Source: a virus
Taxonomy: Duplodnaviria > Heunggongvirae > Uroviricota > Caudoviricetes
IMG/VR virus record: IMGVR_UViG_2606217118_000001
Strand: one strand, 5' to 3'
Length of the DNA: 44,417 nucleotides
In this document: one piece after another, positions 1 through 44,417 of the stretch
How positions within the stretch are numbered: the stretch's first letter is position 1
Layout of the letters: every line of letters begins with the position of its first letter
Translations under genes and position numbers: made by a program
Notes under the pieces: model-generated
The model's database searches: none
Told to the model about the DNA's origin: nothing
What the model saw: the letters and a program-made list of their open reading frames with translations, nothing else

Positions 1-276
1 TTACCGACTGCGGCCTGAGTTTTTTAAGTGACGTAAAATCGTGTTGAGGCCAACGCCCATAATGCGGGCAGTTGCCCGGCATCCAACGCCATTCATGGCC
101 ATATCAATGATTTTCTGGTGCGTACCGGGTTGAGAAGCGGTGTAAGTGAACTGCAGTTGCCATGTTTTACGGCAGTGAGAGCAGAGATAGCGCTGATGTC
201 CGGCGGTGCTTTTGCCGTTACGCACCACCCCGTCAGTAGCTGAACAGGAGGGACAGCTGATAGAAACAGAAGCCAC
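1..276 (-). CDS. insA: IS1 InsA transposition regulator
   Basis: 91 aa [40 protein letters not shown]... recognised as IS1 InsA. Confidence 0.9.
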
Positions 277-331
277 TGGAGCACCTCAAAAACACCATCA
301 TACACTAAATCAGTAAGTTGGCAGCATCACC
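1..331 (-). mobile_element. IS1 insertion sequence, partial (left terminal inverted repeat plus insA; element continues beyond window start)
   Basis: Reverse complement of 300-331 reads GGTGATGCTGCCAACTTACTGAT, the IS1 terminal inverted repeat; insA starts 55 nt inside the end as in IS1. Confidence 0.9.
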
Positions 332-965
332 AGCCTTCTTGAGGCTACCACCTGTTTTCAGGTGTCATTCAGACGTGATTTGCCCCAGATTGGGAAAGCA
401 CGCTTTTTTCTCAGCTATCGTCCTCTTATTTTGCCGTTACATTTCTTTTTGCACTCTAATGATTAATTTACAATAATAATATCGGTAATTATTGAGTAAT
501 AATAAATTGATTATTGCAAATGTAATTTAATTCCATCTTCGCGTTATATTCCAATCTTTAATCTCCGCATGGAACAAGTTGCATGCGTGACTATATTAAG
601 ACAACTTATAACCACCAAAACATTTGCTTTGCAAGCAAAAACAGTGACCATTGACTCTAAGAAAATTCCGATCTATTGTTAGGGTCATCAAAGTTACTTA
701 ACAGTATTCCGAAATGAAAATACAAAGCAAGCTAATTGTCTTATTAAACATTATTATTGCATTTATATTATTTGAGCTTTTAGCTCAAAAATTTGGTTTG
801 AGTACATTATTTTAAAGCAAGATAAACAATATCGGGCACTCTAGTTTTTATAATTAACAATTAAACGTCCATGAAATGTTATTTACTTTTCTTCGCTATT
901 GTCATATCTTAATATAGTGGCTTACGCCACTCTACTTTCATCACATTTTGTACGTTTATGTACTC

Positions 966-996
966 GCCATGAAGCTCTTTCATGGCGATTTTTTAT
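966..996 (+). terminator. Rho-independent terminator-like hairpin in AT-rich orphan region
   Basis: cgccatgaagctctttcatggcg stem-loop followed by TTTTTTATT. Confidence 0.4.
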
Positions 997-1080
997 TCTT
1001 AATCCAAGAACATACTCCCTACCTATAGCAAAATCACTTTTTTAACAAAAGAATAACGTATTTAGGTAATCATTACGAAT

Positions 1081-1662
1081 TTACCCTATAGGTGCTACTG
1101 GCCATTCAATATCCGGTGCAGTTGTTGTATTAACACGGTTCAGCAACACCCGATACTTCTTCCAGGCTTCCAGCAACGAGATTTCTTCCTCCGTTGCGAT
1201 TTCCAGATCTACAGCATCCTGAAGTGGCGCAATATGCTCACTGGCTACCTGCATCAGGCTGTTTTTTGTTTCTTCTGCCTCCCGGATCCGGAACAGTTTT
1301 TCTGCTTCCGTATCCTTCACCCAGGCTGTGCCGTTCCACTTCTGAAACTCCCCTTCCGGCGATAACCAGGTAACATTTTCCGCTAACGGACCGAGTTCAG
1401 AAATAAATAACGCGTCGCCGGAAGCCACGTCATAGACCGTTTTACCCCGATGGTCTTCAACGAGATGCCACGATGCCTCATCACTGTTGAAAACAGCCAC
1501 AAAGCCAGCCGGAATATCTGGCGGTGCAATATCGGTACTGTTTGCTGGCAGACCTGTATGAGGCGGAATATATGCGTCACCTTCACCAATAAATTCATTA
1601 GTTCCGGCCAGCAGATTATAAATTGTTATGGTCCGTGGTTGTTCACTCATTCTGAATGCCAT
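1081..1662 (-). CDS. tfa: Tail fiber assembly protein (lambda Tfa-like)
   Basis: 193 aa, [24 protein letters not shown]...; start overlaps stf stop. Confidence 0.9.
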
Positions 1663-4600
1663 TATGCAAGCCTCACAATATAGTTAAATGCGATGTTTTT
1701 GACGGTGTTTTCCGCGTTACCAGCAGCGTTAACGGTGATGGTGTGTCCATGTGAGCCAATCGCAACCGAGTGCGTATGAGCACCAATACCGACAGTATGT
1801 GCGTGTGCACCTGCGCTTGCAGCAGTGCCGGACAGTGAGTGGGTATGAGCACCATCTGATGATGTCTTCCCTGCATTACGAGTCTGGCCACTACCGCTTG
1901 TTGTGCTCATAATCCCCGCGCTTGGATTTGAAATCGCGGTATAACCATTAGGGAAAATGCTCGTGTTCGTGCCACCAAATGCACCGGAACTCTTGTGTTG
2001 GTGCGCACCGGCACTATTTGCGGTCCCGCTAATACTATGGGTATGCGCCCCGGTGTTATTCGTGGATTTGGTTCCGTAATCAAACGACGATGTGGTTTTC
2101 GTCCCCAAATCCGTACTGGATGCGCTGGCGCTGTGGGTATGCGATTTAATGCCGTCCTGTTCCTGAGACAATACGGCCCGACCACTGGCAGGTTTGCCCT
2201 TAATCGTCCAGCCACGCATATCAGGGATCACGCCTGACGGATAAGCCGCTGCAAGTTTCGGGTAGGCAGATTTGTCAAAAGCCTGCCCCTGCATCAGGGC
2301 ATAGCCAGACGGAACGGTATCTGATGGCCACGGGATTGGTGCGCCGACTGGGTAGCTTTCTGGTGGAAGATTTTTCGAGGTATAAACTTCTGCCCAGTCT
2401 TCCTCAAAACCATAGCCATCTCTTGAGGAACGGTAGAACAGACCTCCATTTCTGTAATGCGCCTTCATCTGCAGGGTCCGGCAACTTCCGACTCCGGTAT
2501 AGAAGTTAACCAGAATATAGCTGTCGCCAGAGCGGGTGACATTGTAAGCGCCTGATTCGGCATTCCAGGGAACGCCACCATCCGCATCGGCATATGTATC
2601 CGTTGCCCTTCTGGCAAAAGCAGCCACATGCGCGGCGGTTAAAGTAATATCTTTGGAACCATCAAACTCAACACCAGAAACCAGTCTTGGCGTTTGCAGC
2701 TTTGTTGCTGTTAATGCATTACCGTTCAGACTTGCGGACAGTTTGGTTCCAATAATCAGTTCGCCGGTTGCGTTATCAATAGCAAACGGTCTTAATGTAT
2801 TCCAGCCACCATAAACATCACCTTGATTGGTAAGCAGCAGGTAAGTTTTAGCGCCATCATTACGCCATAATGCACCATACTCCCCACCTATCATTCGAAT
2901 CTGATTACCACCACGCGCTACAATTTCGTCTGTGGCAAAAAGTTTTTTGCACGACAAGTTATCGTTAACGATTAACGAATGAGACTCATAAAAACCACGC
3001 CCACTCTTAAAATCAAGGATAACGTCCGCCGCGATACATTCAGTCGCCGGATTTGTTGCCCCAAACTTATAGGTCGTATCATTAACAACGAGATCAGCAC
3101 CAGGTGCGGATATTGACAGGCCATCTTCGATAAACGCAAAAACAGGGAAAGCAGCGCCATCAACATAGAACACAGAGCGCAAATCATCGCCCTTATTACT
3201 CATCATTATTGAGTGGATGGCTCGTTCATTGTTTTGATATTGCCAGAACATTCCATAAGCATAACGCCCCCTGTCAGTCCAGCCACCAGGCATAACAAAT
3301 CCGTTAAACTCGCAGTTATTCATCGGATCGCCTGCGGTTCGCGTTGCCGTGGTGATAATGACCCTTGATGCCAGTTCGCTTACTGAGCCAGCAGAACGCA
3401 TAACAACAACAGGGTAATATTTTCCAGATGTTGCACCTGCAGGAGCGTTAACCCGCACATAACGCATACCACGCTTATCAGCAAAGTCTGTTTTACTGAC
3501 CGCGTTAATGTTGTTCAGGAAGCGTCCCTTATCGGGTATATCAGCGCCGTTCTGGTCTTTCTGCAGACGTTTCTCTGCATTGTCATAGGCTGATTTTACT
3601 GCCTTTGGCGTTGCCGCCAGCGTTTCAGACGTACTGTTGGTCGCACTGCTGAGCTGTACTACCCCCTTTTTCGTCGTGCTCGCATCCTCAAGCGCCACGG
3701 CGGATGCAATATCCTCTGCCCGTTTTGCCGCTGTCTCGGCGCGCGTTGCCGCGGATTCCGCCGTACTTTTGCTCTGTGCTGCCGCTGCCGCACTGCCAGC
3801 TGCCTCTGTCGCCTTCGTGGATGCTGTCGTGGCGCTGCCCTTCGCTGCTGACGCCTGTCTGGTCGCCTCATCTTTTGAAGCAGACGCCGATGATGCCGAT
3901 GACGCCGCCGAACTGGCTGACGATGCGGCAGCCGTTTTTGAGGATTCTGCGCTGGTTTCCGACGCTTTCGCGTTCGTTTCGGATGTCTTCGCTGCGGAAG
4001 CAGACCTCGCTGCTGCGCTGGCCTGTTCAGTGGCTTCGCCAGCCTTCGTTGTGGCTGTTGAAGCAGACGATGCGGCACTTTCTGCCGACTTTCCGGCAGC
4101 GGTGGCACTGGCTGAGGCCTGCCCGGCACTGGCTGAGGCCTGCCCGGCACTTGTTGACGCGGCGCTGGCAGACGACGCAGCCGCTGTTTTTGAGCCTGCC
4201 GCAGCTGAGGCACTCTGTCCCGCTGCCGTTTCAGAAGACTTAGCGTTCGTCTCGGACGTTTTGGCCGCCTTCGCAGAATTTGCTGTCGCCGTTGCCGAGG
4301 AAGCTGCGCTGCTGGCGCTCGAGGCTGCGCTCGTTTCTGATGATTTTGCCGCCTCTTTTGAAGCTGACGCATCCCGGGCTGAGGTGGCAGCTTCTGACGC
4401 TTTCGTGGTCGCGGTGGATGCAGAAGTGGCTGCTGATTGTTGTGACGCTGCCGCATTCGTTTCTGACGTTTTCGCCGCAGCGGCACTGGTGGCCGCCGCG
4501 CTTTTTGAGGACTCTGCAGCGGCAGCACTTTTTTCCGCTTCAGTGGCCTTTGTTGATGCCGTTCCTGCGCTGGAAGACGCTGACTGAGCCGACGACGCGG

Positions 4601-5084
4601 CCTGTCCGGCTGACGTGCTGGCTGCGCGTGCTGAGCCTGCAGCATCAGTCGCATGGGTTGCCGCCTCACGGGCTGATGTGCCGGCATCGCTGGCTGACTT
4701 CTTCGCGGCTGCCGTGTTCTGTGCCACCGCGGACGCGTTACGCGCCACCTCTTCCACCATCAGTTCAAAACGGCGCAGAGCCTCAGGACGGGCATCATCC
4801 TCTGTCATGGCACCGAGAAAATCATTCAGCGTACCGGGTTGAGAATCTTCATACACGGTAATGGTCCCGGCATGTGATGGCGGGAATCCCTCCACCAACA
4901 GACTGACGCTGTACTGACCATACTCGACGTCCATTGTGTAACGCCCGGCTTCATCCGGGTTTTCTGAGGCCACTGTGTTCACCACCACCGTGGTGCTGTT
5001 GCGCCTGGCCTTTAGCTGAATGGTGCAGTTTTGTATCGGCTTACCTGCGCCATCTTTCAGTACACCTGAAATCCGTACTGCCAT
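1662..5084 (-). CDS. stf: Side tail fiber protein (Stf-like), 1140 aa with long Ala/Ser-rich low-complexity region and C-terminal His-rich GAHTHS motifs
   Basis: N-terminus [31 protein letters not shown]... resembles lambda Stf; SD GGGGGG upstream; internal tandem repeats. Confidence 0.85.
4108..4149. repeat. Perfect 21-bp tandem duplication (ctggctgaggcctgcccggca x2) inside stf low-complexity region
   Basis: Two identical adjacent 21-mers at 4108-4128 and 4129-4149; encodes repeated SAGQASA heptad. Confidence 0.9.
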
Positions 5085-5094
5085 ATTCCCCCCA

Positions 5095-5123
5095 CAAAAA
5101 AGCCCGCCTGAACCGGCGGGCTG
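5095..5123 (-). terminator. Rho-independent terminator downstream of lom
   Basis: Minus strand agcccgcc-ggttca-ggcgggct hairpin followed by TTTTTT. Confidence 0.7.
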
Positions 5124-5148
5124 TCATAACACTGTGTTACCTGGCTAA

Positions 5149-5748
5149 TCAGAATTTATAACCGACACCAACGATGAAACTGTTGGTACGCCAGTCACCG
5201 CTGCCGGAGCCTTCATAAGCAATATCAATGGCCACGGATTCGGTCGGGTTAAACTGCACGCCAGCTCCCCACGCCAGAGACGTGTTGCTGTGGCGACCGT
5301 CATCACTTCCGGTCAGCACGTCGTGCGTTTTCCCCTTGTTGTCAGTTACGCGGAGATAATCCCCGGAGAAAGTCGACACACGGCTGTAAGCCACACCCGC
5401 CATCGCATACGCGCTGAACCATTCATTCACGCGCACAGACGGCCCCGCCATCACGCTGAACCAGCGGTTACGAACGGAATCTTCATGCCAGCGGGTATCG
5501 CTGTAACGGGTAAGCTGGCGATTCTTGTCTCCTGCATAGCTGAATGACGTCACCATCCCCAGTGTGTCCGTAAACTCATAACGGTATTTCACGTTAATCC
5601 CGTTCAGATCATCGCTGCCGGGAACGTTCGTCGAGGCATGAAGATACCCCGCGCTCAGCGTGGACTGATGTTCAGATGCCCATGCAGGCGCACCGGATAC
5701 GGCCAGACAAATGGCTGCGGACAAAATTGCTGCACAAACTTTACGCAT
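5149..5748 (-). CDS. lom: Outer membrane protein Lom (Ail/Lom/PagC family)
   Basis: 199 aa with signal peptide [24 protein letters not shown] and beta-barrel-like C-terminus ending GVGYKF. Confidence 0.9.
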
Positions 5749-5818
5749 AATTACCTCTCGCTTTTCTGCAATAAAAAAGGCGTCATTCCTGACGCCCTTT
5801 ATTGGGGTTATAACAATT

Positions 5819-8800
5819 TCAACGAATACTGATGCCGGAAGCGGCTTTTTTGGTCACAATCACCGTACAGTCGGTGATATTACCTGCCCACTGATTGCCT
5901 TTATGGAAAACCTTAAACTCCAGAGTGACGTTTCCCCTGCCACTCGGCATATCAATAACCGCACTGTAGCTACCGGGAATGGCCCCTTTAGTTTCTCTGG
6001 ATGCGATTAATACACCGTTTTTGCGAACTTCAAAACCATAACCCGTGTATCTTGTACTTCCCGGGTTATTACCACTTCCCGGATCGCTATACGCTATTCC
6101 GTTAAAGATAATGGGCGGAATAATGATTTGACGGTCAAAGTTATGATCATCGCTGATGGTGACTGTAACCGTCCCGTTTGGTGTTTCCGTATTACCCCAC
6201 GTACCAGCCTGTTTCGGGAATGATTTGGATACAGCTTTAACGAAGTCACCTCTGACCTGAGTCGCCTCCAGCATGCCCTTAATCGTACAGTTTTCATTTA
6301 CCGTGACATTGTTGAGCGTCCCGGCGTTCGCATTCACACTGCCACTGATATCCGCATTTTTAGCGGTCAGCTTTCCGTCCGGTGTCAGGGAAAATGCCGG
6401 TGGATTTCCACCGCTGGTAATGGTGGGGGCCGTCAGGCGTTTCAGGAACACGTCGTTCATGAATATCTGATCGCCCTGACCAACAAACATCGGTTTTGTG
6501 TTGCCATTCGCAGGATTAACCATCGCAATCCTGTCCGCCGCCAGCAGCACCTGACTCTGCATGCCGTCAGGGGTGTTCTCAATACCGGCACCAATACCCG
6601 CGATATAAAGGCGTCCGTCCTGCATCTGCTGCAGCTTCACAGCCCACATGCTGTTCAGGTTATTATTTGTATCAACCTGAACTTTCTGTATCTGCTGGAT
6701 TGCCGCACTCTGGTCTTCCAGTTTTTTATTGACGGTCTGCGTGATTTCATTGCTGACATTCGTAATGGACGTCCTGATTTCAGCCAGGTCCGGCGCAAGC
6801 TGACCGTTATCAATCTGCGTCCACAGCTCCTGGGCCAGATGTGTTTTCCCGATTTCTCCTTTGAAAAAATCCAGGTAACCTTCCGCATCATCGCTCGCCC
6901 GACCGACAGCCTCCACGAATGCCGATTTGCCAACAGTGTTCACACTGCGAACGTAAAAATAATAATCATGACCCGGCTTGATATTGATACTGGCAGCTAT
7001 CCAGTACAGCGCCGTGCCAAGATAGCGGGCTGTAGTTTCAACCTGCCTGATATCGGTAATCCGCTTTTCCGAGAACCAGAACTCAAACTGTACCGTCGGG
7101 TCATAAACGGCAAGATGCGGCGTTGCGGTTATCTGAAAATAGCCCGGCGTCAGTTCAATCCGCGACGGCGTCGCCGGTGCGGCAATCCGGAACAATACCG
7201 ACGCCGGATCGCCCTGCTGTCCCCACGCATTTACCGCCCGGACTGTCAGCCTGTAGTTTCCCAGCGCCAGCTGCCTGAAGCGGTATGTGGTTTCCGTCGT
7301 CCGGGCTGTGCTGACCAGCCGCTCACTGCCATCGTCCGCTGTCACGGTCAGGCGAAGCATAAAGCTCACCCCCTTCACCACCTTCGGTGTGTCCCAGCGC
7401 GCCAGCACCTGATATTCCCCGCTGTCTGCGGAGACTTCGGCTGTCAGGTGCTGTACCGCTGGCGGCGTGACACCATTCACCGTGCCGCTCAAATCGCCGT
7501 CAAAGTGCGCCCCGTTATCCACGATGGCCTCTTTTTCCGGTACATGCTGCACGGCAGTGATGGCATACGTGCCGTCATCGTTCTCACGGATACTCACACA
7601 GCGGAACAGGCGCTGGCGCAACGTCGGCAACTTCAGCCCCCATACGCTGTATCCGGCAACGCCGTCAGGAACACGGCTCACTTTTACCTTCACGCCGTCG
7701 GTGACGGACTGGACCTCCACGCTGACCGGATTGCCACTTCCGTCAACCAGGCTTATCAGCGTGGTGCCGGAAGATGGCAGCGTGATTTCACGGTCGAGCG
7801 TCAGCGTCCGGGTCTGGCTGTTCACCGCCAGCACGCGCCCGCCGGTGCTGATACCGGCATAGTCATCATCGCAGATTTCAATGACATCGCCCGGTACATG
7901 GCGAAGCCCTTCAGCACCCACGCTGAAGTCCACGGTCTGCGTTTCCAGCAGCTCCGTTTTAATCAGCCACAGCCCGGCTCGGTGTGCCTGCCCCCGGCTG
8001 GTACAGCCAAAGGCATCCATCTTCGTGACGTTACGACCATAACGGGCAATGGCCTGCGTGTCCTCCACAAGCTCTGTCGCCGTCTCCCAGCCGTTATCCG
8101 GGTCAATCCAGTTCACCTCAACGGCATTATGGCGGTCCTTGAGGGCGCTGAAGCTGTAGCGGAACGGCGCGCCATCATCCGGCATCACCACATTACTGCG
8201 GTTATAGGTCCACACCTTATCCGACGGTCGGTCCTGCACGAACGTCAGCGTCTGCCCGTTCCATACCGGCATACAGCGCATCGCCGAGCAGAAATCACTG
8301 AGCACATCCCACGCCTTGCGCTGTGTGGTCAGGTACGCATTACAGGTGATGCGCGGCTCCGTGCCGCCAAAGCCGTCCGGCACTGACTGGTCGCAGTACT
8401 GGCCGATGACATACAGCGCCCATTTGTCCACATCCGCCGCACCAAGACGTTTCCCCATGCCGTAGCGTGGGTGGGTCAGCATATCCCACAGACACCAGGC
8501 CATGTTATTGCTGTATGCTGGCTTAAACGTTCCGTCCCAGATACCGCTGTATTGCCGCGTCTGCGGGTTATAATTCGACGGCACCTGCAGAATACGCCCG
8601 CGCAGATGATAATTACGGCTCACCTGCTGGCTGCCGAACTGCTCCGAGTCCACCTGCACACCGACCAGTGCCGTGTTCGGGTAGCACTGTTTCACATCGA
8701 TGATTTCGGTGTATGACGACCAGAGCGTTTTGTTCTGCAGCTGGTCTGTGGTGCTGTCCGGCGTCATCCTGCGCATCCGTATACTGAACGGGCGCGGCGG

Positions 8801-9316
8801 CAGGTTATCCACCACCACCGAGGCCAGATACTGCGAGGTGGTTTTGCCCTTAATGGTGATGTCTTTTTCCGTCACCCAGCCACCGTTACGCTGTATCTGA
8901 ACCAGCAGGCGGACTTCCGACGGATTCCTGTCACCCTTTGAGGTGGTTTCCACCAGTGCCTGTACACCGAAGGTAAAGCGCAGACGGTCGATGTTTGCCG
9001 ACGTGATGGTCCGGGTGATCGGCGTGTCATATTTCACTTCCGTACCCAGCACCGTCTCGGAGCCGGAGGATTCAAATCCCTCCGGCGGTGACTGCTCCTG
9101 CTCACCGGCCCGGAACACCACCGTGACGCCGGATATATTGGTATTCCCCTCACTGTCCAGCACCGGCGTACTGTTCAGCAGCACGCTTTTTAATCCATCC
9201 ACCGGACCTTCAACCGGCCCTTCGCTGATGGCATCGATCACACTCAGCAGCTGCGTGGACTTCAGGTTGTCCTTCGCTTCGCGCGGGGTATGCCCCTTAC
9301 TGCTGCCTTTACCCAT
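5819..9316 (-). CDS. J: Tail tip host-specificity protein J (central fiber); C-terminal receptor-binding region differs from lambda J
   Basis: 1165 aa, N-terminus [34 protein letters not shown]... matches lambda J; C-terminal ~150 aa do not match recalled lambda sequence. Confidence 0.95.
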
Positions 9317-9376
9317 TCGTCATGCTCCATAAACGATAAAACCGCCCGGAGGCGGTTTCACATAAAACGTTTTTCA

Positions 9377-10018
9377 TCAGCGACCAATCACCACAACCTG
9401 ACCACCATCACCTTCATCTGCTGTGCTGATCTCCTGAGATACCACACGTGATCCCACGCGCATTTCACCGTACAGAACGGGCAGAACATTGCCCTGGGCA
9501 ACCATATTATCCAGTGAAGAAAAATAGGTGTTCTGTTTGCCGTTATCCGTTGTCTGTGTGCTGGGGGTTTTGGGTTTAGGGGCCAGCATCTGTGCAACAC
9601 CGCCAAGCGTCATACTGGCACCGAGAGAAAACAGCAGATTACTCGCCATAATTCCTCCCCCCGGCATCCATATAGCAACCGCCATAACAGCCGCCCCCAG
9701 CACAGCCTGAAACACACCGCCACTTTTGGCTCCTGCCAGACGCGGCACGATATGGATCACAGCACCATTTGCCAGCGGTTCATTAAGACGGGCTGATAAT
9801 TCCGTTTCACCTGTATCACGCCCGGCAATCCGTACCTGATACCAGCCGTCGCTCAGTTTCTGACGAAACGCCGGGAGCTGTGTGGCCAGCGCCCGGATGG
9901 CTTCAGCCCCCGTTTTCACACGAAGGTCGATGCGGCGACCAAATCGTTGTAAATCCCCGTAAAGGCAGATGCGCGCCATGCCCGGTGACGCCAGAGGGAG
10001 TGTGTGCGTCGCTGCCAT
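9377..10018 (-). CDS. I: Tail tip assembly protein I
   Basis: 213 aa, MAATHTLPLASPGMARICLYGDLQRFGRRIDLRVKTGAEAIRAL... Confidence 0.9.
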   Translation of the reverse strand: MAATHTLPLASPGMARICLYGDLQRFGRRIDLRVKTGAEAIRALATQLPAFRQKLSDGWYQVRIAGRDTGETELSARLNEPLANGAVIHIVPRLAGAKSGGVFQAVLGAAVMAVAIWMPGGGIMASNLLFSLGASMTLGGVAQMLAPKPKTPSTQTTDNGKQNTYFSSLDNMVAQGNVLPVLYGEMRVGSRVVSQEISTADEGDGGQVVVIGR

Positions 10019-10659
10019 TTGTCGGTATACCTCTCTCGTTTGCTCAGTTGTTCAGGAATATGGTGCAGCAGCTCGCCATCACCACAGTAAATGGCGGCAT
10101 GATTCGGCACCGATGAACCAAAACAGCACAGCAGCACATCGCCCGGTTGTGCTGATGACAACGGCACCTGATACAACCCTGTGGCCTCCAGATTATCCAG
10201 ATAGAGATTCTGACCGTGACGCCACCAGTCATCCTCGCGATGAAAATCCGGCATCTCAATCCCCGCCAGATGATAAGCATCCCGGAACAGCGTGTAACAG
10301 TCCGTCACCCCGTGCTCAAAGCGCCGCCCGGTGAGATGCGGCACACAGCGGAACTTATGAATCGTCCCCCGGCAGACCAGCCACCACGGCAAATCACTCT
10401 GCACCTGCAGCCGCCGGTCGGCCTCACTCAGCCAGGGCAGACCACCGGGGTGGCTGTGGACCAGCGCCACAATCTCACCCTGCATTTCTGCCTGCAGCCA
10501 GTCTTCCGGCGACATACGGAAATACGCCTCCGGCTCACCGGAGATATTCACGCAGGGGAAATATCTTTCCCCCTCCGGCGTGCTTACCACGAAGCCGCAC
10601 GACTCCGCTGGCGCACATCGCCGGGCGTGCGCCAGAATCGCTGATTCTGTCTGTGTCAT
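9916..10659 (-). CDS. K: Tail tip assembly protein K (MPN/JAMM plus NlpC/P60 domains)
   Basis: 247 aa ORF with HSHPGG...SEAD motif; lambda annotation uses the internal Met at 10515 (199 aa); start uncertain. Confidence 0.85.
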   Translation of the reverse strand: MTQTESAILAHARRCAPAESCGFVVSTPEGERYFPCVNISGEPEAYFRMSPEDWLQAEMQGEIVALVHSHPGGLPWLSEADRRLQVQSDLPWWLVCRGTIHKFRCVPHLTGRRFEHGVTDCYTLFRDAYHLAGIEMPDFHREDDWWRHGQNLYLDNLEATGLYQVPLSSAQPGDVLLCCFGSSVPNHAAIYCGDGELLHHIPEQLSKRERYTDKWQRRTHSLWRHRAWRASAFTGIYNDLVAASTFV

Positions 10660-10664
10660 GGGAT

Positions 10665-11363
10665 TTACTGCGAAAGTTTGTTAATGGAAAGGAAGCCGCC
10701 AAAGTTGCCGACGTTATTGCGAAACTTACAGCCACTCAGGCATTTGCTGCATTTATCCTTCGTGATATCGGACGTTGGCTGGTCATATTCATCCGCGACC
10801 GCCGGACCGTGATAACCGCACTCATCGCCGCGATAGGTCCAGGTGCAGGTGTTGGCCAGCATGATACGTCCCGGAAAAACAGCGCCATCCGTTTCCGTCG
10901 GCGTGGACAGTACAAAGGAGGCACTGACCGCGCTCAGTTCGCTGCACTGCTCGATGCGCCAGCGGCTGATCACCTCCTGCTCCGGATCGGCGTCGCTGTT
11001 TCCGTTGACGAAGTTCACCGCATCCAGAAAACGGGCGTAAACCTTACGCCGGACCACCGTTCCGCCGACCAGACTCTGCATATCTTCCGCCATCCCGGTG
11101 ACCATACCGTACAGGTTAGAAACCGTCAGCGTGGGGCGTGTACTGGTGCCTTTGCCATTCAGTTCAAAACCGCTCCCCTGAATGGGATACGGCTGATACT
11201 GTCGCCCCTGCCAGGTGACCGGCTCACCTTTTTCGTTCTGCTCATTACAGAAAAAATAACGTTCTCCACCGACCTCTGTCAGGTCGATTTCCCAGAGCAC
11301 CACGCTGGCCGACTGCTCCGCACGGGTGCATTCATTCAGTGTTTCCTGCCGGATATCCTGCAT
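10665..11363 (-). CDS. L: Tail tip protein L
   Basis: 232 aa, MQDIRQETLNECTRAEQSASVVLWEIDLTEVGGERYFFCNEQ... Confidence 0.95.
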   Translation of the reverse strand: MQDIRQETLNECTRAEQSASVVLWEIDLTEVGGERYFFCNEQNEKGEPVTWQGRQYQPYPIQGSGFELNGKGTSTRPTLTVSNLYGMVTGMAEDMQSLVGGTVVRRKVYARFLDAVNFVNGNSDADPEQEVISRWRIEQCSELSAVSASFVLSTPTETDGAVFPGRIMLANTCTWTYRGDECGYHGPAVADEYDQPTSDITKDKCSKCLSGCKFRNNVGNFGGFLSINKLSQ

Positions 11364-11692
11364 CAGTTCACCACCTGTTCAAACTCTGCGCTGAACTCAA
11401 CACGCAGCATACTGACCCGCGACGACCATTTTGCGCAGGTCACCTTTATCTGCCGCCACTCATAAGGCGGCGTCCACAGAAAGGCTTTCCAGCCCCCGTG
11501 CTCTTCCAGAAACGACTCCAGTACCGTGGCCTCCTCACGGGGGACAGAAAGCGTCACGCTGTACGTTTTCAGGTTGGCATTCAGCCCGGCAGGCGCTCGC
11601 TGGGAATAGCCATCACCAAAGCGCACCTTTCTTACAGAAGGGGCCGAAGCCACATCCATACCGGGTTTCACTTTCCAGCGGAAGGTTTTCAT
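11363..11692 (-). CDS. M: Tail tip protein M
   Basis: 109 aa, MKTFRWKVKPGMDVASAPSVRKVRFGDGYSQRAPAGLNANLKTYS... Confidence 0.95.
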   Translation of the reverse strand: MKTFRWKVKPGMDVASAPSVRKVRFGDGYSQRAPAGLNANLKTYSVTLSVPREEATVLESFLEEHGGWKAFLWTPPYEWRQIKVTCAKWSSRVSMLRVEFSAEFEQVVN

Positions 11693-14250
11693 CGTCCACC
11701 TCCGGAGAACAGGCCACCATCACGCATCTGTGTCTGAATTTCATCACGGGCACCCTTGCGGGCCATGTCATACACTGCCTTCATCATCTGTGGACCTGGC
11801 AGACCATTCGTACCGTCGTTCTGAATCACCACGTGATTGTTCTGATTAAAATTAATGCCTTCAGCCCGCCGCATCTGCGCCGGACTTCCGGCACCGCCCA
11901 CATAACCACCTTCCGCATAGCCCCGCATCAGGCGGTACAGGTTGCCGACACCAATCCGGCTGGTTGCCTCCTTCGTGAAGACAAATTCACCACGGTGAAC
12001 AATCCCCGCTGGCTCATATTTGCCGCCGGTTCCCGTAAATCCCCCGGTCGCAAAATGGAATTTCGCCGCAGCTGCCTGAATGGCTGTACCGCCTGACGCG
12101 GATGCGCCGCCACCAACAGCCCCGCCAATGGCGCTGCCGATACTCCCGACAATCCCCACCATTGCCTGCTTAAGCAGAATTTCTGTCATCATGGACAGCA
12201 CGGAACGGGTGAAGCTGCGCCAGTTCTGCTCACTGCCGGTCAGCATCGCCGCCATATTCTGTGCAATACCATCAAAGGTCTGCGTGGCAGCACTTTTAAC
12301 CTGCGACATACTGTCCGTGGCGCTCTCTTCCCACTCACTCCAGCCGGACTTCAGGCCTGCCATCCAGCTCCCGCGAAGCTGGTCTTCAGCCGCCCAGGTC
12401 TTTTTCTGCTCTGACATGACGTTATTCAGCGCCAGCGGATTATCGCCCTACTGTTCCTTCAGGCGCTGTTCCGTGGCTTCCCGTTCTGCCTGCCGGTCAG
12501 TCAGCCCCCGGCTTTTCGCATCAATGGCGGCCCGTTTTGCCCGTTGCTGCTGTGCGAATTTATCCGCCTGCTGCGCCAGCGCGTTCAGGCGCTCCTGATA
12601 CGTAACCTTGTCGCCAAGTGCAGCCAGCTGGCGTTTGTACTCCAGCGTCTCATCTTTATGCGCCAGCAGGGATTTCTCCTGTGCAGACAGCTGGCGACGT
12701 TGCGCCGCCTCCTCCAGTACCGCGAACTGACTCTCCGCCTTCCACAAATCCCGGCGCTGCTGGCTGATTTTCTCATTTGCTCCGGCATGCCTCTCCAGCG
12801 TCCGGAGTTCAGCCTGAAGCGTCAGCAGGGCAGCATGAGCACTGTCTTCCTGACGATCGCCCGCAGACACCTTCACGCCGGACTGTTTCGGCTTTTTCAG
12901 CGTCGCTTCATAGTCCTTTTTCGCCGCCGCCATCAGCGTGTTGTAATCTGCCTGCAGAATTTTCCCGTCCTTCAGTGCCTTGTTCAGTTCTTCCTGACGG
13001 GCGGTATATTTCTCCAGCGGCGTCTGCAGCCGTTCGTAAGCCTTCTGCGCCTCTTCGGTATATTTCAGCCGTGACGCTTCAGTATCGCTCTGCTGCTGCG
13101 CATTTGTGTCCTGTTGACTCTGCTGTTCAGCCTTCTTTCTCGCGGCTTCAAGCGCAAGACGGGCCTTTTCACGATCATCCCAGTAACGCGCCCGCGCTTC
13201 ATCGTTAACAAAATAATCATCCTTGCGCAGACTCCAGATGTCGTCCGCTTTCTTAAACGCAGCCTCTGCCTTAATCAGCATCTCCTGCGCGGTATCAGGA
13301 CGACCAATATCCAGCACCGCATCCCACATGGATTTGAATGCCCGCGCTGTCCTGTCTGCCCAGGTCTCCAGCGTACCCATGTTCTCTTTCAGGCGGCGGG
13401 TCTGGTCATCAAACCCTTTCGTCGCGGCCTCGTTCGCCGCCTGCAATGCCCCGGCTTCATCGCCGGAACGCTGCAACTGAGCAACATACGCAATCTGCTC
13501 CGCCGTCACGTTATGGAACTGGCGTGCCATCGCCGTCAACCCCGACGTCGGGTCTGTGGTCAGCTTCCCGAAGGCTTCAGCGACCTTGTCCACCTCCACA
13601 CCGGATGCAGAGGAGAAACGCGCCACACTCTGGCTGATGGACGCAATCTGAGCCTCACCGCTTACTCCCGCCTTAACCAGTGCGCTGAGTGACTCGCTGG
13701 TCTGGTTAAACGTCAGCCCTGCCACCTGCCCGGCTCTGGACAGGACCAGCATGCGATCTGCCGTCAGACCCGACTGATTGCCGGAAAGGACCAGCGTTTT
13801 GTTGAAATCGGACAGGGTTGAGTTGCCCTGATACCAGGCATACGCCAGCGCACCGGTCGCCACCGCCAGCGAGGTGGCCCCCACCATCGGCAGGTTGATC
13901 GCACCGGCAAGCCCCCTGAACATGGGGATCATCCCGCCGAAGGAGTCCTTAACCTGCCCCCCCTGTTGCAGCAGGATCAGCCACGGACTTTGCCCGCCTG
14001 CAAGCTGCGTGGCCACGTCGGTGAACTGTGCAGGCAGCATACGCATGGCGGCTTTATACTGTCCGACGGAAATCCCCGCTTTCTGTGCAGCCAGCGCCTG
14101 CCGGTTCATTGACTGTTCAACGACTGCCGCTGTTTTTTTCGCATCACTTTCCGTACCGGAAAAATGACGCCTGACTCTGGCCATCTGCTCGTCAAATCTG
14201 GCCGCATCCAGACTTAAATCAACGACCAGATCGCCTACCGGTTCAGCCAT
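11689..14250 (-). pseudogene. H: Tail tape measure gene H interrupted by an in-frame TAG (amber) codon at 12448-12450
   Basis: ORFs 12448..14250 (600 aa, MAEPVGDLVVDLSLDAARF...) and 11689..12417 (242 aa, ...MRDGGLFSGGGR) are in the same frame separated only by TAG; context ...RLKEQ*GDNPLALNNVMSEQKK. Confidence 0.9.
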
Positions 14251-14677
14251 ACCGGACTCCTCCTGCGATCCCTTCTGATACTGTCATCAGCATTACGTCA
14301 TCCTCCGTCATGTCCGCCACATCCGGGGAAGCGGGGATAACTTCATTCCCGTCCGGGCCAAAACGAACGCCTCCGGCAAGCCCTGCCGCTTTCTGCATCA
14401 GCACATCATCTTCAGGCTCTTCGTCAGCCTCGCGCCGGTTCAGCAGACTGAAATCCAGCGGATGCATCTCCGGATCGCTGAAAAACAGGCTGAGCACGGT
14501 GTACGTCAGCCCGGAAAAGTGCATATCCAGCAGAACATCATGAAAATAATGGGTACTGTAAAAGCGGTGCCAGTCGGCATACTCCGTGGATGACATCCCG
14601 GCAAGCATGGCGCGCCAGTCGGGTCGCCCCATCTCACGCGCCAGTTTCAGGGCAAAACTCAGCTCACCGTCGAACAC
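14243..14677 (-). CDS. T: Tail assembly chaperone T portion, expressed as G-T fusion by -1 frameshift
   Basis: 144 aa ORF in -1 frame overlapping 3' end of G; begins at slippery site. Confidence 0.9.
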   Translation of the reverse strand: MFDGELSFALKLAREMGRPDWRAMLAGMSSTEYADWHRFYSTHYFHDVLLDMHFSGLTYTVLSLFFSDPEMHPLDFSLLNRREADEEPEDDVLMQKAAGLAGGVRFGPDGNEVIPASPDVADMTEDDVMLMTVSEGIAGGVRYG

Positions 14678-15081
14678 TTTCCCGCAGAAACAGGCACTGC
14701 AGGCCCGGCGTCCTCTGCCTGTTCAGGAGCATCATTCACCACAAACTCATACATACCGGACAGCCGGTACACCACGTTTTCAGCATGAGAAATTGCCTCT
14801 GTGGGCCAGGTGGTAAGCACTTCCTGCTCAATCTGTTTAACGGCTTCATTCATGGAAGGCAGCTTTGTCTTCTGCGGATGGTTATGCCACAGGGACATCG
14901 CTACCACAAAAGCACCGGTTCTGATGGCGTCTTCCACAGTAAACTTCCGGTTGCTGTCTGACTCCGCCTGTTCTGCCTGCCGTTTCATCAGGTCGAGATG
15001 CTCAATACGCTGCAGGGCTGACAGTTCAGAAAGCGTGACGGTCACACCGTTATGTTCAAATGATTCGGTTTTCAGGAACAT
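14659..15081 (-). CDS. G: Tail assembly chaperone G
   Basis: 140 aa, MFLKTESFEHNGVTVTLSELSALQRIEHLDLMKRQAEQ... Confidence 0.95.
   Translation of the reverse strand: MFLKTESFEHNGVTVTLSELSALQRIEHLDLMKRQAEQAESDSNRKFTVEDAIRTGAFVVAMSLWHNHPQKTKLPSMNEAVKQIEQEVLTTWPTEAISHAENVVYRLSGMYEFVVNDAPEQAEDAGPAVPVSAGKCSTVS
14677..14683 (-). promoter_or_regulatory. Programmed -1 ribosomal frameshift slippery heptamer GGGAAAG (G to G-T)
   Basis: Minus-strand GGGAAAG located a few codons before G stop, exactly where the T frame opens. Confidence 0.85.
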
Positions 15082-15096
15082 CGCTGACTCTCCGGA

Positions 15097-15837
15097 TTAA
15101 CTGGCGGTGACGTTGATTTCTGCAACCGCAGCAAACTCACCATTACCAGATACGACCGGAATGTTGACCTTGCCTGCAGCAACACCTTTCACGGTGATGG
15201 TCATACCACTGACCGACACGGTGGCTTTTGTTTTATCCGCAGACACCGCACGGAAGCTCTTGTCGGTTGCGCCATCCGGCTGGAATGCCACGGTCAGCGT
15301 GGTGCTCTGCCCTTTCACTACGGAAGCACTGGCGGGTGTCACCGTCATGCCGGTCGTCGCCGTCACCGTGCTGCGATCTTCTGCCATCGACGGACGGCCC
15401 ACATTGGTGACCTTCACCGTGCGGGTAATCACTTCCTTCGCCGTCACCGCCTTACCGATACTGCTGACCCAGCCACGGAACACATCGACCGTGCCGTTCG
15501 GGAAGCGGATTTTATAGGCACGGGTATCACCTTCATTAAACCACGCCAGCAGCGCCTGCTGCCCCTGCTCTCCGGGCATCCACGCCAGCGTGAAGCTGGT
15601 ATCTCCGGCAGATTTCTGCCCCTGCCCGGTCGCAGTCCAGTCTGCATCTTCATCATCGAGATAGCTGTCGTCATAGGACTCAGCGGTCAGTTCGCCGGGC
15701 GTCAGGTCTTTAACTTTTGCCAGACGCGACCAGTCAACGTCTGAAAGCGGGTTCGCATAAGGGTCACCGCTCCCCTTATAAACCCACAGGGTGGTTCCGG
15801 CACCTTTCACCGGTATTGCTGGATTTGGTACAGGCAT
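15097..15837 (-). CDS. V: Major tail tube protein V
   Basis: Start taken at [22 protein letters not shown] (246 aa) inside the longer 256 aa ORF; C-terminal Ig-like domain. Confidence 0.95.
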
Positions 15838-15844
15838 ATCGTCC

Positions 15845-16240
15845 TCACATTTCATAGGTAATGACATACGTCAGATCGGCAGAACTCCACAAGCCCGCAT
15901 CATCGTCGCGCCGGTAGTCATAGCCACTGGCCACCATACTGGTGATCAAATCTGACAGTGCCGGGATATCGCTCATCACCGGATAAATCCGGGACTCCAT
16001 CCACGCATCCAGCTCTGAATCCGGCACCTGAGCAGGCAGGAAAACTTCAATATGCAGCTCCGCCTGCCAGGTATCGCTGTCCAGCTCTTCGCCCGTGTAT
16101 TCAGCGCCGGTGAGATAAACGGCAATTGCCGGAAAATCTTCCTCATCAAAAACAGCAGGGCGACCATCAAAAAACGTCGCCCCGGTGTCATGCTTCTCCA
16201 GTGCATCCAGTACGGCTGCACGGAGTTCAGTATGTTTCAT
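15845..16240 (-). CDS. U: Tail terminator protein U
   Basis: 131 aa, [43 protein letters not shown]... Confidence 0.95.
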
Positions 16241-16815
16241 CGCTTTATTACCATCCTCAGTTGATGCTGCAGCGCATAGCCCAGCTCTTTCGGAAGACGC
16301 TCACGCCGTATCCGCTCAATATTCTGTTTAAACGCCGTGGTCAGCGGCACCGCCATCGGGATTTTCACCACATCAATGGGGTAACGGTTTTTCCCGGCCA
16401 CACGCTGCATGACATGCCAGCGGCCATTTTTCAGTTGCTGAATAAACGCGCCGGGAATACGACGGTTTCCCACCACAAGCACGCTGCCGCCACCTTTCAG
16501 GGCTGAACGCTGCCCCTTTTTACGACGCCTGCGTCGGGACAGGACAATCCGCGCGTTACCCAGCTTTATTACGGGCAAATCCCCCCGGTTAACCTTGATT
16601 CTGGCCTGCGGATTTTTGACCGTGGCCCTTTTCAGCCAGGCCCTTTCCTTTACCAGTTTCCGGCGTACCTTTGTCTCACGGGCAACCTGTGACGCCGACT
16701 GCGATATCGCGGATGAAGCAACGCGGTTAATGGCCATTGCGGCGGCACCGGGCACCGCCGTTCTGCTGATACGGCTGAGGTTTTCAACGGCCTGCTCAAG
16801 ACCTTTTATGGCCAT
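16237..16815 (-). CDS. Z: Tail completion protein Z
   Basis: 192 aa, MAIKGLEQAVENLSRISRTAVPGAAAMAINRVASS... Confidence 0.95.
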   Translation of the reverse strand: MAIKGLEQAVENLSRISRTAVPGAAAMAINRVASSAISQSASQVARETKVRRKLVKERAWLKRATVKNPQARIKVNRGDLPVIKLGNARIVLSRRRRRKKGQRSALKGGGSVLVVGNRRIPGAFIQQLKNGRWHVMQRVAGKNRYPIDVVKIPMAVPLTTAFKQNIERIRRERLPKELGYALQHQLRMVIKR

Positions 16816-16826
16816 ACATCCCCCTT

Positions 16827-17180
16827 TCAGCGGCGACGGTTAACGGCAGGCGGTACGCCCCGCCCAAGCCAGAGATGACAGCTTCCGCCATCATCCGGCG
16901 AAATCCGGTCTATCCAGAAGTTTTCCTCACCGATGGTCAGCGTGTCGCCGCGCCGCAGCTGCCGCACATCATCAGTCCGGACAAACAGGGACGGGCTGGA
17001 GCCTTCAACGCGTACGCCCTGTCCGGCATAGCTGATATTTTCAGGGTCATCAAAAACACCACGTATTACTGCGCCGGACTGCTCACCGGATGTCATGGTG
17101 GCTGACGTTCCCATGTACCCGCGTATCGTTTCATCGGCGCGGGCAATGGCAGCATCGAACAGGTTATCGAAATCAGCCAC
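16827..17180 (-). CDS. FII: Head-tail joining protein FII
   Basis: 117 aa, MADFDNLFDAAIARADETIRGYMGTSATMTSGEQSGAVIRG... Confidence 0.95.
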   Translation of the reverse strand: MADFDNLFDAAIARADETIRGYMGTSATMTSGEQSGAVIRGVFDDPENISYAGQGVRVEGSSPSLFVRTDDVRQLRRGDTLTIGEENFWIDRISPDDGGSCHLWLGRGVPPAVNRRR

Positions 17181-17191
17181 AGCGCCTCCCG

Positions 17192-17587
17192 TTATTGCAT
17201 TCTGGCCAGGCCGCGCTCTGTCATTTCAGCTGCCACACCGGCAGAGACACGGAACGCCGTTCCCGGCAGCACAAATGCCACAGCCTCATCCCGCGTGGCG
17301 TGAAGTGCATCAGTATGCAGCGTCACCAGTGCCACAACCGTGACCAGATCAGCCGTATCAGTCACGGTATCCGGCTGCGCTGATACCACCTCATTTTCAT
17401 GTCCGGTCAGCGCATTTTCCGGGCTGACAGATGTGTCCTGACCGGCAGCGTCATCCGTGTCATCAAGCTCCTCTTCCAGCTCTGCCACACGGAGCGCCAG
17501 TTCTTCTTTCGTCCCCGTCAGGCTGACATCACGGTTCAGTTGTTCACCCAGCGAGCGGAGACGGGCAATCAGTTCATCTTTCGTCAT
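17192..17587 (-). CDS. FI: DNA packaging protein FI
   Basis: Start at MTKDELIARLRSLGEQLNRD with GGAGGAG SD; longer upstream ORF extension judged non-coding. Confidence 0.9.
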   Translation of the reverse strand: MTKDELIARLRSLGEQLNRDVSLTGTKEELALRVAELEEELDDTDDAAGQDTSVSPENALTGHENEVVSAQPDTVTDTADLVTVVALVTLHTDALHATRDEAVAFVLPGTAFRVSAGVAAEMTERGLARMQ

Positions 17588-17628
17588 GGACTCCTCCACA
17601 GAGAAACAATGGCCCCGAAGGGCCATGA

Positions 17629-18654
17629 TTACGCCAGTTGTACGGACACGAACTCATCAGGGTCAGCCAGCAGCATCAGCGGTGCTGACTGAATCATGGT
17701 GAACTCACGCGCCGGATCGCCGGTGGTCACCCAGTTTTTCGGGTAACGGGCAGAGGCGTTAATGCCTTCGCGCTGTGCGTCCGCATCCTGAATGCAGCCA
17801 TAGGTGCGCAGACCGCGTGCATGAGTGTTACCCAGCACCATCGTGTTGTCCGGCAGGAAGTTCTTTTTGACGCCGTTTTCCACGTACTGTCCGGAATACA
17901 CGACGATGGCCACATCGCCATACATCCCCTTATAGGACACCGCTTTACCCAGGTCTTTCACCGCTGTCTCCAGCTCGGAATGAGAGCCGCGACGGGTATC
18001 CAGCTTCTCCTTGACGGCGTTGAAGGAACGGAACAGCGCCCAGCCTTTCGGATCAAACACGATGATATTCACCACGCCGCTGGCGTTCAGCGCGTAGGCT
18101 TCGATATCGTCGGTCGGGTCATACGTGGACTTGTCACGCTTGCTCCACTCCGTGCCGCCGGACTGCGTGATGTTGTTCGCCGCACTGCGGCCCATATCCA
18201 CCTCAACCGGATCGAAGGCTTCACCGGTCATGGTGTATTTGCCCTTGAGCACGGCAGAAACTGCCTGCATCTCTTCGACCTGAGCAATGGCCAGCTCTTC
18301 GTCACGCATGTTCTGCAGGATGATGCGACGGCGGCGGTAAGCCGGGTCCGCCAGATTCTGCGGATCTTCATCCGGCAGGCGACGCAGGGTCATCTGCGGA
18401 TTCACTTCATGCTTGGGTTTGACATATCCCGGCGTAAATTCAGAGGTGGAGCCGCCACGGGAACGGATAACCTCACCGGAAACAATCGGCGAAACGTACA
18501 GCGCCATGTTTACCAGTCCCGGAATTTGTGAGAGATAGACTTTCTCCGTAGTGAAGGGATAGCTCTCACGGAAAAAGAGACGCAGAAACAGCGGATCAAA
18601 CTTAAATTTCTGCTCATTTGCCGCCAGCAGCTGGGCGGTTGTGTACATCGACAT
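17629..18654 (-). CDS. E: Major capsid protein E
   Basis: Start at MSMYTTAQLLAANEQKFKFDPLFLRLFFRESYPF; 341 aa. Confidence 0.95.
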   Translation of the reverse strand: MSMYTTAQLLAANEQKFKFDPLFLRLFFRESYPFTTEKVYLSQIPGLVNMALYVSPIVSGEVIRSRGGSTSEFTPGYVKPKHEVNPQMTLRRLPDEDPQNLADPAYRRRRIILQNMRDEELAIAQVEEMQAVSAVLKGKYTMTGEAFDPVEVDMGRSAANNITQSGGTEWSKRDKSTYDPTDDIEAYALNASGVVNIIVFDPKGWALFRSFNAVKEKLDTRRGSHSELETAVKDLGKAVSYKGMYGDVAIVVYSGQYVENGVKKNFLPDNTMVLGNTHARGLRTYGCIQDADAQREGINASARYPKNWVTTGDPAREFTMIQSAPLMLLADPDEFVSVQLA

Positions 18655-18709
18655 AAAAAAATCCCGTAAAAAAAGCCGCACAGGCGGCCTTTAGTGATGA
18701 AGGGTAAAG

Positions 18710-19042
18710 TTAAACGATGCTGATTGCCGTTCCGGCAAACGCGGTCCGTTTTTTCGTCTCGTCGCTGGCAGCCTCCGGCCAGAGCACATCCTCATAACGG
18801 AACGTGCCGGACTTGTAGAACGTCAGCGTGGTGCTGGTCTGGTCAGCATCAACCGCCAGAATGCCAACGGCAGCACCGTCGGTGGTGCCATCCCACGCAA
18901 CCAGCTTACGGGTGGAGGTATCCAGCATCAGCGGGGTCATTGCAGGCGCTTTCGCACTCAATCCGCCGGGCGCGGTTGCCGTATGTGCCGGGTCACTGTT
19001 GCCCAGCGGCTGGTAATGGGTAAAGGTTTCTTTGCTCGTCAT
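18710..19042 (-). CDS. D: Head decoration protein D
   Basis: Start at [33 protein letters not shown]; 110 aa. Confidence 0.95.
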
Positions 19043-19051
19043 AAACATCCC

Positions 19052-20351
19052 TTACACTGGTGTGTTCAGCAAATCGTTAACGGCATCAGATGCCGGGTTA
19101 CCTGCAGCCAGCGGTGCCGGTGCCCCCTGCATCAGACGATCCAGCGCAGTGTCACTGCGCGCCTGTGCACTCTGTGGTGCAGCTGCCAGAATGCGGCGGG
19201 CCGTTTCCACGGTCATACCGGGGGTTTCGGCCAGCACGCGTGCCTGTTCTTCGCGTCCGTGAGCCTCCTCACAGTTGAGGATCCCCATAATGCGACTGTT
19301 TTCTGCCGCAACCGCTGCGGTGATCTGCGCGTTCACGTCCGGCTGCGCCGCGCTGGCGTTCTCGCCCTCCGTCGCTTGCACCACGCCAGTAACGTCAGCC
19401 TGCGAAGCAGTGGCTGAAACAGTTGTTGATTGAGTCTCTTTGGTCATTCGCCCTCCTGAGAGACGGGATTTACGTGCATCCAGTGCATCACGCATGACGG
19501 TGATCGCATCGGTACTGTTAACAAGTTCATCAGCCAGTCCGGCATCAATGGCCTCCTGACCGCTGTACACTGCAGCCTCGGTATCCAGCACAGCCTGCAC
19601 GGACAGGCCGGTATATGCCGACACCTTCTGTGCAAACATCCGGCGGGTTGCATCCATCCGGGACTGCAGTGTTTCCCGGACATCATCCGGTAGATGGCTG
19701 TAGGGGTTGCCATCCACCTTATGGCTGCCGCTGTAAATCAGCGTGATTTCCACGCCCTGTTTCTCCAGCGCAGCACCGTAATTACTGTGAGCCATCATGA
19801 CGCCGATGGAGCCTGTCCGGGCGGTCTGCGTGACCAGACGTCGGGAGGCGGCGCTGGCAAGCAACTGACCTGCACTGCAGTTCATGTCGTTGGCCAGCGC
19901 CCATACCGGCTTTATGTCACGCACACGGGCGATGATGTCAGCGCAGTCAAATGCCCCTGCCACCATCCCGCCTGGCGTATCCATATCGAGCAGAATGCCG
20001 TCCACCATCGGGTCGCTGGCAGCCTGTTGCAGACGGGCGATAATGCCGTTGTAACCGGTCATCCCCGAATACGGCTGCAGCGCTCGCGTCCGACTGACCA
20101 GCGTGCCGGACACCGGCAGCACGGCGATGCCGTTCATGACCTGATAACTGCGGGCCTGTCGTGGTCCGTCATCATCAACGGATAACGCCAGCGCCGCGGG
20201 TGCCTCTCCGGCAGTCAGGCTGTCGCCGGATACCGCATCCGTCAGGCGGCTGATCCCAAGCTGGCCTGCAAGCGCACAAAAGAAAACCCGCGCATAGGCG
20301 GGTTCAAGCATCAGCGGCTCATTAAAGGCCATACTGGCAATATGCGGGAGA

Positions 20352-20371
<20 letters not shown>
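19052..20371 (-). CDS. C: Capsid assembly protease C (scaffold Nu3 is the in-frame C-terminal part)
   Basis: ...TAELRNLPHIASMAFNEPLMLEPAYARVFF; start placed at in-frame GTG 19 nt before B stop, matching lambda gene layout. Confidence 0.9.
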
Positions 20372-24052
<3,681 letters not shown>

Positions 24053-24078
<26 letters not shown>

Positions 24079-24598
24079 TCAGCAACCCCGGTATCAGTTC
24101 ATCCAGCGCGGCTGCTTTGTTCATGGCTTTGATGATATCCCGTTTCAGGAAATCAACATGTCGGTTTTCCAGTTCCGGAAAACGCCGCTGCACCGACAGG
24201 GGGATCCCGTCGAGAATACTGGCAATTTCACCTGCGATCCGCGACAGCACGAAAGTACAGAATGCGGTTTCCACCACTTCAGCGGAGTCTCTGGCATTTT
24301 TCAGCTCCTGTGCGTCGGCCTGCGCACGCGTAAGTCGATGGCGTTCGTACTCAATAGTCCCTGGCTGGAGATCTGTCTCGCTGGCCTGCCGCAGTTCTTC
24401 AACTTCCCGGCGCAGCTTTTCGTTCTCAATTTCAGCATCCCTTTCGGCATACCATTTTATGACGGCGGCAGAGTCATAAAGCACCTCATTACCCTTGCCA
24501 CCGCCTCGCAGAACGGGCATTCCCTGTTCCTGCCAGTTCTGAATGGTACGGATACTCGCACCGAAAATGTCAGCCAGCTGCTTTTTGTTGACTTCCAT
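24053..24598 (-). CDS. nu1: Terminase small subunit Nu1
   Basis: 181 aa, MEVNKKQLADIFGASIRTIQNWQEQGMPVLRGGGKGNEVLYDS... Confidence 0.95.
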
Positions 24599-24599
24599 T

Positions 24600-24830
24600 G
24601 TTCATTCCACGGCCAAAAACAGAGAAAGGAAACGACAGAGGCCCAAAAGCTCGTTTTCAGCACCTGTCGTTTCCTTTCTTTTCAGGGGGTATTTTAAATA
24701 AAAACATTAAGTTACGACGAAGAAGAACGGAAACGCCTTAAACCGGAAAATTTTCATAAATAGCGAAAACCCGCGAGGTCGCCGCCCCGTAACCTGTCGG
24801 ATCACCGGAAAGGACCCGTAAAGTGATAAT
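24600..24830 (-). other. cos: cos site (cosB, cosN, cosQ); cosN 12-nt cohesive end at 24775-24786
   Basis: Reverse complement of 24775-24786 is GGGCGGCGACCT; flanking sequence reads as lambda left end (Nu1 side) and right end (...CGTAACCTGTCGGATCACCGGAAAGG). Confidence 0.9.
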
Positions 24831-24986
24831 GATTATCATCTACATATCACAACGTGCGTGGAGGCCATCAAACCACGTCAAATAATCAATTATGACGCAG
24901 GTATCGTATTAATTGATCTGCATCAACTTAACGTAAAAACAACTTCAGACAATACAAATCAGCGACACTGAATACGGGGCAACCTC

Positions 24987-25220
24987 ATGTCAACGAAGAA
25001 CAGAACCCGCAGAACAACAACCCGCAACATCCGCTTTCCTAACCAAATGATTGAACAAATTAACATCGCTCTTGAGCAAAAAGGGTCCGGGAATTTCTCA
25101 GCCTGGGTCATTGAAGCCTGCCGCCGGAGACTGTGCTCAGAAAAAAGAGTTTCTTCTGAAGCAAACAAAGAAAAGAGTGACATTACTGAATTGCTCAGAA
25201 AACAGGTCAGACCAGATTGA
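24987..25220 (+). CDS. Small conserved prophage protein (YlcI/DUF3950-like)
   Basis: 77 aa, MSTKNRTRRTTTRNIRFPNQMIEQINIALEQKGSGNFSAWVIEACRRRL...; opposite strand to late operon. Confidence 0.6.
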   Translation: MSTKNRTRRTTTRNIRFPNQMIEQINIALEQKGSGNFSAWVIEACRRRLCSEKRVSSEANKEKSDITELLRKQVRPD

Positions 25221-25277
25221 AGCAATTTAGATAATCGTGCAGACTACGCCCCCTCATATCACATGGAAGGTTTATCT

Positions 25278-25688
25278 ATGGATCAGGTAGTCATTTTTAA
25301 ACAAATATTTGATAAAGTTCGAAACGATTTAAACTATCAATGGTTTTATTCTGAGCTAAAACGTCACAATGTCTCACATTACATTTACTATTTAGCCACA
25401 GAGAATGTTCATATTGTATTAAAAAATGATAATACAGTGTTATTAAAGGGCCTAAAAAACATTGTGTCTGTCAAATTTTCAAAGGATAGGCATCTTATAG
25501 AAACGACCTCTAATAAGCTGAAATCCAGAGAGATCACATTTCAGGAATACAGAAGAAACCTTGCTAAAGCAGGAGTTTTTCGGTGGGTTACAAATATCCA
25601 CGAACAAAAAAGATATTACTATACCTTTGATAATTCATTACTCTTTACTGAAAACATACAGAGCACATCACAAATGTTTCCACACTAA
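25278..25688 (+). CDS. Conserved prophage protein of unknown function (YbcV-like)
   Basis: 136 aa from ATG at 25278 preceded by GGAAGG; [38 protein letters not shown]... Confidence 0.6.
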
Positions 25689-25988
25689 ACCATAACGTCC
25701 GGTTTCTTCCACCATCGCACCGGAAAAGCGACTATGAGGGTAACCCTGCGTCTGTCAGCACAGTAAAATCCGGTGTGCATCGTTTTTGATTATTCCCGCA
25801 CACTCACGCAGAAGGAATTCCCCGTCGGGCTACGGTCATGGTTAATGCGGGAATACGGCGACGATACAGCGCATGATGTGTCAGGCTTGAATACCTTTAT
25901 CCGTTAAAAGGGATATCAGTTAAGTTATCCCGTGCAGGGTATAAGCCATTATCAAGCCCCCCCGTAGATAGGCTTTGTAATGACATCT

Positions 25989-26513
25989 TCAATTAATCAG
26001 CAGTTCAGGCTGTGTCACCTGCAAGATGTATTCATGCTCGACAGCCAGGACACGCTTCTCTTTCTTCCGTTCGTTCATTAACCGACTGCCGATCGTACCT
26101 TTCAGCTTTGAGCGTGTTTCTTTGATGGCGTAGCGGTGCTGCATTTCTTCGCCAATTGCCATGCGGCGGCTCAGTTGCTCTGCCATCCAGTTGAATGCTG
26201 CGATATAGCTCTCCTTGATTGCCGCAGCAGCTTTCCCGGTGAACCCCATCACAACCATGATCCAGCCATCTTTCGTCAGGCTGTACATCGGGCGAACCTT
26301 GCCCTGCTCATCGATATAATCAGCCGACGCAAAATTGCGTTGGCTAAACTCACGCGAGCAATCAGCCTTAACCTGCTCGATTTTCCTGAGAACATCACCG
26401 TGTCGCTTGCCGAAGTACTTGGCAATTTTTCTGGATGTGGTAACGACCTCTCCGTTTTTGGCTTGCACCATTTCTCGGAAGTCGAAGGCTGGAATAACTG
26501 AATGATTATTCAT
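25989..26513 (-). CDS. rha: Phage regulatory protein, Rha family
   Basis: Start at MNNHSVIPAFDFREMVQAKNGEVVTTSRKIAKYFGKRHGDVLRKIEQ (Rha-type motif); RBS AAGG upstream; longer ORF extension rejected. Confidence 0.7.
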   Translation of the reverse strand: MNNHSVIPAFDFREMVQAKNGEVVTTSRKIAKYFGKRHGDVLRKIEQVKADCSREFSQRNFASADYIDEQGKVRPMYSLTKDGWIMVVMGFTGKAAAAIKESYIAAFNWMAEQLSRRMAIGEEMQHRYAIKETRSKLKGTIGSRLMNERKKEKRVLAVEHEYILQVTQPELLIN

Positions 26514-26855
26514 AGCGTCTTTACCTTTTAGAAAGTGAGCCTGTCTCACAGAAAAGCCGCCCGAGAGAGGTCGCCACCTATAACGGCATTTCTCAGGCTC
26601 GCTTACTGAAAGGCTCTCGTTAATATGCGCGTGAGATGCGCTGTGAAATTCAGATATAAAAAGCCCCGCGAATGCGAGGCTAAATCCTGGTATTTGTAAT
26701 GAACTGGCTCTTATCTCAACGCAGCCCCTTACTGCGCGCCAGATGCTCAATATCAAGCATCAGCAATGAGATGTTTAATCTGGATTTACTCCAGAAGTGA
26801 TCACCACCCTGTCTACAGAGCCAGATGTGAAGGATGATGAGTAAAATTATCGCTA

Positions 26856-27323
26856 TCATCGAAGGCATTGCGTCCTAATGTATTCCTGAAGCGTTCTCAG
26901 TGCTGTTTGGTCGCGGATAATTCCGTCCCGGATATCGAGAACGTTTCGTCCAGCAACTGGAGAGAGTTCGACGGTGGCATCATTGCCCATGCCGGAGGCG
27001 CTGGAGGTTTCGGCTGAGGATGGCACAGGGCATTTTCCTTTGACGAGCACCCTGCCACCATTATCAAGCTTCCGCAGAAGAGCATCATTTTCAGCTTTCG
27101 CATCAGCTAACTCCTTCGTGTATTTTGCATCGAGCGCAGCAACATCACGCTGACGCATCTGCATGTCAGTAATTGCCGCGTTCGCCAGCTTCAGTTCTCT
27201 GACATTTTTGTCGCGCTGGGCTTTGTAGGTAATGGCGTTATCACGGTAATGATTAACAGCCCATGACAGGCAGACGATGATGCAGATAACCAGAGCGGAG
27301 ATAATCGCGGTTACTCTGCTCAT
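26856..27323 (-). CDS. Rz: Inner-membrane spanin Rz (i-spanin)
   Basis: Start [38 protein letters not shown] with GGGGGA SD; ATGA overlap with R stop; C-terminal half diverges from lambda Rz. Confidence 0.9.
26897..27103 (-). CDS. Rz1: Outer-membrane lipoprotein spanin Rz1 (o-spanin), embedded in Rz in +1 frame
   Basis: 68 aa with lipobox LIMVAGCSS and Pro-rich [16 protein letters not shown]. Confidence 0.8.
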
Positions 27324-27817
27324 TGTTTCCCCCACAAACAGACTTCACGCTCAATCTCACGGCGAGTCATCAGTCCTTTCCATTGATTACCGCCAGCGTA
27401 TGTCCAGCGCCGTAGCTGATCACATGCGCCTTTGATATCACCCTGGTTTATTTTGCGAAGAAGCGTCGATGTTCTGAAATTGCCAGCACCCACGTTGTAG
27501 ACGAACGAGTAAAGAGCGCCGCGCGTTGTTTCCGGTATATCGACTTTGATGTACGGGTTAATTTGTCTGGCGACAGTGGCAAGGTCTTTATTCAGGAGGG
27601 CTTTGCACTCTGCTTCGGTATACGTTTTACCGGGAATGATGTCTTTTCCTGTATGCCCGTAACATACAGTCCATACACCAACTATGTCTTTGTAAGGATT
27701 ATGTCTCACACCTTCCAGACCATCGTTACCACTTGGGCCAGTGATTAACACAGATGCTATAGCAATAGCCCCGCCACCAATAGCAGCAGCAACAGCTTTT
27801 CGTAATGATGGAGGCAT
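27320..27817 (-). CDS. R: SAR endolysin (T4-lysozyme-like, phage 21 R / DLP12 RrrD-like)
   Basis: 165 aa; N-terminal Gly/Ala-rich SAR segment [20 protein letters not shown]; E...D...T catalytic spacing; ATGA overlap with S stop. Confidence 0.9.
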
Positions 27818-28032
27818 TATCCACCTCTCGCAGCCTTGCGCTTATCTTCTTTAATCTTGAAATAAAGGTTTGTCAGGTACGTCAGCAGGCCAAATACCAG
27901 GCTACCCAGCACTCCAATTGCCGCCCACTGTGAGGGCGTGACTTTATCGAGCAGCTGTAAAAACCAGTACCCGGCACTACCTGCTGAGGTGCCATAGGCG
28001 ACACCCGTTGTTAACTTATCCATGGATTTCAT
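27817..28032 (-). CDS. S: Class II holin (pinholin, S21/EssD-like) with dual-start motif
   Basis: 71 aa [71 protein letters not shown]; two TMDs; Met1 and Met4. Confidence 0.9.
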
Positions 28033-28155
28033 AACCCCACCTCGCAGACAAAGCGGGTGTAAATTGAGGGAATACTACGAAACGTAACAGACTCGGAGTC
28101 AGTGAATAACTCAGGTATTGGGTTATCAGCTAATATCGAGACTCAAAAAATGGAA

Positions 28156-28190
28156 AAACCCGCTCGACGGCGGGTTTAAGCTGTGTGACG
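28156..28190 (-). terminator. Rho-independent terminator upstream of S (candidate tR' of short late leader transcript)
   Basis: Minus strand aaacccgc-cgtcga-gcgggttt perfect 8-bp stem followed by ttccatttttt. Confidence 0.6.
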
Positions 28191-28603
28191 AAGTAACCAC
28201 TCTTAACAGCATAACCAATTTTTTACGTACGTAAACCACTAAATGATATTTGCGAGAATGCTACCGAGTATTGAAAACACCACTACAAATACATAAGCAA
28301 ATCTCAACAAATAACCAACAAATAATTTCCAGCGTTATTTTTAGCTGGTTTAAATTGAATCTTCAAATTATAGAGCACTTATAAATAACAGCCATTAATA
28401 TAAATTGGCTAATAGATTTATTTTTATTCAGCCAAGAGCCATGAATAGGATTCGATAGAAAAAGTTCAGATAAAAATAGAGATCTACTTCACAAATCAAA
28501 TGAGAAACCAAAACTTACATCTTGAAATAATCACATTGATTAGATGAATATTTATCGCGCAGTGACATCATTTTTTAATAATAGTTCAAAAAAAGGGCTC
28601 ACG

Positions 28604-29686
28604 ATGAAAAAATTAACAGTGGCAATTTCTGCTGTAGCTGCATCAGTACTGATGGCGATGTCTGCTCAGGCAGCTGAAATTTATAATAAAGACAGTAACA
28701 AGCTGGATCTGTACGGGAAAGTTAATGCTAAGCACTACTTCTCCTCTAATGATGCAGATGATGGTGATACTACTTATGCCCGTCTTGGCTTCAAAGGTGA
28801 AACCCAAATCAACGATCAACTGACTGGTTTCGGTCAGTGGGAATATGAATTCAAAGGCAACCGCGCTGAATCTCAAGGTTCCTCCAAAGATAAAACCCGT
28901 CTTGCCTTCGCTGGCCTGAAATTCGGTGACTACGGCTCCATCGATTATGGCCGTAACTACGGTGTAGCATACGATATTGGTGCATGGACCGACGTTCTGC
29001 CAGAATTCGGTGGCGATACCTGGACCCAAACAGATGTATTCATGACTGGTCGCACCACAGGTGTTGCAACTTATCGTAACAATGACTTCTTTGGTCTGGT
29101 TGATGGTCTGAACTTTGCTGCTCAGTATCAGGGTAAAAATGACCGCACTGACGTAACTGAAGCTAATGGTGATGGTTTCGGTTTCTCCACTACTTATGAG
29201 TATGAAGGATTCGGTGTAGGTGCAACCTATGCTAAATCTGACCGCACTAATAATCAGGTTATCTACGGTAACAACAGCCTGAATGCATCTGGTCAAAATG
29301 CTGAAGTATGGGCAGCTGGTCTGAAATATGATGCGAACAACATCTATCTGGCTACCACCTATTCTGAAACCCAGAACATGACTGTTTTTGGTAATAACCA
29401 TATTGCCAACAAAGCACAAAACTTCGAAGTAGTTGCACAATATCAGTTCGACTTCGGTCTGCGTCCGTCCGTTGCTTACCTGCAATCTAAAGGAAAAGAC
29501 TTGGGTGCGTGGGGTGATCAGGACCTGGTTGAATATATTGATGTAGGTGCAACCTATTACTTCAACAAAAATATGTCCACTTTTGTTGATTACAAAATCA
29601 ACCTGATTGATAAGAGCGATTTCACGAAAGCATCTGGCGTTGCTACCGATGATATCGTTGCTGTAGGTATGGTTTACCAGTTCTAA
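28604..29686 (+). CDS. Outer membrane porin, OmpC/OmpF/PhoE family (phage-borne Lc/NmpC-like)
   Basis: Signal peptide [39 protein letters not shown]..., C-terminal ...VGMVYQF; AAGGG SD; longer upstream ORF extension rejected. Confidence 0.9.
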
Positions 29687-29711
29687 TTTGATTACTAAAA
29701 GATATGTTGCG

Positions 29712-29730
29712 GGAGGCTTTGCCTCCCCAA
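29712..29730 (+). other. Stem-loop (gggaggc-ttt-gcctccc) in porin 3' region
   Basis: Perfect 7-bp inverted repeat 26 nt after porin stop. Confidence 0.5.
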
Positions 29731-29821
29731 CATATAAGTGGCTCCCTCAAGCCACTTCCTTTAGGAGCACAACCTTGCTTCTAACTATATAAACCTTCTG
29801 TTATATATTACCCTTTATTTT

Positions 29822-29860
29822 TGGGGGCGTCTCAACGCCCCATTTTTAATAATTTTTAGT
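29822..29860 (+). terminator. Rho-independent terminator-like hairpin downstream of porin gene
   Basis: ggggcgtctcaacgcccc stem-loop followed by atttttaataattttt. Confidence 0.55.
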
Positions 29861-29874
29861 AAACAATTGGCATA

Positions 29875-30258
29875 TTAATTAGAGTTATTAACAACGATAT
29901 CCATCTCTAACCGGATATCTAATGCCATTAACATCCCTTCAATTATACCCTCAGCCTTCTGTAACCTTTTCCCGATATAACCATCAGAGCAGCAATGCTT
30001 ACCTGCCAGTGACATGAATGTCATACCGACTACATAATAATCTACTAATAAATCGTGCAAATCGCTGTTGTTCTTTTTCAGACGGGCCATGCACCCGCAA
30101 ATGATCATCGCGTCATCGTCACAACATTGCGGGCGAGATTTTACTTTTGAAGGAATTAATCCCTTAAAACCGGCGGCAATGGACGACCAGGTCACATCTT
30201 CATGATTATTAGCCGCCCACGCTCCCCAACGCTCAAGAACCATCTGAATATCACGCAT
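29875..30258 (-). CDS. Q: Late-gene antiterminator Q (DLP12 QuuD-like)
   Basis: Start at ATG giving [24 protein letters not shown]... (127 aa); track ORF begins at an upstream TTG. Confidence 0.85.
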
Positions 30259-30343
30259 CAACTTACTCCACAAAAATCAGACCAGAACGCTAATTACAAG
30301 CAAAAATCAACAAAACAGTATTAGTTGATTGTTATCTCTGACT

Positions 30344-30484
30344 TCATACTCCTGCTCCTGTCAGGGTTTTGGCGTAATTCTTCAGTATTCGGTAATCGGT
30401 CAAAACAGAACCGGGGAAACGATATAAGCGCAGACGCCCCCAGCGGTGGCGAAGACGCTCTGCCATATAAGACTCAAACATCAT
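30344..30484 (-). CDS. Small protein YlcG-like (46 aa)
   Basis: [46 protein letters not shown]; start ATGATG overlaps rusA stop. Confidence 0.55.
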
Positions 30485-30843
30485 TCATCTCCCAGTTCGG
30501 TGATGGTCAGTTCCAGCCTCCCACCTTTGGTAACAGGCATCTTCACAACGCGGTAATCAACGACCTGAGCATCATCCAGCCAGAAACCTGCTTTGGTGAG
30601 TGCGTCAAAAGCGGCCTTTTGCAGATTATCCAGGTCACGGCGACGGCGATCCGGCATGTGGCACTCAATGCGGATTTTCACAGGCATAGCCAGGCCGATA
30701 TCCAGCATTGCGTTTTTAATGATTCGGGCGACGTTATCGCGGTATGCCTGCCCCTCTGCGCTGATGTGCGTGCGCCCGCGATTATGGCGGTAATAGCGAT
30801 TATTGCTCGGAGGCCAGGGTAATGTGATGCTGTAGGTATTCAC
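30481..30843 (-). CDS. rusA: Holliday junction resolvase RusA
   Basis: 120 aa ...[40 protein letters not shown]...; GTG start. Confidence 0.9.
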
Positions 30844-30968
30844 GCCTTAATAACCCCCTCTTTCAGCCAGATAACCTGTGTTCTCGCCATACCTTCCAGC
30901 GCGCATTCTTTTGCATATGCAGCATCGACTTGCTTGGCATGCCCTTTACCGGCAATCTTCTGTATGCG
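30840..30968 (-). pseudogene. C-terminal remnant of a YbcO-like gene, closed upstream by two in-frame TAG codons
   Basis: Frame reads [42 protein letters not shown] with stop overlapping rusA start (GTGA); no start codon; identity from memory. Confidence 0.35.
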
Positions 30969-31049
30969 CTAAACCTAGATAGAATCCACTCTGTGCACAT
31001 TGAAGCCCGCTCTATGCTTCCTTTCAGGTATTGAAGGGATTGAGATGGG

Positions 31050-31397
31050 CTAAGCATTATTGGCCTCCTGCATCAGGAGAAAGACAATCATGGCGGCGCG
31101 GAGGGGTCTGGTATCAAATATTGGGCTTACGCCTTTTGCATCCACACACCATTCAGTTAACTGGTCTAAGATAGAAATCCTGTATTTCTCAATAATCGGC
31201 CATGAAGCGCTCGGATCATTGCAGTAGTCAGGCAAATGATTTAATGGCTCAAAAGTTGTATCAGCATTTCCGTAATACCATTTGTTGGTGTTATTCCCTG
31301 ATGTTTCCGGTTTACTTGCCCAAAGGCCTTTAAAAATTATGTCTCCTACCATTCTGTTAATTTCAAAATCACTTAACTGTGAATAATCCATTGTCAT
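31050..31397 (-). CDS. NinX-like phage protein (unknown function)
   Basis: Start [43 protein letters not shown]...; ATGA overlap with ninE stop. Confidence 0.6.
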
Positions 31398-31570
31398 TTC
31401 CTCGCACGATATCTTAGCCACCGGATATCCCACAGGTGAGCTGTGTAATTGAAGGTTTTTACGTCAGATTCTTTTGGGATTGGCTTGCGTTTATTTCTGG
31501 AGCGTTTCGTTGGAAGGTATTTGCAGTTTTCGCAGATGATGTCGGTGAAACTTCGTCGCTGTCGCCTCAT
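31394..31570 (-). CDS. ninE: NinE
   Basis: 58 aa [58 protein letters not shown]; ATGA overlap with upstream methyltransferase stop. Confidence 0.75.
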
Positions 31571-32094
31571 GCCGCCCTCCTGACGCCCTGCCCGATCGCC
31601 ATCAATGCCGCTTTGGATACGGTAGTAAACATCCGCCGAGGACTGATGAACGGTCGCCAAATCAGCAGCATGGAGCCTTTGCTGTTTCCCTTCTTCTCCA
31701 GCCCTGTCGATGGTTCGATAAAATTAATCCGTCCATCAGTGATAATGCGAACTTCGTCGACACTCTCCAGAGCCTTGCTGAACCATCCGACTGACATATC
31801 CTCTGGCACAAGCATAACTACCGTCTGTCGCTGTTGTATGCACTGCTCAGCGGCTTTTTCCACCCACGGCCTGATATTGCTGTACGGTGGGTTATTCCAG
31901 ATTGCACCGTGGCTTATCCACTCAGAATTTAGCGCGTCGTCGGCCTCAGTTAACCAGTGAGCGCACAGAGCATTTTTGTCGCTCGCTGCAGAATCCAGCC
32001 AGAATCCAAACTCAATATCCAGTGCATCAAAAAGCCAAAGCGGCGTTTGCCAGCAGTCCTTGTCGTGTGCTGGCGTATTTGATTTGATAGTCAT
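31567..32094 (-). CDS. Orphan DNA N6-adenine methyltransferase (phage Dam-like, NPPY motif)
   Basis: Start [41 protein letters not shown]...; catalytic NPPYS motif; ATGA overlap with ninB stop. Confidence 0.8.
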
Positions 32095-32531
32095 GCAGCC
32101 CGATCTCCCCATCTCGCTTTCCACTCCAGAGCCAGTCTCGCTTCGTCTGACCACTTAACGCCACGCTCTGTACCGAATGCCTGTATAAGCTCTAATAGCT
32201 CCGCAAATTCGCCTACACGCATCCTGCTGGTTGACTGGCCTATTACCACAAAGCCATTCCCGGCAAGGTTAGGAACAACATCCTGCTGCTTTAATGCTGC
32301 GGTAAACACACACTTCCAGCTTTCTGCATCCAGCCAGCGACCATGCCATTCAACCTGACGAGAGACGTCACCTAAGCAGGCCCATAGCTTCCTGTTTTGG
32401 TCTAAGCTGCGGTTGCGTTCCTGAATGGTTACTACGATTGGTTTGGTTGGGTCTGGAAGGATTTGCTGTACTGCGTGAATAGCGTTTTGCTGATGTGCTG
32501 GAGATCGAATTTCAAAGGTTAGTTTTTTCAT
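32091..32531 (-). CDS. ninB: NinB recombination protein
   Basis: Start MKKLTFEIRSPAHQQNAIHAVQQILPDPTKPIVVTIQERNRSLDQNRKLWA...; 146 aa. Confidence 0.9.
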   Translation of the reverse strand: MKKLTFEIRSPAHQQNAIHAVQQILPDPTKPIVVTIQERNRSLDQNRKLWACLGDVSRQVEWHGRWLDAESWKCVFTAALKQQDVVPNLAGNGFVVIGQSTSRMRVGEFAELLELIQAFGTERGVKWSDEARLALEWKARWGDRAA

Positions 32532-32604
32532 GACTTCCCTCTCCCCCAAATAAAAAGGCCTGCGATTACCAGCAGGCCTGTTATTAGCTCAGTAATGTAG
32601 ATGG

Positions 32605-32895
32605 TCATCTTTTAACTCCATATACCGCCAATACCCGTTTCATCGCGGCACTCTGGCGACACTCCTTAAAAATCAGGTTCGTGCTCATCTTTCCTTCCCG
32701 TTCTTCCCTGGTAGCAAACCGGTAATACACCGTTCGCCAGACCTTACCTTCGATAACCAGAAGACCTGCCCGTGCCATTTTAGCCGCGGCCTGATTTATG
32801 CTGGTTACTGTTGCGCCTGTTAGCGCGGCAACGTCCGGCGCACAGAAGCTATTATGCGTCCCCAGGTAATGAATAATTGCCTCTTTGCCCGTCAT
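32605..32895 (-). CDS. ren: Ren protein
   Basis: 96 aa MTGKEAIIHYLGTHNSFCAPDVAALTGATVTSINQAAAKMARAGLL... Confidence 0.9.
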   Translation of the reverse strand: MTGKEAIIHYLGTHNSFCAPDVAALTGATVTSINQAAAKMARAGLLVIEGKVWRTVYYRFATREEREGKMSTNLIFKECRQSAAMKRVLAVYGVKR

Positions 32896-33593
32896 ACACT
32901 TGCTCCTTTCAGTCCGAACTTAGCTTTAATTTCTGCGATCTTCGCCAGAGCCTGTGCACGATTTAGAGGTCTACCGCCCATGACAGGAAGTTGTTTTACT
33001 GGTTCAGGGATCGCCTCACCACGGTTAATTCTCGCAGTCATATGGACAAGCTCATCTGCGGCCTTACGGCGTAATTCCGCATCAGTAAGCGCATTGGCCC
33101 GCATGTTCTGATACAGGTTGGTAACCAGCCAGTAGTGCGCGTTTGATTTCCACGGATAAGACTCCGCATCCGGATACAGGCCTCGCTTCCGGCAATACTC
33201 GTAAACCATATCAACCAGCTCGCTGACGTTTGGCAGTCCGGCGGTAACGGATGCTTCTTCCCGGCACCATGCAACAAACTGCCCGGGTGATGGCAGAAAT
33301 GGTCGATTCTGCCGACGGGCTACGCGCATTCCTGCGTTAACCTGTTCCATCGTGGTGATCCCGTTTTCCCGAAAAGCCAGAACCCACTGGCGACGGATTT
33401 CGTTCACTTCGTTCTGGTCACGGTTAGCCAGGCTCGCCGGGAAAGTTGCCAGTAACTGGCTGAACACACCGTTGATGATCTGCGCTACCTGCTGTACCTG
33501 CGGCTTTTCGTCGTACTGTTCCGGCATGTTGTTGGCGATCCGACGCATCTGCTCACGGTCAAAGTTAACCATCTGTGCGGCGATGTTTTTCAT
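32892..33593 (-). CDS. P: Replication protein P (helicase loader)
   Basis: 233 aa MKNIAAQMVNFDREQMRRIANNMPEQYDEKPQVQQVAQIINGVFSQ... Confidence 0.95.
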   Translation of the reverse strand: MKNIAAQMVNFDREQMRRIANNMPEQYDEKPQVQQVAQIINGVFSQLLATFPASLANRDQNEVNEIRRQWVLAFRENGITTMEQVNAGMRVARRQNRPFLPSPGQFVAWCREEASVTAGLPNVSELVDMVYEYCRKRGLYPDAESYPWKSNAHYWLVTNLYQNMRANALTDAELRRKAADELVHMTARINRGEAIPEPVKQLPVMGGRPLNRAQALAKIAEIKAKFGLKGASV

Positions 33594-34489
33594 AGATCCA
33601 CCCCGTAAATCCAGTCTGTGTTTGTCAGGTCGAGTTTTGGTTTGCTGGCTGTCACGCCTGCCTGTTGCTTGTTACGGTTGATTTCGAGTTGGGTCCACTT
33701 ATCGCGGAGTTTGGCCGGGCTCAGCACGTTACCGGACCAGAAGTTGTCCTGGCATGCCCAGCGGAACAGCACACACATGTCGCGGTGGTTACGTCCGTCA
33801 CGTTCACGCATCAGGCGGATATCGTTAGCCCACCCAGCAAAATTCGGTTTTCTGGCTGATGGTGCGATAGTCTTCACCATGTCAAACATCCACTCTGCGG
33901 CGGTCAGGTCTTCTGCTGTCCCCCACTTGCTGCCGCTCTGAATTGCAGCATCCGGTTTCACCACAGAAAGGTCGTTTTCTGGCTGGTCAGAGGATTCGCC
34001 AGAATTCTCGGACGAATAATCTTTTCTTTTTTCTTTTGTAATAGTGTCTTTTGTGTCCCCCTGTTTTGAGGGATAGCAATCCCCCAATTTGAGGGATGTT
34101 TTATCCCTCGTTTTAGGGGATTTTCCCTCGTTTTGAGGGATACACCATTCTGAGATGTTTTTATTTGGTCCAAACATGCCGCCTTGCTGCTTGATAATAT
34201 TCATTCTGACGAGTTCTAACTTGGCTTCATTGCACCGTTTGACAGGTAACTTTGTAATCTCGCTAAGTTGAGAATCGGTGATTCTGTCCATTGGTTTATT
34301 CCACCCATAGGTTTTACGCAGAATGGCAAGCAGCACTTTAAACTGTCGCTTGGTCAGATCTGCGCCCGAATAAGCCTCAAGCAGCATATTTGATAGTCTG
34401 GCGTAACCATCATCGAGATCTGCCACATTACGCTCCTGTCCGGCAAAGTTACCTCTGCCGAAGTTGAGTATTTTTGCTGTATTTGTCAT
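33590..34489 (-). CDS. O: Replication initiator protein O
   Basis: 299 aa MTNTAKILNFGRGNFAGQERNVADLDDGYARLSNMLLEAYSG...; contains ori. Confidence 0.95.
   Translation of the reverse strand: MTNTAKILNFGRGNFAGQERNVADLDDGYARLSNMLLEAYSGADLTKRQFKVLLAILRKTYGWNKPMDRITDSQLSEITKLPVKRCNEAKLELVRMNIIKQQGGMFGPNKNISEWCIPQNEGKSPKTRDKTSLKLGDCYPSKQGDTKDTITKEKRKDYSSENSGESSDQPENDLSVVKPDAAIQSGSKWGTAEDLTAAEWMFDMVKTIAPSARKPNFAGWANDIRLMRERDGRNHRDMCVLFRWACQDNFWSGNVLSPAKLRDKWTQLEINRNKQQAGVTASKPKLDLTNTDWIYGVDL
34058..34142. repeat. ori: Replication origin: four iterons (O-binding sites) with adjacent AT-rich segment (about 34011-34056)
   Basis: ccccctgttttgaggga / atcccccaatttgaggga / atccctcgttttagggga / ttccctcgttttgaggga, each an inverted repeat; T-rich run alongside. 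Confidence 0.9.
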
Positions 34490-34566
34490 AATGACTCCTG
34501 TTGATAGATCCAGTAATGACCTCAGAACTCCATCTGGATTTGTTCAGAACGCTCGGTTGCCGCCGG
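34490..34566 (+). ncRNA. oop: oop antisense RNA (overlaps 3' end of cII) with its terminator
   Basis: Plus-strand hairpin cgctcggttgccgccgggcg followed by TTTTTTATT at 34541-34568, as recalled for the lambda oop terminator; 5' end approximate. Confidence 0.55.
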
Positions 34567-34818
34567 GCGTTTTTTATTGGTGAGTCCATCAAGCGCATAC
34601 TTAAAAGCCCTGCTAATCGGACTGATGTCTGATGCCATTCCGAAAGCACACAAGACCGAAGCAATAAATCTCCAGTCCGTTCTGCTTATCTTCGATTCAT
34701 GACAGCCAATCATCTTTGCCAGACCGCGCTGGGTAATAGCTGACAGATTGATAAGTAAATCTGTTTCTGCGCGATCAACGTCACGCTGTGATAGTTTGCT
34801 GTAACTTGTTCTTTCCAT
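34522..34818 (-). CDS. cII: Transcriptional activator CII, chimeric (non-lambda N-terminal region, lambda-like C-terminus)
   Basis: 98 aa; C-terminus ...LTNKKRPAATERSEQIQMEF matches lambda CII, N-terminal ~75 aa do not. Confidence 0.8.
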   Translation of the reverse strand: MERTSYSKLSQRDVDRAETDLLINLSAITQRGLAKMIGCHESKISRTDWRFIASVLCAFGMASDISPISRAFKYALDGLTNKKRPAATERSEQIQMEF

Positions 34819-34899
34819 TTCTTAAGATTTCCAATAGTGAATAGTTAGTTGAAAGGTATGCGTGGAAACGCATATGGCCTTAGTTGGTCAGATATCTTG

Positions 34900-34950
34900 G
34901 AACTCGCTTTTCAGCGACGTAGGACGAATGTCCGTTGTTACAAAGAGCGG
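34900..34950 (-). promoter_or_regulatory. nutR-like site (boxA plus boxB hairpin)
   Basis: Minus strand CGCTCTTTGTAACAA (boxA-like) followed by tcgctgaaaagcga hairpin, immediately downstream of cro. Confidence 0.6.
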
Positions 34951-34959
34951 ATCCGCTTA

Positions 34960-35175
34960 TTAAGCGGCTTTGTGTTCCGGCGGGAACACGTCATCAAGAC
35001 TGACTTTTGCGCCTAACTTGTTTAGGCACGCAACAAGAGCACGGCATGTTTTAAGGTCTGGGAAGCGACGACCAGATTCCCAATGTCCGATAGCTCCCTG
35101 TGTGCATCCAACTGCCTTAGCAAGTGTTGTTTGAGAGATATTCAGTGACTCTCGATATTTTCGTAGGTTGCTCAT
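34960..35175 (-). CDS. cro: Cro-like repressor (HTH, XRE family), non-lambda
   Basis: 71 aa MSNLRKYRESLNISQTTLAKAVGCTQGAIGHWESGRRFPDLKTCRALVACLNKLGAKVSLDDVFPPEHKAA; GGAGGG SD; longer upstream ORF extension rejected. Confidence 0.8.
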   Translation of the reverse strand: MSNLRKYRESLNISQTTLAKAVGCTQGAIGHWESGRRFPDLKTCRALVACLNKLGAKVSLDDVFPPEHKAA

Positions 35176-35286
35176 ATGCCCTCCATAGTAAACACGAATA
35201 AAAAAATACAATATGTACTTTACGAATACAAGTAAAAATACACATTGTGCATGGATGGTTCCAGTACAAAGCGTAATAATAAGGAC
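35176..35286. promoter_or_regulatory. Divergent cro/cI control region (putative OR operators, PR and PRM)
   Basis: AT-rich with repeated TACAA/TTGTA-type inverted half-sites (tacaatatgta, tacacattgtg, tacaagta); between divergent cro and cI. Confidence 0.55.
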
Positions 35287-35946
35287 ATGAAAATGAAATG
35301 GTATGAACTGGCTAGATCCAGAATGAAAGAGCTCGGCATAACTCAAGAGAAGTTAGCCGAAGAGCTAGGTATGACGCAGGGTGGGATTGGACACTGGTTG
35401 CGCGGATCTCGTCATCCATCTCTTAGTGATATTGGTGTGGTGTTTAAATACCTTGGTATTGATAACATATCATTCAACCACGACGGGACATTTTCACCTG
35501 TTGGCGAATACTCATCGGCCCCAGTTAAAAAACAATATGAGTACCCTGTTTTTTCTCATGTTCAGGCTGGGATGTTCTCTCCAGAACTCAGAACCTTTAC
35601 CAAAGGCGATGCGGAGAGATTGGTAAGCACAACCAAAAAAGCCAGTGACTCTGCATTCTGGCTTGAGGTTGAAGGTAACTCAATGACCGCACCAACAGGT
35701 TCCAAGCCCAGCTTTCCTGACGGGATGTTAATTCTGGTTGACCCTGAGCAGGCTGTTGAGCCAGGCGATTTCTGTATAGCCAGACTTGGTGGTGATGAGT
35801 TTACCTTCAAGAAACTGATCAGGGATAGCGGTCAGGTGTTTCTACAGCCACTAAACCCACAATACCCAATGATCCCATGCAATGAGAGTTGTTCCGTTGT
35901 GGGGAAAGTTATCGCTAGTCAGTGGCCTGAAGAGACGTTTGGGTGA
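35287..35946 (+). CDS. cI: CI repressor, chimeric: novel N-terminal HTH domain fused to lambda-like C-terminal S24/LexA-type domain
   Basis: [40 protein letters not shown]...; from [15 protein letters not shown] onward matches lambda CI; start could be 35293. Confidence 0.85.
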
Positions 35947-36012
35947 TATATGTGAAATGCATATATTGATATAAATGCAGCAATATCAAATAGTTAAAAG
36001 GTTATATTTTTA

Positions 36013-36393
36013 ATGAATGATCTTGATAAGAAAAAGTACGACCAAGTTATTGATTCTGTGAACTTCGCCCTTAGATCGTTGTCAGAGTTATTCGAAGCCC
36101 ATGGAATGCATGGGATGTATGATCTAACGAATCCAAGCCTTGATGAGCTAAAATTAGTGTTTACAAGGATGAAAAACGGAGTTGACTCTATTGCTCAAAG
36201 CTTTGAGCACATGGTAGAGACAGCAAAGGATATGGATGCCGCAAGTGCAAGCATAAATGTTATGAACATCAAGCAAGGATTGATGTATGCTGAATCACTA
36301 TTGCTTGCTGTAGAGAAATTAGACTATGATAAATGTGTGGAAGCAAATACGCAGATAAAAACCCACGATCTTCCACCAACCCAATGGCCTTAA
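36013..36393 (+). CDS. Hypothetical 126-aa protein in the immunity-region moron slot (rexAB position); unknown function
   Basis: ORF MNDLDKKKYDQVIDSVNFALRSLSELFEAHGMHGMYDLTNPSLDELK...; AT-rich codon usage unlike backbone; follows cI on same strand. Confidence 0.65.
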   Translation: MNDLDKKKYDQVIDSVNFALRSLSELFEAHGMHGMYDLTNPSLDELKLVFTRMKNGVDSIAQSFEHMVETAKDMDAASASINVMNIKQGLMYAESLLLAVEKLDYDKCVEANTQIKTHDLPPTQWP

Positions 36394-36462
36394 TAGTAAA
36401 TCAAGATTTCATATAGTCTATTTGAACTAGGCTAGTACCATAAAATAAACCGAGGAAACGCA

Positions 36463-36564
36463 ATGAAAACCATGTCCACTCTGCACAAAGATGCAATGAC
36501 CCTGAGATCTCTCATTAACGAGATTCTGGCTCGCTCGTCAGCACACACCAAAAAAGCTGCATAA
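36463..36564 (+). CDS. Hypothetical 33-aa protein downstream of the 126-aa moron gene
   Basis: MKTMSTLHKDAMTLRSLINEILARSSAHTKKAA with strong SD GAGGAAA 6 nt upstream; followed by terminator. Confidence 0.45.
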   Translation: MKTMSTLHKDAMTLRSLINEILARSSAHTKKAA

Positions 36565-36574
36565 TGCCTACATA

Positions 36575-36603
36575 ACCCGGCCTCAGCGCCGGGTTTTCTT
36601 TGC
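36575..36603 (+). terminator. Rho-independent terminator ending the cI-moron transcript
   Basis: acccggc-ctcagc-gccgggt hairpin followed by TTTTCTTT. Confidence 0.75.
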
Positions 36604-36739
36604 CTCACGATCGCCCCACCTAAAAACACATAACCAATTGTATTTATTGAAAAATAAATAGATGCAACCCACTAAACCACGCAATTCTGATCTCTCCTTA
36701 CATCGCCGAGGCAATACATCCACGCTAAAAAACAACACT

Positions 36740-36830
36740 ATTAAATACAAAGCGTTATAAAAAACCACGCCAACTTACAACAAATTGTATTGATCTTGTA
36801 AAGTACATATCGCACTATTTAACCGTCAGC
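36740..36830 (+). promoter_or_regulatory. Putative OL/PL region
   Basis: AT-rich segment upstream of nutL with operator-like motifs (acaaattgtattgatcttgtaaagtaca) resembling those between cro and cI. Confidence 0.4.
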
Positions 36831-36864
36831 AGGACGCTGGAAGCCAAATGGAACAGACTGGCAG

Positions 36865-36909
36865 GCTCTTTAAACAACGTCGACTCTCGACTACGTGGCT
36901 GAAAAGCCA
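36865..36909 (+). promoter_or_regulatory. nutL-like site (boxA GCTCTTTAAACAA plus boxB hairpin tggctgaaaagcca)
   Basis: boxA-like motif then GAAAA-loop hairpin closely matching the nutR hairpin; lies upstream of N. Confidence 0.6.
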
Positions 36910-37007
36910 GATCACCCAACCACATAAGCTGTGGGATGCAATGCCGAAGCAACCGTCTCAGGAGGAGCTTCGAGATTGCATCGCCAAAGTTTATTCGGGA
37001 GGAATCC

Positions 37008-37280
37008 ATGTCCAGAAAAACAGAATTTAAAGGCACCGCAGCTTCTCGCCGTAGAGCTCGTCGCGCAAATCTGCAAAGTCAGGAGGCGATCAGCTCCGAC
37101 ACGCTACACAGGCCAACCCCTTCACGAGTGGTCTTGCAATGCAAGCGCAAACCAGCAATGAGAGCAGAAGTGATAACTCTGACAACGTTGACCAGAAAAT
37201 ATGAAGGTTCAACTTGTCTTCCGAACGTAGCTCTTTACGCGGCAGGCTACCGGAAATCAAAACAACTGACGGCGAGATGA
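37008..37280 (+). CDS. N: Antitermination protein N (non-lambda; P22 gp24-like C-terminus) with N-terminal arginine-rich motif
   Basis: MSRKTEFKGTAASRRRARRANLQSQE...LPNVALYAAGYRKSKQLTAR; SD GGGAGGAA; longer track ORF starts upstream. Confidence 0.75.
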   Translation: MSRKTEFKGTAASRRRARRANLQSQEAISSDTLHRPTPSRVVLQCKRKPAMRAEVITLTTLTRKYEGSTCLPNVALYAAGYRKSKQLTAR

Positions 37281-37296
37281 TAAATTCATTTGCTAA

Positions 37297-37878
37297 TTAC
37301 TTGTTTTTGCCATGCTTATCCTGAGCGATAAGTTCATCCATAAGGCTGTCTGCCTTCCCGGCAAACCGAATGTAGCACTCATTTCTATAGCGTTCCGGGA
37401 TAACAAAACGGTCGATTTCAGGATATCCAGTAGCAGAAGGTATCCGAATAAGAAGCCCTTTTTCGAGCAATGAGATTGCTTCAGGGCTTCCCTTTTCTGT
37501 CTTTAGCTGGTTATTCGCGGCTACAGCGAATGCCAAATACGCTCTTTCTCCAAGAGTTAACGAATCAAACAAATCTTGCACATATTTTTCTTCTTTAGAT
37601 TTGCACTTCTGAGCAGCGGATACCTCAATTCTTTCAGTCACAGCGTGATAAGCGGAATTAACAACACCGTTAAGCACATAGCTAACGCAGAACAACAGGA
37701 TGTAATACATCCAATAATAAGGAAGGATTTCTGGATTATGCAGGTTTATCCATTCTTTTACGCTTACCGGCATAACAATAATCAATATGATCAGGATGAT
37801 TAGCATATGAATCAACTGTTTAAGTGTCATTCCTTGCAGGAAAAAATGCATTAGTTCCTGCCACCATGAGTTGTTCAT
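37297..37878 (-). CDS. sieB: Superinfection exclusion protein B (SieB-like) membrane protein, antisense to the PL operon
   Basis: 193 aa MNNSWWQELMHFFLQGMTLKQLIHMLIILIILIIVMPVSV... with two hydrophobic segments; convergent with N. Confidence 0.6.
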   Translation of the reverse strand: MNNSWWQELMHFFLQGMTLKQLIHMLIILIILIIVMPVSVKEWINLHNPEILPYYWMYYILLFCVSYVLNGVVNSAYHAVTERIEVSAAQKCKSKEEKYVQDLFDSLTLGERAYLAFAVAANNQLKTEKGSPEAISLLEKGLLIRIPSATGYPEIDRFVIPERYRNECYIRFAGKADSLMDELIAQDKHGKNK

Positions 37879-38022
37879 CGGCGTTTCTCTTTTGCTCTCT
37901 GTAGGGGTGAATAGAGTTTATCCGATTTCTCGCTGTAGGGGTACACGAGAACCACCGAGCCTGATGTGGTTAAAAGACAGGCACAATCTTTACTACCGCA
38001 ATCCACTATTTAAGGTGATATA

Positions 38023-38109
38023 TGGAAGAAGAATTTGAAGAGTTCGAAGAGCATCCTCAGGATGTGATGGAACAATACCAGGACTATCCGTATGACTACG
38101 ACTATTGAT
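38023..38109 (+). CDS. Small acidic ORF (lambda orf28-like)
   Basis: MEEEFEEFEEHPQDVMEQYQDYPYDYDY, 28 aa, overlapping start of ral. Confidence 0.35.
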
Positions 38110-38292
38110 AAAAATCAATGGTGTGGACAATTCAAGCGATGCAATGGATGCAAGCTGCAATCGGAATGCATGGTTAAGCCTGAAGAAATGTTTCCTGTAA
38201 TGGAAGATGGGAAATATGTCGATAAATGGGCAATACGAACGACGGCAATGATTGCCAGAGAACTTGGTAAACAGAACAACAAAGCTGCCTGA
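38092..38292 (+). CDS. ral: Restriction alleviation protein Ral
   Basis: 66 aa MTTTIDKNQWCGQFKRCNGCKLQSECMVKPEEMFPVMEDGKYVDKWAIRTTAMIARELGKQNNKAA. Confidence 0.85.
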   Translation: MTTTIDKNQWCGQFKRCNGCKLQSECMVKPEEMFPVMEDGKYVDKWAIRTTAMIARELGKQNNKAA

Positions 38293-38474
38293 TAGTGGCC
38301 TTTATTTTTGGCATAAATAACAGAATAAACACTGCACTGTGTATTCATTCCAACGAGTGAATACACGGAGCAATGTCGCTCGTAACTAAACAGGAGCCGA
38401 CTTGTTCTGATTATTGGAAATCTTCTTTGCCCTCCAGTGTGAGGGCGATTTTTTATCTATGAGGATATGAATAG

Positions 38475-38843
38475 ATGTCAAACATCAAAAAATACATCAT
38501 TGATTACGACTGGAAAGCATCAATAGAAATTGAAATCGATCATGACGTAATGACAGAGGAAAAACTTCACCAGATTAATAATTTCTGGTCAGACTCTGAA
38601 TACCGACTCAATAAACACGGCTCTGTATTAAATGCTGTATTAATCATGCTGGCGCAACATGCTCTGCTTATAGCAATTTCAAGCGACTTAAATGCATATG
38701 GTGTTGTGTGTGAGTTCGACTGGAATGATGGAAATGGTCAGGAAGGATGGCCTCCAATGGATGGTAGCGAAGGAATAAGAATTACCGATATCGATACATC
38801 AGGAATATTTGATCCAGATGATATGACTATCAAAGCCGCCTGA
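38475..38843 (+). CDS. ea10: Ea10-like early protein
   Basis: 122 aa MSNIKKYIIDYDWKASIEIEIDHDVMTEEKLHQINNFWSDSEYRLNKHG... Confidence 0.6.
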   Translation: MSNIKKYIIDYDWKASIEIEIDHDVMTEEKLHQINNFWSDSEYRLNKHGSVLNAVLIMLAQHALLIAISSDLNAYGVVCEFDWNDGNGQEGWPPMDGSEGIRITDIDTSGIFDPDDMTIKAA

Positions 38844-38916
38844 GCGCGGCGTTACCGCATACCAATAACGCTTCACTCGAGGCGTTTTTCGTTATGTATA
38901 AATAAGGAGCACACCA

Positions 38917-39054
38917 TGCAATATGCCATTGCAGGGTGGCCTGTTGCTGGCTGCCCTTCCGAATCTTTACTTGAACGAATCACCCGTAAATTACGTGACG
39001 GATGGAAACGCCTTATCGACATACTTAATCAGCCAGGAGTACCCAAAAATGGAT
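38917..39054 (+). CDS. cIII: CIII (FtsH/HflB inhibitor), 45 aa, C-terminally shorter than lambda CIII
   Basis: [46 protein letters not shown]; stop TAA overlaps kil start. Confidence 0.8.
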
Positions 39055-39192
39055 AAAAAACTTATGGCTATCCAGACAAAATTCACTATTGCCACTTTTA
39101 TTGGCGATGAAAAGATGTTTCGTGAGGCCGTCGACGCTTATAAAAAATGGATATTAATACTGAAACTGAGATCAAGCAAAAGCATTCACTAA
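39049..39192 (+). CDS. kil: Kil (host division inhibitor)
   Basis: 47 aa [47 protein letters not shown]; longer track ORF starts upstream. Confidence 0.7.
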
Positions 39193-39563
39193 CCCCCTTT
39201 CCTGTTTTCCTAATCAGCCCGGCATTTCGCGGGCGATATTTTCACAGCTATTTCAGGAGTTCGGCCATGAACGCTTATTACATTCAGGATCGTCTTGAGG
39301 CTCAGAGCTGGGCGCGTCACTACCAGCAGATAGCCCGTGAAGAGAAAGAGGCAGAACTGGCAGACGACATGGAAAAAGGCCTGCCCCAGCACCTGTTTGA
39401 ATCGCTATGCATCGATCATTTGCAACGCCACGGGGCCAGCAAAAAAGCCATTACCCGTGCGTTTGATGACGATGTTGAGTTTCAGGAGCGCATGGCAGAA
39501 CACATCCGGTACATGGTTGAAACCATTGCTCACCATCAGGTTGATATTGATTCAGAGGTATAA
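39147..39563 (+). CDS. gam: Gam (RecBCD inhibitor)
   Basis: 138 aa [61 protein letters not shown]... Confidence 0.95.
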
Positions 39564-39568
39564 AACGG

Positions 39569-40354
39569 ATGAGTACAGCACTCGCAACGCTGGCAGGGAA
39601 GCTGGCTGAACGTGTCGGCATGGATTCTGTCGACCCACAGGAACTGATCACCACTCTTCGCCAGACGGCATTTAAAGGCGATGCCAGCGATGCGCAGTTC
39701 ATCGCATTGTTGATCGTCGCCAACCAGTACGGCCTTAATCCGTGGACGAAAGAAATTTACGCCTTCCCTGACAAGCAGAACGGCATCGTTCCGGTGGTGG
39801 GCGTTGATGGCTGGTCCCGTATCATCAATGAAAACCAGCAGTTTGATGGCATGGACTTTGAGCAGGACAATGAATCATGTACATGCCGGATTTACCGCAA
39901 GGACCGTAATCATCCGATCTGCGTTACCGAGTGGATGGATGAATGCCGCCGCGAACCATTCAAAACCCGCGAAGGCAGAGAAATCACCGGACCGTGGCAG
40001 TCGCATCCCAAACGGATGTTACGGCATAAAGCCATGATTCAGTGTGCCCGTCTGGCCTTCGGATTTGCTGGTATCTATGACAAGGATGAAGCCGAGCGCA
40101 TTGTCGAAAATACCGCATACACTGCAGAACGTCAGCCGGAACGCGACATCACTCCGGTTAACGATGAAACCATGCAGGAGATTAACACTATGCTGATTGC
40201 CCTGGACAAAACATGGGATGACGACTTATTGCCGCTCTGTTCCCAGATATTTCGCCGCGACATTCGCGCATCGTCAGAACTGACACAGGCCGAAGCAATG
40301 AAAGCTCTTGGATTCCTGAAACAGAAAGCCTCTGAACAGAAGGTGGCTGCATGA
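39569..40354 (+). CDS. bet: Bet (Red-beta single-strand annealing protein)
   Basis: 261 aa [66 protein letters not shown]... Confidence 0.95.
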
Positions 40355-41031
40355 CACCGGACATTATCCTGCAGCGTACCGGGATCGACGTGAGAGCTGT
40401 CGAACAGGGGGATGATGCATGGCACAAATTACGGCTCGGCGTCATCACCGCTTCAGAAGTTCACAACGTGATAGCAAAGCCCCGCTCAGGAAAGAAGTGG
40501 CCTGACATGAAAATGTCCTACTTCCACACCCTGCTGGCTGAGGTTTGCACCGGTGTGGCTCCGGAAGTTAACGCTAAGGCGCTGGCCTGGGGAAAACAGT
40601 ACGAGAACGACGCCAGAACCCTCTTTGAGTTCACTTCCGGCGTTAATGTTACTGAATCCCCGATCATCTATCGCGACGAAAGTATGCGCACCGCCTGCTC
40701 TCCCGATGGTTTATGCAGTGACGGCAACGGCCTTGAACTGAAATGCCCGTTTACCTCCCGGGATTTCATGAAGTTCCGGCTCGGTGGTTTCGAGGCCATA
40801 AAATCGGCTTACATGGCCCAGGTGCAGTACAGCATGTGGGTGACGCGAAAAGATGCCTGGTACTTTGCCAACTATGACCCACGAATGAAGCGTGAAGGCC
40901 TGCATTATGTCGTGGTTGAGCGGGATGAAAATTACATGGCGAGTTTTGACGAGATGGTGCCGGAGTTCATCGAAAAAATGGACGAGGCACTGGCTGAAAT
41001 TGGTTTTGTATTTGGGGAGCAATGGCGATGA
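40351..41031 (+). CDS. exo: Exo (Red-alpha 5'-3' exonuclease)
   Basis: 226 aa [65 protein letters not shown]... Confidence 0.95.
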
Positions 41032-41210
41032 CGCATCCTCACGATAATATCCGGGTAGGCGCGATCACTTTCGTCTACTCCATTACAAAGCGAGGCTGGG
41101 TATTTCCCGGCCTTTCTGTTATCAGAAATCCCCTGAAAGCACAGCGGCTGGCTGAGGAGATAAATAATAAACGGGGAGCTGTATGCACAAAGCATCTCCC
41201 GTTGAGTTAA
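41022..41210 (+). CDS. Small early-left protein (lambda orf61-like)
   Basis: 62 aa [54 protein letters not shown]... Confidence 0.6.
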
Positions 41211-41374
41211 GAACGAGTATCGAGATGGCACATAGCCTCGCTCAAATTGGAGTCAGGTTTGTGCCAATACCAGTAGAAACAGACGAAGAATTTCATACGT
41301 TAGCCGCATCCCTTTCACAAAAGCTGGAAATGATGGTGGCGAAAGCAGAAGCAGATGAGAGAGACCAGGTATGA
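41183..41374 (+). CDS. Small early-left protein (lambda orf63-like)
   Basis: 63 aa [63 protein letters not shown]. Confidence 0.6.
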   Translation: MHKASPVELRTSIEMAHSLAQIGVRFVPIPVETDEEFHTLAASLSQKLEMMVAKAEADERDQV

Positions 41375-41450
41375 CAACCACTGAATGCATTTTTCTGGCA
41401 GCGGGCTTCATATTCTGTGTGCTTATGCTTGCCGACATGGGGCTTGTTCA

Positions 41451-41666
41451 ATGACACCTCAGCAAGAAAACGCCCTTCGCAGCATTGCCCGTCAGGCTAA
41501 TTCTGAAATCAAAAAAGCCAGACAGCAGTTTCCGGATAAAAACGTCGATGACATTTGCCGTAGCGTACTAAAGAAGCACCGCGAAACGGTAACGCTGATG
41601 GGATTCACACCGACTCATTTAAGCCTGGCGATCGGCATGTTGAACGGCGTCTTTAAGGAACGGTGA
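41451..41666 (+). CDS. Small early-left protein (lambda orf60a-like)
   Basis: Start MTPQQENALRSIARQANSEIKKARQQFPDKNVDDICRSVLKKHRETVTLMGF...; longer ORF extension rejected. Confidence 0.6.
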   Translation: MTPQQENALRSIARQANSEIKKARQQFPDKNVDDICRSVLKKHRETVTLMGFTPTHLSLAIGMLNGVFKER

Positions 41667-41764
41667 ACATGAAAAGCAAAATCATCAGGGAGCTACAGGC
41701 TCCTTTTTTATTATTCGCATTCACCCTCAAGCGTATTAACCAACAATTCAGGGATTAATGAAAG

Positions 41765-41986
41765 ATGGCAGACATCATTGATTCAGCATCAGAAATTGAA
41801 GAATTACAGCGCAACACAGCAATAAAAATGCGCCGCCTGAACCACCAGGCTATATCTGCCACTCATTGTTGTGAGTGTGGCGATCCGATAGATGAACGAA
41901 GACGCTTGGCCGTTCAGGGTTGTCGGACTTGTGCAAGTTGCCAGGAGGATCTGGAACTTATCAGTAAACAGAGAGGTTCGAAGTGA
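41765..41986 (+). CDS. TraR/DksA-family C4 zinc-finger protein (lambda orf73-like)
   Basis: 73 aa with CxxC-x17-CxxC (CCECGDPIDERRRLAVQGCRTCASC). Confidence 0.65.
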   Translation: MADIIDSASEIEELQRNTAIKMRRLNHQAISATHCCECGDPIDERRRLAVQGCRTCASCQEDLELISKQRGSK

Positions 41987-42531
41987 GCGAAATTAACTCT
42001 CAGGCACTGCGTGAGGCGGCAGTAGCAATTGAAACAGTAGCAACACCTCAAAAATTGCTGGCATTTCGTATGAAAGTCACACCTCAGGTTGTGCTGGCTC
42101 TACTGGATGAACGAGATGCATTAAATGAACGCCTAGCCGAACTGGAGGCTGATTTAGCAGGGCTGGCCGAAGACCACCAGAAAGCGACTGAGTCAATTAA
42201 GCAGGCTGATGCAGCTGTTAAGTTGGCACACGAGAAGTTTTCGGCGCTGGCGGCGGAGAATGAGCTGGCTCGTAAAGCAGTTCAGGAATTCTGCGATGTT
42301 GTTGGCGACAGCACCGAGGTTATCTGCGAGGAGATTGGGAGAGATGGTGTTCTGGTTATTTTGGAGGCCATGAAGGCAACAGGAAATATGCCAGCCACCG
42401 ATGCTTTCCTGGCTGAAGTACGGGCGCAGGGGGTGGAGATGATGCGCGAACATCCATCAATCAAACTTTGCTCTTTGACGCACATATGTGATGAGTTAGC
42501 CGCCCAGCTTCGCAAAGGAGGCAACCAGTGA
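41983..42531 (+). CDS. ea22: Ea22-like protein (coiled-coil), unknown function
   Basis: 182 aa MSEINSQALREAAVAIETVATPQKLLAFRMKVTPQVVLALLDERDALNERLAELEADLAG... Confidence 0.65.
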   Translation: MSEINSQALREAAVAIETVATPQKLLAFRMKVTPQVVLALLDERDALNERLAELEADLAGLAEDHQKATESIKQADAAVKLAHEKFSALAAENELARKAVQEFCDVVGDSTEVICEEIGRDGVLVILEAMKATGNMPATDAFLAEVRAQGVEMMREHPSIKLCSLTHICDELAAQLRKGGNQ

Positions 42532-42661
42532 CTGGACATGCAGCAATCCTCGACATGTGCTGTGGCAGTCGCATGTTCTGGTTAGATAAGAATGACGAAC
42601 GGGCGAGATAAGCGATCGGTTAAGTGCTATAGTAATGCGCTTTTGTATTTATGGAGTGAAT

Positions 42662-43360
42662 ATGAAAAATATCCTACTGGCATCATTGTTAGTGGCATCG
42701 CCGGGTGCATTTGCAGCCAGCTTTGACTGCCAAAAGGCTTCGACAGCAATCGAACATAAAATCTGCGATAACGAACGTCTGTCAAAATTAGACGAACAGC
42801 TTAGCTCTGCCTATTCTAGTGCCCTCAAAGGAAACCCAGAGAACGCAGACACCCTAAAAATGGTTCAACGTCAGTGGGTAAATATGCGTGGAAAACTCAC
42901 TGATAATAAGGCTCTGGAGCTGGCTTATCTTATCCAAATTAATGGCCTCAAAGGTTTGGGGAGTTCAGTCAGCGTAACAGCGGCCAATGACATACCCACG
43001 TCGGCGCAGAAACATTCTAAAGAGCAGGAAGATACAAGTAAGGCAGAAGCTAAGTCGGTCAAGAACGGCAATAAGCTAACCTTAGAGTCATTCCGAGCTA
43101 AATATGTAGAAGTAGATGGTGAGTATTACAGCACGACATCCATTCCTAGAGGCAGTTCGTTCTTGTTCACTTGCGCTAGTCGTATTGCTGATGACCAAGT
43201 GAATATTTGGAAGAAACAGGCAGCCAAAGAGGGCAAAATCGACCTATTCTTTGAGGTTGAGAATCACTTACACACGGCTATGTTGAACGCCAATTTTCAG
43301 AAGTTGAATTCAGACCCTGCCAAAAGAGGTATTTGTAATCTGATTAACGCAGTGCCGTAA
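42662..43360 (+). CDS. Secreted moron protein with N-terminal DUF1311/LprI-like domain (tentative)
   Basis: Signal peptide MKNILLASLLVASPGAFA then ASFDCQKASTAIEHKICDNERLSKLDEQLSSAY (paired-Cys motif); SD GGAGTG; AT-rich codon usage. Confidence 0.7.
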   Translation: MKNILLASLLVASPGAFAASFDCQKASTAIEHKICDNERLSKLDEQLSSAYSSALKGNPENADTLKMVQRQWVNMRGKLTDNKALELAYLIQINGLKGLGSSVSVTAANDIPTSAQKHSKEQEDTSKAEAKSVKNGNKLTLESFRAKYVEVDGEYYSTTSIPRGSSFLFTCASRIADDQVNIWKKQAAKEGKIDLFFEVENHLHTAMLNANFQKLNSDPAKRGICNLINAVP

Positions 43361-43559
43361 GTAAATTTAGGGCCACAGTTGTGACCTTAAATATTTTTTT
43401 CAGCCTTTTCTTATTTGTAATAAGCAGTACTTGGTAGTGCTTATAAAACAGAATAAAAAATATATGACTTTGGCGATTACCCAGTAAAGATATTCGAAAT
43501 AAATGTAAATATCGACAATGAATAACTATCCTCGCACTCGCGGGGATTTCTTTTATCTG

Positions 43560-43584
43560 AACTCGCTACGGCGAGTTTTTTTTA
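43560..43584 (+). terminator. Rho-independent terminator
   Basis: actcgc-tacg-gcgagt hairpin followed by TTTTTTTT. Confidence 0.65.
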
Positions 43585-43596
43585 TGGAGATGATAA

Positions 43597-43764
43597 ATGC
43601 ACTTCCGAGTCACAGGTGAATGGAATGGAGAACCATTCAACAGAGTTATCGAAGCCGAGAACATCAGCGACTGCTATGACCACTGGATGCTGTGGGCGCA
43701 GATAGCACATGCAGACGTAACCAATATTCGAATTGAAGAACTGAAAGAACACCAAGCCGCCTGA
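43597..43764 (+). CDS. Hypothetical small protein (55 aa)
   Basis: MHFRVTGEWNGEPFNRVIEAENISDCYDHWMLWAQIAHADVTNIRIEELKEHQAA; SD GGAGATGA; followed by terminator. Confidence 0.5.
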   Translation: MHFRVTGEWNGEPFNRVIEAENISDCYDHWMLWAQIAHADVTNIRIEELKEHQAA

Positions 43765-43778
43765 TGGCGGTTTTTTGT
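43754..43778 (+). terminator. Rho-independent terminator after small ORF
   Basis: gccgcc-tgat-ggcgg hairpin followed by TTTTTT. Confidence 0.7.
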
Positions 43779-43779
43779 G

Positions 43780-44417
43780 CACAGAAAACCCCCAGCTAGG
43801 CTGGGGGTTCCGGAAAGCTTTCAGCTTTGAGCCAGTTATTAAAACCCCTTTTGATTTGTTAAAACACCTTGCGGTCTGGCAACTGCAAGTGTCAAACAAG
43901 AAATCAAAAGGGGGTCCCAATGGGGAACGAAAAGAGCTTAGCGCACACCCGATGGAACTGTAAATATCACATAGTTTTTGCGCCAAAATACCGAAGACAA
44001 GTGTTCTACAGAGAGAAGCGTAGAGCAATAGGCAGTATTTTGAGAAAGCTGTGTGAGTGGAAAAGCGTACGGATTCTTGAAGCTGAATGCTGTGCAGATC
44101 ATATCCATATGCTTGTGGAGATCCCGCCCAAAATGAGTGTATCCGGCTTTATGGGATATCTGAAAGGGAAAAGCAGTCTGATGCTTTACGAGCAGTTTGG
44201 TGATTTGAAATTCAAATACAGGAACAGAGAGTTCTGGTGCAGAGGGTACTACGTCGATACGGTGGGTAAGAACACGGCGAAGATACAGGATTACATAAAG
44301 CACCAGCTTGAAGAGGATAAAATGGGAGAGCAGTTATCGATTCCCTATCCGGGCAGCCCGTTTACGGGCCGTAAGTAACGAAGTTGGATGCAAATGTCAG
44401 ATCGTGTGCGCCTGTTA
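43780..44417 (+). mobile_element. IS200-family insertion sequence, partial (left-end hairpins plus tnpA; right end beyond window)
   Basis: Left-end palindromes cccccagc-tag-gctggggg and gaaagctttc followed by an IS200-type TnpA ORF. Confidence 0.8.
43920..44378 (+). CDS. tnpA: IS200/IS605-family Y1 (HUH) transposase TnpA
   Basis: Start MGNEKSLAHTRWNCKYHIVFAPKYRRQVFYREKRRAIGSILRKLCEWKSVRILEAECCADHIHMLVEIPPK (152 aa). Confidence 0.9.
   Translation: MGNEKSLAHTRWNCKYHIVFAPKYRRQVFYREKRRAIGSILRKLCEWKSVRILEAECCADHIHMLVEIPPKMSVSGFMGYLKGKSSLMLYEQFGDLKFKYRNREFWCRGYYVDTVGKNTAKIQDYIKHQLEEDKMGEQLSIPYPGSPFTGRK

Follow-up and report, generated by a model that had tools for sequence, protein, structure and literature searches.

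The window analysed here is a 44,417-nt stretch of viral DNA (IMG/VR record IMGVR_UViG_2606217118_000001), and the interval of interest lies near its left end, between a partial IS1 element and the tail fibre assembly gene tfa (Table 1). The terminal inverted repeat of IS1 fills positions 309–331, so that 332 is the first base outside the element. The interval had been described as an AT-rich stretch reaching from the IS1 end to tfa, and this was borne out, with ~32% G+C over 332–1080 and the tfa stop at 1081. More exactly, G+C content is 31.8% over 333–1080, whereas tfa plus stf has 53% and the whole window 51%. The reported absence of ORFs of at least 60 aa also held for 332–1080, where the two largest are 52 aa (318–476, starting inside IS1) and 48 aa (899–1045). 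The ORF of 33 codons was confirmed at 714–815, and the rho-independent terminator that the original prediction had put at 966–996 was recovered within 1–2 bases, on the + strand at 964–988 and followed by a T-run. Short inverted repeats are present as claimed, but most are imperfect (74–92% complementary) and unremarkable for AT-rich DNA; the terminator is the only element of the interval with perfect arms. A hairpin at 567–587 (CGCATG...CATGCG) was rejected as a structural element, as it is not conserved in other lineages.

The interval contains seven ORFs of at least 30 aa, and the mere existence of one of 33 codons is therefore no better than chance. What raises this ORF above chance is the comparative evidence from related sequences. 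The ORFs of 52, 48 and 37 aa gave zero family matches and were rejected as genes; the last of these (569–682) is annotated in PhiR70_1, and its ATG is missing in other lineages. A PHROGs search matched no family.

Table 1. Annotated features at the left end of the window.
Feature	Position	Strand	Remarks
Partial IS1	1–331	−	insA ORF at 1–276 (−); terminal inverted repeat at 309–331
IS1 terminal inverted repeat	309–331		ATCAGTAAGTTGGCAGCATCACC
Phage-arm stub of fossil serU junction	332–416		Originally a ~194-bp phage-side arm
AT-rich spacer, featureless	417–502		Restricted to full-length copies of the interval (280 genomes and 4 phage records)
Module downstream of tfa	503–1080	+	Always directly after the tfa stop codon
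Conserved island	555–614		90–93% identity to the TUM12355 lineage (itself 77% identical)
Predicted sigma-70-type promoter	651–679	+	TTGACT-17 nt-TATTGT; consensus scan only
yncL-like gene, 33 aa, single-pass hydrophobic peptide	714–815	+	MKIQSKLIVLLNIIIAFILFELLAQKFGLSTLF; family match, selection, intactness
3′ UTR block	915–1004	+	Most conserved part of the module, 90–97% against a 77%-identical lineage
Rho-independent terminator	964–996	+	11-pair stem (10 perfect) at 964–988, then TTTTTT
tfa, tail fibre assembly protein, 193 aa	1081–1662	−	ORF; convergent with the small gene

The module that follows tfa is found at several prophage positions, including lambda attB, the Qin/ydfJ site and the sit locus. 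Its core (690–1010) is present in 827 of 5426 complete E. coli genomes (~15%), at 940 places and with up to four module copies per genome, so the earlier description of the interval as an orphan segment was wrong. Most module copies are 95–100% identical. Among the matches listed, none has an annotated feature over the core, and PGAP calls a gene in none. A distant blastn search of the interval against 50,697 phage records returned the same four records only and no hidden gene remnant. Comparison with relatives shows a mosaic interval, assembled from phage accessory DNA with recombination junctions and an IS1 deletion.

The leftmost part of this mosaic derives from an old attachment site. In uninterrupted relatives, the ~194-bp arm directly adjoins a fossil serU (tRNA-Ser CGA) attachment junction. 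In ev099 (L003), positions 3550–3889 show 97% identity to the K-12 yodB–serU intergenic DNA plus the 3′ 62 nt of serU, and a tRNA scan of the related loci found no intact tRNA, the serU piece being a 62-nt fragment. The 332–416 sequence alone was found at lambdoid prophage ends in roughly 500 further genomes; prophage loci carrying this class lie by uspF (L006) and by zinT/serU (L007). Strain 104 (L004), which is 100% identical to the window, has no counterpart of ev099 3450–3999 and instead contains a whole IS1 there (5232–5999 of its locus). IS1 in the window lineage has replaced ~550 bp of ancestral phage sequence, without target-site duplication, and from this alignment the rest of the serU phage arm beyond 332–416 is deleted with IS1.

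These comparisons bear on two further proposals, that the interval is a degraded b-region or an attR flank. The first stands as far as b-region-type accessory DNA goes, and in ev099, mEp332 and PhiR70_1 the interval lies inside the packaged genome, with an AraC-type regulator, transposase remnants and int/xis beyond it. For the second, only 332–416 is derived from a junction, and that junction is the old serU one rather than the attR of the resident prophage. Comparison with related prophages, which had been suggested as a way of locating attR, showed that the interval is not attR; the prophage–chromosome junction of strain 104 lies ~2.5 kb further left, by ybhB/bioA.

The peptide encoded at 714–815 is hydrophobic and N-terminally basic, with an 18-residue core of mean Kyte-Doolittle value 2.87. 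No Shine-Dalgarno motif was found before ATG714 (TTACTTAACAGTATTCCGAA-ATG). The predicted promoter is 35 nt upstream of the ORF start, and its −35 element is kept in the TUM12355, L041 and L042 lineages and reads TTAACT in SCU-111. Promoter-like and terminator-like sites flank the ORF, both in the right orientation, and the conserved island at 555–614 may have a regulatory role or act as an upstream promoter element for the small gene.

Three lineages, 77–95% identical at the DNA level, all keep an intact ORF of unchanged length, start and stop, and its frame, start and stop hold at 18% nucleotide divergence despite a 5-nt deletion at the stop codon. Relative to TUM12355 the ORF shows 11 synonymous changes and 7 non-synonymous ones (pS 0.56, pN 0.088; pN/pS ~0.16), placing it among the lowest 0.24% of 99-nt windows across all six frames; relative to SCU-111 there are 5 and 1, respectively (pN/pS ~0.05; lowest 1.1% of windows). 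Five of the seven variable sites in the main clade are synonymous (binomial p = 0.005), and because diversity is low, with three lineages only, few independent substitutions underlie the selection test. The ORF was also intact in 47 of the 47 IMG/VR contigs that reach it, a sample chosen by a 3′-UTR pattern and not by the ORF, while frameshifted copies exist (P0018, P0022). From these substitution patterns, the ORF looks like a protein-coding gene under protein-level purifying selection in three lineages.

The peptide itself is scarce in protein collections. Its exact sequence occurs on only one contig in a collection of 15 billion proteins, and phmmer against 1.84 billion representative proteins returned only the peptide's own entry and one frameshifted copy, in a search where YncL, at such length, cannot reach library-wide significance. 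Both this near-absence and the absence of annotation may be effects of size. In GTDB species-representative genomes, a degenerate DNA pattern covering residues 1–14 had zero matches, and the gene therefore appears confined to some E. coli prophages. Candidates from a related-locus search of GTDB genomes with the peptide alignment did not pass confirmation by tblastn.

A search of small-protein families, proposed earlier as a check of the peptide, gave YncL (NF000537) as the sole NCBIfam match, and the only family matched by all three peptide variants (E 1.3e-5 to 7.5e-5). The variants score 25.0, 23.5 and 22.5 bits, compared with 68.6 bits for K-12 YncL and a curated equivalog cut-off of 35 bits (whole-protein score). 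Scores below this cut-off indicate a divergent relative of YncL, not an equivalog or orthologue, and the window gene also lacks the position between patD and ortT that identifies a YncL orthologue. BLASTP aligned the peptide with K-12 YncL without gaps and colinearly from Met1 (11/28 identities, 18/28 positives, E=2e-7). The Smith-Waterman score against YncL was 60, while shuffles scored 20 ± 4 and none of 20000 composition-preserving shuffles reached 60. Ten other small hydrophobic E. coli peptides scored at most 31. Of 3053 natural six-frame ORF segments, only that of YncL itself scored higher, the next unrelated one reaching 40. By these alignment scores, the similarity to YncL is significant and colinear, beyond what composition explains. 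In precomputed annotation, Pfam PF28073, the family of YncL proteins, is listed for P0022, the frameshifted copy that shares residues 1–28, and is absent for P0018 and P0023. A concatenated query of the peptide and YncL returned only 7 long mis-predicted variants.

On balance, we favour the reading that the interval is moron-type accessory DNA placed where the tail-fibre genes of a lambda-like prophage end, the core of which is an unannotated + strand gene for a divergent YncL paralogue, probably a single-pass inner-membrane peptide; we hold this with fair but not high confidence. A moron would agree with the low G+C content (32%, versus 51% for the window) and with the location beyond the tail-fibre genes. 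The distribution is cassette-like, and consensus promoter and terminator sites are predicted. At the same position, an O26 prophage (L006) carries NleG-type DUF1076 effector genes.

Heat shock and minimal medium both induce YncL, a stress-response protein of the E. coli inner membrane; when produced, it depolarises the membrane, condenses the nucleoid and lowers viability (PMC12542507). It is cleaved in vivo by RseP (PMC10470546). In the favoured reading, the small gene would have its own transcription, from the sigma-70-type promoter near 651–679 to the intrinsic terminator, giving an sRNA-sized mRNA of ~310 nt, convergent with the late gene tfa. The peptide would insert in the inner membrane and, by analogy with YncL, might partly lower the membrane potential and so push the lysogen toward a low-metabolism, stress-tolerant state. 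During lytic growth, read-through of the late operon would run antisense across the small gene. The remainder of the interval would be a recombination scar, made up of the serU arm stub with its IS1-associated cut and the spacer at 417–502.

An alternative centred on the RNA arises from the 3′ UTR block, which consists of a hairpin (916–931), an AU-rich stretch of ~30 nt and the terminator. The 964–988 hairpin was rejected as a terminator of tfa, since there is no U-run on its − strand side. The block is more conserved than the ORF and has poorly conserved DNA on both sides, so that conservation comes in islands and is not uniform; in one O169:H41 genome (L060) the block survives alone, with the ORF deleted. 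Given that the 3′ UTR outranks the ORF in conservation, the chief functional product may be the RNA, and the transcript is possibly a coding sRNA or the source of a 3′-UTR-derived sRNA. In its full form, this alternative makes the ORF secondary to an Hfq-type sRNA, non-coding or dual-function, that covers ~915–996 and acts in trans, being either transcribed from a promoter of its own or processed from the small mRNA. The 905–998 fold (−27.1 kcal/mol, z = −6.5 versus shuffles) and the retention of the block after ORF loss agree with this, as does its 90–97% identity to a lineage that is 77% identical overall. A TAATAT −10-like hexamer lies at 910–915, but without a convincing −35 element. In Salmonella, the RNA of yncL was initially classed as an sRNA, STnc1110 (PMC5437024). 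However, nothing in 332–1080 reached a gathering score in Rfam 15, with E values of 1.8 to 9.2 at best; the closest were MicC (22.8 bits, gathering 90, E=1.8) and Esr41 (15.6 bits, gathering 102, E=9.2), both far below gathering. This search covered 1–2000 at a permissive E-value, and the whole window and four related loci at gathering score. The block is also nearly invariant and so provides no covariation, and a primarily RNA function leaves the synonymous excess of the ORF unexplained. We regard this alternative as unlikely, though worth keeping in mind. The earlier suggestion of an sRNA locus fits the conservation of the block, but the block matches no Rfam family.

A type I toxin–antitoxin locus, in which the peptide is a toxin whose translation is repressed by an antisense or divergent sRNA or by the antisense late transcript, is improbable. 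The original prediction spoke of a type I toxin-like membrane peptide, and the peptide part of this is supported by the coding evidence and the YncL homology. The small size, hydrophobicity and basic N-terminus of the peptide, the start without a Shine-Dalgarno motif and the large intergenic region around the ORF would suit a toxin, and production of YncL cuts viability and depolarises the membrane (PMC12542507). The type I part is not supported, as the search for a terminator-bearing sRNA gene, antisense or divergent, found none. A simple scan of 280–1200, which a non-canonical sRNA could escape, found no terminator-like site on the − strand; it does contain one weak − strand promoter-like site, from 905 to 876, which points back into the ORF. 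There is no extended complementarity between the ORF region and upstream DNA, where repeats are short (74–92%), and no Rfam antitoxin family was matched. The sequences of TisB, ShoB, IbsC, LdrD, ZorO and DinQ gave background scores of 18–29, compared with 60 for YncL. YncL, the sole relative, is not a recognised type I toxin and is not known to have an antitoxin.

Elements of these readings could be combined into a dual-function RNA switch, in which the mRNA for a YncL-like peptide also yields a trans-acting 3′ sRNA (915–996) with host or phage targets and is repressed by an antisense late transcript. We consider this a speculative scheme with little chance of being right; its proposed repressor is the convergent Q-antiterminated late transcript out of tfa. 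If it were true, peptide output would follow whether the phage is in its lysogenic or lytic state, serving for instance in dormancy, superinfection exclusion or abortive infection, and the locus would be a type I-like toxin system with the phage late operon as its 'antitoxin'. Finally, the idea that the interval is non-functional, a chance ORF in an AT-rich scar conserved by recent descent and hitch-hiking with tfa, can draw on the seven ORFs that arise by chance, the near-identity of most copies, the patchwork of recombination junctions and IS1 deletion, the missing Shine-Dalgarno and the frameshifted copies, but is very improbable given the synonymous excess in two independent lineages, the reading frame kept across divergence and deletion, the conservation in islands, and a specific, colinear YncL similarity that neither shuffles nor natural ORF segments match.

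Small membrane proteins are systematically overlooked by genome annotation, and the present case would be a 33-codon gene in about one-seventh of complete E. coli genomes that has no annotated feature among the matches listed. The literature searched contains no mention of the peptide or of a prophage YncL paralogue, and this is the first indication we have found of a YncL-type peptide carried and spread by lambdoid phages. If expressed in lysogens, it would give the prophage a simple means to tune host membrane energetics, dormancy or sensitivity to antimicrobial peptides. As a natural, divergent second allele of YncL, it would also mark the functionally constrained residues (S5, N12, A16, LF19–20 and K/R-F-G26–28). 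Since morons and small hydrophobic prophage peptides are already familiar, the finding is incremental and not surprising.

Among known systems, TisB, HokB, ShoB, ZorO and YohP resemble the peptide in size, hydrophobicity and N-terminal positive charges, but their sequence similarity to it is at background level and no antitoxin sRNA was found here. Of these, YohP dissipates the membrane potential when produced, as does YncL (PMC12542507). The module resembles the morons at the tail-fibre end of lambdoid prophages (lambda lom and bor; the exchangeable EHEC effector loci that follow tail-fibre genes), which are likewise separate AT-rich units. It has a predicted promoter and terminator of its own, is placed between the late operon and the b/att region, and is a cassette swapped between prophages and dispensable for the phage, many relatives being without it. 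Unlike lom, bor or the EHEC effectors, its product would be a 33-aa peptide and not an outer-membrane protein or secreted effector.

The closest comparison is with YncL itself (K-12 b4598). The two peptides are only 39% identical, and the genes share no DNA-level similarity beyond the ORF. K-12 yncL is chromosomal (1517099–1517194, between patD and ortT), has a Shine-Dalgarno AAGGTGG and is followed almost directly after its stop codon by a terminator, whereas the window gene is prophage-borne downstream of tfa, has no Shine-Dalgarno and has a highly conserved 3′ UTR of 180 nt. Nevertheless, the peptides are nearly equal in length (31 and 33 aa for YncL and the window peptide, respectively) and have in common M1, S5, a basic residue at 6, V9, L10, N12 within the hydrophobic core, A16, L19–F20, L22 and a basic-F-G motif at 26–28. 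Each has a single hydrophobic span, with mean Kyte-Doolittle values over 18 residues of 2.9 for the window peptide and 2.3 for YncL, and each gene appears to form a short, sRNA-sized monocistronic unit with an intrinsic terminator, convergent with its neighbour.

The AT-rich gap between IS1 and tfa (332–1080) was found as originally predicted: it spans 749 bp, has a G+C content of 31.8%, compared with 53% for tfa plus the preceding stf (1140 aa) and 51% for the whole window, and gave no ORF of 60 aa or more in the ORF scan. The 33-codon ORF and the plus-strand rho-independent terminator are likewise present. While the observation itself was confirmed, its interpretation, as a small, perhaps type I toxin-like membrane peptide, an sRNA locus, or a degraded b-region or attR flank, was supported only in part. 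Taken alone, the ORF is within chance expectation, since the interval holds seven ORFs of at least 30 aa. Its ATG has no Shine-Dalgarno motif before it, and the inverted repeats of the interval, apart from the terminator, are imperfect.

Features of the interval and its flanks, with identity to the TUM12355 lineage of the module where compared
Feature	Window position	Strand	Basis or identity
IS1 (partial), insA ORF	1–276	−	ORF scan; window begins within IS1
IS1 terminal inverted repeat, ATCAGTAAGTTGGCAGCATCACC	309–331		sequence
Island	555–614		90–93% identity
Between islands	615–660		about 60% identity
Sigma-70-like site (predicted)	651–679	+	TTGACT, 17 nt, TATTGT
33-codon ORF	714–815	+	80–87% identity
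Between islands	795–870		50–70% identity
3′ block	915–1004		90–97% identity
Hairpin of 3′ block	916–931		
Terminator stem, then TTTTTT	964–988	+	
Between islands	1005–1080		57–70% identity
tfa, tail-fibre assembly gene, 193 aa	stop codon at 1081	−	ORF scan

The peptide's sole NCBIfam match was NF000537, 'stress response membrane protein YncL' (E = 1.3e-5, 25 bits, residues 1–28 of both peptide and model). Two variant peptides matched with E = 3.7e-5 and 7.5e-5, and all three fall short of the curated 35-bit cut-off. BLASTP against the 31-aa YncL of E. coli K-12 (MNVSSRTVVLINFFAAVGLFTLISMRFGWFI) gave an ungapped alignment from Met1 with 11/28 identities and 18/28 positives (E = 2e-7), the positions in common being M1, S5, K/R6, V9, L10, N12, A16, L19, F20, L22 and K/R-F-G 26–28. 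The local alignment score of 60 was reached by none of 20 000 composition-preserving shuffles (20 ± 4), and for ten further small, hydrophobic peptides of E. coli the highest score was 31. When 3053 natural stop-to-stop segments, drawn from the window plus seven loci, were ranked, the copies of the ORF came directly behind YncL itself; the best unrelated segment scored 40. Precomputed Pfam matches place PF28073 on a frameshifted copy sharing residues 1–28, as on YncL proteins. Because the peptide scores below the equivalog cut-off, lies at a different locus and has no DNA similarity to yncL outside the ORF, we conclude that it is probably a divergent YncL paralogue, not an orthologue.

Selection on the ORF was assessed across three module lineages. 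Besides the main clade, these are SCU-111 with its relatives, at ~91% identity, and TUM12355 together with a single IMG/VR contig, at 77%. All three keep the 33-codon frame, start and stop, even where 5 nt are deleted right by the stop codon. Between the window and TUM12355 there are 11 synonymous and 7 non-synonymous differences (pS 0.56, pN 0.088), a pN/pS within the lowest 0.24% of all 99-nt windows in six frames; for SCU-111 the counts are 5 and 1 (pS 0.254, pN 0.013; lowest 1.1%). With the TUM lineage left out, synonymous changes account for 5 of the 7 sites that vary in the ORF (binomial p = 0.005 for a synonymous share of 20% of sites, 0.03 for 30%). In a sample of IMG/VR contigs picked by 3′-UTR pattern and not by ORF, all 47 that extend as far as the ORF have it intact; a few frameshifted copies occur in the protein collection. 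By these comparisons, the ORF appears to behave like a gene.

A gap of 35 nt separates the sigma-70-like site from the ATG downstream of it; the −35 element is kept in the lineages of TUM12355, L041 and L042, with TTAACT in SCU-111. The terminator follows the stop codon at a distance of 150 nt, and promoter-like site and terminator together predict a single-gene mRNA of ~310 nt, convergent with tfa. This predicted promoter–ORF–terminator arrangement is the layout of a phage moron, and the peptide would be a small membrane protein of the YncL family that lambdoid phages carry as such a moron.

Identity to the TUM12355 lineage comes in islands, and conservation of the 3′ block, which consists of hairpin, AU-rich linker and terminator, exceeds that of the coding sequence. 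Folding of 905–998 gave z = −6.5. In one E. coli O169:H41 genome (L060, 2400–2600), the module has recombined with a tfa remnant, an event that deleted the yncL-like ORF and kept the hairpin and terminator block alone (equivalent to window 914–1010). The architecture resembles that of a 3′-UTR-derived, Hfq-type sRNA; no Rfam family matches the block, which is too invariant among lineages for covariation. For the other reading, a type I toxin with its antitoxin, we found no evidence: searches for a minus-strand terminator-like site and for extended complementarity found neither, and the peptide resembles none of the known type I toxins compared.

Queried with the whole interval (748 bp), many E. 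coli chromosomes gave 100% identical copies, and four phage records, representing the three lambda-like phages mEp332, PhiR70_1 and ev099, gave 98.8–99.5% identity. In these phages the order is stf, tfa, interval, ~750 bp of AT-rich DNA, an AraC-family regulator (247 aa), transposase remnants and int/xis; the interval is therefore internal b-region-type DNA and not a prophage end. Strain 104, which is 100% identical with IS1 at the same place and orientation, carries its prophage at the lambda site beside bioA/ybhB, with the bacterial junction ~2.5 kb left of the interval. Thus the b-region part of the original prediction stands, and the attR part does not. The interval is a mosaic: for the 1343 genomes with a match, a spread listing gave three classes, with the full-length interval (280 genomes), 503–1080 alone (~95.5% identical) or 333–416 alone.

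The right piece, the 503–1080 module, always comes immediately after a tfa stop codon. Copies lie at the lambda site, at the Qin/ydfJ site, where a second tfa remnant precedes the module, and beside the sit operon. Of 5426 complete E. coli genomes, 827 contain its core (690–1010), which occurs at 940 places in all and at no more than four in any one genome, with no annotated feature beneath the copies among the matches listed. Just upstream of the Qin-site module, between the two tfa remnants, lies a 65-aa hypothetical protein, WP_000348576.1 (L005, 4563–4760, +), which may be another small moron.

The left piece, 332–416, also occurs at other prophage ends, e.g. by uspF in O26 and by zinT, and ~516 genomes carry it without the module (1343 minus 827). 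In ev099 and the serU-integrated prophage by zinT (L007) it extends 110 bp further left and then meets the 3′ 62 nt of serU, tRNA-Ser(CGA), on the minus strand; the next 278 bp are 97% identical to the K-12 yodB–serU intergenic region. The b region of ev099, mEp332 and PhiR70_1 therefore contains a fossil serU attachment junction with a chromosomal stub, and 332–416 is the distal part of its phage-side arm. The phages with this fossil of a serU-integrating prophage themselves use the lambda site for integration. The window lacks stub and serU fragment (ev099, L003, 3550–3889), their deletion falling at the IS1 junction 331/332. Here IS1 replaces ev099 3450–3999 (~550 bp of ancestral sequence, serU fossil included) and its flanks show no target-site duplication, which indicates a probable IS1-associated adjacent deletion. 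Window 1–331 is part of this IS1 copy, which is whole in strain 104 (L004, 5232–5999).

IS1 also cuts the AraC-family regulator gene (L003 2500–3243, −; L004 4282–5025; outside the window) off from most of its ~1.5-kb upstream region. The regulator best matches YdeO (NF007407, 148 bits, well under the 348-bit cut-off), with GadX next, and presumably resembles the EHEC prophage-encoded acid-resistance/T3SS regulators of the PatE/Psr type. An ~80-nt repeat near prophage ends (L005 4040–4110; O26 prophage L006 3790–3870 and 4140–4215; L007 4130–4215; not in the window) terminates in a hairpin, CCGCAGCACGT...ACGTGCTGCGG; in one of the copies, that of L007, a T-run comes next. It had no Rfam match at gathering score and may be a terminator or sRNA; the PGAP-annotated 55-aa 'capsid protein' on its opposite strand looks like a mis-annotation. 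Within the window, the candidate sRNA family RF02111 ('IS009') matches full-length at 1121–1319 (−; 229 bits, gathering score 117); as the match lies entirely inside the 3′ end of the tfa coding sequence, the family may simply model conserved tfa DNA or remnants. The lambda cIII thermoregulator element RF01804 (38903–38961, +, 88.5 bits) and the STnc490 Hfq-binding RNA RF01405 (43787–43910, +, 146 bits), with the J/lom/stf/tfa order, confirm a nearly complete lambda-like prophage.

No mention of the peptide sequence or of a prophage YncL paralogue was found in the literature searched. The exact peptide occurs, unnamed, in one contig only of a 15-billion-protein collection; 1.84 billion representative proteins yielded only the peptide itself and one frameshifted copy, and a pattern for its first 14 residues had no match in GTDB species representatives. 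The result usefully corrects annotation and will not surprise specialists; it also points to a possible, testable way for prophages to alter the membrane energetics of their hosts.

Heat shock and minimal medium induce YncL, whose production leads to sublethal membrane depolarisation, nucleoid condensation and magainin-2 hypersensitivity (PMC12542507); in vivo, RseP cleaves the protein (PMC10470546). In Salmonella, the transcript of yncL, first listed as sRNA STnc1110, is sigma-S-dependent (PMC5437024), and yncL mRNA is a RIL-seq partner of the Rac prophage sRNA KilS (PMC8175672). By analogy with YncL, the prophage peptide may enter the inner membrane and lower the lysogen's proton-motive force; in the lytic cycle, Q-modified late transcripts that read out of tfa would cross the gene in antisense. 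At the equivalent position, the O26 prophage carries NleG-type effector genes.

Follow-up and report, generated by a model that had tools for sequence, protein, structure and literature searches.

The question raised by this locus is whether the long Ala/Ser-rich tract of its side tail fiber gene is an unstable repeat array that varies fiber length or a structural element of set length. The gene, stf (1662–5084, minus strand, in the 44,417-nucleotide tailed-phage sequence analyzed here, hereafter the window), encodes 1140 amino acids, the length given in an earlier note on this DNA, plus a stop codon; the open reading frame is intact and free of frameshifts. The ORF list, Pfam and the PHROG tail fiber families all support its assignment. 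Pfam recognizes four domains, phage_tail_N, Gp34_trimer, Collar and Phage_fiber, and the N-terminal prophage tail fiber domain PF08400 spans residues 1–134 (E = 2.9e-71). The gene also occupies the position of a lambdoid side tail fiber, in the minus-strand order J (5819–9316), lom (5149–5748), stf and tfa (1081–1662). The same order, with a full lambda-like tail and head module, is annotated in the near-identical locus of E. coli 14EC020, where the corresponding gene is named stfR. A terminator-like GC-rich hairpin followed by a T-run was found by consensus scan between lom and stf (5101–5122, minus strand; 8-bp stem with 7 GC pairs). An Rfam scan of positions 1–6000 gave no match within stf, its sole match being IS009 inside tfa. 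The ORF is the Stf/StfR-type side tail fiber of a lambda-like prophage, and an exact-protein look-up finds it already in NCBI as WP_032252835.1.

The first 94 residues (4803–5084, minus strand) form the N-terminal collar domain, covered by PF08400 and matching the tail fiber protein of PDB 9e7m/9mgh over residues 1–94 (E = 2.6e-50). In Ur-lambda, the N-terminal domain of Stf forms a dodecameric ring round the tail at the gpV/gpM junction (PMC12617516). By homology to Ur-lambda, three Stf chains would assemble into one fiber, with these 94 residues contributing a collar around the tail. The Ala/Ser tract that follows after a short linker leads into a conserved post-shaft module (residues 469–530; 3495–3680, minus strand), identified by a match to Mu tail fiber S (5yvq, 8ju3; query 447–528). 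The junction between the two is kept in nearly all relatives, and the module may correspond by position to the hinge region that PMC12617516 describes in lambda Stf. Distal to it lie a T4 gp34-type trimerization domain (residues 670–769; 2778–3077, minus strand; PF21446, E = 3.4e-27; PDB 4uxe/5nxf, query 713–784) and a domain like that of Mu S/S′ (residues 820–914; 2343–2627, minus strand), which matches residues 322–415 of PDB 8ju3 with a domain E value of 2.6e-20. The fiber would continue beyond the shaft as a hinge module, then the gp34-like and Mu-S-like domains, and finally the tip.

The tract itself comprises 52 uninterrupted heptads over 364 residues (residues 105–468; 3681–4772, minus strand), with the consensus x-A-x-[T/S]-S-A-[S/T]. 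The earlier note had put its length at about 350 residues in GC-rich DNA, close to what was measured: the tract is 62–64% GC, and GC runs at 0.61–0.64 over ∼3600–4800 against ∼0.50 elsewhere in the gene. Of residues 105–468, 70–80% are Ala, Ser or Thr, and large hydrophobic residues are few. All 52 heptads share a single register, and the tract is homologous to the proximal shaft of Ur-lambda Stf; position 2 is Ala in 47 of the 52, position 5 is Ser in 38 and position 6 is Ala in 36. The autocorrelation of Ala at lag 7 is 0.44, and Fourier analysis gives peaks at periods of 3.49 and 7.04 that none of 1000 shuffles reaches. The description of this tract as expanded, low-complexity repeats therefore divides. 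Expansion is borne out, since a global alignment to lambda orf-401 leaves a single gap of 112 residues, or 16 heptads, that lambda Stf lacks and that lie in register here (residues 304–415; 3840–4175, minus strand; the segment includes the private heptad discussed below). Low complexity does not describe a strictly periodic 52-heptad shaft.

Periodicity and homology together suggest a trimeric coiled coil. Residues 105–468 would form a thin trimeric α-helical shaft, with a core of small Ala and Ser residues and a length of roughly 54 nm (∼38–43 nm for lambda), that would keep the distal part of the fiber away from the tail. In lambda Stf, residues 102–393 have been modeled as a proximal coiled coil, within a domain model built from cryo-EM/ET and in part on AlphaFold3 (PMC12617516). 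An AF2 monomer prediction from the single sequence (residues 95–520) is ∼95% helix with a mean pLDDT of 70.7. In this model the chain doubles back as three helices with two breaks below pLDDT 50, and at a pTM of 0.27 the prediction is unusable for geometry; the fold-back is probably an artefact of modeling a monomer, and the Ur-lambda authors saw the same problem in their full-length prediction (PMC12617516). The extreme composition, the scarcity of large hydrophobics and the two low-confidence breaks could also be read as signs of a flexible, intrinsically disordered linker in place of a rigid helical shaft. We consider this highly improbable: disorder leaves unexplained a 7-residue register that runs unbroken through 52 repeats, one of its positions being Ala in 90% of them, and the fact that most large indels keep that register. 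It is also at odds with the helix predicted by AF2 for nearly all residues and with the visibility of the homologous lambda segment as a rod in cryo-ET (PMC12617516). The Ala/Ser tract of StfR-type fibers should accordingly be neither masked nor taken for disorder.

The coding DNA of the shaft is, as the earlier note had observed, open in several frames, with stop-free runs of 316 aa on the plus strand, 342 aa in another minus-strand frame, and 193 and 179 aa. Such runs, together with a 252-aa antisense ORF that a gene caller has placed in the public record, might indicate an overlapping or antisense gene hidden in the GC-rich tract. The openness is real, yet it does not rise above chance. When the gene was compared with 1000 synonymous shuffles, which retain the Stf protein, and 1000 shuffles of codon order, the synonymous null reproduced the stop-free lengths (361 observed versus 363; 303 versus 303), with frames +1 and −1 matching the null; the smallest p among five tests was 0.03, for one frame and uncorrected. 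The 252-aa antisense product has no Pfam match, and the alternative-frame translations, rich in Arg, Pro and Gln or in Ala, Asp and Val, mirror the Ala and Ser codons. Both the GC richness of the tract and its open alternative frames follow from the use of GCN, TCN and AGC codons for Ala and Ser. A hidden gene was therefore rejected as exceedingly improbable, and ORFs called in other frames of the shaft, including the one that sits in public gene calls, are compositional artefacts.

Within the shaft lies a perfect 21-bp tandem duplication, noted earlier at 4108–4149 and contained in the span reported by TRF (4104–4151, minus strand; period 21, 2.3 copies, 100% match; unit AGTGCCGGGCAGGCCTCAGCC). 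It encodes SAGQASA twice, at residues 312–325, with residues 319–325 as the added heptad. A perfect tandem repeat of 42 nt is far beyond chance. Read directly in the sequence, a 6-bp direct repeat, AGTGCC, flanks the duplication, the two hexamers standing 21 bp apart. The stf gene of E. coli 14EC020 is identical over 3402 nt, the duplication being the sole difference. Among 79 stf genes scanned, a perfect tandem duplication of at least 12 nt in the shaft region occurs only in the present one; the others found in that set are three of 9 nt and one of 132 bp, the last in the post-shaft module of one relative (L006). These features are consistent with a single recent event in which a strand slipped between the two AGTGCC hexamers. 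The added heptad would lengthen the shaft by ∼1 nm with the helical register unbroken, and is most likely neutral.

The rarity of this allele bears on whether it is real. The 1140-aa protein is found on one contig only, JNQG01000030.1 of a draft assembly (GCA_000704225.1), among ∼15 billion catalogued proteins. The 42-nt duplication is absent from 37 complete E. coli genomes with identical flanks, and was not found in 2.9 million viral contigs or in 241 million metagenome contigs. This distribution is what would be seen if the duplication had arisen through an error in sequencing or assembling the draft contig, the real gene being the common 1133-aa allele. Against this, a 42-nt repeat is shorter than an ordinary read and so resolvable by assemblers, and artefacts more often remove repeat copies than add them. 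The duplication is moreover perfect, in frame, exactly one heptad long and bounded by microhomology of 6 bp, as is typical of genuine slippage during replication. An artefact is thus unlikely, though it keeps an appreciable share of our doubt. Taken as a genuine slippage product, the 52-heptad allele is a clean natural one-heptad variant.

One slippage-type duplication does not by itself make a variable tract. The sequence had suggested repeats prone to slippage or recombination that could vary fiber length; if so, the Ala/Ser tract would be a hypermutable contingency locus in which frequent slippage or unequal recombination alters fiber length within populations. The DNA of the shaft offers little for such a process. 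In 105-nt windows, the heptads are only 50–59% identical to one another. The repeat families reach 65–87% identity over 18–29 nt, and apart from the duplication there are no exact repeats longer than ∼18 nt. Near-identical units able to misalign are limited to one, present in 2.3 identical copies. Recent long internal duplications were also considered and rejected, as in-register self-comparison of the shaft gives at most 71% protein and 59% DNA identity.

Comparison across relatives points the same way. At least 80% of the rod is carried by 3586 genomes; of 46 complete E. coli genomes drawn evenly down the match ranking, 41 have a rod region that falls short of the present one by exactly 21 bp, the same difference as that of the 51-heptad relatives. 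One rod length is likewise common to 113 of the 120 nearest protein clusters. Because these best 120 matches are very close relatives and under-sample length diversity, loci from viral and genome collections were added. They include relatives with other shaft lengths, which fall into rare discrete classes of 35, 36, 37 and 66 heptads, each separated by a single indel; relative to the common allele, the rare offsets are −112, −105, −98, +105, −220 and +61 aa, four of the six being multiples of 7. Such variants, the present duplication and the reported recombination of lambda stf with the stf genes of the Rac and Qin prophages (PMC3945230) are what a contingency locus has in its favor. The divergence of the heptads at the DNA level, the constant difference in the complete genomes, the dominance of a single rod length among the protein clusters and the confinement of a perfect heptad duplication to one stf gene of those scanned all weigh against it. 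At the population level this explanation is largely refuted, and we regard it as very unlikely. Shaft length is not hypervariable; it is strongly conserved in the population. Of the length variation suggested earlier, what stands is one private duplication and a few rare classes, set against heptads of low identity and a single dominant length.

It is conceivable that shaft length is a selected, heptad-quantized parameter. The near fixation of 51 heptads across thousands of E. coli prophages and the leaning of rare large indels toward multiples of 7 aa would then express a geometric requirement, namely how far the side fiber must extend relative to the central J fiber and the surface layers of the host. 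We advance this idea speculatively and give it rather little weight. If length is selected, the 52-heptad allele, as a single-step microhomology-slippage variant, could be used to gauge the effect of one heptad on adsorption.

At the opposite end of the protein, residues 909–1140 (1665–2360, minus strand) form a receptor-binding tip of the T4 gp37 type, with collar, needle and head (PDB 2XGF, chain residues 27–242 against query 909–1140, E = 1e-82; Pfam Collar at 914–961). The earlier note had pointed to repeated GAHTHS and GAHAH motifs of the kind found in phage fiber tips. A regular-expression search places seven HxH motifs within residues 982–1114 (1743–2141, minus strand) and none elsewhere in the protein: SHTHS, GAHTHS, GAHQHK, GAHTHS, GAHAHT, GAHTHS and GSHGHT, with HxH at residues 982, 1014, 1028, 1080, 1094, 1103 and 1112, respectively. 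Each aligns to an HxH motif of the gp37 needle, as expected for a needle of this type. In T4, seven iron atoms are coordinated in the needle, the head binds OmpC and LPS, and tip residues 929–959 are functionally critical (PMC6957217). By analogy, the HxH motifs are predicted to coordinate iron on the axis of a trimeric needle. In a conservation profile of 27 distinct gp37-type tips, variation is limited to residues ∼1018–1076 and the seven HxH motifs are conserved. The variable head between the third and fourth HxH motifs (residues 1031–1077; 1854–1994, minus strand) is the predicted receptor-contact surface; it is 12–15 residues longer than that of T4 gp37 or of the 1120-aa stfR allele, with a 12-aa indel at residue 1032 relative to the latter (L082).

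The tip is paired with a specific type of chaperone. The tail fiber assembly protein Tfa (193 aa; 1081–1662, minus strand; PF02413, E = 2.9e-42; phrog_105) adjoins the fiber gene, its start overlapping the stf stop codon, and its sequence co-varies with tip type. A Tfa 86–99% identical to the present one lies downstream in 25 of 28 related loci whose fibers end in the gp37-type tip (…FNYIVRLA), which bears out the proposed pairing of tfa with tip type; fibers with other C termini have an unrelated Tfa downstream or none. Tfa is the cognate chaperone type for the gp37-type tip, and folding of the tip probably depends on it.

Considered together, and with high confidence, these data are consistent with a model of a StfR-type fiber with a heptad shaft, a gp37-type tip and one heptad derived by slippage. 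The last 232 residues would fold with the help of Tfa into a gp37-type needle stabilized by seven HxH metal sites, and the variable head would bind an outer-membrane receptor reversibly and speed adsorption. A receptor-binding role for the tip is suggested by homology; Ur-lambda Stf is present as trimers on the virion, accelerates adsorption and uses OmpC as receptor (PMC12617516). For phage engineering, the in-register heptad boundaries and the head between the third and fourth HxH motifs are natural sites for altering length or specificity. Beyond the correct annotation of stf, the importance of the locus is slight.

Several known fibers share parts of this architecture. Mu S/S′, with its chaperone U (5yvq, 8ju3), shares the KKG-VQL-SAT…AATPKAVK motif (query 447–528) and the distal domain at residues 820–914, but has neither the N-terminal collar domain nor the long Ala/Ser shaft, ends in a different tip and is encoded in part by an invertible segment, whereas no invertase gene adjoins the present stf. 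T4 gp37 (2XGF) aligns end to end with the last 232 residues, and its collar, seven HxH motifs and C-terminal strand are conserved. The head of the present tip has ∼15 more residues and a sequence unrelated to that of T4, and its receptor specificity may accordingly be different. The remainder of the protein is not gp37-like, and T4 uses gp38 where the present chaperone is a lambda-type Tfa.

The collar of the 774-aa Ur-lambda Stf (PDB 9e7m/9mgh; PMC12617516) is nearly identical over residues 1–94, lambda Stf is 85% identical to present residues 1–303, proximal coiled coil included, and the two fibers share the junction motif, the gp37-like tip and the Tfa chaperone. Lambda Stf lacks, however, ∼250 residues of middle domains, the gp34-like and Mu-S-like domains, and the lambda DNA match covers only 39% of the present stf.

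The StfR-type fibers, comprising the 1120-aa Rac-type stfR, that of phage ev099 and the 1133-aa protein of 14EC020 (WP_001695591.1), agree with the present fiber in gene position and in their five-part architecture. With the 1120-aa allele, taken as the protein called in this analysis, the present Stf shares 95.4% identity, its head being 12 aa longer, and with a 1133-aa allele 98.2%; its gene is 96.8% identical at the DNA level to that of ev099 and, outside the duplication, 100% identical to that of 14EC020. The tfa-stf-lom segment is present to 80% or more in ∼1300 complete E. coli genomes. Relative to the StfR-type alleles, the present fiber carries one extra heptad, SAGQASA, at residues 319–325; the gene is otherwise a common, catalogued and already known StfR-type fiber gene, ordinary but for this small private duplication.

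The stf gene is an intact ORF of 1140 amino acids on the minus strand (1662–5084, from the ORF listing), preceded by J (5819–9316) and lom (5149–5748; Ail/Lom by Pfam) and followed by tfa (1081–1662; 193 amino acids, Caudo_TAP by Pfam), whose start is overlapped by the stf stop. Pfam identifies a prophage tail fiber N-terminal domain (residues 1–134, E = 2.9e-71), a T4 gp34-type trimerization domain (670–769), and a phage tail collar domain (914–961), with a Phage_fiber repeat falling below threshold. PHROGs assigns Stf to tail fiber families along its whole length, and the initial reading as a side tail fiber stands. The protein is already in NCBI (WP_032252835.1, “prophage tail fiber N-terminal domain-containing protein”), and the window is the entire contig JNQG01000030.1 of draft assembly GCA_000704225.1. 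Among complete genomes the nearest is E. coli 14EC020, where the same gene is annotated stfR and belongs to a lambda-like prophage whose head, tail, and lysis module is complete. About 1300 complete E. coli genomes contain 80% or more of the tfa-stf-lom segment, and phages with stf at 96%–97% DNA identity include ev099 and mEp332. The window gene is thus unremarkable, encoding a side tail fiber of the StfR type that had been catalogued before. Many partial copies in NCBI are named “short-chain fatty acid transporter, partial” (P0001, P0005, P0010, and others), evidently a propagated misannotation.

Between lom and stf, 17 nt 5′ of the stf start, lies a strong terminator-like hairpin (5101–5122, minus strand; AGCCCGCC...GGCGGGCT then TTTTTGT), which late transcription would need to traverse, for instance via Q antitermination. 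Within tfa, the Rfam family IS009 (RF02111) gives a full-length match (1121–1319, minus strand; 229 bits, gathering score 117) wholly inside the coding sequence; this family may simply be built on conserved tfa sequence. The contig end carries an IS1 copy (InsA ORF, 1–276), and the ∼800 bp separating it from tfa (within 1–1080; 28%–36% GC) contain no ORF of at least 60 amino acids and are unannotated in the near-identical 14EC020 locus too. An inserted element of ∼11.3 kb (L116, 18420–29727) interrupts the major capsid gene of the 14EC020 prophage. It encodes a tyrosine integrase, a DNA primase, an Icd-like protein, an SSB, major capsid and decoration proteins of its own, and a DUF262 and HEPN pair, and looks like a satellite or defense island. 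The insertion point corresponds to ∼18410–18419 of the window, where the element is absent and the capsid gene is intact. A further ∼1.9 kb of the window (25149–27079) does not align to the 14EC020 prophage region, which is otherwise 97%–99.8% identical, and is therefore a local module replacement.

Residues 105–468 of Stf, 70%–80% of which are Ala, Ser, or Thr, form an unbroken series of 52 heptads that keep one register throughout. Position 2 is Ala in 47 of the 52, position 5 is Ser in 38, and position 6 is Ala in 36. The Ala autocorrelation at lag 7 is 0.44, Fourier power at periods of 3.49 and 7.04 is higher than in any of 1000 shuffles, and self-identity averages 0.37 at offsets of 7n versus 0.19 at other offsets. 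The earlier note had described low-complexity Ala/Ser repeats; the composition is real, but the tract is a regular heptad shaft rather than amorphous. A single-sequence AF2 model of residues 95–520 is nearly all helix (mean pLDDT 70.7) and folds back on itself, which we take to be a monomer artifact. We infer that three parallel chains make up the shaft as a thin coiled coil with Ala and Ser at its core; given a coiled-coil rise of ∼0.15 nm per residue, it would be roughly 54 nm long.

The DNA encoding the shaft is GC rich, as first noted (0.61–0.64 across about 3600–4800 versus ∼0.50 in the remainder of stf). At third codon positions, GC reaches only 0.54 in the shaft against 0.47 elsewhere, so the high GC content is due to the first and second bases of the codons for Ala (GCN), Ser, and Thr. 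The tract is indeed open in several frames, with stop-free ORFs of 316 amino acids on the plus strand and 342 amino acids in another minus-strand frame. An overlapping or antisense gene was considered and rejected because other-frame runs equal those obtained by shuffling synonymous codons with the Stf protein held constant (361 observed versus 363, and 303 versus 303); one alternative frame is marginal (p = 0.03, uncorrected for five tests). These alternative-frame ORFs are compositional by-products. Public gene calls include a 252-amino-acid antisense ORF in the shaft (L117, 2498–3256, minus strand, equivalent to the plus strand of the rod region in the window); it has no Pfam match and is an annotation artifact of Ala/Ser codon composition.

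Tandem Repeats Finder confirms the perfect 21-bp tandem duplication reported earlier, with 2.3 copies of period 21 at 100% identity (4104–4151). The coding strand reads ACA AGTGCC GGGCAGGCCTCAGCC AGTGCC GGGCAGGCCTCAGCC AGTGCC ACC, and 14EC020 has one unit between the same AGTGCC hexamers. These 21 bases, which add exactly one heptad (SAGQASA), are the sole difference between the two stf genes across all 3402 nt. Among complete genomes, all 37 whose flanks are 100% identical carry a single copy, as do a further 23 records among the matches listed. The duplicated 42-mer has no match in 2.9 million viral contigs or in 241 million metagenome contigs, the exact Stf protein occurs in one contig only among ∼15 billion catalogued proteins, and the window alone, among 79 stf genes scanned, has a perfect shaft-region tandem duplication of at least 12 nt. 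Sequencing reads are longer than the 42-nt repeat, and the event itself is clean and preserves the frame; we are therefore fairly confident that the duplication is real and not an artifact. Such an addition bears the signature of slipped-strand mispairing, here presumably between the AGTGCC direct repeats, which are 6 bp long and spaced by 21 bp; they arise from the recurrence of Ser-Ala, identically encoded, at fixed positions of the heptad. The duplication is the one private feature of this gene and most likely a neutral, recent slippage event. In another prophage (L006), the post-shaft module has a perfect 132-bp (44-amino-acid) tandem duplication (stf CDS nt 1131–1394), so module-level duplication occurs outside the heptad shaft.

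The proposal that such repeats are prone to slippage and could vary fiber length is only weakly borne out by the relatives. Among 46 complete E. coli genomes sampled at regular intervals along the ranking of rod matches, the rod is exactly 21 bp shorter than that of the window in 41, the net difference of 51-heptad relatives, 20 bp shorter in four, and 24 bp shorter in one. At least 80% of this rod is present in 3586 genomes, and one rod length is common to 113 of the nearest 120 protein clusters. Other lengths were found among 93 Stf sequences from viral and genome collections, each a single contiguous indel relative to the common 51-heptad allele and each at a different place (−112, −105 in lambda, −98, +105, −220, and +61 amino acids); partial draft proteins have a few indels of 1–3 amino acids. 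Of the six large indels, four have lengths divisible by seven residues (chance probability ∼0.005 by our own binomial estimate for random lengths). Heptads share only 50%–59% DNA identity over 105-nt windows, making them a poor substrate for slippage or unequal crossing-over. We conclude that length changes occur and tend to keep register but are rare; the shaft is not a hypervariable locus and is length conserved rather than slippage prone.

At the other end of the fiber, the His-rich tip motifs recognized earlier number seven HxH (residues 982–1114, none elsewhere in Stf). Residues 909–1140 align end to end with the crystallized receptor-binding tip of T4 gp37 (2XGF, E = 1e-82), including all seven motifs of the needle and the C-terminal strand. 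Each iron in gp37 is coordinated by the three copies of one histidine pair, with seven irons along the needle, and residues 929–959, just past the third HxH, form the tip that contacts OmpC and LPS and is critical for function (PMC6957217). Across 27 distinct tips of this type conservation exceeds 90% nearly throughout, except at ∼1018–1076, between HxH 3 and HxH 4; it follows that fold and metal sites are conserved, whereas this head is the variable part. The head is ∼15 residues longer than that of gp37 and 12 longer than in a 1120-amino-acid stfR allele, and is predicted from sequence to be the specificity-determining part of the tip. In 25 of 28 related loci whose fibers end in ...FNYIVRLA, the downstream Tfa is 86%–99% identical to that of the window over both halves; in the other three, a simple ORF finder found no Tfa or picked a different ORF. 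Fibers with other C termini (e.g., ...LTGSEH or ...TWYN...) have an unrelated Tfa or none, and the ...LTGSEH class appears to have no separate chaperone gene. Tfa type thus co-varies with tip type, making the window tfa the cognate type, and the suggested pairing holds.

Contigs in genome assemblies from unrelated taxa (Pseudomonas, Shewanella, Oceanobacillus, Desulfosporosinus, Kitasatospora, and others; L084–L097, L099, L101, L106, L110, and L113) match the N-terminal domain of the window Stf at 88%–100%. Several of these contigs state ∼1x coverage in their names, and most of those readable to the end encode the frameshifted 401-amino-acid orf-401 of lambda PaPa; they are almost certainly laboratory lambda DNA contamination.

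The middle of the protein matches Mu tail fiber S/S′ (5yvq, 8ju3) at residues 447–528 and 820–914 and T4 gp34 (4uxe, 5nxf) at 713–784, a mosaic of Mu-S-like and gp34-like domains typical of tail fibers; such mosaicism has long been described for lambda, P2, Mu, and T4, according to literature cited within PMC3945230. Residues 1–303 are 85% identical to lambda Stf, and residues 1–94 match a lambda chain in PDB 9e7m (E = 2.6e-50). Cryo-EM, cryo-ET, and AlphaFold3 divide Stf of Ur-lambda into a collar (1–91), a linker (92–101), a proximal trimeric coiled coil (102–393), and a hinge (394–422) (PMC12617516). The alignment with lambda Stf has a single gap of 112 amino acids, or 16 heptads (residues 304–415 of the window protein). 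The shaft would thus extend some 16–17 nm beyond that of lambda, and relative to lambda Stf, whose shaft is 16 heptads shorter, the tract is rightly called expanded.

Follow-up and report, generated by a model that had tools for sequence, protein, structure and literature searches.

The analysis of a 44,417-nucleotide stretch of DNA from a lambdoid prophage (hereafter the window) focused on the tip attachment gene J and on the genes that follow it on the minus strand. The neighbours of J are those found in lambda, with homologues of I, K, L and M on the upstream side and, on the downstream side, an intrinsic terminator followed by lom, stf and tfa. The order of open reading frames in the window (H-M-L-K-I-J-lom-stf-tfa) agrees with that annotated for mEp332, 434 and lambda. 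The features at the locus are as follows.

5819..9316, minus strand: gene J for the tip attachment (host specificity) protein, 1165 aa and a stop codon (ORF list and translation)
5773..5796, minus strand: intrinsic terminator after J, with the hairpin GGCGTCA-GGAA-TGACGCC (5779-5796) followed by TTTTTT
5149..5748, minus strand: lom, Ail/Lom outer-membrane protein (PF06316 Ail_Lom, 404 bits, full length)
1662..5084, minus strand: stf, intact side tail fibre gene, 1140 aa (Pfam phage_tail_N, Gp34_trimer, Collar)
1081..1662, minus strand: tfa, tail fibre assembly chaperone (93% identical to lambda orf-194; Pfam Caudo_TAP)

The J product matches the NCBIfam model NF049904 (lambda_TipJ) with 2337 bits against a cut-off of 1950, and its residues 1-1165 cover profile positions 1-1163 of 1163; given the 1163-position length of this profile, the long form of J found here fits the curated model end to end. 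The Pfam domains follow one another as PF24801 (FNIII-A_GpJ), PF13550 (Phage-tail_3), PF24421 (Ig_J), PF24489 (Ig_J_second), PF09327 (Phage_Tail_Tip) and PF12421 (Ig_GpJ_C), so that the expected architecture of hub domains, two FNIII/Ig domains, a tail-tip fibre and a C-terminal receptor-binding domain is present. An identical protein has already been deposited publicly under the accession WP_032252786.1, where it is named "host specificity protein J." An opposite-strand ORF of 99 aa (5711..6010), which falls within J and lom, was also considered as a gene and rejected for want of any support.

Downstream of J, phage 434 shares the order J, terminator, lom and stf with the window, and a terminator is likewise annotated in its J-lom gap. 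The stf gene of the window is intact, whereas that of laboratory lambda is split by a known frameshift and the stf region of mEp332 is annotated as two separate smaller CDSs; the Stf of 434 is a distinct, shorter protein (1314-nt gene). Both ends of the window Stf are lambda-like, with residues 1-286 being 85% identical to lambda orf-401 and the distal 230 residues (911-1140, with histidine-rich repeats) 70% identical to lambda orf-314. Its extra length consists of an added Ala/Ser-rich repeat and a middle segment carrying the Gp34_trimer and Collar domains, and this middle (about residues 510-910) is without a counterpart in lambda Stf.

Beyond tfa, the window starts inside an IS1 element (1-330), where the corresponding DNA carries an IS1A-family transposase annotation in RefSeq and where the ORF at 1..276 on the minus strand is presumably the small N-terminal IS1 transposase protein. 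The window start is probably an assembly break in the IS1 repeat. Between this IS1 copy and tfa, the segment 500-1000 is low in G+C (about 30%), and its ORFs do not exceed 48 aa; mEp332 and ev099 conserve the segment, and the mEp332 annotation places no CDS in it.

Three modules within J

By comparing window J with lambda J (NC_001416; NP_040600.1; 1132 aa), identity was found to change abruptly along the protein. Residues 1-820 are identical to lambda at 797 of 820 positions (97.2%) without gaps; residues 821-900 fall to 19 of 52 (36%) with a 28-residue gap; residues 901-1015 recover to 88 of 115 (76.5%), again without gaps; and residues 1016-1165 drop to 57 of 139 (41%), with 17 gap columns and five indels. 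At the nucleotide level, identity to lambda is 0.95 at window positions 6416-6317 and then 0.45-0.63 from 6316 to 5817, and this drop at 6316 means that the interval 5819-6300, which had been singled out in a preliminary description of this DNA, coincides with the divergent 3′ cassette. Identities of 97% and 41% inside one protein reflect a recombination mosaic rather than chance. J of this prophage is a mosaic of three modules, the last two joined by a conserved linker.

6857..9316, minus strand: lambda-like Module 1 with the hub domains and two FNIII/Ig domains, residues 1-820 (amino acid and nucleotide identity)
6467..6856, minus strand: Module 2 with the alpha-helical shaft and the upper straight fibre, residues about 821-950 (identity profile, indel map)
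6272..6466, minus strand: conserved linker, residues about 951-1015 (nucleotide identity to lambda 0.84-0.95 over window 6516-6317)
5822..6271, minus strand: Module 3, residues 1016-1165, Ig-like receptor-binding domain of phage-434 type, predicted OmpC binder (identity, Pfam, fold)

The name alpha-helical shaft and the other J domain names follow Ge & Wang 2024. Module 1 is shared widely, with amino acid identities of 97.2% to lambda, 98.3% to 434 and 97.4% to cdtI and a nucleotide identity to lambda of 0.90-0.99 per 100-nt bin. Module 2 separates window J from both lambda and 434: over residues 821-900 their amino acid identity to it is only 36-38%, with a gap of 28 residues, whereas that of cdtI reaches 98.8%, and nucleotide identity over the module is 0.25-0.64 to lambda and 434, 0.96-0.98 to cdtI and 94-96% to mEp332 over most of its length. 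This longer shaft allele is common to cdtI, Ayreon and mEp332 and distinct from the shafts of lambda and 434. Near position 7000, not far from where this module begins, G+C falls from a value of about 0.60 to one of about 0.49.

The 33 residues by which window J exceeds lambda J (1165 versus 1132 aa) fall mostly within the shaft. The indel map places +21 (window residues 836-856) and +7 (860-866) in the alpha-helical shaft, together 28 aa or four heptads relative to both lambda and 434, and +2, +6, +1, +2 and −6, a net +5, in the receptor-binding domain. The preliminary description had reported the greater length correctly, next to the C-terminal divergence; the length is real, but 28 of the 33 residues lie in the shaft (nt 6719-6811), outside the interval it had singled out. 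The divergent J end and the 33-residue excess are therefore largely unrelated facts. What that description had said of the last ~150 residues, that they do not resemble lambda, is borne out by the 41% identity, 17 gap columns and five indels given above; near-identity to lambda J residues about 985-1132, as expected of a LamB-binding lambda allele, is absent (57 of 139).

The linker between Modules 2 and 3, which is conserved between window J and lambda J around lambda residue 964, is a likely recombination junction on this evidence. The modules themselves appear to reassort, as judged from two relatives: PhiR49_1 is 99.0% identical over the 3′ 582 nt of J yet covers only 90% of the gene, in two pieces, while mEp332 aligns across the whole gene with a more distant receptor-binding domain (0.87-0.96 nucleotide identity per bin). 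At the far end of the window, about 640 bases (43777-44417) extend past the end of the mEp332 match at 43776. They also extend past the match to the closest E. coli genomes, which takes in only the initial 1277 bases of a 1918-base query starting at 42500, and a further mosaic junction may lie here, in the early-left region.

A receptor-binding domain resembling that of phage 434

The divergent end of J remains a gpJ domain. It matches PF12421 (Ig_GpJ_C, [quoted passage not shown]) with 93.2 bits against a cut-off of 26.2, residues 1029-1164 covering profile positions 1-134 of 135, and a phmmer search of PDB sequences returned A8 gpJ (9wca) at 5.8e-59 and lambda gpJ (8xcj, 8iyk) at about 1e-50. 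An alignment of 21 homologues, which shows a conserved framework including NG, IDMPxGxG and KKxxxGISI around variable loops, was used to build an AlphaFold model of the last 170 residues of J as a monomer. The model is all-beta with a pLDDT of 79 (moderate confidence), and its top four Foldseek matches (8xck, 9wcb, 9wca and 8xcj; E 1e-13 to 1e-14, TMq 0.70-0.71) are lambda gpJ, both closed and open, and OmpC-bound A8 gpJ. The J end is thus predicted by this model to adopt the Ig-like beta-sandwich fold of the solved gpJ receptor-binding domains. Accepting lambda alone as the reference, the identity of only 41% could suggest that the C-terminus is a new module unrelated to gpJ domains and directed at a new receptor class. 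Such a reading carries a negligible probability and is already refuted by the PF12421 membership, PDB hits at or below 1e-50, the gpJ fold matches and 94% identity to 434, and a foreign or unrelated domain was rejected on the same family, PDB and fold matches. The term "non-lambda," as used for this end in the preliminary description, is consequently apt for its divergence from lambda and misleading as to family, since the domain still belongs with gpJ (PF12421 at 93 bits; lambda gpJ structure at ~1e-50).

The closest relatives of this domain are found among phages with the 434 type of J. Over the last 150 aa, window J is identical to 434 J (UMO75286.1) at 141 positions (94%) and to cdtI J (BAF63351.1) at 146 (97%), in both cases without indels, and the loop lengths of window and 434 domains are equal. 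A megablast search with the 3′ 582 nt of J found matches in 132 phage records, among them cdtI and PhiR49_1 (99.0%), the long-tailed Stx1a/Stx2c phages, phi458 and Perceval (98.8%), and 434 and lambda h434 imm21 (91.8%). Relative to 434, there are 12 differences in the last 170 residues, and several of them, at window J residues 1036/1037, 1047, 1077, 1087, 1127/1129 and 1143, adjoin specificity hot spots. The indels relative to lambda (lambda positions 1011, 1043, 1078, 1099 and 1109-1114) adjoin four peaks of gap entropy, at 1012, 1049, 1077 and 1107, which Maddamsetti et al. (PMC6646904) reported as the marks of separate J lineages in nature. Judged by these identities, the divergent J end is best described as the long-known phage-434 ("h434") allele, within a mosaic family that is likewise known, and it is already deposited and correctly annotated.

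Comparison with individual relatives places window J more precisely. The J proteins of cdtI, Ayreon, phi458, ev099 and mEp332 share its length of 1165 aa and its three modules and differ from it only by point differences, with full-length nucleotide identities of 96.3% for cdtI, 96.2% for Ayreon and 94.5% for mEp332. Phage 434 J is alike at both ends (98% over residues 1-820; 94% and the same loop lengths over the last 150 aa) and differs in having a short, lambda-type helical shaft in a protein of 1137 aa, against which window residues 821-900 are 38% identical with 28 extra residues. Lambda J, a LamB binder (8IYK, 8XCK, 8XCJ), has the same family, architecture and fold; it differs in a receptor-binding domain of 41% identity with five indels at specificity hot spots and in a helical shaft that is 28 aa shorter. 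The A8 gpJ chimera (9WCA/9WCB, with OmpC of E. coli EDL933) and phi330 J are further natural OmpC-using gpJ receptor-binding domains, and the A8 domain has the same fold as that of the window (TMq 0.70) and is the best PDB sequence hit, although identity over the Foldseek alignment is 47%. Pairwise identities among the phi330, 434 and lambda receptor-binding domains are 35-40% (PMC12502783). Since OmpC is used in several diverged gpJ lineages, these structures serve as analogues and do not represent the same allele. Identification of the window domain with the A8 allele of Brödel et al. was accordingly rejected (the A8 chain, 9wca, is about 47% identical), as was identification with their 1A2 allele (probably the sequence printed before the "GpJ A8" heading, ending in ...KKATAGITIS).

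Predicted receptor, signalling and alternatives

The receptor of phage 434 is OmpC, and lambda in which the 434 gene replaces J binds OmpC instead of LamB (PMC3509688, PMC11101478). Other natural gpJ C-termini grafted at lambda residue 964 also retarget lambda to OmpC (PMC11338833). Given the likeness of its C-terminal end to 434, window J probably uses OmpC rather than LamB as its receptor. In the sequenced hybrid lambda h434 imm21, the 434 segment extends from about J nucleotide 2133 through lom and stf and is so wide that the hybrid alone does not map OmpC use to the last 150 residues. Receptor data for cdtI, Ayreon, phi458 and the PhiR/mEp series, chosen for receptor-binding domains of at least 97% identity, and for ev099 and mEp332 were found neither in the Ayreon announcement and the PhiR-panel paper nor in literature searches.

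In lambda, the four bottom loops (L1-L4) of the receptor-binding domain enter LamB and the signal runs via the straight fibre and the helical shaft: the trimeric domain splays apart, the beta-prism undergoes a twist and the helical shaft a flip, and the tail tip opens (PMC11101478). By homology, the Ig-like domain, a trimer that tips the central fibre of this phage, would insert the variable loops at its bottom into a trimeric porin through the extracellular mouth, the porin being OmpC and not LamB for the 434-type allele, and binding would be relayed up the beta-prism and helical shaft until the tail tip opens, as has been shown structurally for lambda and LamB. We infer both the OmpC receptor and this signalling route from such parallels.

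The preliminary description had combined the J end with the long Stf fibre in predicting a receptor or host range different from that of lambda. The J part of this argument gains support from the homology to 434, as far as sequence can indicate, but the Stf part does not, as the Stf tip and Tfa resemble those of lambda. Ur-lambda Stf itself binds OmpC (PMC12617516); together with the lambda-like Stf ends and Tfa, this leaves Stf with little independent evidence to offer for a non-lambda host range. The differing part of the Stf tip (about residues 1020-1078) could still change specificity.

Two further explanations were weighed against OmpC use by window J. The domain may be 434-like and nonetheless have loop substitutions that shift the receptor (to OmpF, a prophage NmpC/Lc-type porin or LamB) or narrow the range of OmpC variants, and the 12 substitutions relative to 434 over the final 170 aa, of which several adjoin specificity hot spots, lend this some weight, as do the findings that four mutations in lambda J suffice to add OmpF use (PMC6646904) and that the A8 and 1A2 gpJ alleles differ in the OmpC variants they cover. 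We nevertheless consider such a shift unlikely: identity to 434 is 94% with no indels and with every loop length conserved, and the alleles within this 90-99% identity range, present in about 39% of complete E. coli genomes, suggest one functional class. It is more improbable still that the prophage is defective and J a relic without present effect on host range. The window does start inside an IS1 copy, about 750 bp beyond tfa, and no integrase or attachment site was seen within it; against this, an IS1 copy that ends a contig reflects the usual break in assembly rather than damage, J, stf, tfa and lom are open, as are the ORFs collinear with the mEp332 head, tail, lysis and replication genes, and window positions 332-22000 are collinear with deposited phage genomes (96.9% identical for mEp332 and 96.5% for ev099). 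OmpC use by a J protein of 434 type thus remains the preferred reading.

Within OmpC use, the particular combination found here, a shaft that is 28 aa longer joined to a 434-type domain with 12 substitutions near hot spots, could change which OmpC variants are recognised and how readily binding triggers tail opening, a suggestion drawn by analogy that we regard as speculative and rather doubtful. Two OmpC-binding gpJ alleles, A8 and 1A2, covered different subsets of 23 OmpC variants (Brödel et al., PMC11338833), and an effect of the shaft on the ease of triggering is conceivable because the shaft flips on receptor binding in lambda. If true, the shaft cassette would rank as a second determinant of infection, exchanged independently, rather than as a passive spacer.

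The window also encodes an OmpC-family porin of 380 aa (28544-29686, plus strand), which matches NCBIfam NF007841 ("porin OmpC") with 518 bits against a cut-off of 484 and is 61% identical to K-12 OmpC. The mEp332 homologue of this porin is encoded on the opposite strand, with the antiterminator gene on one side and the lysis genes on the other, and related phages annotate it as NmpC or OmpD. The Lc porin of phage PA-2 lowers OmpC levels and excludes OmpC-using phages, and a similar exclusion role for the prophage porin beside an OmpC-binding J would make sense by analogy. Literature searches on PA-2, the Lc porin and nmpC returned nothing relevant.

Abundance of the 434-type tip in E. coli and its meaning

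The distribution of the two tip types among complete E. coli genomes was found to be strongly uneven. The 482-nt segment 5819-6300 is present in 2112 of 5426 genomes, at up to 7 copies per genome, and 2100 of the 2115 matching records reach 90% identity or more with their best match. The corresponding lambda segment, by comparison, occurs in 98 of the 5426, always at an identity of at least 99%, and the five records listed among these 98 are laboratory strains, DE3 lysogens among them. The 434-type tip is thus about twenty times commoner than the lambda tip in complete E. coli genomes, from which it follows that a "non-lambda" J end is the normal natural state.

The finding is therefore correct but ordinary and adds little that is new. 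The receptor could be predicted by typing J on its final 150-170 residues, which is useful for host-range prediction and for the choice of gpJ modules in engineered lambda-based delivery particles and is already practised. Overall, lambda is an unrepresentative reference for its own family, and a J end that departs from it should be the default expectation in a scan of such sequences.

What the first reader, a model, noticed from the sequence alone, without database searches (positions are those of the whole stretch)
12415..12450. In-frame amber codon splits tape-measure gene H
The lambda-like H reading frame is continuous except for a single TAG at 12448-12450 (context ...RLKEQ*GDNPLALNNVMSEQKK). 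From memory of lambda H the corresponding codon is Tyr (TAT), so this looks like a single-base nonsense mutation. Without suppression the tape measure would be truncated at about 600 of 853 residues, making this prophage unable to build tails. Every other head and tail gene appears intact, so the lesion is either recent decay or a suppressible amber allele.
Basis: seen in the sequence. Interest (0 to 1): 0.55.

Follow-up and report, generated by a model that had tools for sequence, protein, structure and literature searches.

The report
Nonsense mutation in prophage tape-measure gene
A lambda-like prophage in a poultry-associated E. coli lineage carries a real, inherited one-base stop-codon mutation in its tail tape-measure gene; this is ordinary prophage decay that public genome annotation already flags as a pseudogene.

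Summary
The lambda H homologue lies on the minus strand (window 14250..11689, 853 codons). It is open except for one in-frame TAG at codon 601 (window 12450..12448).

Lambda, phage 21, PhiR63_1 and a 1-nt-different E. coli allele all read TAT (Tyr) there, so the lesion is one T>G change at window 12448. It is not a sequencing error:
- The identical allele is in 5 complete poultry E. coli genomes from different laboratories, and NCBI's PGAP annotation pipeline marks each as "pseudo, internal stop".
- The exact 600-aa product occurs on 175 public contigs.

The prophage sits at the lambda attachment site (ybhC | ybhB-bio) and looks vertically inherited. Every other gene I mapped in the window, including all head and tail genes, is intact.

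The truncation removes the Tape_meas_lam_C domain and the C-terminal helix (lambda residues 818-842) that sits in the tail tip, so tail assembly should fail. That step is inferred, not tested.

I found no suppressor: no tRNA in the window, no supF in 5,426 genomes, and wild-type glnV/glnX in carrier strain 64.1.

Verdict: an ordinary, recent, already-annotated pseudogenising mutation. Low interest.

The parts
11689..14250 (-). Tape-measure gene H of a lambda-like prophage, 853 codons, pseudogenised by one internal stop
   Evidence: Translation. 96.0% nt identity to lambda H over 100% of its length. The identical sequence is annotated 'phage tail tape measure protein, pseudo, internal stop' in 5 RefSeq genomes.
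12448..12450 (-). Amber codon TAG at codon 601. The ancestral codon is TAT (Tyr). The mutated base is window 12448 (T>G on the coding strand, A>C on the + strand).
12451..14250 (-). N-terminal 600-aa product expected after termination at UAG. It contains Pfam TMP_2 (residues 54-256).
   Evidence: The exact product is on 175 public contigs and in 294 index blocks.
11689..12447 (-). Untranslated or orphaned C-terminal 252 codons plus the terminal stop. They hold Tape_meas_lam_C (residues 627-701 of the full protein) and the C-terminal helix equivalent to lambda gpH 818-842. In-frame ATGs lie at Met612 (12417, no Shine-Dalgarno sequence) and Met630 (12363, preceded by GGGAG).
   Evidence: The position of the gpH C-terminal coiled coil in the tail tip is from PMC10721106. 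Gene callers report 242-aa and 224-aa ORFs here on 330 and 203 contigs.
14243..15081 (-). Intact tail assembly chaperone genes G (14659-15081) and T (14243-14677) immediately upstream of H
   Evidence: annotation of the identical sequence.
11363..11692 (-). Intact tail-tip gene M, overlapping the H stop codon by 4 nt

Best explanation
This is a spontaneous TAT-to-TAG (Tyr601-to-amber) point mutation in the tape-measure gene H of a lambda-like prophage. The prophage is integrated at the lambda attachment site and is inherited vertically in one E. coli lineage. The mutation marks a sub-lineage; the five complete genomes that carry it are all North American poultry isolates.

Expected mechanism (inferred, not tested): release factor 1 terminates translation at UAG and releases a 600-residue fragment. 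The fragment keeps the N-terminal TMP_2 region. It lacks the Tape_meas_lam_C domain, the hydrophobic glycine-rich segment, and the C-terminal helix that sits as a trimeric coiled coil on the gpI plug inside the tail tip. Without that end, H should not join the J-I-L-K tip complex to form the initiator on which gpV polymerises. Induction should therefore give DNA-filled heads and cell lysis but essentially no tailed, infectious particles, apart from rare natural readthrough of UAG.

The prophage is thus a recently grounded (defective) prophage at an early stage of decay.
For: Shown by tool results:
- One in-frame TAG at codon 601, with TAT in lambda, phage 21, PhiR63_1 and strain 104.
- Exactly 5 of the 61 E. 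coli records with >=99% identity are 100% identical to the window. They come from separate projects in Canada and the USA, all poultry, and all are annotated 'internal stop'.
- The exact 600-aa product is on 175 contigs. The split-off C-terminal ORFs are on 330 and 203 contigs. The intact allele is on >=999 contigs.
- The prophage lies between ybhC and ybhB-bioA.
- A 5.9-kb chromosomal flank is identical in 7 of the 8 relatives compared, both carriers and non-carriers; the eighth (GPEC673) differs by 2 SNPs.
- The window and four of the five complete-genome carriers differ from each other by 0-3 SNPs over 16.6 kb. Carriers are 2 SNPs from the intact allele of strain 2009C-3133, one of them the amber itself. 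The fifth carrier, GPEC1258, has 51 extra differences spread over locus 23666-32812.
- Pfam places TMP_2 in the N-terminal fragment and Tape_meas_lam_C in the lost part.
- The lost part aligns with residues 612-853 of the lambda gpH chain deposited with the solved lambda tail structures (8iyk_H, E = 4e-138).
- Cryo-EM places gpH residues 818-842 in the tail-tip lumen on the gpI trimer (PMC10721106).
- All other genes I mapped in the window are intact.
- No suppressor found.
- Carrier genomes contain only one H-homologous place, so there is no obvious in-genome donor for repair or for tails.

From established knowledge rather than tools: lambda H amber (sus) mutants make heads but no tails, and H acts after J, I, L and K in initiator assembly (Katsura and Kuhl 1975; Katsura and Hendrix 1984).
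Against: - No functional test was possible.
- An amber is not an absolute null. A tail needs few gpH copies, so basal UAG readthrough could give a small titre.
- Only two classical suppressors were excluded, and only in relatives. The genome that holds the window was not available.
- The allele has persisted in hundreds of assemblies. That fits neutral hitch-hiking in a successful clone, but it does not rule out selection.
Confidence: 0.9

Rival explanations
1. Suppressible (conditional) amber allele: the host carries an amber-suppressor tRNA, so full-length H is made and the prophage is functional.
For: TAG is the classical suppressible codon. supE alleles do exist in the database: 155 records, and the eight top-ranked ones listed are K-12-type or other laboratory strains such as C600, DH5alpha and J53.
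Against: - No tRNA gene in the window.
- tRNA-Tyr(CUA) is absent from all 5,426 complete genomes, which include the 5 carriers.
- In carrier strain 64.1 both tRNA-Gln(CUG) genes are wild type.
- Not tested: amber-suppressor alleles of serU, leuX, trpT and tyrU.
Confidence: 0.03
2. Sequencing or assembly error: the true base gives TAT.
For: A single-base difference is the commonest kind of assembly error.
Against: - The identical base is in five complete genomes from different projects and countries.
- The exact truncated product is on 175 contigs and in 294 index blocks, including GenBank records under several unrelated accession series.
- The site is not in a homopolymer, a GATC motif or a CCWGG motif.
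Confidence: 0.01
3. Split but functional gene: translation restarts at Met612 or Met630. Either the two fragments together replace H, or the 224-242-aa C-terminal fragment alone acts as a short ruler giving short tails.
For: - In-frame ATGs lie 11 and 29 codons after the stop.
- The second is preceded by GGGAG, 4 nt upstream.
- Gene callers call these ORFs.
- The C-terminal fragment keeps the tip-binding end.
Against: - Met612 has no Shine-Dalgarno sequence.
- Both ATGs are ordinary internal Met codons that are also present in lambda.
- I know of no precedent for a two-piece lambda tape measure.
- The allele is one step from an intact ancestor, with no compensating change.
Confidence: 0.03
4. 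Programmed stop-codon readthrough or recoding signal in H.
For: None beyond the presence of an in-frame stop.
Against: The stop is not conserved. All close and distant relatives I examined read TAT, and the intact allele is several-fold more common.
Confidence: 0.005

Closest known systems
Bacteriophage lambda gpH (tape measure protein, 853 aa; PDB 8iyk chain H) and the classical lambda H amber (sus) mutants
   Same: - Same gene, length and position (G-T-H-M-L-K-I-J).
- 96.0% nt identity, with 33 amino-acid differences including the stop.
- An amber in H is the classical tail-defective genotype (from established knowledge).
   Different: This is a natural allele in a wild prophage of poultry E. 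coli, not a laboratory mutant, and the carrier checked has no supE or supF. The C-terminal residues 780-823 diverge from lambda.
RefSeq pseudogene H5C78_RS07650 in E. coli strain 64.1 (NZ_CP059917.1), with equivalents in strains E7, APEC17, GPEC673 and GPEC1258
   Same: 100% identical H sequence including the TAG. Annotated 'phage tail tape measure protein, pseudo, internal stop'.
   Different: The window's prophage copy differs from strain 64.1 in three ways:
- 5 SNPs
- a 21-nt in-frame duplication in the tail-fibre gene
- an IS200 insertion next to xis that none of the 5,426 complete genomes has at that site
Defective or cryptic lambdoid prophages of E. coli (for example DLP12, Rac and Qin in K-12, and the defective Sp prophages of O157 Sakai)
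   Same: A resident lambdoid prophage inactivated by point mutations and IS insertions while still being inherited with the chromosome (established knowledge: Asadulghani et al. 2009; Bobay et al. 2014).
   Different: This is a much earlier stage of decay. Here the whole ~47-kb genome is present, with one nonsense mutation plus, in this isolate, one IS200.

Membership tests
Lambda-type tape measure protein gene (gpH) | Full-length sequence homology to lambda H | tested here: met
   96.0% nt identity over 2562/2562 bases. The C-terminal 242 aa match 8iyk_H residues 612-853 with E = 4e-138.
Lambda-type tape measure protein gene (gpH) | Pfam TMP_2 plus Tape_meas_lam_C domains | tested here: met
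   TMP_2 scores 235 bits in the N-terminal fragment. Tape_meas_lam_C scores 79 bits in the C-terminal fragment.
Lambda-type tape measure protein gene (gpH) | Position between the G/T chaperone genes and M-L-K-I-J | tested here: met
   Gene order mapped in the window and annotated in identical loci.
Lambda-type tape measure protein gene (gpH) | Uninterrupted reading frame encoding one polypeptide | tested here: not met
   One internal TAG at codon 601.
Pseudogene by nonsense mutation | In-frame stop where intact orthologues have a sense codon, with the ancestral state inferable | tested here: met
   TAG here versus TAT in four relatives. It is the only difference from the strain 104 allele.
Pseudogene by nonsense mutation | Real in the genome, not an artefact | tested here: met
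   Five independent complete genomes, and 175 contigs with the exact truncated product.
Pseudogene by nonsense mutation | Loss of function (no tails or no infectious phage) | not testable with these tools
   Inferred from loss of residues 601-853, including the tip-resident helix 818-842.
Suppressible amber (sus-type) conditional allele | Host carries an amber-suppressor tRNA | tested here: not met
   No tRNA in the window. No supF in 5,426 genomes. glnV and glnX are wild type in carrier 64.1. Other suppressors and the source genome itself were not examined.
Programmed stop-codon readthrough | Stop codon conserved among relatives | tested here: not met
   Relatives read TAT. The intact allele is on >=999 contigs against 175 for the truncated product.

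The most novel reading that the evidence does not exclude
The amber is not neutral decay but is kept by selection as a 'grounding' lesion in a successful poultry E. coli clone. On this reading the prophage stays as a carrier of its cargo genes (Lom, a phage-borne porin, SieB, an LprI-type lysozyme inhibitor). It can no longer spread and kill sister cells, and rare UAG readthrough leaves a trickle of infectious particles. The allele's presence in hundreds of assemblies, and the different inactivating hits in sister lineages, do not exclude this. Hitch-hiking explains both equally well.
Probability: 0.03. Interest if true: 0.35.

Novelty: already known. Interest (0 to 1): 0.07.

Why it matters
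It matters little beyond annotation.
- It marks this prophage as probably unable to make tailed particles, which is relevant to anyone predicting inducible phages or transduction in these avian E. coli strains.
- It gives a clean single-base lineage marker for one sub-clone.
- With the independent IS and island insertions in sister copies, it is a tidy small example of how one vertically inherited lambdoid prophage is inactivated repeatedly by different lesions.

Tried and rejected
- **Sequencing error:** rejected, because the allele recurs in many independent assemblies.
- **supF:** rejected. A search with tRNA-Tyr carrying a CTA anticodon found no exact match in 5,426 genomes; every record was one mismatch away, which is the wild type.
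- **supE:** 155 records have it, and the eight top-ranked ones listed are K-12-type or other laboratory strains. I fetched the glnX-glnV operon of carrier 64.1, and both genes read CTG.
- **Phage-borne suppressor tRNA:** none in the window.
- **Programmed readthrough:** rejected because the stop is not conserved.
- **Laboratory lambda amber stock:** rejected. The gene is only 96% identical to lambda and sits in wild poultry isolates.
- **Source strain:** not identified. No complete genome has the IS200 at the window's right end.
- **Island insertions in sister prophages:** a literature check on whether such insertions inside prophage head genes are described was inconclusive.
- **Not tried:** suppressor alleles of serU, leuX, trpT and tyrU; MLST or whole-genome phylogeny of carriers.

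Full report
**1. Observation**

The gene is on the minus strand. Translating window 14250..11689 gives 853 codons plus the terminal stop, with one internal stop at codon 601. That stop is TAG at window 12450..12448, in the context RLKEQ*GDNPLALNNVMSEQKK. Mechanical ORF listing splits the gene into a 600-aa ORF (12448..14250) and a 242-aa ORF starting at Met612 (11689..12417).

**2. Identity of the gene and of the lesion**

The 2,562-bp frame is 96.0% identical to lambda H over its whole length and 98% identical to the closest isolated phage, PhiR63_1. Pfam finds TMP_2 in the N-terminal piece and Tape_meas_lam_C in the C-terminal piece.

Lambda, phage 21, PhiR63_1 and E. coli strain 104 all read TAT (Tyr) at codon 601. 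The flanking codons 596-606 are identical in all of them. Strain 104's H differs from the window's at only this base. The lesion is therefore a single T>G transversion at window 12448.

**3. It is real and inherited**

Among 5,426 complete E. coli genomes, 61 records carry H at >=99% identity, and exactly five are identical to the window:
- 64.1 (turkey, Canada)
- E7 (broiler, USA)
- APEC17 (chicken, Quebec)
- GPEC673 and GPEC1258 (chicken, Georgia, USA)

RefSeq annotates H in each of these as a pseudogene with an internal stop.

Counts in the wider protein collection agree:

| Product | Public contigs |
|---|---|
| Exact 600-aa truncated product | 175 (294 index blocks) |
| Orphan C-terminal ORF, 242 aa | 330 |
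| Orphan C-terminal ORF, 224 aa | 203 |
| Intact 853-aa allele of the same backbone | >=999 |

A sequencing artefact is excluded.

**4. Context**

Window 1..43776 matches the strain 64.1 prophage, apart from 5 SNPs and a 21-nt in-frame tandem duplication in the tail-fibre gene. That prophage lies between ybhC and ybhB-bioA, the lambda attachment site.

Several results point to vertical inheritance and a recent mutation:
- A 5.9-kb chromosomal flank is identical in 7 of the 8 relatives compared, with and without the amber; GPEC673 differs by 2 SNPs.
- The window and four of the five complete-genome carriers differ by 0-3 SNPs over 16.6 kb of tail genes.
- Carriers are 2 SNPs from the intact-allele strain 2009C-3133, and one of those two is the amber.
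- GPEC1258 has 51 extra differences spread over locus 23666-32812, from gene K to the start of tfa.

So the prophage is inherited with the chromosome in one lineage, and the amber marks a recent sub-lineage.

All other genes I mapped in the window are uninterrupted. These include nu1, A, W, B, C, D, E, FI, FII, Z, U, V, G, T, M, L, K, I, J, lom, stf and tfa, plus the lysis, replication and immunity genes.

**5. Expected consequence (inferred)**

Termination at UAG leaves residues 1-600. The lost 253 residues include Tape_meas_lam_C and the segment equivalent to lambda gpH 818-842. Cryo-EM places that segment as a three-helix coiled coil in the tail-tip lumen, resting on the gpI trimer (PMC10721106; PDB match).

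From established lambda genetics (Katsura and Kuhl 1975; Katsura and Hendrix 1984), H joins the J-I-L-K complex to form the initiator for gpV polymerisation, and H amber mutants make heads but no tails. The prophage should therefore lyse its host on induction but release tailless heads.

Carrier genomes have only one H-homologous place. There is no obvious resident donor of tails or of a repair template.

**6. Rivals**

- **Suppression.** There is no tRNA in the window. tRNA-Tyr(CUA) is absent from all 5,426 genomes. supE exists in 155 records, the top-listed of which are laboratory-type strains, and glnV and glnX of carrier 64.1 are wild type. Other suppressor loci and the source genome itself were not examined.
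- **Restart or split gene.** Met612 has no Shine-Dalgarno sequence. Met630 has GGGAG 4 nt upstream. Both are ordinary internal Met codons also present in lambda. Nothing indicates function.
- **Programmed readthrough.** Excluded by the lack of conservation of the stop.
- **Low-level natural UAG readthrough.** This could leave a small residual titre. It modifies the main explanation rather than competing with it.

**7. Wider picture**

Sister copies of this prophage are broken in other ways:

| Strain | H allele | Additional lesion |
|---|---|---|
| 2009C-3133 | intact | IS3 in ren |
| 104 | intact | ~11-kb island (integrase, primase, capsid) inside capsid gene E |
| APEC 102026 | intact | ~11-kb island inside portal gene B, plus a frameshifted J |
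| GPEC1035 | intact | ~11-kb island inside portal gene B |
| APEC17 | amber | ISCro1 after the Rha gene |
| GPEC1258 | amber | IS3 just upstream of nu1 |
| the window | amber | IS200 between the ea8.5-like ORF and xis |

This is the familiar pattern of repeated, independent inactivation of a resident prophage.

**8. Verdict**

The feature is an ordinary nonsense pseudogene, already flagged in public annotation. Novelty: already known. Interest: low.

Noticed in passing
window 43777-44417: An IS200-family element is inserted in the 39-bp spacer between the ea8.5-like ORF and xis. It has a Y1_Tnp transposase (130 bits) and the hairpin AAAACCCCCAGCTAGGCTGGGGGTT at its left end. Homology to the strain 64.1 prophage stops at window 43776. 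None of the 5,426 complete genomes has this insertion (best coverage 81%). From established knowledge of IS200, it could be polar on pL-driven xis/int expression, which would be a second lesion in this isolate. xis and int themselves are not in the window.
   Followed up: partly
window 1-331: The window begins inside an IS1 copy; its terminal inverted repeat is at 309-331. This IS1 sits downstream of tfa in all related prophage copies I examined. It is followed there by an AraC-family regulator gene and transposase remnants before ybhB. With IS sequence at both ends, the window looks like a draft-assembly contig bounded by repeats.
   Followed up: partly
window 4131-4151: A 21-nt perfect tandem duplication (AGTGCCGGGCAGGCCTCAGCC x2, adding 7 aa in frame) in the side tail-fibre gene stf, relative to strain 64.1. 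The gene is 1,140 aa here and 1,133 aa in 64.1.
   Followed up: yes
window 28604-29686 (+): A complete 360-aa OmpC-type porin gene (Porin_1, 511 bits) lies between the late antiterminator Q and the holin, on the opposite strand. From memory this resembles the lc/nmpC cargo genes of PA-2 and DLP12. Other cargo genes are a Lom/Ail gene (5149-5748), an LprI-family lysozyme-inhibitor gene (42662-43360) and sieB (37297-37878).
   Followed up: no
L008 4526-15833 (strain 104); L010 2234-13116 (APEC 102026); L011 2306-13116 (GPEC1035): In relatives with the intact H allele, a ~11-kb satellite-like island is inserted inside the prophage's own head genes. The island encodes an integrase, a primase, SSB, a major capsid protein, a head decoration protein and sometimes a small terminase. 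It lies in capsid gene E in strain 104 and in portal gene B in the other two, with different integrases, and the tail genes are left intact. Two papers on phage satellites that I searched did not describe such target sites.
   Followed up: partly
L005 5808-8423 (APEC17); L007 8142-9370 (GPEC1258); L009 253-1466 (2009C-3133); L010 24935-28433 (APEC 102026): Further independent lesions in sister copies of the same prophage: ISCro1 after the Rha gene, IS3 just upstream of nu1 (the cos region), IS3 inside ren, and a frameshifted J.
   Followed up: no
L007 23666-32812 (GPEC1258): This amber carrier differs from the other carriers at 51 positions spread from gene K to the start of tfa, and its K and I proteins have different accessions. 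This suggests recombination with another lambdoid tail module after the amber arose.
   Followed up: partly
L014 1-2803 (GCA_964045205.1, CAXJSZ010000003.1): In one assembly a 1.3-Mb contig starts exactly with the 600-aa H fragment and runs directly into a murB-like gene. This is probably an assembly join or a rearrangement at the amber site region.
   Followed up: no
window ~30844-30933 (equivalent to L003 16100-16189): A short remnant of a DUF1364 gene lacking its N-terminus lies upstream of rusA in the nin region. It is annotated as a pseudogene in all related copies, so it predates the H amber.
   Followed up: no

Follow-up and report, generated by a model that had tools for sequence, protein, structure and literature searches.

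The interval 24987–26513 of the window (the whole stretch of DNA that was analysed, 44,417 nucleotides, IMG/VR virus record IMGVR_UViG_2606217118_000001) is very probably the junction of two independent and known mosaic modules, namely a ynfO–ydfO pair linked to cos and Nu1 and a late rha cassette linked to the lysis genes. The arrangement as such is already known, being a standard PGAP-annotated stretch of lambda-like E. coli prophage, and little changes in the finding as submitted in the initial annotation; only the leader RNA in front of rha and the modular cargo family behind this leader go beyond current curation. The 2.3 kb from 24600 to 26900 were found as 100% identical DNA in several complete E. 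coli genomes, where RefSeq uses the names “YlcI/YnfO family protein,” “DUF1398 domain-containing protein,” “Rha family transcriptional regulator,” and, for a 153-nt gene, “hypothetical protein.” The isolated phage PhiR70_1 was 99.2% identical to the same 2.3-kb region. Parts of the region, i.e., the ynfO–ydfO/cos portion, were present in 5003 of 5426 complete E. coli genomes (>90%) with a median of two copies.

Organization of the interval between cos and Rz

The late strand of the prophage is the minus strand of the window and carries S, R, Rz/Rz1, rha, Nu1, and terminase A. On the lysis side, the holin (S, 27817–28032, minus strand; Pfam), the lysozyme (R, 27320–27817, minus strand; Pfam), the Rz spanin (26856–27335, minus strand; PF03245), and Rz1 nested in Rz (26897–27103, minus strand; PF06085) were assigned. 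On the packaging side, cosN (24776–24787, minus strand) was read directly from the sequence as AGGTCGCCGCCC, corresponding to GGGCGGCGACCT on the late strand, which is the same as in lambda. The small terminase Nu1 (24053–24598, minus strand; PF07471, E = 3.9e-101) and terminase A (22153–24078, minus strand; Pfam) lie beyond cos.

Between these landmarks, the three ORFs of the initial annotation were recovered with identical positions and strands, and the same CDSs were called by RefSeq in identical DNA: a ynfO allele encoding a 77-aa protein of the DUF3950 (YlcI/YnfO) family (24987–25220, plus strand; PF13132 and NF041551), a ydfO allele encoding a 136-aa DUF1398 protein (25278–25688, plus strand; Pfam match), and rha, encoding a 174-aa Rha-family protein (25989–26513, minus strand; PF09669 and TIGR02681). 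The families named in the initial annotation were borne out by domain searches, in which DUF3950 (E = 2.7e-21), DUF1398 (E = 1.7e-46), and Phage_pRha (E = 3.8e-28) all scored above the curated Pfam cut-offs. Apart from the database labels of DUF1398 that are dealt with below, nothing assigned these ORFs to structural or lysis functions. Against the lambda, DLP12, and phi80 alleles, dN/dS values of 0.15–0.23 were obtained and, judging by these ratios, the three genes are real and under purifying selection.

The convergent genes ydfO and rha are separated by a spacer (25689–25985, boundaries from blastn), of which the first ~185 bp are homologous to the lambda p78–bor intergenic region (blastn). 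In the alignment with HK630, in whose record the bor promoter is annotated, the −10 element of this promoter was degenerate in the spacer (TACAAT to TACGGC). As the initial annotation had stated, bor itself is absent: tblastn found no Bor homologue in the whole window.

Linkage of ynfO and ydfO to the cos module

All three genes had initially been regarded as cargo replacing bor. This holds for rha, but not for the two small genes, which lambda and DLP12 carry alongside bor. Similarly, the naming of the small genes as YlcI-like and YbcV-like was correct at the level of families but not of alleles, which are those of Qin: window positions 24070–25707 shared 99.1% nucleotide identity with nohA–ynfO–ydfO of the K-12 prophage Qin (blastn), whereas ybcV was only ~80% identical at the nucleotide level. 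Lambda and DLP12 were ~98% identical to window positions 24000–25149 (98.4% for the lambda stretch from Nu1 over cos to the right end) and ~80% identical to 25204–25873 (blastn). The 64-aa ORF of lambda is identical to DLP12 YlcI in the alignment, and the lambda DUF1398 gene is lambdap78, with ybcV as its DLP12 counterpart. Qin, DLP12, and the lambda right end thus share with the window the same two families in the same order and orientation beside cos and Nu1. They differ in that lambda and DLP12 have ybcW (lambdap79) inserted between ylcI and the DUF1398 gene (ylcI–ybcW–ybcV–borD in DLP12), an insert that the window lacks, while in Qin ynfO–ydfO are followed by gnsB–ynfN–cspI.

A profile search with DUF1398, which covered 65 genome loci, recovered DUF3950 and DUF1398 in the window order at every lambda-type Nu1 locus, and both were absent from the P22-type and Stx-type packaging modules examined. 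Since the pair is present with every lambda-type Nu1 examined and absent from the other packaging modules examined, the variable slot is the one between DUF1398 and Rz. This slot is empty in phage Kati and in E. albertii, and it is occupied by bor in lambda and DLP12, by csp/gns genes (gnsB–ynfN–cspI) in Qin, and by rha in the window prophage. Counting DUF3950 and DUF1398 as slot cargo would be wrong, as they are part of the lambda cos module, that of lambda itself included. With regard to the bor/lom “moron” genes of lambda, the inter-module slot is the same, and ynfO, ydfO, and bor are all antisense to the late operon; unlike bor, rha lies on the late strand, behind a terminator, and without a visible promoter of its own.

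The strict physical linkage to lambda-type cos/Nu1 and the absence from the other packaging modules examined would also fit a functional tie of the pair to cos or packaging, e.g., as a DNA-binding modulator of terminase access or as a means against cos-hijacking satellites, and among the proteins listed for capsid-forming PICI satellites of Enterobacter is one of the YlcI/YnfO family (PMC13612085). Such a tie appears quite unlikely, however, as hitch-hiking by itself would lead one to expect linkage within ~200 bp of cos. In addition, the DUF1398 gene is dispensable for lambda growth, since lambdap78 was non-essential (PMC10695390) and lambda that had taken up ybcV::kan from DLP12 was viable (PMC3945230). 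The pair is also located on the non-late strand, where transcription of ynfO and then ydfO would lead away from cos, antisense to the late operon, and in K-12 the homologues are affected by host stress and by PdhR. In the favoured reading, ynfO and ydfO are probably accessory genes that face the host and that phage growth can do without.

Predicted properties of YnfO and YdfO

YnfO is a very basic protein (pI 10.5), whose N-terminal 50 aa (MSTKNRTRRTTTRNIRFPNQMIEQINIALEQKGSGNFSAWVIEACRRRL) were invariant and whose tail was variable in the alignment; its HMM scores were 75.6 bits for PF13132 (cut-off 25) and 36.6 bits for NF041551 (cut-off 30). By eye, the motif RNIRFP...GSGNFS resembles Arc/Mnt (FNLRWPREV...NGRSVNSE), and in the AF2 model two helices occupy the places expected for helices A and B of a ribbon-helix-helix fold. 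This fold was subjected to four formal tests, all of which stayed below significance. No ribbon-helix-helix family of Pfam matched YnfO, hhalign against a ribbon-helix-helix profile yielded a probability of 0.6%, and the best Foldseek matches were a TCP domain and ParD2 at E ≥ 3, with ParD antitoxins and MatP among the weak top fold matches. We consider a ribbon-helix-helix fold likely, and YnfO would then be a small basic DNA-binding protein, probably of this fold, that regulates the ynfO–ydfO pair.

The ydfO product is near-identical to PDB 2HH8 (E = 5e-85), for which an NMR structure has been solved, and both the HMM match and the 2HH8 fold place it in DUF1398. The protein is soluble, lacks a recognisable catalytic site, and adopts an orphan fold in which a helix-helix-strand-strand-strand unit occurs in tandem. 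The existing labels of DUF1398 as head protein (“head protein,” PHROG) or envelope protein (lambda record) were rejected, as the protein is soluble, hydrophilic, represented by the 2HH8 structure, and dispensable, and nothing in this analysis backs either label. Envelope or lipoprotein features were absent from the products of ynfO, ydfO, and rha, which are hydrophilic. Also rejected was the wide taxonomic spread of DUF1398, an artefact created by lambda DNA that is present in unrelated assemblies; the real range is the Enterobacteriaceae.

The literature contains no function for YnfO or YdfO, and the published phenotypes are restricted to stress-linked expression of ydfO/ybcV in K-12. Expression of ydfO is strongly induced by ionic-liquid stress (PMC4077768), and over-expression of YdfO is cited in the same source as raising oxidative-stress resistance. 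In a pdhR mutant, the mRNA levels of ybcV and ybcW were lower (PMC7660256). Because no sigma-70 promoter was seen upstream of ynfO in a simple scan, whose total number of sites was below the shuffle expectation, expression of ynfO–ydfO in the lysogen is assumed from the K-12 data only. Searches with the PADLOC-DB 2.0 defence models returned a single match at noise level for YdfO (Csx23, E = 0.013) and nothing for the other three proteins. Nothing points to a new conversion or exclusion function of the kind initially suggested for the small genes, and ynfO–ydfO may have a modest host-facing role.

A type II toxin-antitoxin-like or abortive-infection pair that protects the lysogen or stabilises the prophage, with YnfO as ribbon-helix-helix antitoxin and autorepressor and YdfO as toxin, was also considered. 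The layout has some resemblance to such systems, with a small basic protein carrying an Arc/Mnt-like N-terminal motif whose gene is followed after 57 nt by a slightly larger one in the same orientation, and with the ParD antitoxins and MatP among the weak fold matches mentioned above. We nevertheless deem this reading highly improbable. Type II toxin-antitoxin systems are adjacent, co-transcribed pairs conserved in relatives, which the ynfO–ydfO families are not: the opposite-strand ybcW splits the pair in lambda and DLP12, and DUF1398 relatives of ≤50% identity all occur alone, with no DUF3950 within 5 kb. Moreover, no PADLOC match rose above noise, the YdfO fold has no toxin-like neighbour, over-expression of YdfO is reported as protective rather than toxic (cited in PMC4077768), and ybcV knockouts are viable (PMC3945230).

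The rha cassette and the Rha protein

The rha cassette is a discrete block that is present or missing as one unit. To either side of it, phage Kati and the window are collinear, but Kati lacks exactly positions 25986–26655 (blastn), and this presence/absence block of 670 bp (minus strand) comprises the rha CDS and a leader of 142 nt. At least 80% of the cassette was found in 333 of 5426 E. coli genomes (~6%).

The Rha protein has its Rha domain at the N-terminus and a conserved tail at the C-terminus, and it scored 98.3 bits with PF09669 (cut-off 29.9) and 113.8 bits with TIGR02681 (cut-off 45.95). It shares 74% amino acid identity with Rha of the phi80-type prophage in XL10-Gold, both belonging to the 172–174 aa class, and the Rha protein of phage phiv205-1 is identical to that of the window; by sequence, the window rha is the orthologue of phi80 rha. 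A truncation of Rha, which might be read from the PHROG profile being matched over positions 1–170 of 268, was rejected, as phi80 Rha and other alleles have 172–183 aa; no coding remnant was noted downstream of rha.

The Rha family was founded on phi80 rha and P22 rha (orf201) (Mozola & Friedman 1985; Henthorn & Friedman 1995; as cited in PMC4936722). According to PMC4936722, both belong to the late operon, and their products prevent the phage from growing when the host has no integration host factor. The placement of rha on the late strand in the bor slot of lambda was confirmed, with rha on the same strand as S, R, Rz, and Nu1 and as the lone occupant of the bor place. It is not an unusual cargo after Rz, though, as the initial annotation had implied: this is the classical position in phi80 and P22, and rha directly follows Rz in phiv205-1 and in Stx2 phages as well. 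Lying on the late strand 342 bp after Rz, the window gene has the late-operon position of the Rha family. It has in common with phi80 and P22 rha the place after Rz, the late strand, PF09669, and a terminator plus leader upstream, and it differs from them in the packaging module downstream, which is lambda cos/Nu1 with ynfO–ydfO.

Rha may act as a late DNA-binding or antirepressor-type regulator, the term “antirepressor” being taken from database annotation. Over-expression of rha is harmful to the phage in hosts without integration host factor. A single IHF-like site with one mismatch was found near rha, which is chance level.

The gap between Rz and rha

The 340-bp gap between Rz and rha described in the initial annotation was confirmed in length (342 bp, from 26856 to 26513), but it is not empty and holds an ORF, a terminator, and a leader. 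The ORF (orf50; 26716–26868, minus strand; WP_001139682; phrog_11822, E = 2e-37) encodes a putative membrane protein of 50 aa with a hydrophobic N-terminus, overlaps the Rz stop, and is conserved alongside Rz, being found in Kati, E. albertii, and phiv205-1. An intrinsic terminator (AGCCTCGC-ATTC-GCGGGGCT, followed by a T tract; 26652–26681, minus strand; terminator scan) is located between orf50 and the leader. Its hairpin runs from 26681 to 26662 on the minus strand with the T tract after it, and the cassette starts directly behind. The stem sequence varies among relatives with pairing still possible (alignment read by eye), and a terminator is likewise annotated in the phi80 record where the same match falls. 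The late-strand order is Rz, orf50, intrinsic terminator, structured leader, and rha.

Predicted structure and distribution of the rha leader

The 5′ leader of rha (~130 nt; 26514–26643, minus strand), a homologue of the P22 RNA P22F, was characterized with RNAalifold and a covariance model. The RNAalifold consensus, which was built on ten diverse leader copies, comprises a 4-bp hairpin (HP1; 26627–26641, minus strand) and a three-tier hairpin of 20 bp (HP2; 26537–26600, minus strand) that ends ~8 nt before the Shine-Dalgarno sequence AAAAGG of rha (26524–26529, minus strand). In the MAFFT alignment of 10 sequences, 98.7% of the positions were paired and double compensatory changes were observed in 7 of 24 pairs, which none of 500 shuffles reached; controls in which the structure was slid gave 36–48% paired positions and 0–1 double changes. 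In the model-based alignment of 22 sequences, 99.2% were paired and 11 of 24 pairs had compensatory double changes (0/500 shuffles; slid controls 32–48% paired, 0–2 double changes), counts that lean towards the structure of the model because this alignment was fitted to it.

Searching the window with the covariance model resulted in one strong match (26507–26643, minus strand; 151 bits, E = 1e-29), the sole other match being a weak opposite-strand echo of the same site, and there was no match in lambda, DLP12, Qin, and Kati. Rfam 15 contained no family matching the leader and returned hairpin noise only. The leader was present in 160 phage records (Escherichia, Salmonella, Shigella, Klebsiella, Enterobacter, Hafnia, Pantoea, and Providencia), and IMG/VR contigs with the leader numbered at least 120. 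In an Stx2 phage, the covariance model also detected a divergent second copy in front of an “Ant” gene that sits between R and Rz.

P22F is an experimentally detected 89-nt RNA of P22 that has no known function and ends 6 nt before the rha start codon (PMC13397905). Its printed sequence (PMC13397905) is the P22 row of the HP2 alignment, and the P22 locus scored 97.8 bits with the covariance model. HP2 is homologous between P22F and the window leader. P22F was reported as an RNA of a single phage; the present analysis adds its conservation across the family, the covariation, and the association with interchangeable cargo genes. We consider the predicted fold of the leader well supported, and in P22 a corresponding RNA has been observed.

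Proposed role of the leader

The ~150 nt from the terminator to the rha ATG were 90–100% identical in front of different genes, and the leader was 95% identical to that of phi80 although dS of the adjacent CDS was 1.29. Near-identity before unrelated cargo genes is the pattern of lambdoid mosaic recombination joints, and the leader could instead be a boundary at the DNA level that is kept by recurrent, cargo-swapping homologous recombination, or a protein-binding DNA site, with no function as RNA. Red-mediated exchange has been demonstrated in this region (PMC3945230), and HP1 includes a direct repeat of GCGCAT spaced by about one helical turn. On balance, an exclusively DNA-level role is nonetheless rather unlikely: the divergent copies (P22, Klebsiella, Providencia, and Pantoea) keep the helices by double substitutions, pairing and compensatory changes (99% and 11/24 pairs) are far from the 32–48% paired in the slid controls, and a discrete RNA of exactly this segment was detected in P22 infection (PMC13397905). 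In part, the conservation of the leader could still reflect a recombination joint between modules.

For the leader as RNA, no promoter-like site was found within it in the sigma-70 scan. With no promoter in the leader and a terminator upstream, the cargo is expected only from Q-antiterminated late transcripts, and rha would be made from these transcripts only. The leader may limit or time rha translation. In the consensus structure the Shine-Dalgarno sequence is unpaired, and simple occlusion thus does not follow from the structure; processing of the transcript is a likely route for the leader to act, since its homologue in P22 builds up as an 89-nt species. With evenly balanced confidence, we propose that the leader is an uncurated cis-regulatory RNA family serving as a portable control unit for interchangeable late genes, whose processed form (P22F in P22) would gate products that harm the phage when made in excess. 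The leader RNA is a candidate Rfam family, and through it the way in which lambdoid phages keep late genes of the rha class in check becomes accessible to experiment.

Interchangeable cargo behind the leader

The same leader precedes phi80 rha, a Rha allele at 37% protein identity, and genes for KilA-N, Ant, and GIY-YIG proteins, including HK620 hkbK (KilA-N) and one GIY-YIG protein of HK106. The cargo amounted to 62 distinct sequences in 21 groups at 70% identity, with the other cargo proteins behind the leader being ~160–183 aa long. Rha, KilA-N, and Ant-type cargo have a C-terminal segment of ~50 aa in common, with the consensus ...K(D/E)xASMSGRLLNRWGxxKKPxLxARxxxLEQxGQ..IPGL in most cargo and KLKGTIGSRLMNERKKEKRVLAVEHEYILQVTQPELLIN in the window Rha. 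The shared segment points to a common effector tail that carries exchangeable DNA-binding domains at the N-terminus; the C-terminal tail would contact a common partner, and the N-terminal domain (Rha, KilA-N, or Ant) would be swapped. Residues 118–170 of the KilA-N cargo matched positions 117–170 of the Rha PHROG profile (E = 2e-8).

Leader RNA and cargo of the Rha cassette

The Rha-family gene (rha, 25989-26513, minus strand) is preceded by a structured leader RNA at 26514-26643 on the same strand, which is conserved and covarying and consists of a hairpin (HP1) and a three-tier hairpin (HP2). In many lambdoid phages of enterobacteria, this leader is found ahead of Rha, KilA-N, Ant, and GIY-YIG genes, and its homologue in P22 is the small RNA P22F; no family was found for it in Rfam. 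In the Stx2 phage L010, a gene annotated as “anti-repressor Ant” is inserted between R and Rz, and upstream of it lies a second, divergent leader copy (L010:1501-1640, plus strand; 78 bits). Two leader copies are likewise carried by comparison locus L081.

Proteins encoded behind the leader (window Rha and those of loci L078, L079, L008, and L010) have unrelated N-terminal domains, i.e., Rha, KilA-N, or Ant, and a common C-terminal tail of ~50 aa, which in the window Rha spans aa ~120-174 (25989-26150, minus strand) and contains no Pfam domain. Such a tail suggests that these proteins interact with one common partner.

Within HP1, GCGCAT occurs as a direct repeat with a spacing of ~10-11 nt (26627-26641, minus strand; GCGCATCTCAC GCGCAT), which could serve as a protein-binding site in addition to forming the hairpin.

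The apical hairpin of the leader (26568-26579, minus strand) has the sequence AGGTGGCGACCTC. It has the 9-mer GGCGACCTC in common with the cohesive-end site cosN (24776-24787) plus flank (GGGCGGCGACCT followed by C). Since a similar leader loop (GCTGGCGAGCC) occurs in P22, a pac phage, this match is probably a coincidence.

Neighboring genes and remnants

A homologue of the lambda p78-bor intergenic region persists at 25689-25873 (plus strand), though without bor itself. Phage HK630 has an annotated bor promoter that aligns to this region, and since the -10 element is changed here from TACAAT to TACGGC, the promoter homologue looks like a dead remnant; TACGGC is also found in Kati, a phage collinear with the window but without the rha cassette.

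Beside Rz, an ORF of 50 aa whose N-terminus is hydrophobic (26716-26868, minus strand; phrog_11822) shares 13 nt with the end of Rz, stop codon included, and is kept together with Rz in several examined phages and prophages. It may encode a small membrane protein belonging to the lysis cassette.

Outside the Rz-cos interval, the OmpC/NmpC-type porin gene at 28544-29686 is a classic moron. It lies on the plus strand, opposite to the late genes, with the Q antiterminator region on one side and the holin gene on the other; DLP12 (nmpC) and PhiR70_1 (as “OmpD”) have a porin gene at the equivalent place.

Lambda sequences in unrelated assemblies

The lambda arrangement ylcI-ybcW-ybcV-bor-Rz was recovered on dozens of short contigs, many of ~3.5 kb (L017-L036 and L052-L054, matches in genome contigs), assigned to unrelated taxa, e.g., Flavobacterium, Pedobacter, Cohnella, Kitasatospora, and Bradyrhizobium. 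These look like lambda DNA that entered the assemblies as a control or spike-in, and such contigs make the host range of DUF1398 and DUF3950 appear wider than it is.

Follow-up and report, generated by a model that had tools for sequence, protein, structure and literature searches.

Organization of the locus

The window, by which we mean the whole stretch of 44,417 nucleotides that was analysed (IMG/VR virus record IMGVR_UViG_2606217118_000001, a phage of the Caudoviricetes), comes from a lambda-like prophage and has a porin gene placed between its antiterminator gene and its lysis genes. The antiterminator gene Q (30258-29875, minus strand) encodes 127 aa. The first late gene, also on the minus strand, encodes a holin S of the phage 21 type (28032-27817; Pfam Phage_holin_2_1, E 2e-35) and is followed by a lysozyme gene on the same strand (27817-27320). 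The intervening porin gene (28604-29686, plus strand, 360 aa; Pfam Porin_1, E 3e-153) is of the NmpC/Lc type and antisense to the late operon; related phages and PA-2 have it annotated as OmpD, NmpC or porin. The preliminary description of this DNA had proposed that an antisense porin gene separates Q from the late promoter, and that the porin promoter and the late promoter lie in the same divergent intergenic region; both proposals agree with the coordinates, the region common to the porin gene and the predicted late promoter (PR') being 571 bp long. Its holin-proximal part (28033-28144, minus strand) would be an untranslated leader running from the predicted terminator tR' to the holin start, and in pairwise comparison the sequence of this part is not common to porin-less relatives.

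The window Q matches Pfam PF06530 (E 8.5e-54), which is the Q21 family (PMC9388147). Among solved structures only those of Q21, 6p18 and 6jnx, match it (E 7.6e-8), and it is 79% identical to the Q of phage 933W. A Q21-family antiterminator is thus encoded upstream of the late genes on the same strand. Assignment to a phage 82-type Q was considered and rejected, as the Pfam and PDB matches point to the Q21 family. Phage 82 pR' is characterized by an initial AAA, GCC at +15 to +17 and a pause at +25 (PMC5001585), and a motif search of the region found none of these features.

The same gene order is found in DLP12 of E. coli K-12 (quuD-nmpC::IS5-essD) and in phage PA-2 (Q-lc-S). Window positions 28025-28300 differ by one base from the nmpC-essD region of DLP12, and the Q-porin junction has a 98% match in PA-2. 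However, nmpC of K-12 is split by IS5, whereas the porin gene of the window is intact. With 80% coverage or more as the criterion, 2,356 of 5,426 complete E. coli genomes (about 43%) carry the intergenic region. The arrangement is therefore already known, from DLP12 and PA-2, and the control cassette is of a known kind, that of the Q21 family.

A conserved module with the features of a late promoter

A sensitive DNA search with the porin-holin intergenic region gave two kinds of match. Full-length matches were found only in phages with the Q-porin-S layout (36 phage records), and an 83-bp piece matched several hundred Stx and other lambdoid phages. This piece, 28236-28154 on the minus strand, is 77-78% identical to sequence that is annotated in 933W and VT1-Sakai as pR', 'qut' and a first rho-independent terminator; in these two phages it overlaps the last codons of Q.

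Alignment with pR' of these two phages gives TTTACG as the -35 hexamer (28235-28230, minus strand). After a 16-bp spacer follows TATGCT (28213-28208, minus strand), which aligns with the annotated -10 of 933W pR'. Both hexamers are weak, with four of six consensus bases each, and fall under the 9/12 threshold of a simple promoter scan. Conservation is more telling at the -10 position: across 43 distinct upstream variants the first T is kept in 95%, the A at the second position in 100% and the final T in 98%, while the inner bases vary, and such retention of TAnnnT is what marks a -10 element of sigma-70. No TTGACA is conserved at the -35 position, which has a short palindrome instead. By homology to the mapped PR' of Stx phages, then, TTTACG-N16-TATGCT would be a sigma-70 promoter at the head of the late operon.

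The probable start site is also placed by homology. In the Stx phages of strain Sakai the PR' start was determined by dRNA-seq and the 3' end of the transcript, 258 nt downstream, by Term-seq (PMC7547250). The Sakai start coordinates in the StxS paper refer to an older version of the record, and the start was placed through the transcript length and the U-run: counting 258 nt back from the U-run that ends at position 993 of the 933W locus (L002) puts +1 at L002:734-736, 5-7 nt after the -10 TATCAT. These positions align with 28203-28201 of the window (minus strand), where we infer the PR' start, A28201 being preferred; the K-12 equivalents are positions 577,227-577,229.

The start site and the early transcribed region are covered by a near-invariant block, TAAGAGTGGTTACTTCGTCACAC (28205-28183, minus strand), which in the alignment covers the 'qut' of 933W. 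By analogy, the block is the expected site of a sigma-dependent pause element. The candidate pause hexamers AAGAGT, TTACTT and TACTTC each lack one key base and none stands out; the window has TACTTC and GTC in the pause region where 933W has TACATT and GCC, and contains no clear -10-like pause hexamer. Within the leader's first 20 nt, over the presumed pause region, most relatives could also fold a second small hairpin, GUGGU-N6-GCCAC. In the window (28184-28199) and in DLP12, GTC in place of GCC weakens this second hairpin.

The late promoter had been expected downstream of the porin gene, with PR' and qut in 28200-28600, and the interval had been proposed for a search for -35 and -10 elements and a Q-binding element. 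TTTACG, TATGCT and a candidate palindrome are located there by homology, so that a late promoter downstream of the porin gene is supported. The promoter lies, however, at the very bottom of the interval, and the transcribed block runs below 28200.

A palindrome that co-varies with Q

The palindrome that covers the -35 and part of the spacer is TTTACGTACGTAAA, 14 bp long (28235-28222, minus strand; about -34 to -21 relative to the inferred start). Its sequence depends on the Q subtype: the window and DLP12 have TTTACGTACGTAAA, 933W has TTTACGATCGTAAA, and other subtypes have GCGTACGC, GCGGTCCGC, TGTTATAACA, TGGAATTCCA or TTCGTTACGAA. The window and 933W palindromes differ at two central bases (ACGATCGT vs ACGTACGT). 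Over more than 50 Q variants, the palindrome co-varies with the C-terminal region of Q, which is putatively the part that binds DNA, and does so irrespective of the cargo in between. Because of this co-variation, the palindrome over the -35 and the spacer is likely to be the Q-binding element, and the window would thus have an allele-specific element at the position where Q is expected to bind. The pairing of palindrome and Q across loci L002-L126 also suggests a specificity code. The element recognized by Q21 is a direct repeat, TGAGCA twice (PMC6606751); the palindrome is an inverted repeat, unlike that of phage 21.

The hairpin and the predicted terminator

Immediately after the conserved block, the minus strand contains a hairpin, AAACCCGC/GCGGGTTT, with a perfect 8-bp stem (28177-28156) and a 6-nt loop, and directly 3' of the stem a U-run, TTCCATTTTTT (28155-28145). 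Hairpin and U-run together (28177-28145, minus strand) form the proposed tR', which was identified by terminator scan, folding and conservation. The preliminary description had the 8-bp stem right. It gave the span as 28156-28190, however, which extends 13 nt too far upstream and omits the U-run. Its distance of about 125 nt to the holin start is borne out, the end of the stem being 124 nt from the holin ATG (28032). Relative to the inferred start, the hairpin occupies about +25 to +46, and the predicted terminated leader would be about 47-57 nt long.

Taken alone, the hairpin is not beyond chance. Its predicted fold has -11.5 kcal/mol, the 63-nt leader folds with z = -1.55, and the terminator scan found three terminator-like sites in 2.7 kb against 2.2 expected. 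The significance of the hairpin comes from its conservation across relatives and not from the scan or fold statistics. A hairpin and U-run follow the conserved leader block in nearly all of 44 distinct leader variants, and in distant relatives a different GC-rich hairpin sequence substitutes at the same place. Homology to relatives extends to 28154, within the U-run, and stops there, which makes the hairpin part of the module. The scan found no other terminator-like site between the promoter module and S. At the level of sequence, 28177-28156 would thus provide the intrinsic terminator that in a Q21-family cassette comes soon after the pause region.

Several observations surround the hairpin. 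In one leader variant, that of 16 porin-type loci (L007, L021, L091 and 13 others), a G-to-T change in the 3' arm (GAGCTGG), at the position equivalent to window 28161, weakens the stem: the central pair is lost and the predicted stability of the leader falls from -16.0 to -10.4 kcal/mol. In this sublineage termination may be leaky. Rfam gave no family match; a sub-threshold match to Trp_leader, with 20.8 bits where the gathering score is 41 (E 0.4), is due to the terminator hairpin only. Elsewhere in the window, a 26-nt stretch at 20280-20305 on the minus strand is 92% identical to the 933W PR' hairpin. It was rejected as a second copy, as it lies inside an ORF for a gpC-like head protease/scaffold (20352-21953 region), and is a chance resemblance in coding sequence. 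Apart from this look-alike and the module itself, the matches of the window to the 933W PR' transcript are at chance level.

By analogy with Stx phages, the hairpin may be a leaky terminator, a caveat that arises from the mapped Stx PR' transcript, whose 258 nt show that polymerase passes the homologous first hairpin at least some of the time, and from the 16 loci with the weakened stem. Taken further, this leads to the most serious alternative to our reading, namely that the promoter is correctly placed and the hairpin is inefficient, acting as a leaky attenuator or as an element of RNA stability or processing. S, R and Rz would then be expressed constitutively at a low level, and Q would boost processivity further downstream. 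The interrupted U-run of the window, TTTTTCCATTTTTT, fits such a role. So would the reported finding (PMC7918800) that K-12 cells express functional DLP12 lysis genes, at a low level, even when uninduced. Nevertheless, the retention of hairpin and U-run in nearly all leader variants, with replacement by another hairpin in distant relatives, speaks against an inefficient element. The hairpin is, moreover, the sole terminator-like site before S, and phage 21 has an annotated terminator at the same place (+3 to +50). The Stx data themselves leave room for substantial termination, since RNAs of about 50 nt would be easily lost from standard RNA-seq libraries. We regard an inefficient hairpin as unlikely, but as deserving some weight.

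Linkage of the module to Q

The core motif of the early-transcribed block, TAAGAGTGGTTAC.T.G.CAC, has a single copy in the window (28193-28204) and is present in at least 120 viral contigs of IMG/VR. In 100 of the 120 loci listed, a homologue of Q, 40-100% identical, lies upstream on the same strand; in one more, the C-terminal end of Q lies 3.85 kb upstream, at the edge of the locus. The remaining 19 have less than 1.6 kb of upstream sequence. Q is thus found upstream in every listed locus with enough upstream sequence. The gap between Q and the module is variable: the two are 6-76 nt apart in 24 loci, the porin gene makes the gap about 1.67 kb in 34, and other genes make it 0.63-2.5 kb in 42, so that cargo separates Q from the motif in 76 of the 100 listed loci in which both were located. 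The window belongs to the separated class. Its module does not follow Q directly, the -35 beginning 1,639 bp past the Q stop codon.

The porin gene as part of an inserted cassette

Pairwise comparison with porin-less relatives locates the junctions. Homology extends through Q to about 29899-29926, breaks off, resumes at 28236/28235 and stops at 28154. The segment between the breaks, 28237-29899 (1,663 bp), comprises the final 8 codons of Q together with plus-strand terminators, the porin gene and a 367-bp A+T rich region upstream of the porin gene. The break at 29899 and the resumption at 28236 identify this porin cassette as an insertion between Q and PR'. On the sequence comparison, it is inserted exactly between the end of Q and the candidate Q-binding element, and replaces the last few Q codons.

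Between the porin gene and Q, the terminator scan finds an intrinsic terminator on the plus strand (29824-29851), GGGGCGTCTCAACGCCCC followed by ATTTTTAATA. On the other side of the porin gene, the K-12 nmpC/essD region, equivalent to window 28237-28603, is an H-NS-bound 'promoter island' (PMC3661553). The nmpC promoter has been deleted as -199/-210 to -1 from the start codon (PMC11677980), which corresponds to about 28394-28603 of the window.

Other candidate positions of the late promoter

The lysis operon of DLP12 is reported to have a Q-controlled promoter that lies downstream of nmpC, and the operon is described as controlled by both a Q-type antiterminator and RpoE; the reporter fragment for the promoter comprised -121 to +650 (PMC7918800). 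The forward primer of this fragment, Pdlp12Fw (-121), maps to window 28676-28657 and so implies a +1 at 28555, and the reverse primer maps approximately inside essD, for a product of about 770 bp. Just upstream of 28555 on the minus strand lies a sigmaE-like promoter, GAACTA-N16-TCACT (28587-28561), read from the sequence, which is apparently the position of the published 'essDp'. Rueggeberg et al. 2015 reportedly proposed a sigmaE promoter for the DLP12 lysis genes, and the -35 region of essDp is said to have mattered for Q-dependent expression. The published DLP12 numbering thus points to the sigmaE-like site, whereas homology points to the module, about 350 nt downstream.

It could be argued from these data that the late, Q-responsive promoter is the sigmaE-type essDp, with its start near 28555, about 520 nt before the holin ATG, and that 28236-28154 is a downstream attenuator or a relic. 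The distribution of the element argues otherwise. It is inside the porin cassette, and the region in its full length matches only the 36 porin-type phage records. The 24 loci in which Q is adjacent to the module and the 42 with other cargo have no such cassette and yet keep the 83-bp module. The sigmaE-like site does not travel with Q: being inside the cassette, it is absent from porin-less relatives that retain Q and the module. Nor does it have a palindrome that co-varies with Q, and its transcripts must still pass the hairpin at 28177-28156. Furthermore, loading of Q proteins of this family, as currently understood, requires a sigma-70-dependent pause (PMC6606751). We consider it very unlikely that essDp is the Q target. 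The site would rather be an additional promoter, or the cassette's own. For the record, the Term-seq supplements of PMC7815308 contain no essD or nmpC entry, and a literature search with the literal sequence returned unrelated matches only.

A late promoter that abuts Q (about 29700-29875) and is read antisense through the porin gene, with the hairpin near S incidental or secondary, would conform to the canonical layout of lambda, phage 21 and 933W and could draw on the several hairpins between Q and the porin stop codon, but it is scarcely credible: the minus strand of 29687-29875 has neither a promoter-like site by scan nor a copy of the core motif, whose single copy in the window is at 28193-28204, the sequence just past Q (29687-29960) matches, at the sensitivity used, 36 phage records only, all with high coverage and equal in number to those with the whole Q-porin-S layout, and hence goes with that layout and not with Q, and the strong hairpin at 29824-29841 has its T-run on the plus strand and so would terminate porin transcription.

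Comparison with phage 21, Stx phages and lambda

The closest known plan is that of phage 21, the member of the family studied by structure, whose Q belongs to the same family (PF06530) and whose promoter is likewise followed by an S21-type holin gene and a phage lysozyme gene. In the annotation of phage 21, the Q-binding element lies between the -35 and the -10, the pause element is at +2 to +8, and the terminator at +3 to +50 gives a leader of about 50 nt, as predicted for the window. On this annotated plan, a terminated leader of about 50 nt is normal for the Q21 family. The resemblance is one of plan and not of sequence. DNA alignment of phage 21 PR' with the window module shows no real similarity, and the two Q proteins have weak similarity, confined to residues 8-87. 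Phage 21 has a direct repeat (ATTGAGCA/AATGAGCA) as its Q-binding element, whereas the candidate element of the window is the 14-bp palindrome. The position also differs: the -35 of phage 21 begins 7 nt past the Q stop codon, whereas the window module is 1.66 kb away, behind the antisense porin cassette.

In Stx phages (933W, VT1-Sakai and Sp5), whose PR'/qut/tR' is the source of the StxS RNA, the promoter, 'qut' and first hairpin are homologous to the window over 83 bp. However, their cargo (tRNAs and stx) is downstream of the module, whereas that of the window is upstream. Stx phages also have a second terminator at +258, which yields the 74-nt StxS RNA. The window aligns to nucleotides 1-49 of the transcript only, and a homologue of StxS, the Hfq-binding 3' part of the 258-nt transcript, is not found at the window locus.

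With lambda PR', 6S RNA and tR', the window shares the presumed logic, in which transcription from a constitutive promoter pauses early and ends in a terminated leader unless Q allows read-through into S. The components are different: lambda has a Q of family PF03589, a leader of 194 nt and a PR' that abuts Q, whereas the window has a PF06530 Q, a predicted leader of about 47-57 nt and a distant PR'. The hairpin had earlier been likened to the lambda 6S/tR' leader. A terminated late leader is what the sequence predicts, but the 194-nt RNA of lambda is not matched in the window, and phage 21 is the right analogue, judging by family and layout.

A model for late-gene control

Taken together, the homology of the module, its linkage to Q and the co-variation of its palindrome make it very probable, in our judgment, that 28236-28154 on the minus strand is the module through which the Q21-family antiterminator, encoded at 30258-29875, controls the late genes. 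The module would comprise a sigma-70 PR', the Q-binding palindrome TTTACGTACGTAAA, an early-transcribed pause block and the terminator hairpin at about +25 to +46. RNA polymerase would start at PR' and pause in the near-invariant block with sigma still bound. If Q is not present, transcripts would be terminated at a length of about 47-57 nt. Once made, from early rightward transcription, Q would diffuse to the module, bind the palindrome and load onto the paused polymerase, which could then read past the hairpin into S, R, Rz and the virion genes. The porin cassette, with its own promoter region and terminators, would sit between Q and the Q-binding element, opposed to the late operon.

Cargo between Q and PR'

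The porin cassette is one of many. Across L007-L126 the gap between Q and PR' holds more than 15 types of cassette (e.g., in L016, L025, L115, L053, L012 and L114), and the cargo genes are almost all antisense to the late operon. A scan with a library of defence systems matched 5 of 10 cargo proteins; the matches include Kiwa KwaB (with a KwaA-like membrane partner), PDC-S20 (a KAP-type NTPase), PDC-M53, and PDC-M68 with an HNH-type effector. From these contents the gap looks like a hotspot for defence and lysogen-expressed cargo, and a limited literature search found no description of such a hotspot. More broadly, we suggest, tentatively and as a possibility that we would not yet favor, that throughout the QuuD/Q933W clade of Q21-family lambdoid phages the Q-stop/QBE junction is a general hotspot for lysogen-expressed cargo, that the subtype palindromes are a Q/QBE specificity code, and that essDp belongs to the porin cassette, with the sigma-70 module 350 nt downstream as the true target of Q in K-12.

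Implications

In the prophage region that about 43% of complete E. coli genomes carry, K-12 included, the late-gene switch would be the 83-bp module upstream of the holin gene and not a site beside Q. The porin cassette would then be outside the Q-controlled late transcript and convergent with early transcription through Q. This position and orientation predict porin expression in lysogens, with interference once induction has occurred. Work on the DLP12 lysis genes, in connection with biofilm and vesicles, could accordingly be aimed at the correct promoter. The gap between Q and PR' may be a place to seek prophage-borne defence genes, and the co-variation of palindrome and Q offers testable specificity pairs.

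Follow-up and report, generated by a model that had tools for sequence, protein, structure and literature searches.

An intact porin gene of the nmpC/lc family with an IpeX-matching 3' tail between the Q antiterminator and the lysis genes of a lambda-like prophage

We analyzed a stretch of 44,417 nucleotides from a virus of the Caudoviricetes (IMG/VR record IMGVR_UViG_2606217118_000001; referred to as the window) and found at positions 28604-29686 (+) an intact porin gene of the nmpC/lc family, which encodes 360 amino acids including the signal peptide. By sequence comparison, this gene is an uninterrupted version of nmpC/lc, the porin gene of lambdoid prophages, and it sits in the same DNA module with both flanks. 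The cassette is real and was correctly interpreted in the initial annotation, but it is ordinary: descriptions of the porin gene, of its location and regulation, and of the accompanying small RNA (sRNA) date from the 1980s to 2006, and all of this is already known.

The porin gene and its relatives

The longest mechanical open reading frame (ORF) for the porin in the six-frame ORF list spans 28544-29686 (+) and has 380 amino acids. The in-frame ATG at 28544 was ruled out as the start codon because both the signal peptide and the region homologous to Lc and NmpC start exactly at 28604; the sequence thus identifies the ATG at 28604, which has an AAAGGG Shine-Dalgarno sequence 7 nt on its 5' side, as the true start. 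The signal peptide of 23 amino acids (28604-28672, +) is identical to that annotated for lc in the PA-2 record J02580, with cleavage between AQA and AE and a mature protein starting with AEIYNK. The stop codon is located at 29684-29686 (+), and the protein ends in VGMVYQF, with a terminal Phe. The Pfam family Porin_1 (PF00267) matched over its entire profile (positions 1-337 of 337; E=3e-153), the NCBIfam OmpC subfamily model scored 518 bits (cutoff, 484), and phrog_410 was matched over 360 of the 360 positions (E=1e-224). The initial annotation of a complete porin gene with a signal peptide and a C-terminal YQF is hence supported at both ends of the protein and by the full-length Porin_1 match. 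No frameshift, internal stop codon, or IS element was found at 28604-29686, which agrees with the description of the gene as intact: the frame of 360 amino acids is uninterrupted, whereas IS5 interrupts the copies of K-12 and phage 434B after codon 346. An antisense ORF of 280 amino acids inside the porin gene (28643-29485, -) and the small ORFs of the upstream spacer (28033-28603) were without Pfam match and were discarded as non-genes.

Alignment to NmpC, Lc, OmpC, OmpF, and PhoE, the check proposed in the initial annotation, revealed neither frameshift nor truncation. At the protein level, the porin was 91.4% identical to Lc of PA-2 and likewise 91.4% identical to K-12 NmpC after removal of IS5 and its 4-bp duplication. 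Higher values were obtained for the porins of the phages PhiR70_1 (99%), ev099 (98%), ev207 (94%), and Kati (92%), and lower values for the chromosomal porins OmpN (68%), PhoE (65%), OmpC (64%), and OmpF (62%). Matches to the solved structures of OmpK37, OmpC, PhoE, and OmpF extended over the full mature length, with E values between 1e-137 and 1e-120. With the E. coli porins OmpC, OmpF, PhoE, and OmpN and the Klebsiella porins OmpK37 and OmpK36, the protein shares the Porin_1 fold family, the constriction residues, the PEFGGD motif, and the C-terminal Phe. In the alignment, K39, R60, R99, R150, D124, and E134 were invariant with respect to OmpF, OmpC, PhoE, and OmpN, as was PEFGGD in loop 3. 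The identity of 62-68% to solved trimeric porins suggests that the protein forms a trimeric, water-filled outer-membrane channel. It is this same level of identity that sets it apart from the chromosomal porins OmpC, OmpF, PhoE, and OmpN, which are encoded at core-genome loci, whereas the window gene belongs to a prophage and has its own regulatory region and an sRNA tail.

The variation among the phage-borne alleles is unevenly distributed. In an alignment of six phage alleles, residues 1-181 were invariant except for the PA-2 substitutions at positions 99 and 154, and all other variation was confined to five short patches in the C-terminal half. By homology to the solved porins, these patches are predicted to correspond to the external loops L4-L8. 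Lc of PA-2 differs from the window porin by 31 substitutions and two indels (5 residues), all of which are in the C-terminal half apart from residues 99 and 154; the differences between the window porin and NmpC likewise fall in the C-terminal half, and the PhiR70_1 and ev099 porins differ from the window porin by a few substitutions only. The comparison with K-12 showed a similarly uneven pattern at the DNA level, with 98.8% identity in the spacer (28033-28603), 99.4% in the first 347 nt of the porin coding sequence, 83.4% in its remaining 3' two-thirds, and 97.9% in the 3' spacer (29687-29874). Judged from these identities, the porin locus is a mosaic with respect to K-12, with a distinct set of loop alleles in conserved flanks.

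Genomic context and regulatory sequences

Pfam analysis of the neighbors, all of which are on the minus strand, confirmed that the porin lies between Q and the holin and runs opposite to the late genes, and the same synteny was found in PA-2, in 434B/DLP12, and in E. coli 2009C-3133. On one side lies a Q antiterminator of the QuuD (DLP12) type (29875-30258, -; 127 amino acids), which was matched by Phage_antitermQ (E=1e-53) and phrog_79, is annotated as quuD in RefSeq, and is distantly related to the Q21 structures. On the other side are an EssD-like class II holin of the phage 21 type (27817-28032, -; Phage_holin_2_1, E=2e-35; RefSeq essD), a SAR-type lysozyme as endolysin (27320-27817, -; Phage_lysozyme), and the Rz spanin (26856-27335, -; Phage_lysis), the latter two also supported by the RefSeq annotation of an identical locus. 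The ORF list further contains an embedded Rz1-like lipoprotein ORF (26897-27103, -). The cargo between the lysis genes and the terminase (24987-26756) is unlike that of DLP12 or lambda: it encodes a DUF3950 (YlcI-like) protein, a DUF1398 (YbcV-like) protein, and a Rha-family regulator or anti-repressor and is without a bor gene. The "head protein" label that PHROGs assigns to the DUF1398 protein looks like a mis-annotation.

The initial annotation had compared this arrangement with those of lc (PA-2) and nmpC (DLP12), and the likeness turned out to go beyond arrangement to the DNA module itself. The Q-to-holin interval (28033-29874; 1,842 bp) is 90.9% identical over its whole length to J02580 and 92.5% identical to the DLP12 recombinant phage 434B, whose nmpC is split by IS5, and it aligns throughout with DLP12 after removal of IS5. 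PA-2 carries its porin gene in the same orientation at the same site between Q and the holin and shares the signal peptide, two CRP sites, and the 3' tail, but its spacer contains a 16-bp insertion. With DLP12 (qsr' of E. coli K-12; nmpC is b0553), the window shares the QuuD, EssD, RrrD, and RzpD neighbors and the IpeX-matching tail. The two differ in that the K-12 porin copy is split by IS5 and that of the window is not, and in that DLP12 is defective, whereas the window prophage looks complete and lambda-like. The same cassette is present in the sequenced, propagating, and inducible lambdoid coliphages PhiR70_1, ev243, ev099, ev207, and Kati, where the gene is designated "OmpD" or "porin OmpC" (PHROG 410).

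The region upstream of the porin (28033-28603) had been described as AT-rich and as the porin's own. Its composition was as stated, with a GC minimum of 0.27 over the 570 bp, but the region is not exclusive to the porin, since it also contains the promoter and a terminator of the lysis genes on the minus strand. Most of it (28048-28603; GC 0.27-0.41) corresponds to an AT-rich regulatory spacer that includes the nmpC promoter region and is 98.8% identical to that of K-12 DLP12. A porin-proximal CRP site (28476-28496; ATAGAGATCTACTTCACAAAT) and a distal CRP site (28181-28201; CTGTGTGACGAAGTAACCACT) are each identical to a site annotated in J02580; both are conserved from the PA-2 annotation and are predicted to bind CRP and to permit catabolite-sensitive regulation. 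The promoter PnmpC of K-12 is located at most 199 bp from the ATG, has a mapped transcription start site (TSS), and is active (PMC11677980). It is activated by CRP and repressed by OmpR, IHF, and MprA, and according to 5' RACE in K-12 it is the main driver of IS5 transposase transcription (PMC11677980). A scan of 27900-30000 for consensus sigma70 promoters returned 0 sites, compared to 5.8 ± 2.3 expected from dinucleotide shuffles, so that neither PnmpC nor any Q-dependent promoter could be placed by consensus. The scan was empty even though the homologous K-12 sequence harbors at least one promoter, PnmpC, whose activity has been shown by experiment.

The minus strand of the spacer contains a homologue of the DLP12 lysis-cassette promoter (28555-28587, -), with a -35 element GAACT at 28587-28583, a -10 element TCACT at 28565-28561, and a TSS at ~28555. 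The GAACT-N17-TCACT arrangement upstream of ~28555 may represent sigmaE-like motifs. This TSS was derived from the reported DLP12 lysis-operon regulatory fragment, which extends from -121 to +650 (PMC7918800) and whose forward primer maps to window positions 28676-28657 (-); the reverse primer matched neither the window nor the compared K-12 locus, and the TSS is anchored by the forward primer and the stated -121 only. The promoter stretch is identical to K-12 and faces the holin, and its inferred TSS is 49 bp from the porin ATG. Further downstream on the late-gene strand, the scan detected an intrinsic terminator (28177-28156, -), consisting of AAACCCGCCGTCGAGCGGGTTT followed by TTCCATTTTT, 124 nt upstream of the holin start. 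It is conserved in K-12 and PA-2 and is a candidate target of Q antitermination that would resemble tR'. In the search for a Q-dependent late promoter, phage 1H12 (related Q, porin absent) was used for comparison, but nothing was shared between Q and the holin: homology to 1H12 breaks off within the C-terminus of Q and is regained 11 nt ahead of the holin start. The porin opposes the late genes and probably lies outside the lysis transcript, between Q and the lysis promoter.

Downstream of the porin, the 3' untranslated region (29687-29849, +) matches IpeX and contains four stem-loops and a terminator, with a hairpin at 29824-29841 and a T-run to 29847. According to the terminator scan, the distance from the porin stop codon to the terminator T-run (29684-29849) is about 167 nt. 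The tail (29687-~29849) folds with -61 kcal/mol (z=-8.7), and the 3' spacer of the porin is 97.9% identical to the nmpC-quuD spacer of K-12. Reviews describe IpeX as a 167-nt DLP12 RNA that is part of the porin transcript, originates from the porin promoter, and represses OmpC and OmpF (PMC12197685, PMC5069750). On this match, we assign 29687-~29849 to IpeX, with approximate ends. An IpeX-like tail was found in 2,503 of 5,426 complete E. coli genomes and was unannotated in all records listed, including K-12 MG1655 RefSeq. As indicated by this conserved IpeX-matching tail, the conversion unit is larger than the porin coding sequence. When duplex formation between the tail and the ompC leader of K-12 was predicted, the resulting pairing was physically unrealistic and did not surpass 12 of 300 shuffles. 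The prophage sRNA svsR, which limits phage infection, was considered as a relative of the tail and dismissed, since it lies in cI and is unrelated.

An Rfam scan of the whole window identified no family over the porin 3' tail. Its only hits lay elsewhere in the window. Rfam IS009 was detected at full length (229 bits; 1121-1319, -) inside an ORF of 193 amino acids (1081-1662) that adjoins a long tail-fiber-like ORF (1662-5084). STnc490, an Hfq-binding sRNA, was likewise found at full length (146 bits; 43787-43910, +) near the right end, in the early-left prophage region, and a lambda cIII thermoregulator RNA element (88.5 bits; 38903-38961, +) indicates translation control of the lambda cIII type.

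Distribution and limits of the module

Among the 5,426 complete E. coli genomes, 4,223 (78%) contained a match to the Q-to-holin interval, and 2,465 (45%) contained at least 80% of it. The interval was 100% identical in at least nine complete E. coli chromosomes. One of these exact matches, in strain 2009C-3133, is part of a complete prophage of the lambda type with its integrase next to ybhC (the att-lambda site), and RefSeq lists quuD, essD, and rrrD as its neighbors. In the window, ren is intact (32605-32895, -), whereas in 2009C-3133 it is split by an IS3-family element (24573-26176 of the compared piece); the window is therefore from a different strain or lineage.

The limits of the module were apparent from phages without the porin. 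In those with the same holin, homology ends at ~28048, from which it follows that the spacer (28048-28603) and the porin always travel together. In those with a related Q, homology ends inside the Q C-terminus, at ~29899. In the phage collection, 35 records contained Q at a coverage of at least 80% together with the 3' tail, and 36 records were porin bearing. The cassette, flanked by Q on one side and by the lysis promoter and terminator on the other, is consequently inherited along with the Q specificity module.

In lambdoid phages, the stretch between Q and the holin serves as a general slot for cargo. Other genes at or close to the porin site include those for Blc lipocalin and YbgA-like proteins, the lipid A deacylase LpxR, and a DNA methylase, as seen in the phages with related Q or holin 1H12 (1062-3788), 434B (6255-7214), and Ayreon (243-2449; coordinates of the compared pieces).

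Proposed function and alternative explanations

The tail-tip protein J of the prophage is encoded at 5819-9316 (-), and sequence identity assigns its C-terminal 250 amino acids (5822-6571, -) to the 434 host-range type: this part matches the J protein of "Lambda h434 imm21" at 88.8% identity, against 53.9% for lambda J. The J proteins of phi458 and several Stx-converting phages are 92.8-98.8% identical to that of the window. OmpC is the receptor of phage 434, and the J C-terminus determines specificity (PMC3509688). With 89% identity in the J C-terminus, the window prophage appears to adsorb to OmpC.

We consider it highly probable that the locus is best explained as an nmpC/lc lysogenic-conversion cassette with an IpeX tail, which would exchange host porins and reduce the adsorption of OmpC-dependent phages. 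On the basis of the K-12 and PA-2 literature, the porin gene would have a sigma70 promoter of its own that drives its transcription in the lysogen independently of the late operon, under activation by CRP and repression by OmpR, IHF, and MprA. The protein would insert as a trimeric 16-strand barrel and add or substitute a diffusion pore, and processing of the co-transcribed 3' tail would yield IpeX and lower the synthesis of OmpC and OmpF. As a net result, host porins would be exchanged for a phage-encoded porin with allele-specific loops L4-L8. Since the prophage J is of the 434, OmpC-binding type, this swap should lower the adsorption of related OmpC-dependent phages. It would amount to a receptor swap and superinfection exclusion while the outer membrane is kept permeable. 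For PA-2 lysogens, the Lc phenotype and the exclusion of related phages were reportedly described by Schnaitman and co-workers from the 1970s to 1986 and by Blasband et al. in 1986. Expression of NmpC can also raise the sensitivity to some colicins and phages (PMC11677980), and the net phage resistance therefore depends on the phage.

Two other explanations were weighed against lysogenic conversion. The porin may be intact yet silent cargo that is rarely expressed, confers no conversion phenotype, and persists by its linkage to Q and the lysis promoter, which we regard as unlikely. That nmpC is described as quiescent in certain E. coli strains (Prilipov 1998, cited in PMC3333887) and that the latter article counts it among the "quiescent porin genes" of E. 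coli BE is consistent with silence, as are the tolerance of K-12 to the inactivation of nmpC by IS5 and the empty sigma70 scan of 27900-30000; a cassette between Q and the lysis promoter could, moreover, hitchhike. Against this, PnmpC of K-12 is active by 5' RACE (PMC11677980) and the promoter region is 98.8% identical here, many inducible phages retain an uninterrupted porin ORF, and the restriction of variation to exposed loops suggests a displayed protein under selection. It is far less probable still that the cassette serves mainly phage regulation, in which case opposed porin and lysis promoters, antisense transcription, or both would keep the lysis genes off in the lysogen. The inferred lysis TSS does lie within the region that must hold PnmpC and the 5' untranslated region, at only 49 bp from the porin ATG, and spacer and porin always co-occur. 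However, a promoter switch needs neither an ORF of 360 amino acids nor purifying selection on the barrel combined with diversification of the loops, and phages that share this holin are functional although they lack the cassette.

Lysogenic conversion thus remains the preferred explanation. A further idea, which we advance tentatively and which may well not hold, is that the porin and IpeX are locked between a QuuD-type Q and its cognate late promoter and terminator, from which recombination could not separate them without breaking late expression, and that the porin and lysis promoters, ~10-50 bp apart, act as a mutually exclusive toggle between lysogeny and lysis. If the lock and the toggle were true, they would explain the strict linkage of Q and porin as well as the very high prevalence in E. 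coli.

In the records retrieved, the designations "porin OmpC," "OmpD," "hypothetical protein," and, in PHROG, "unknown function" are inconsistent and hide the nmpC/lc identity of the gene. None of the consequences that follow from this identity constitutes new biology. From the intact porin copy it is predicted that a third general porin, with surface loops of a variant type, may appear on the lysogen, and the lysogen may also down-regulate OmpC and OmpF. This bears on serology, on the permeation of antibiotics, and on how susceptible the cells are to phages and colicins that depend on porins.

Follow-up and report, generated by a model that had tools for sequence, protein, structure and literature searches.

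The ipeX locus behind the porin gene of a lambdoid phage: conserved hairpins, neighbouring genes and a candidate seed for ompC and ompF

In the window, i.e. the whole 44,417-nt stretch of DNA analysed here, a gap of 188 nt (29687-29874) lies between the stop codon of a phage porin gene (29686) and that of the Q antiterminator gene (29875). Judged by its sequence, this interval is the ipeX locus itself, already known and not a new element, because only 4 substitutions and 1 indel set it apart from the DLP12 spacer that defines ipeX. With a probability of about 0.85, we read the interval as ipeX and as the 3′ untranslated region (UTR) of the porin mRNA, the RNA processed from it lowering OmpC and OmpF by a proposed antisense pairing. 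The present basis for this reading is the identity with ipeX, the hairpins and their covariation, the linkage to the porin gene, the terminator, and the complementarity with its statistics; the origin of the IpeX RNA in the porin transcript, and the repression of OmpC and OmpF, are taken from the literature. IpeX is a textbook case of a prophage RNA that rewires host outer-membrane permeability and the display of phage receptors, and what is added here to the known locus is a covariation-supported structure of five hairpins, the recognition of the element in P1-like phages, the position of the true late control region and a specific, testable seed hypothesis.

Identity, distribution and neighbours of the locus

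The window represents a lambdoid phage which, over the region examined, shares 99.8-100 % identity with Escherichia phage ev099, and the features that frame the interval are as follows.

26856-28032, minus strand: Rz, R and S lysis genes
28146-28236, minus strand: late control region (pR′/qut/tR′), from alignment A7 to the annotated phage 933W module and, for the terminator, from the scan
28604-29686, plus strand: phage porin gene of the lc/nmpC type, 360 aa (open reading frame; Pfam Porin_1, 3e-153; NCBIfam OmpC subfamily)
29687-29857, plus strand: IpeX element, i.e. the porin 3′ UTR, beginning with the first base past the stop codon and ending with the terminator U-tract
29875-30273, minus strand: Q antiterminator gene of the QuuD type (open reading frame; Pfam Phage_antitermQ, 8.5e-54), convergent with the porin gene and given as context, being outside the element itself

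The sequence-only reading had described a structured non-coding gap of 190 nt and had proposed it as a counterpart of the DLP12 IpeX. The gap is real, with a length of 188 nt, and the proposal is borne out more strongly than it was put, the locus being the same one: in an alignment with the nmpC-quuD spacer of E. coli K-12 DLP12 4 substitutions and 1 indel are counted over the 188 nt, and megablast of 29648-29900 against K-12-derived genomes gives 97.2 %. The flanks likewise match DLP12, with an nmpC/lc-type porin gene on one side and a QuuD-type Q on the other, and the element occupies the place of ipeX, i.e. directly 3′ of the porin gene, on the same strand and ahead of a Rho-independent terminator. 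Castillo-Keller, Vuong and Misra (2006; J Bacteriol 188:576) reportedly mapped ipeX between the nmpC stop codon and its Rho-independent terminator, and phage PA-2 is said to carry the identical sequence behind its porin gene lc. Locus, neighbours (the porin gene upstream on the same strand, a quuD-type Q convergent) and terminator are common to the window, DLP12 and PA-2 lc; in K-12 DLP12, however, an IS5 copy interrupts the porin gene 58 nt ahead of its stop codon, whereas the window, with its porin gene intact, shows the PA-2-type arrangement. One of the substitutions relative to DLP12, the G at 29765, makes an A-U pair of hairpin H3 into a G-U pair. As described in the literature, IpeX is a 167-nt DLP12 RNA that is made from the phage porin promoter within the porin transcript, is then processed, and controls OmpC (PMC12197685), repression having been described for both ompC and ompF (PMC5069750; PMC7177473).

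The sequence is present in 2503 of 5426 complete E. coli genomes, i.e. in about half of them, and in 41 phage records, most of the listed entries placing it between a porin gene and quuD; the element lies just downstream of Q in 80/80 fetched viral contigs that encode this Q. Yet it goes unannotated. No Rfam family matches the interval at gathering thresholds, Rfam 15 having no IpeX family, and NC_000913.3 (locus L001, 574340-574528) bears no ipeX feature between nmpC and quuD, although micF is annotated there as an ncRNA. Among the matches listed, an ipeX annotation is likewise absent from the RefSeq and phage records, in which the product of the porin gene is labelled as porin OmpC/OmpD. Because ipeX is unannotated, genome scans keep 'rediscovering' it, and the covariation-backed structure and candidate seed described below could found an RNA family. 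The E. coli ipeX region also turns up, with 95 % identity, in a 442-nt contig filed under Streptomyces alkaliterrae (locus L159, NZ_VJYK02000722.1), where it most likely represents contamination of that assembly.

In E. coli JB2 (L003, 1224-2549) the porin gene and most of ipeX have given way to ISKpn26, an element of the IS5 family, and only 29811-29900 is left. A reading of JB2 as the boundary of a Q-only module at 29811 was rejected, the IS5-family insertion having removed the porin gene; with JB2 and the IS5 copy of K-12, the cassette of porin gene and ipeX is a repeated target of IS5-type insertion.

The sequence-only reading had also allowed that the hairpins might belong to a Q-dependent late control region on the minus strand, i.e. 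pR′, a Q-utilisation site and tR′, and we regard this as extremely improbable. The interval does lie directly downstream of Q on the minus strand, which is the position of pR′ in lambda and 933W; that strand also folds well (z = -7.3), and hairpin H1, if read on it, is trailed by CUUUUAG. However, the scan found neither a sigma-70-like promoter nor a terminator-like site on the minus strand of 29687-29874, and a clear homologue of the annotated 933W module lies outside the interval: 28236-28146 (minus strand) aligns base for base with the pR′, qut and terminator of 933W, the Q protein of which is related. This true module consists of a late promoter, GTTTAC-17 nt-TATGCT (28236-28208, minus strand), a qut-like AAGAGTGGTTAC that follows it, and tR′, i.e. 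AAACCCGCCGTCGAGCGGGTTT with a T run (terminator 28177-28156); it is placed between the porin gene and the holin gene, just upstream of the latter, and K-12 has the aligned stretch in identical form upstream of essD. Further arguments against a late control role are that the element follows the porin gene, and is kept with compensatory changes, in P7-type phages that have no adjacent Q gene, and that its G-U variants fit the plus strand. Two candidates for pR′ on the minus strand of the interval were dropped given the 933W-type module, namely TTGAGA (in the terminator loop) with TAATAT at a 19-nt spacer, and GTTTAC followed after 17 nt by GGGGCG.

Because the late control module sits at 28236-28146, porin gene and ipeX are a cassette set, in opposite orientation, between Q and the promoter of Q. 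This 1.6-kb porin-ipeX cassette separates the Q gene from its target promoter. Similarity to the 88 % identical Q gene of phage Lambda_2E9 ends at 29899, some 8 codons before the Q stop codon, and in Lambda_2E9 (locus L461, 1882-2581) the same slot after Q is occupied by an opposite-strand gene for the lipocalin Blc; at loci L403 and L429 the match to Q is limited to the last 30 residues. Since a boundary of the cassette appears to fall inside the 3′ end of Q, this seems to be a recurrent insertion slot for accessory genes.

Structure, covariation and strand of the element

Folding of the plus strand gives a minimum free energy (MFE) of -63.2 kcal/mol, compared with -31.1 +/- 3.5 kcal/mol for 200 dinucleotide shuffles (z = -9.1, reached by 0/200), and the MFE structure predicts five hairpins in the gap, listed here together with the block considered below as a seed.

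29702-29735, plus strand: hairpin H1, 15 bp, with a bulged C at 29710 (MFE; 7 of 15 pairs compensatory, 96.7 % of cells paired)
29736-29757, plus strand: hairpin H2, 8 bp (MFE; 3 of 8 pairs compensatory)
29761-29784, plus strand: hairpin H3, 9 bp (MFE; 3 of 9 pairs compensatory)
29786-29807, plus strand: weak hairpin H4, 7 A-U pairs (MFE; weak covariation support)
29792-29815, plus strand: candidate seed block, the longest conserved block common to the lambdoid and P7 classes, of low opening energy
29824-29857, plus strand: intrinsic terminator of the porin/IpeX transcript (terminator scan; 3 of 7 pairs compensatory; G-U variants fit the plus strand)

The perfect 7-bp stem-loop that had been placed at 29712-29730 exists, GGGAGGC-TTT-GCCTCCC, and lies 1-3 nt away from those positions, at 29711-29727, where it forms the inner core of the 15-bp H1; the bulged C of H1 is T, or is deleted, in variants. 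A second hairpin followed by a T-rich run had been noted as well and was found as the terminator, with a stem GGGGCGT-CTCA-ACGCCCC at 29824-29841 and then ATTTTTAATAATTTTT up to 29857, whilst the hairpins at 29736-29757 and 29761-29784 and the weak one at 29786-29807 had been missed. The H2 loop, CCCUCA (29744-29749), is anti-Shine-Dalgarno-like and is unchanged in 15/15 sequences of alignment A3. H3 has in this window the G-U pair 29765/29780, and its G-U variants fit the plus strand only. The loop and 3′ arm of H4 are part of the candidate seed block; the 3′ arm is invariant, and the common variant TATACAA disrupts one pair via the 5′ arm.

An absence of coding potential had rightly been asserted, the only open reading frames to overlap the interval being trivial ones of 34-35 codons. 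The terminator is the sole terminator-like site that the scan returned in the interval, and it is preceded by an A/U-rich linker, UUUAUUUUU (29814-29822), which is a candidate Hfq site. From the porin stop codon to the U-tract there are 167-171 nt. The same scan gave no promoter-like site on the plus strand inside or just before the interval, which fits co-transcription with the porin gene, and the porin gene would supply the parent transcript of the IpeX element. When the Rfam search was relaxed to E <= 10 the matches within the interval were traJ_5 and sau-19, both at chance level.

Pattern and protein searches gathered 48 distinct variant sequences. A genome scan with the H2 motif returned mostly chance matches in GC-rich genomes, a metagenome scan with the AT-rich seed motif gave mostly chance matches too, and the two yielded few new variants. 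The lineages comprise the DLP12/ev099 class, an 87 % class, a 77 % class (L234) and a class of ~71 %, the last found in P7, a P1-like phage, and in relatives of P7, where it follows nmpC. In a plain MAFFT alignment of the lambdoid classes (A4) pairing across the five hairpins stands at 97 %, and 5 pairs are compensatory. When RNAalifold was given the MAFFT alignment that covers every class (A3), in which the P7 class is misaligned, it returned a meaningless long-range structure, and a model-guided alignment was used instead: a covariance model built from the lambdoid alignment served to align 20 distinct variants including the P7 class (A6). This model (R1) matches 29687-29857 of the window with 214 bits. 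In A6, which is fitted to the model structure so that its pair counts are inflated towards that structure, 96.4 % of cells form standard pairs, as against 38-50 % with the partners slid by 1-3 columns; 19 of 46 pairs are changed on both sides, as against 1-6; and the covariation score is 0.235, as against ~0.045, with 0/500 shuffles reaching 0.235. Even in the raw sequences, compensatory change is plainly visible for H1, H2, H3 and the terminator, H4 being poorly supported.

G-U appears in 14 cells (8 pairs), whereas A-C, the wobble expected on the other strand, appears in 4 cells (3 pairs), all of them in H4 or closing a loop. Because G-U outnumbers A-C and the terminator is on the plus strand only, the element is best read as a plus-strand RNA. 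A porin gene, 81-99 % identical, is directly upstream at 12/12 representative loci; at four P7-class loci the element is directly 3′ of nmpC and there is no Q gene, and two other loci match the last 30 residues of Q only. The element is linked to the porin gene and not to Q.

Such hairpins might in principle serve the porin mRNA alone, i.e. as a stabilising 3′ end and terminator array which insulates it from the convergent Q transcript and has no role in trans. Stable hairpin arrays at mRNA 3′ ends commonly guard against 3′ exonucleases, and here the genes are convergent, with just 17 nt from the end of the U-tract to the Q stop codon. Nevertheless, a sequence differing at five positions is trans-active in K-12 and PA-2 according to the literature (PMC12197685, PMC5069750), and a purely structural role leaves the invariant unpaired blocks, i.e. 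the seed and the H2 loop, unexplained; we consider an exclusively local function distinctly improbable.

Complementarity to host porin mRNAs and a possible mechanism

Two unpaired blocks are almost invariant across the lambdoid and P7 classes, namely the CCCUCA loop of H2 and AAC.U..UGUUAU.UAUUACC.UUU, which takes in the loop and 3′ arm of H4 and the linker that precedes the terminator. The whole 171-nt element, with no region preselected, was scanned for the best ungapped nearest-neighbour helix, with shuffles, against the -60..+30 regions of K-12 ompC, ompF and ompA and of the phage's own porin gene. This search replaced unrestricted RNAduplex, which gave unrealistic duplexes of 80-130 nt with huge loops.

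The sequence-only reading had named ompC and ompF for target prediction, and helices were found with both. In ompC, 29792-29806 (AACCUUCUGUUAUAU) is complementary to -21..-7 (AUAUAACAGAGGGUU), the Shine-Dalgarno sequence included, over 15 bp (14 Watson-Crick and 1 G-U; -23.1 kcal/mol). The score of this helix was matched by 10/3000 shuffles of the sRNA, 11/3000 shuffles of the target and 3/973 natural 90-nt windows of this phage, i.e. p ~0.003 by three kinds of control, a value that covers one helix type where three to four targets were tried. In ompF, 29800-29815 (GUUAUAUAUUACCCUU) is complementary to -14..+2 over 10 bp, or 16 bp with one mismatch. The -60..+30 start regions of ompA and of the phage's own porin gene gave nothing above background in the ungapped helix search, and IpeX is reported to leave OmpA unaffected. 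Identity of the ompC target stretch is 99 % or higher in 5330/5371 E. coli genomes, and the match to the ompC ribosome-binding site within ipeX has apparently gone unreported so far.

Accessibility and variation can be set beside these helices. Opening of the seed block is calculated to cost ~3.3 kcal/mol, as against 11-24 kcal/mol for H1-H3, the 3′ half of the ompC-complementary block being inside the weak hairpin H4. Within the lambdoid class a single substitution was seen in the seed, from C to U in L234, and it preserves pairing as G-U. In the P7 class the pairing is different and stronger: the complementarity to ompF is a perfect 16 bp (matched by 1/400 shuffles), or 22 bp with one bulge (-26.1 kcal/mol), and that to ompC is 17 bp with one bulge, across the AUG; this class pairs weakly with the start region of its own nmpC.

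From these features we infer 29792-29815 as the seed and pairing as the mechanism. The porin promoter would drive co-transcription of the element with the porin gene, the transcript would end at the intrinsic terminator (29824-29857), and an RNA of ~170 nt would be released, which would lower synthesis of host OmpC and OmpF. Block 29792-29815 would form 15 bp with the Shine-Dalgarno region of ompC and would also pair with ompF, from the Shine-Dalgarno sequence to the AUG, and this pairing would block ribosome binding in the manner of MicC and MicF, with H1-H3 acting mainly to stabilise the RNA. The phage porin would still be made, the start region for its own translation not being complementary, and a lysogen might in this way exchange its surface porins. 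Occlusion of the ribosome-binding site, MicC/MicF-like and sparing the phage porin, is the most likely means by which IpeX would repress the host porins.

IpeX might instead act without antisense pairing, e.g. if its several anti-Shine-Dalgarno-like motifs, such as the CCCUCA loop or CCUCCCC in H1, titrated a protein or ribosomes, the complementarity to ompC and ompF then being incidental or a relic of a porin leader. A non-pairing action was reportedly suggested by the original authors (Castillo-Keller et al. 2006), who are said to have found no complementarity between ipeX and the required ompC leader, and to have found Hfq needed for the effect on ompF and the effect on ompC Hfq-independent. 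The invariance of the H2 loop in all variants of A3 would agree with such an action, as would the minus strand of the seed block, which reads like tandem porin starts and is possibly an inverted copy of a porin leader. A review, moreover, states that regulation by IpeX is not reliant only on complementarity (PMC12197685), and IpeX has been described as Hfq-independent (PMC8313858); the pairing model conflicts with, or refines, both the statement of that review and the 2006 result given above. Nonetheless, no part of the RNA is better conserved or more accessible than the complementary block, both phage classes retain strong pairing with the ompC and ompF starts through different base pairs, pairing of this kind is missing from ompA and the phage's own porin, which are non-targets, and the controls for the ompC helix also argue against coincidence. 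We therefore consider action without pairing rather unlikely.

A fuller form of the pairing model, to which we would give about even odds, is that IpeX is a true antisense RNA the complementarity of which was missed originally; that it carries two overlapping seeds, one for ompC and one for ompF; that it spread with phage porin genes to P1-like plasmid prophages, where the seeds were retuned (22 bp with ompF, 17 bp at the ompC AUG); and that the block is possibly an inverted porin leader. The candidate seed makes the long-unclear mechanism of IpeX simply testable. If pairing proves true, carriage of the prophage predicts lower OmpC and OmpF, which would bear on antibiotic uptake and on susceptibility to phages, and, if the antisense reading holds, phage porin cassettes would be self-contained modules that 'replace the host porin'.

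Relation to other small RNAs, and further observations

MicF (acting on ompF) and MicC (on ompC) are trans-acting RNAs that bind the Shine-Dalgarno/start region of host porin mRNAs, as is proposed likewise, from complementarity, for IpeX. The IpeX motif UUAU(A/U)UAUUACC nearly matches the MicF seed UUAUUUAUUACC, and both cover -11..+1 of ompF, the likeness being limited to this 12-nt seed: the MicF and MicC models of Rfam gave no match in the interval even at E <= 10, and there is no overall homology of sequence or structure. MicF and MicC are, moreover, free-standing core-genome genes with promoters of their own, whereas IpeX is the 3′ UTR of a phage porin mRNA. It shares the terminator of its parent mRNA, as do the 3′UTR-derived sRNAs of the CpxQ, DapZ, SroC and MicL type, and like them is reported to be processed from a longer transcript, that of the porin gene (PMC12197685). 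The layout is also that of such sRNAs, with a conserved block of low opening energy (29792-29815), then UUUAUUUUU and then the shared terminator. Unlike CpxQ, DapZ, SroC and MicL, IpeX is ~170 nt long, has three extra stable hairpins 5′ of the seed and is phage-borne. StxS and the 6S-type leader RNAs of lambdoid phages, which run from pR′ to tR′, are also short structured RNA regions near Q, but they come from the late promoter on the Q strand, and that module is here at 28236-28146, outside the interval.

The reverse complement of the seed block resembles two overlapping porin translation starts, with AAGGGTAATATATAAC to be compared with GAGGGTAATAAATAAT of ompF and ATATAACAGAAGGTT with ATATAACAGAGGGTT of ompC, and on this resemblance a porin leader, copied in inverted orientation, may be the origin of the seed. 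Elsewhere in the window, matches above the Rfam gathering score are IS009 (1121-1319, minus strand, 229 bits), the Hfq-binding RNA STnc490 (43787-43910, plus strand, 146 bits) and the lambda cIII thermoregulator (38903-38961, plus strand, 88 bits). In the P7 class (L004, 2588-2777 and 1402-1472) the inner part of H1, GGGAAGGGAGUGAUGUCACUGCC, has a complementary stretch at -48..-30 in the 5′ UTR of its own nmpC (-23.6 kcal/mol), and a further 18-bp match joins it to -45..-28 in the 5′ UTR of the porin gene of this window (z ~ -7), the window's own H1 being without this complementarity; the match in the P7 class may represent an interaction between 5′ and 3′ UTR, or autoregulation.

Follow-up and report, generated by a model that had tools for sequence, protein, structure and literature searches.

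An orphan T1/VT2-family adenine methyltransferase in the nin region of a lambda-like prophage, with a probable role in lytic GATC methylation

An adenine methyltransferase gene lodged among the small genes of a phage nin region raises the questions of which enzyme family it belongs to, whether it acts alone or as part of a restriction-modification pair, and what it does for the phage. The initial annotation of the window (the whole stretch of DNA that was analysed, 44,417 nucleotides) had read this gene as an orphan Dam-like enzyme within a chain of genes coupled by ATGA overlaps, with protection of phage DNA from restriction or a change of methylation in the lysogen as its possible functions. 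The explanation that best accounts for all of the evidence together, to which we give a probability of roughly 80%, is that it encodes an orphan methyltransferase of the phage T1/VT2 family that would be made only in the lytic cycle, methylating phage DNA at GATC and yielding fully methylated progeny that resist restriction.

The window comprises nearly the whole of a lambda-like prophage, in reverse orientation (Table 1). The minus-strand genes follow the order O-P-ren-hairpin-ninB-methyltransferase-ninE-ninX-rusA-ylcG-Q, all on one strand, and have the make-up of a lambdoid nin region: small, packed genes between O/P/ren and Q, ATGA overlaps, and a terminator ahead. The Q-type antiterminator gene, whose end coordinate was taken from the RefSeq start in an identical module, marks the end of the nin region, and rusA lies further down the same transcription unit as the methyltransferase. 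The hairpin between ren and ninB was found by a consensus scan, with a T-run following the stem; the folded RNA has an 8-bp GC-rich stem, with a z-score of only -1.4 over 77 nt. We take this hairpin to be the positional counterpart of lambda tR2. The stx genes are absent from the window.

Table 1. Positions of the features discussed in the text, in window coordinates.
Feature	Position	Strand	Remarks
Tail and head genes	~1-24.6 kb	minus	Placed by position
Lysis genes and porin gene	After the head/tail block		Porin gene on the opposite strand
Q, nin region, P, O, cII, cro	Following the lysis and porin genes	minus	
Q-type late antiterminator (quuD-like)	29875..30258	minus	Pfam Phage_antitermQ, E = 1e-53
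rusA, Holliday-junction resolvase	30481..30843	minus	Pfam RusA, E = 6e-23; NCBIfam NF007305, 279 bits
NinX-family (DUF2591) gene	31050..31397	minus	Pfam Phage_P22_NinX PF10765, E = 8e-17; phrog_444, E = 3e-44
ATGA at ninE stop	31394..31397	minus	ATG is one of two candidate NinX starts
ninE, 58 aa	31394..31570	minus	Pfam NinE PF05322, E = 3e-42
ATGA, methyltransferase stop TGA / ninE start ATG	31567..31570	minus	Same overlap in VT2-Sakai at 16958-16961
Methyltransferase, 175 aa	31567..32094	minus	PF05869, TIGR01712
N68-P-P-Y71, catalytic motif IV	31882..31893	minus	GTACGGTGGGTT on the plus strand; directly after strand 64-67
D34-S-A-A37 of F-x-L-D-x-A-A	31984..31995	minus	End of strand 1
T17-P18 of W-x-T-P	32041..32046	minus	Just ahead of the N-terminal helix, residues 19-29
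ATGA, ninB stop TGA / methyltransferase start ATG	32091..32094	minus	Same 4-base overlap in VT2-Sakai at 16434-16437
ninB / orf recombination mediator, 146 aa	32091..32531	minus	Pfam NinB PF05772, E = 2e-54; phrog_72
Terminator-like hairpin	32556..32579	minus	Between ren and ninB; AGGCCTGC-loop-GCAGGCCT, then TTTTATTT
Repressor, N, gam, bet, exo	After cro	plus	

All four identities proposed for the gene chain, namely ninB, the methyltransferase, ninE and a NinX-like gene, are backed by Pfam profiles. The range originally assigned to it, 31050-32094, encloses the last three of these, while ninB falls just outside. At each of the three proposed links the plus strand reads TCAT, that is, ATGA on the minus strand, with TGA ending one long open reading frame and ATG beginning the next. 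The ninB/methylase and methylase/ninE overlaps are not in dispute. That between ninE and NinX, the third, is contested because it depends on the choice of NinX start codon: the N-terminus of this open reading frame is M-T-M-D, offering two candidate starts that give a protein of 115 aa from the first ATG and 113 aa from the second. The distance from a Shine-Dalgarno-like GAGG is 8 nt for the second ATG and only 2 nt for the first, and the second (window position 31391, six bases downstream) is the NinX start in RefSeq PGAP and in phages mEp332 and ev099. Thus, of the three links originally described, every position was recovered and two are overlaps as described, with the third hinging on a start codon that existing annotations place at 31391.

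Such tight packing of the methyltransferase between ninB and ninE would fit translational coupling. The gene chain is not exceptional, because ATGA junctions are found elsewhere in the prophage and are typical of lambdoid nin regions, of which such overlaps have been described as a general property (PMC8022706). Further examples link O to P (33590-33593), P to ren (32892-32895) and rusA to ylcG (30481-30484). Across the prophage 31 ATGA sites were listed, and around 14 were judged to be real gene junctions, including those of R/Rz, A/W/B, Z/U and bet/exo.

The methyltransferase matched PF05869 ('Dam') with E = 8e-65 and 218 bits (cut-off 28.1) over profile positions 1-167 of 169, the TIGR01712 equivalog with 264.2 bits (cut-off 97.05) over its full length (1-165 of 165), and phrog_111, 'DNA methyltransferase', with E = 9e-88. 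These profile matches support its identification as a predicted 175-residue, single-domain, SAM-dependent DNA N6-adenine methyltransferase of the phage T1/VT2 family, and the NPPY motif from which the gene was initially recognised as an N6-adenine methyltransferase is indeed in place at residues 68-71. Conservation was read from alignments of 50-92 diverse members that are 33-80% identical to the query. T17, D34, N68 and P70 are invariant across these family alignments, and P18, F31, A37, W59, P69, Y71, L95, W104, G121, R122 and F125 are at least 90% conserved. The conserved elements of the family are W15-x-T17-P18, F31-x-L-D34-x-A-A37, W59, N68-P-P-Y71, L95, W104 and G121-R-x-x-F125; W15-x-T17-P18, D34-x-A-A37 and N68-P-P-Y71 are all present in the window protein.

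A glycine-rich FxGxG SAM loop was found nowhere in the family alignments (50-92 members). D34-S-A-A37 sits where related enzymes have cofactor-binding motif I, and by this analogy it may have a role in SAM binding. It had been proposed at the outset that a missing SAM-binding motif would speak against the enzyme. The canonical glycine loop is in fact absent, yet this is a trait of the whole family, in which F-x-L-D-x-A-A is conserved instead, so the missing canonical motif I is no sign of decay. The usual SAM-motif check is therefore not applicable to PF05869, and its negative outcome is unsafe as a refutation, because the family is without FxGxG and an enzyme taken to be near-identical is cited as active.

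A structure model built from 92 diverse sequences reached a pLDDT of 95.1 and a pTM of 0.91, an earlier model from a shallow alignment having been poor. The model has a helix at residues 19-29 and a short strand at 31-34, followed by approximately 28 mostly coil residues and then a strand at 64-67 that leads into NPPY, after which come the usual helix-strand units of the fold. In this model the protein adopts the class I SAM-dependent methyltransferase fold. The short coil stretch of about 28 residues between strand 1 and strand 4, like the lack of an FxGxG-type loop across the family alignment, could also be expected of a decayed and inactive methyltransferase relic, but this is extremely unlikely to be the right explanation. 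The same layout is kept across 15,956 clusters at 50% identity (E <= 0.001) with T17, D34, N68 and P70 invariant, and hundreds of phages deposited complete share an intact, essentially identical open reading frame. Moreover, degeneration of the helices around strand 3 is normal in active enzymes of the M.TaqI/M.EcoKI type (Iyer et al., PMC4738411), and the near-identical VT2-Sakai gene is probably the enzyme that is cited as active.

The window protein is identical to VT2-Sakai orf32 at 174 of 175 residues (99.4%), the one difference being a conservative change (I60V). It is also identical at all 175 residues to its counterpart in phage Nil2, and 98-99% identical to those of many Stx1- and Stx2-converting phages. 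Phage T1 Dam (AAP49979, 237 aa), which is a GATC enzyme, shares 33% identity with it (E = 2e-26, residues 5-147). VT2-Sakai orf32 carries the label 'similar to DNA methylase' and is the sole methylase-like annotation in the first 50 kb of the VT2-Sakai record, on which basis it most likely corresponds to M.EcoVT2Dam. The latter, from E. coli prophage VT2-Sa, is described in a 2019 study as an orphan methyltransferase 'known to target' 5'-GATC-3' (PMC6602927). From the near-identity to orf32 and the homology to T1 Dam, we infer that the window enzyme is likewise specific for GATC.

A bare catalytic domain without a recognition domain might instead be relaxed or non-specific in its choice of target, or might act on single-stranded DNA or on recombination intermediates arising from the functions of NinB and RusA. 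This is very unlikely: the enzyme is 99.4% identical to the VT2-Sakai gene taken as the cited GATC-specific enzyme, and T1 Dam, a homologue at 33% identity, is a GATC enzyme. Furthermore, no m6A motif was left unexplained in the methylomes of STEC strains that carry the VT2 enzyme in two copies (PMC6602927), and the methylase has different neighbours in different genera, a point against an obligatory link to NinB.

The orphan status claimed for the gene held up when its surroundings were searched. Among the unplaced non-structural open reading frames scanned in the 44-kb window there was no match to the restriction-endonuclease families of Pfam, and seven of these frames gave no match to the defence models of PADLOC. 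The other genes were assigned to the lambdoid phage set through Pfam or by position, structural genes and a few small open reading frames by position only; a 93-aa open reading frame at 41385-41666 was covered by the Pfam scan only, and NinE by Pfam, NCBIfam and PHROG only. What the unplaced frames matched was SieB, a Rha-family regulator, an IS200-type transposase, Ead/Ea22, LprI, DUF1398, DUF2528 or nothing. As far as profile searches can show, the Pfam and PADLOC results thus reject a nuclease hidden in the neighbouring open reading frames. The best PADLOC models for the methyltransferase itself belong to the 'orphan methyltransferase' ('oMTase') class.

Relatives of the enzyme in other genera give the same result. 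Nine prophage loci of Yersinia, Serratia and Providencia encode proteins 66-73% identical to that of the window; there the methylase stands alone in the early region and no nuclease neighbour was found. The gene upstream of it is DUF1367 in Serratia, a small, unrelated gene of a YqaJ/integrase-side module in Yersinia and a replication-module gene in Providencia. NinB is ruled out as an obligate partner, because the upstream neighbour differs in each of the three genera, and the methylase looks like a mosaic cassette in its own right. The Providencia methylase is followed, a few genes further on, by a Lar restriction-alleviation gene, an observation that fits an anti-restriction theme and proves nothing.

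NinE and NinX are without an assigned function and are packed against the methylase, and either could in principle be the unrecognised nuclease of a restriction-modification pair. We consider this hardly credible, given that NinX matches no nuclease or defence model (PADLOC) and NinE matches only its own Pfam, NCBIfam and PHROG families. The genes also occur apart from one another: P22 and phage L carry NinE and NinX without the methylase (PMC8022706), the Yersinia and Providencia loci carry the methylase without NinE or NinX, and VT2-Sakai has ninE next to the methylase and no NinX.

An orphan methyltransferase in this position would be a delayed-early product, silent under the repressor and made on infection or induction once N allows read-through. 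That its expression is confined to the lytic cycle is suggested by where the gene lies, in the rightward, repressor-controlled operon and downstream of the tR2-like terminator. Its most likely action would then be to methylate GATC adenines in phage DNA as this replicates (the window holds 112 such sites), closing the gap left where host Dam lags behind replication. The virion DNA of lambda and P22, for which host Dam is the only source of methylation, is reported to be under-methylated, possibly since replication outruns modification (PMC8022706). Progeny genomes fully methylated in this way should resist those methylation-sensitive, GATC-cutting restriction enzymes that they may meet in the next host.

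Such an anti-restriction benefit is the most probable one, judging from what is generally known of phage orphan methyltransferases. It has to be weighed against the fact that E. coli's own Dam already marks GATC. Moreover, GATC is under-represented in the prophage, with 112 sites observed and 202 expected from trinucleotide frequencies, which is not what would be expected of a phage that relied on protecting its GATC sites.

A main role in the lysogen, or in the balance between lysis and lysogeny, is an unlikely alternative to anti-restriction, but one with some evidence of its own. Phage Phi24B has a copy of the gene, of the same size (528 nt) and at the same position, that turned up as an expressed antigen in lysogen cultures; according to the authors of that work, it may supplement host Dam (PMC3342100). 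In the same source, host Dam is cited as required for stable 933W lysogeny. The GATC density of the window also peaks across the immunity and replication region, at 32-38 kb. In its specific form, in which the enzyme supplements host Dam at promoter GATC sites, or quiets the SOS response, and thereby stabilises the prophage, this alternative is likewise improbable. Against it stands the place of the gene in the rightward operon, under repressor control and after a terminator-like hairpin, and on this ground the altered lysogen methylation pattern foreseen in the initial annotation is also unlikely. Spontaneously induced cells are always present in lysogen cultures and may explain the Phi24B signal. 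Finally, host Dam methylates approximately 99.9% of GATC sites in STEC, so that a further GATC enzyme would change little (PMC6602927).

The lytic GATC-methylation reading also bears on how the gene can be tested. It had been suggested that the failure of a new methylated motif to appear in cells expressing the enzyme would refute its activity. In a dam+ host, no new motif is to be expected even from an active GATC enzyme, because GATC in STEC hosts is already methylated to about 99.9% by host Dam (PMC6602927). The outcome of that test is therefore unsafe, and a dam- background is required. A comparison of induced phage with and without the gene is perhaps impossible with this prophage, because its tape-measure gene contains an in-frame TAG (amber) codon at 12448-12450. 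Phage ev207 has TAT there, and across the 301-base stretch around the TAG the other listed phage matches also differ from the window by one base. The phages mEp332 and ev099, whose modules are 99.2% and 99.5% identical to that of the window, are close viable relatives of the prophage and would be suitable in its place.

Both the gene and the module around it are already known and are extremely common. Matches to the 1.5-kb module from ninB to NinX occur in 2295 of 5426 complete E. coli genomes, 597 of which carry at least 80% of it, and in eight listed E. coli records the module is 100% identical. A match was also found in 427 phage records, and the module is 99.5% identical in more than 12 phages deposited complete. 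Within a 100% identical module, RefSeq names the products 'recombination protein NinB' and 'phage N-6-adenine-methyltransferase'. A profile search of 1.84 billion cluster representatives put the size of the PF05869-type family at 15,956 clusters (50% identity) at E <= 0.001 and 6,564 at E <= 1e-10. The gene of the window is one residue away from the VT2-Sakai gene taken as an enzyme that has already been cloned and assigned to GATC.

Among the closest known systems, VT2-Sakai orf32 agrees with the window gene in having the same length, the same position between ninB and ninE and the same 4-base overlaps; the two loci differ downstream of the methylase, where the window has NinX and VT2-Sakai has other genes. 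Matching methylase genes are carried by Stx phages of the 933W type and others, and by lambdoid phages such as ev099, mEp332 and Nil2. T1 Dam is the founding member of PF05869, its sole Pfam family (E = 1.7e-70, compared with 8e-65 for the window protein), and shares the W-x-T-P, D-x-A-A, NPPY and G-R-x-x-F elements. It is longer by about 48 residues at the N-terminus and has about 14 extra residues inserted after position 109. In T1, which is a virulent siphovirus, Dam is also an orphan, in a gene context different from that of the window.

The E. coli and T4 Dam enzymes are a more distant comparison. The window protein gave no match to their family (MethyltransfD12) even at E <= 10, PF05869 being its sole Pfam match. 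E. coli Dam, T4 Dam and DpnM (alpha-type, 'Group 3') have the motif DPPY, whereas the window enzyme has NPPY; classical Dam also has an FxGxG loop and an inserted DNA-recognition domain, neither of which is present here, and only around 105-110 residues of the two align structurally. The model most resembles PCIF1, M.TaqI-type enzymes and M.BseCI, and is less like EcoDam or T4Dam. No real relative was found among PDB sequences by either a protein search or a 50-member profile search; matches to SdiA and to Med31 (through the string 'WCNPPYS') were due to chance.

This resemblance agrees with the published classification. The 'Group 2' of Iyer et al. (M.EcoKI/M.TaqI-type) has an N-terminal helix, with the helices around strand 3 degenerate to coil, and includes PCIF1 and the DIRS1 retrotransposon domains, while the Dam enzymes of E. 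coli and T4 are set apart as 'Group 3', in which a DNA-recognition domain is inserted (PMC4738411). The layout of the window enzyme is that of the M.TaqI/M.EcoKI type ('Group 2', gamma-type). The methyltransferase domain of DIRS elements is detectable with the PF05869 profile (PMC3783388). The resemblance to PCIF1 is not new, since it fits both this grouping and that detection. The window enzyme is of a different lineage from E. coli Dam, with which it shares the reported target GATC. The term 'Dam-like' in the initial annotation is thus apt for the reported target and misleading as to descent, in view of the missing MethyltransfD12 match and of a structure nearer to PCIF1, M.TaqI and M.BseCI; the annotation 'Dam' is a shared target name and does not denote E. 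coli Dam ancestry.

No member of the family has a solved structure, and its nearest neighbour among solved structures is PCIF1, the eukaryotic m6Am writer of the mRNA cap. A tentative possibility, which concerns the family more than this locus, is that a bare catalytic core able to read GATC could serve as a minimal model of sequence-specific adenine methylation and as a close phage or prokaryotic counterpart of PCIF1 and the DIRS domains. If the core does read GATC unaided, it would perhaps do so as a dimer or through the loops at residues 35-63 and 120-140. Identity to M.TaqI, M.BseCI, MmeI, Type I HsdM and PCIF1/CAPAM is only 12-17%. The M.TaqI-type enzymes and PCIF1 are 380-750 residues long and have separate recognition domains or subunits, whereas the window enzyme has 175 residues and no such part, and the substrate of PCIF1 is the cap-adjacent adenosine of mRNA, not DNA.

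GATC, the reported target of the methylase, is scarce in the window as a whole, with 112 sites against the 202 expected from trinucleotide frequencies (ratio 0.55), and CTAG is the only 4-base palindrome that is scarcer. Its density in the replication and immunity region is 2–3 times that in the structural genes, with a peak at 32000–38000.

The lambda H-type tape-measure gene contains an in-frame TAG amber codon (12448–12450, minus strand), where phage ev207 has TAT (Tyr), and is thereby cut into ORFs of 600 and 242 aa. Because the gene is split in this way, tail assembly by the window prophage is probably impossible without a suppressor. Over a 301-base stretch at the amber site, the other phages among the matches listed are also one base off from the window.

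At the right edge of the window, past the exo/Ea22-like early-left genes, lies an IS200-type transposase ORF. The window ORFs that were examined included no integrase gene. The region between NinX and rusA carries a DUF1364 remnant, joined to rusA by a GTGA overlap (TGA of the remnant, GTG start of rusA), and a 64-aa ORF for which no match was found in Pfam. The same arrangement of 30840–31057 is also present in phages deposited as complete genomes; the rearrangement is therefore inherited rather than particular to the window.

Features of the window and of the Providencia loci
Feature	Position	Strand	Remark
Tape-measure gene	11689–14250	−	lambda H-type
OmpC/NmpC-type porin gene	28544–29686	+	between Q antiterminator and lysis genes, on the opposite strand
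DUF1364 (ybcO-like) remnant	30840–30929		truncated, C-terminal part; pseudogene in RefSeq
64-aa ORF	30863–31057		in phages mEp332 and ev099, annotated either as ‘ninF’ or as hypothetical
IS200-type (Y1) transposase ORF	43869–44378	+	Pfam Y1_Tnp, E = 5e-38
Lar gene and N6_N4_Mtase-family gene	about 5440–5630 and 7890–8534		Providencia loci L012–L014

The porin gene is an insert of the lysogenic-conversion type, common to phages mEp332 and ev099 and to the DLP12-like quuD/rusA/ylcG block. The ninB-to-NinX module of E. coli 2009C-3133 (NZ_CP013025.1) is 100% identical to that of the window; upstream of it, an IS3-family element interrupts ren (7556–9159 in locus L003), and ren in the window (32605–32895) is uninterrupted. 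The Providencia prophages, whose relative of the methylase shows 66% identity, encode a Lar restriction-alleviation protein downstream of this relative, a few genes away; directly past Q they have another methyltransferase gene, of the N6_N4_Mtase family. The presence of both in addition to the methylase relative suggests that anti-restriction functions are stacked in these prophages.
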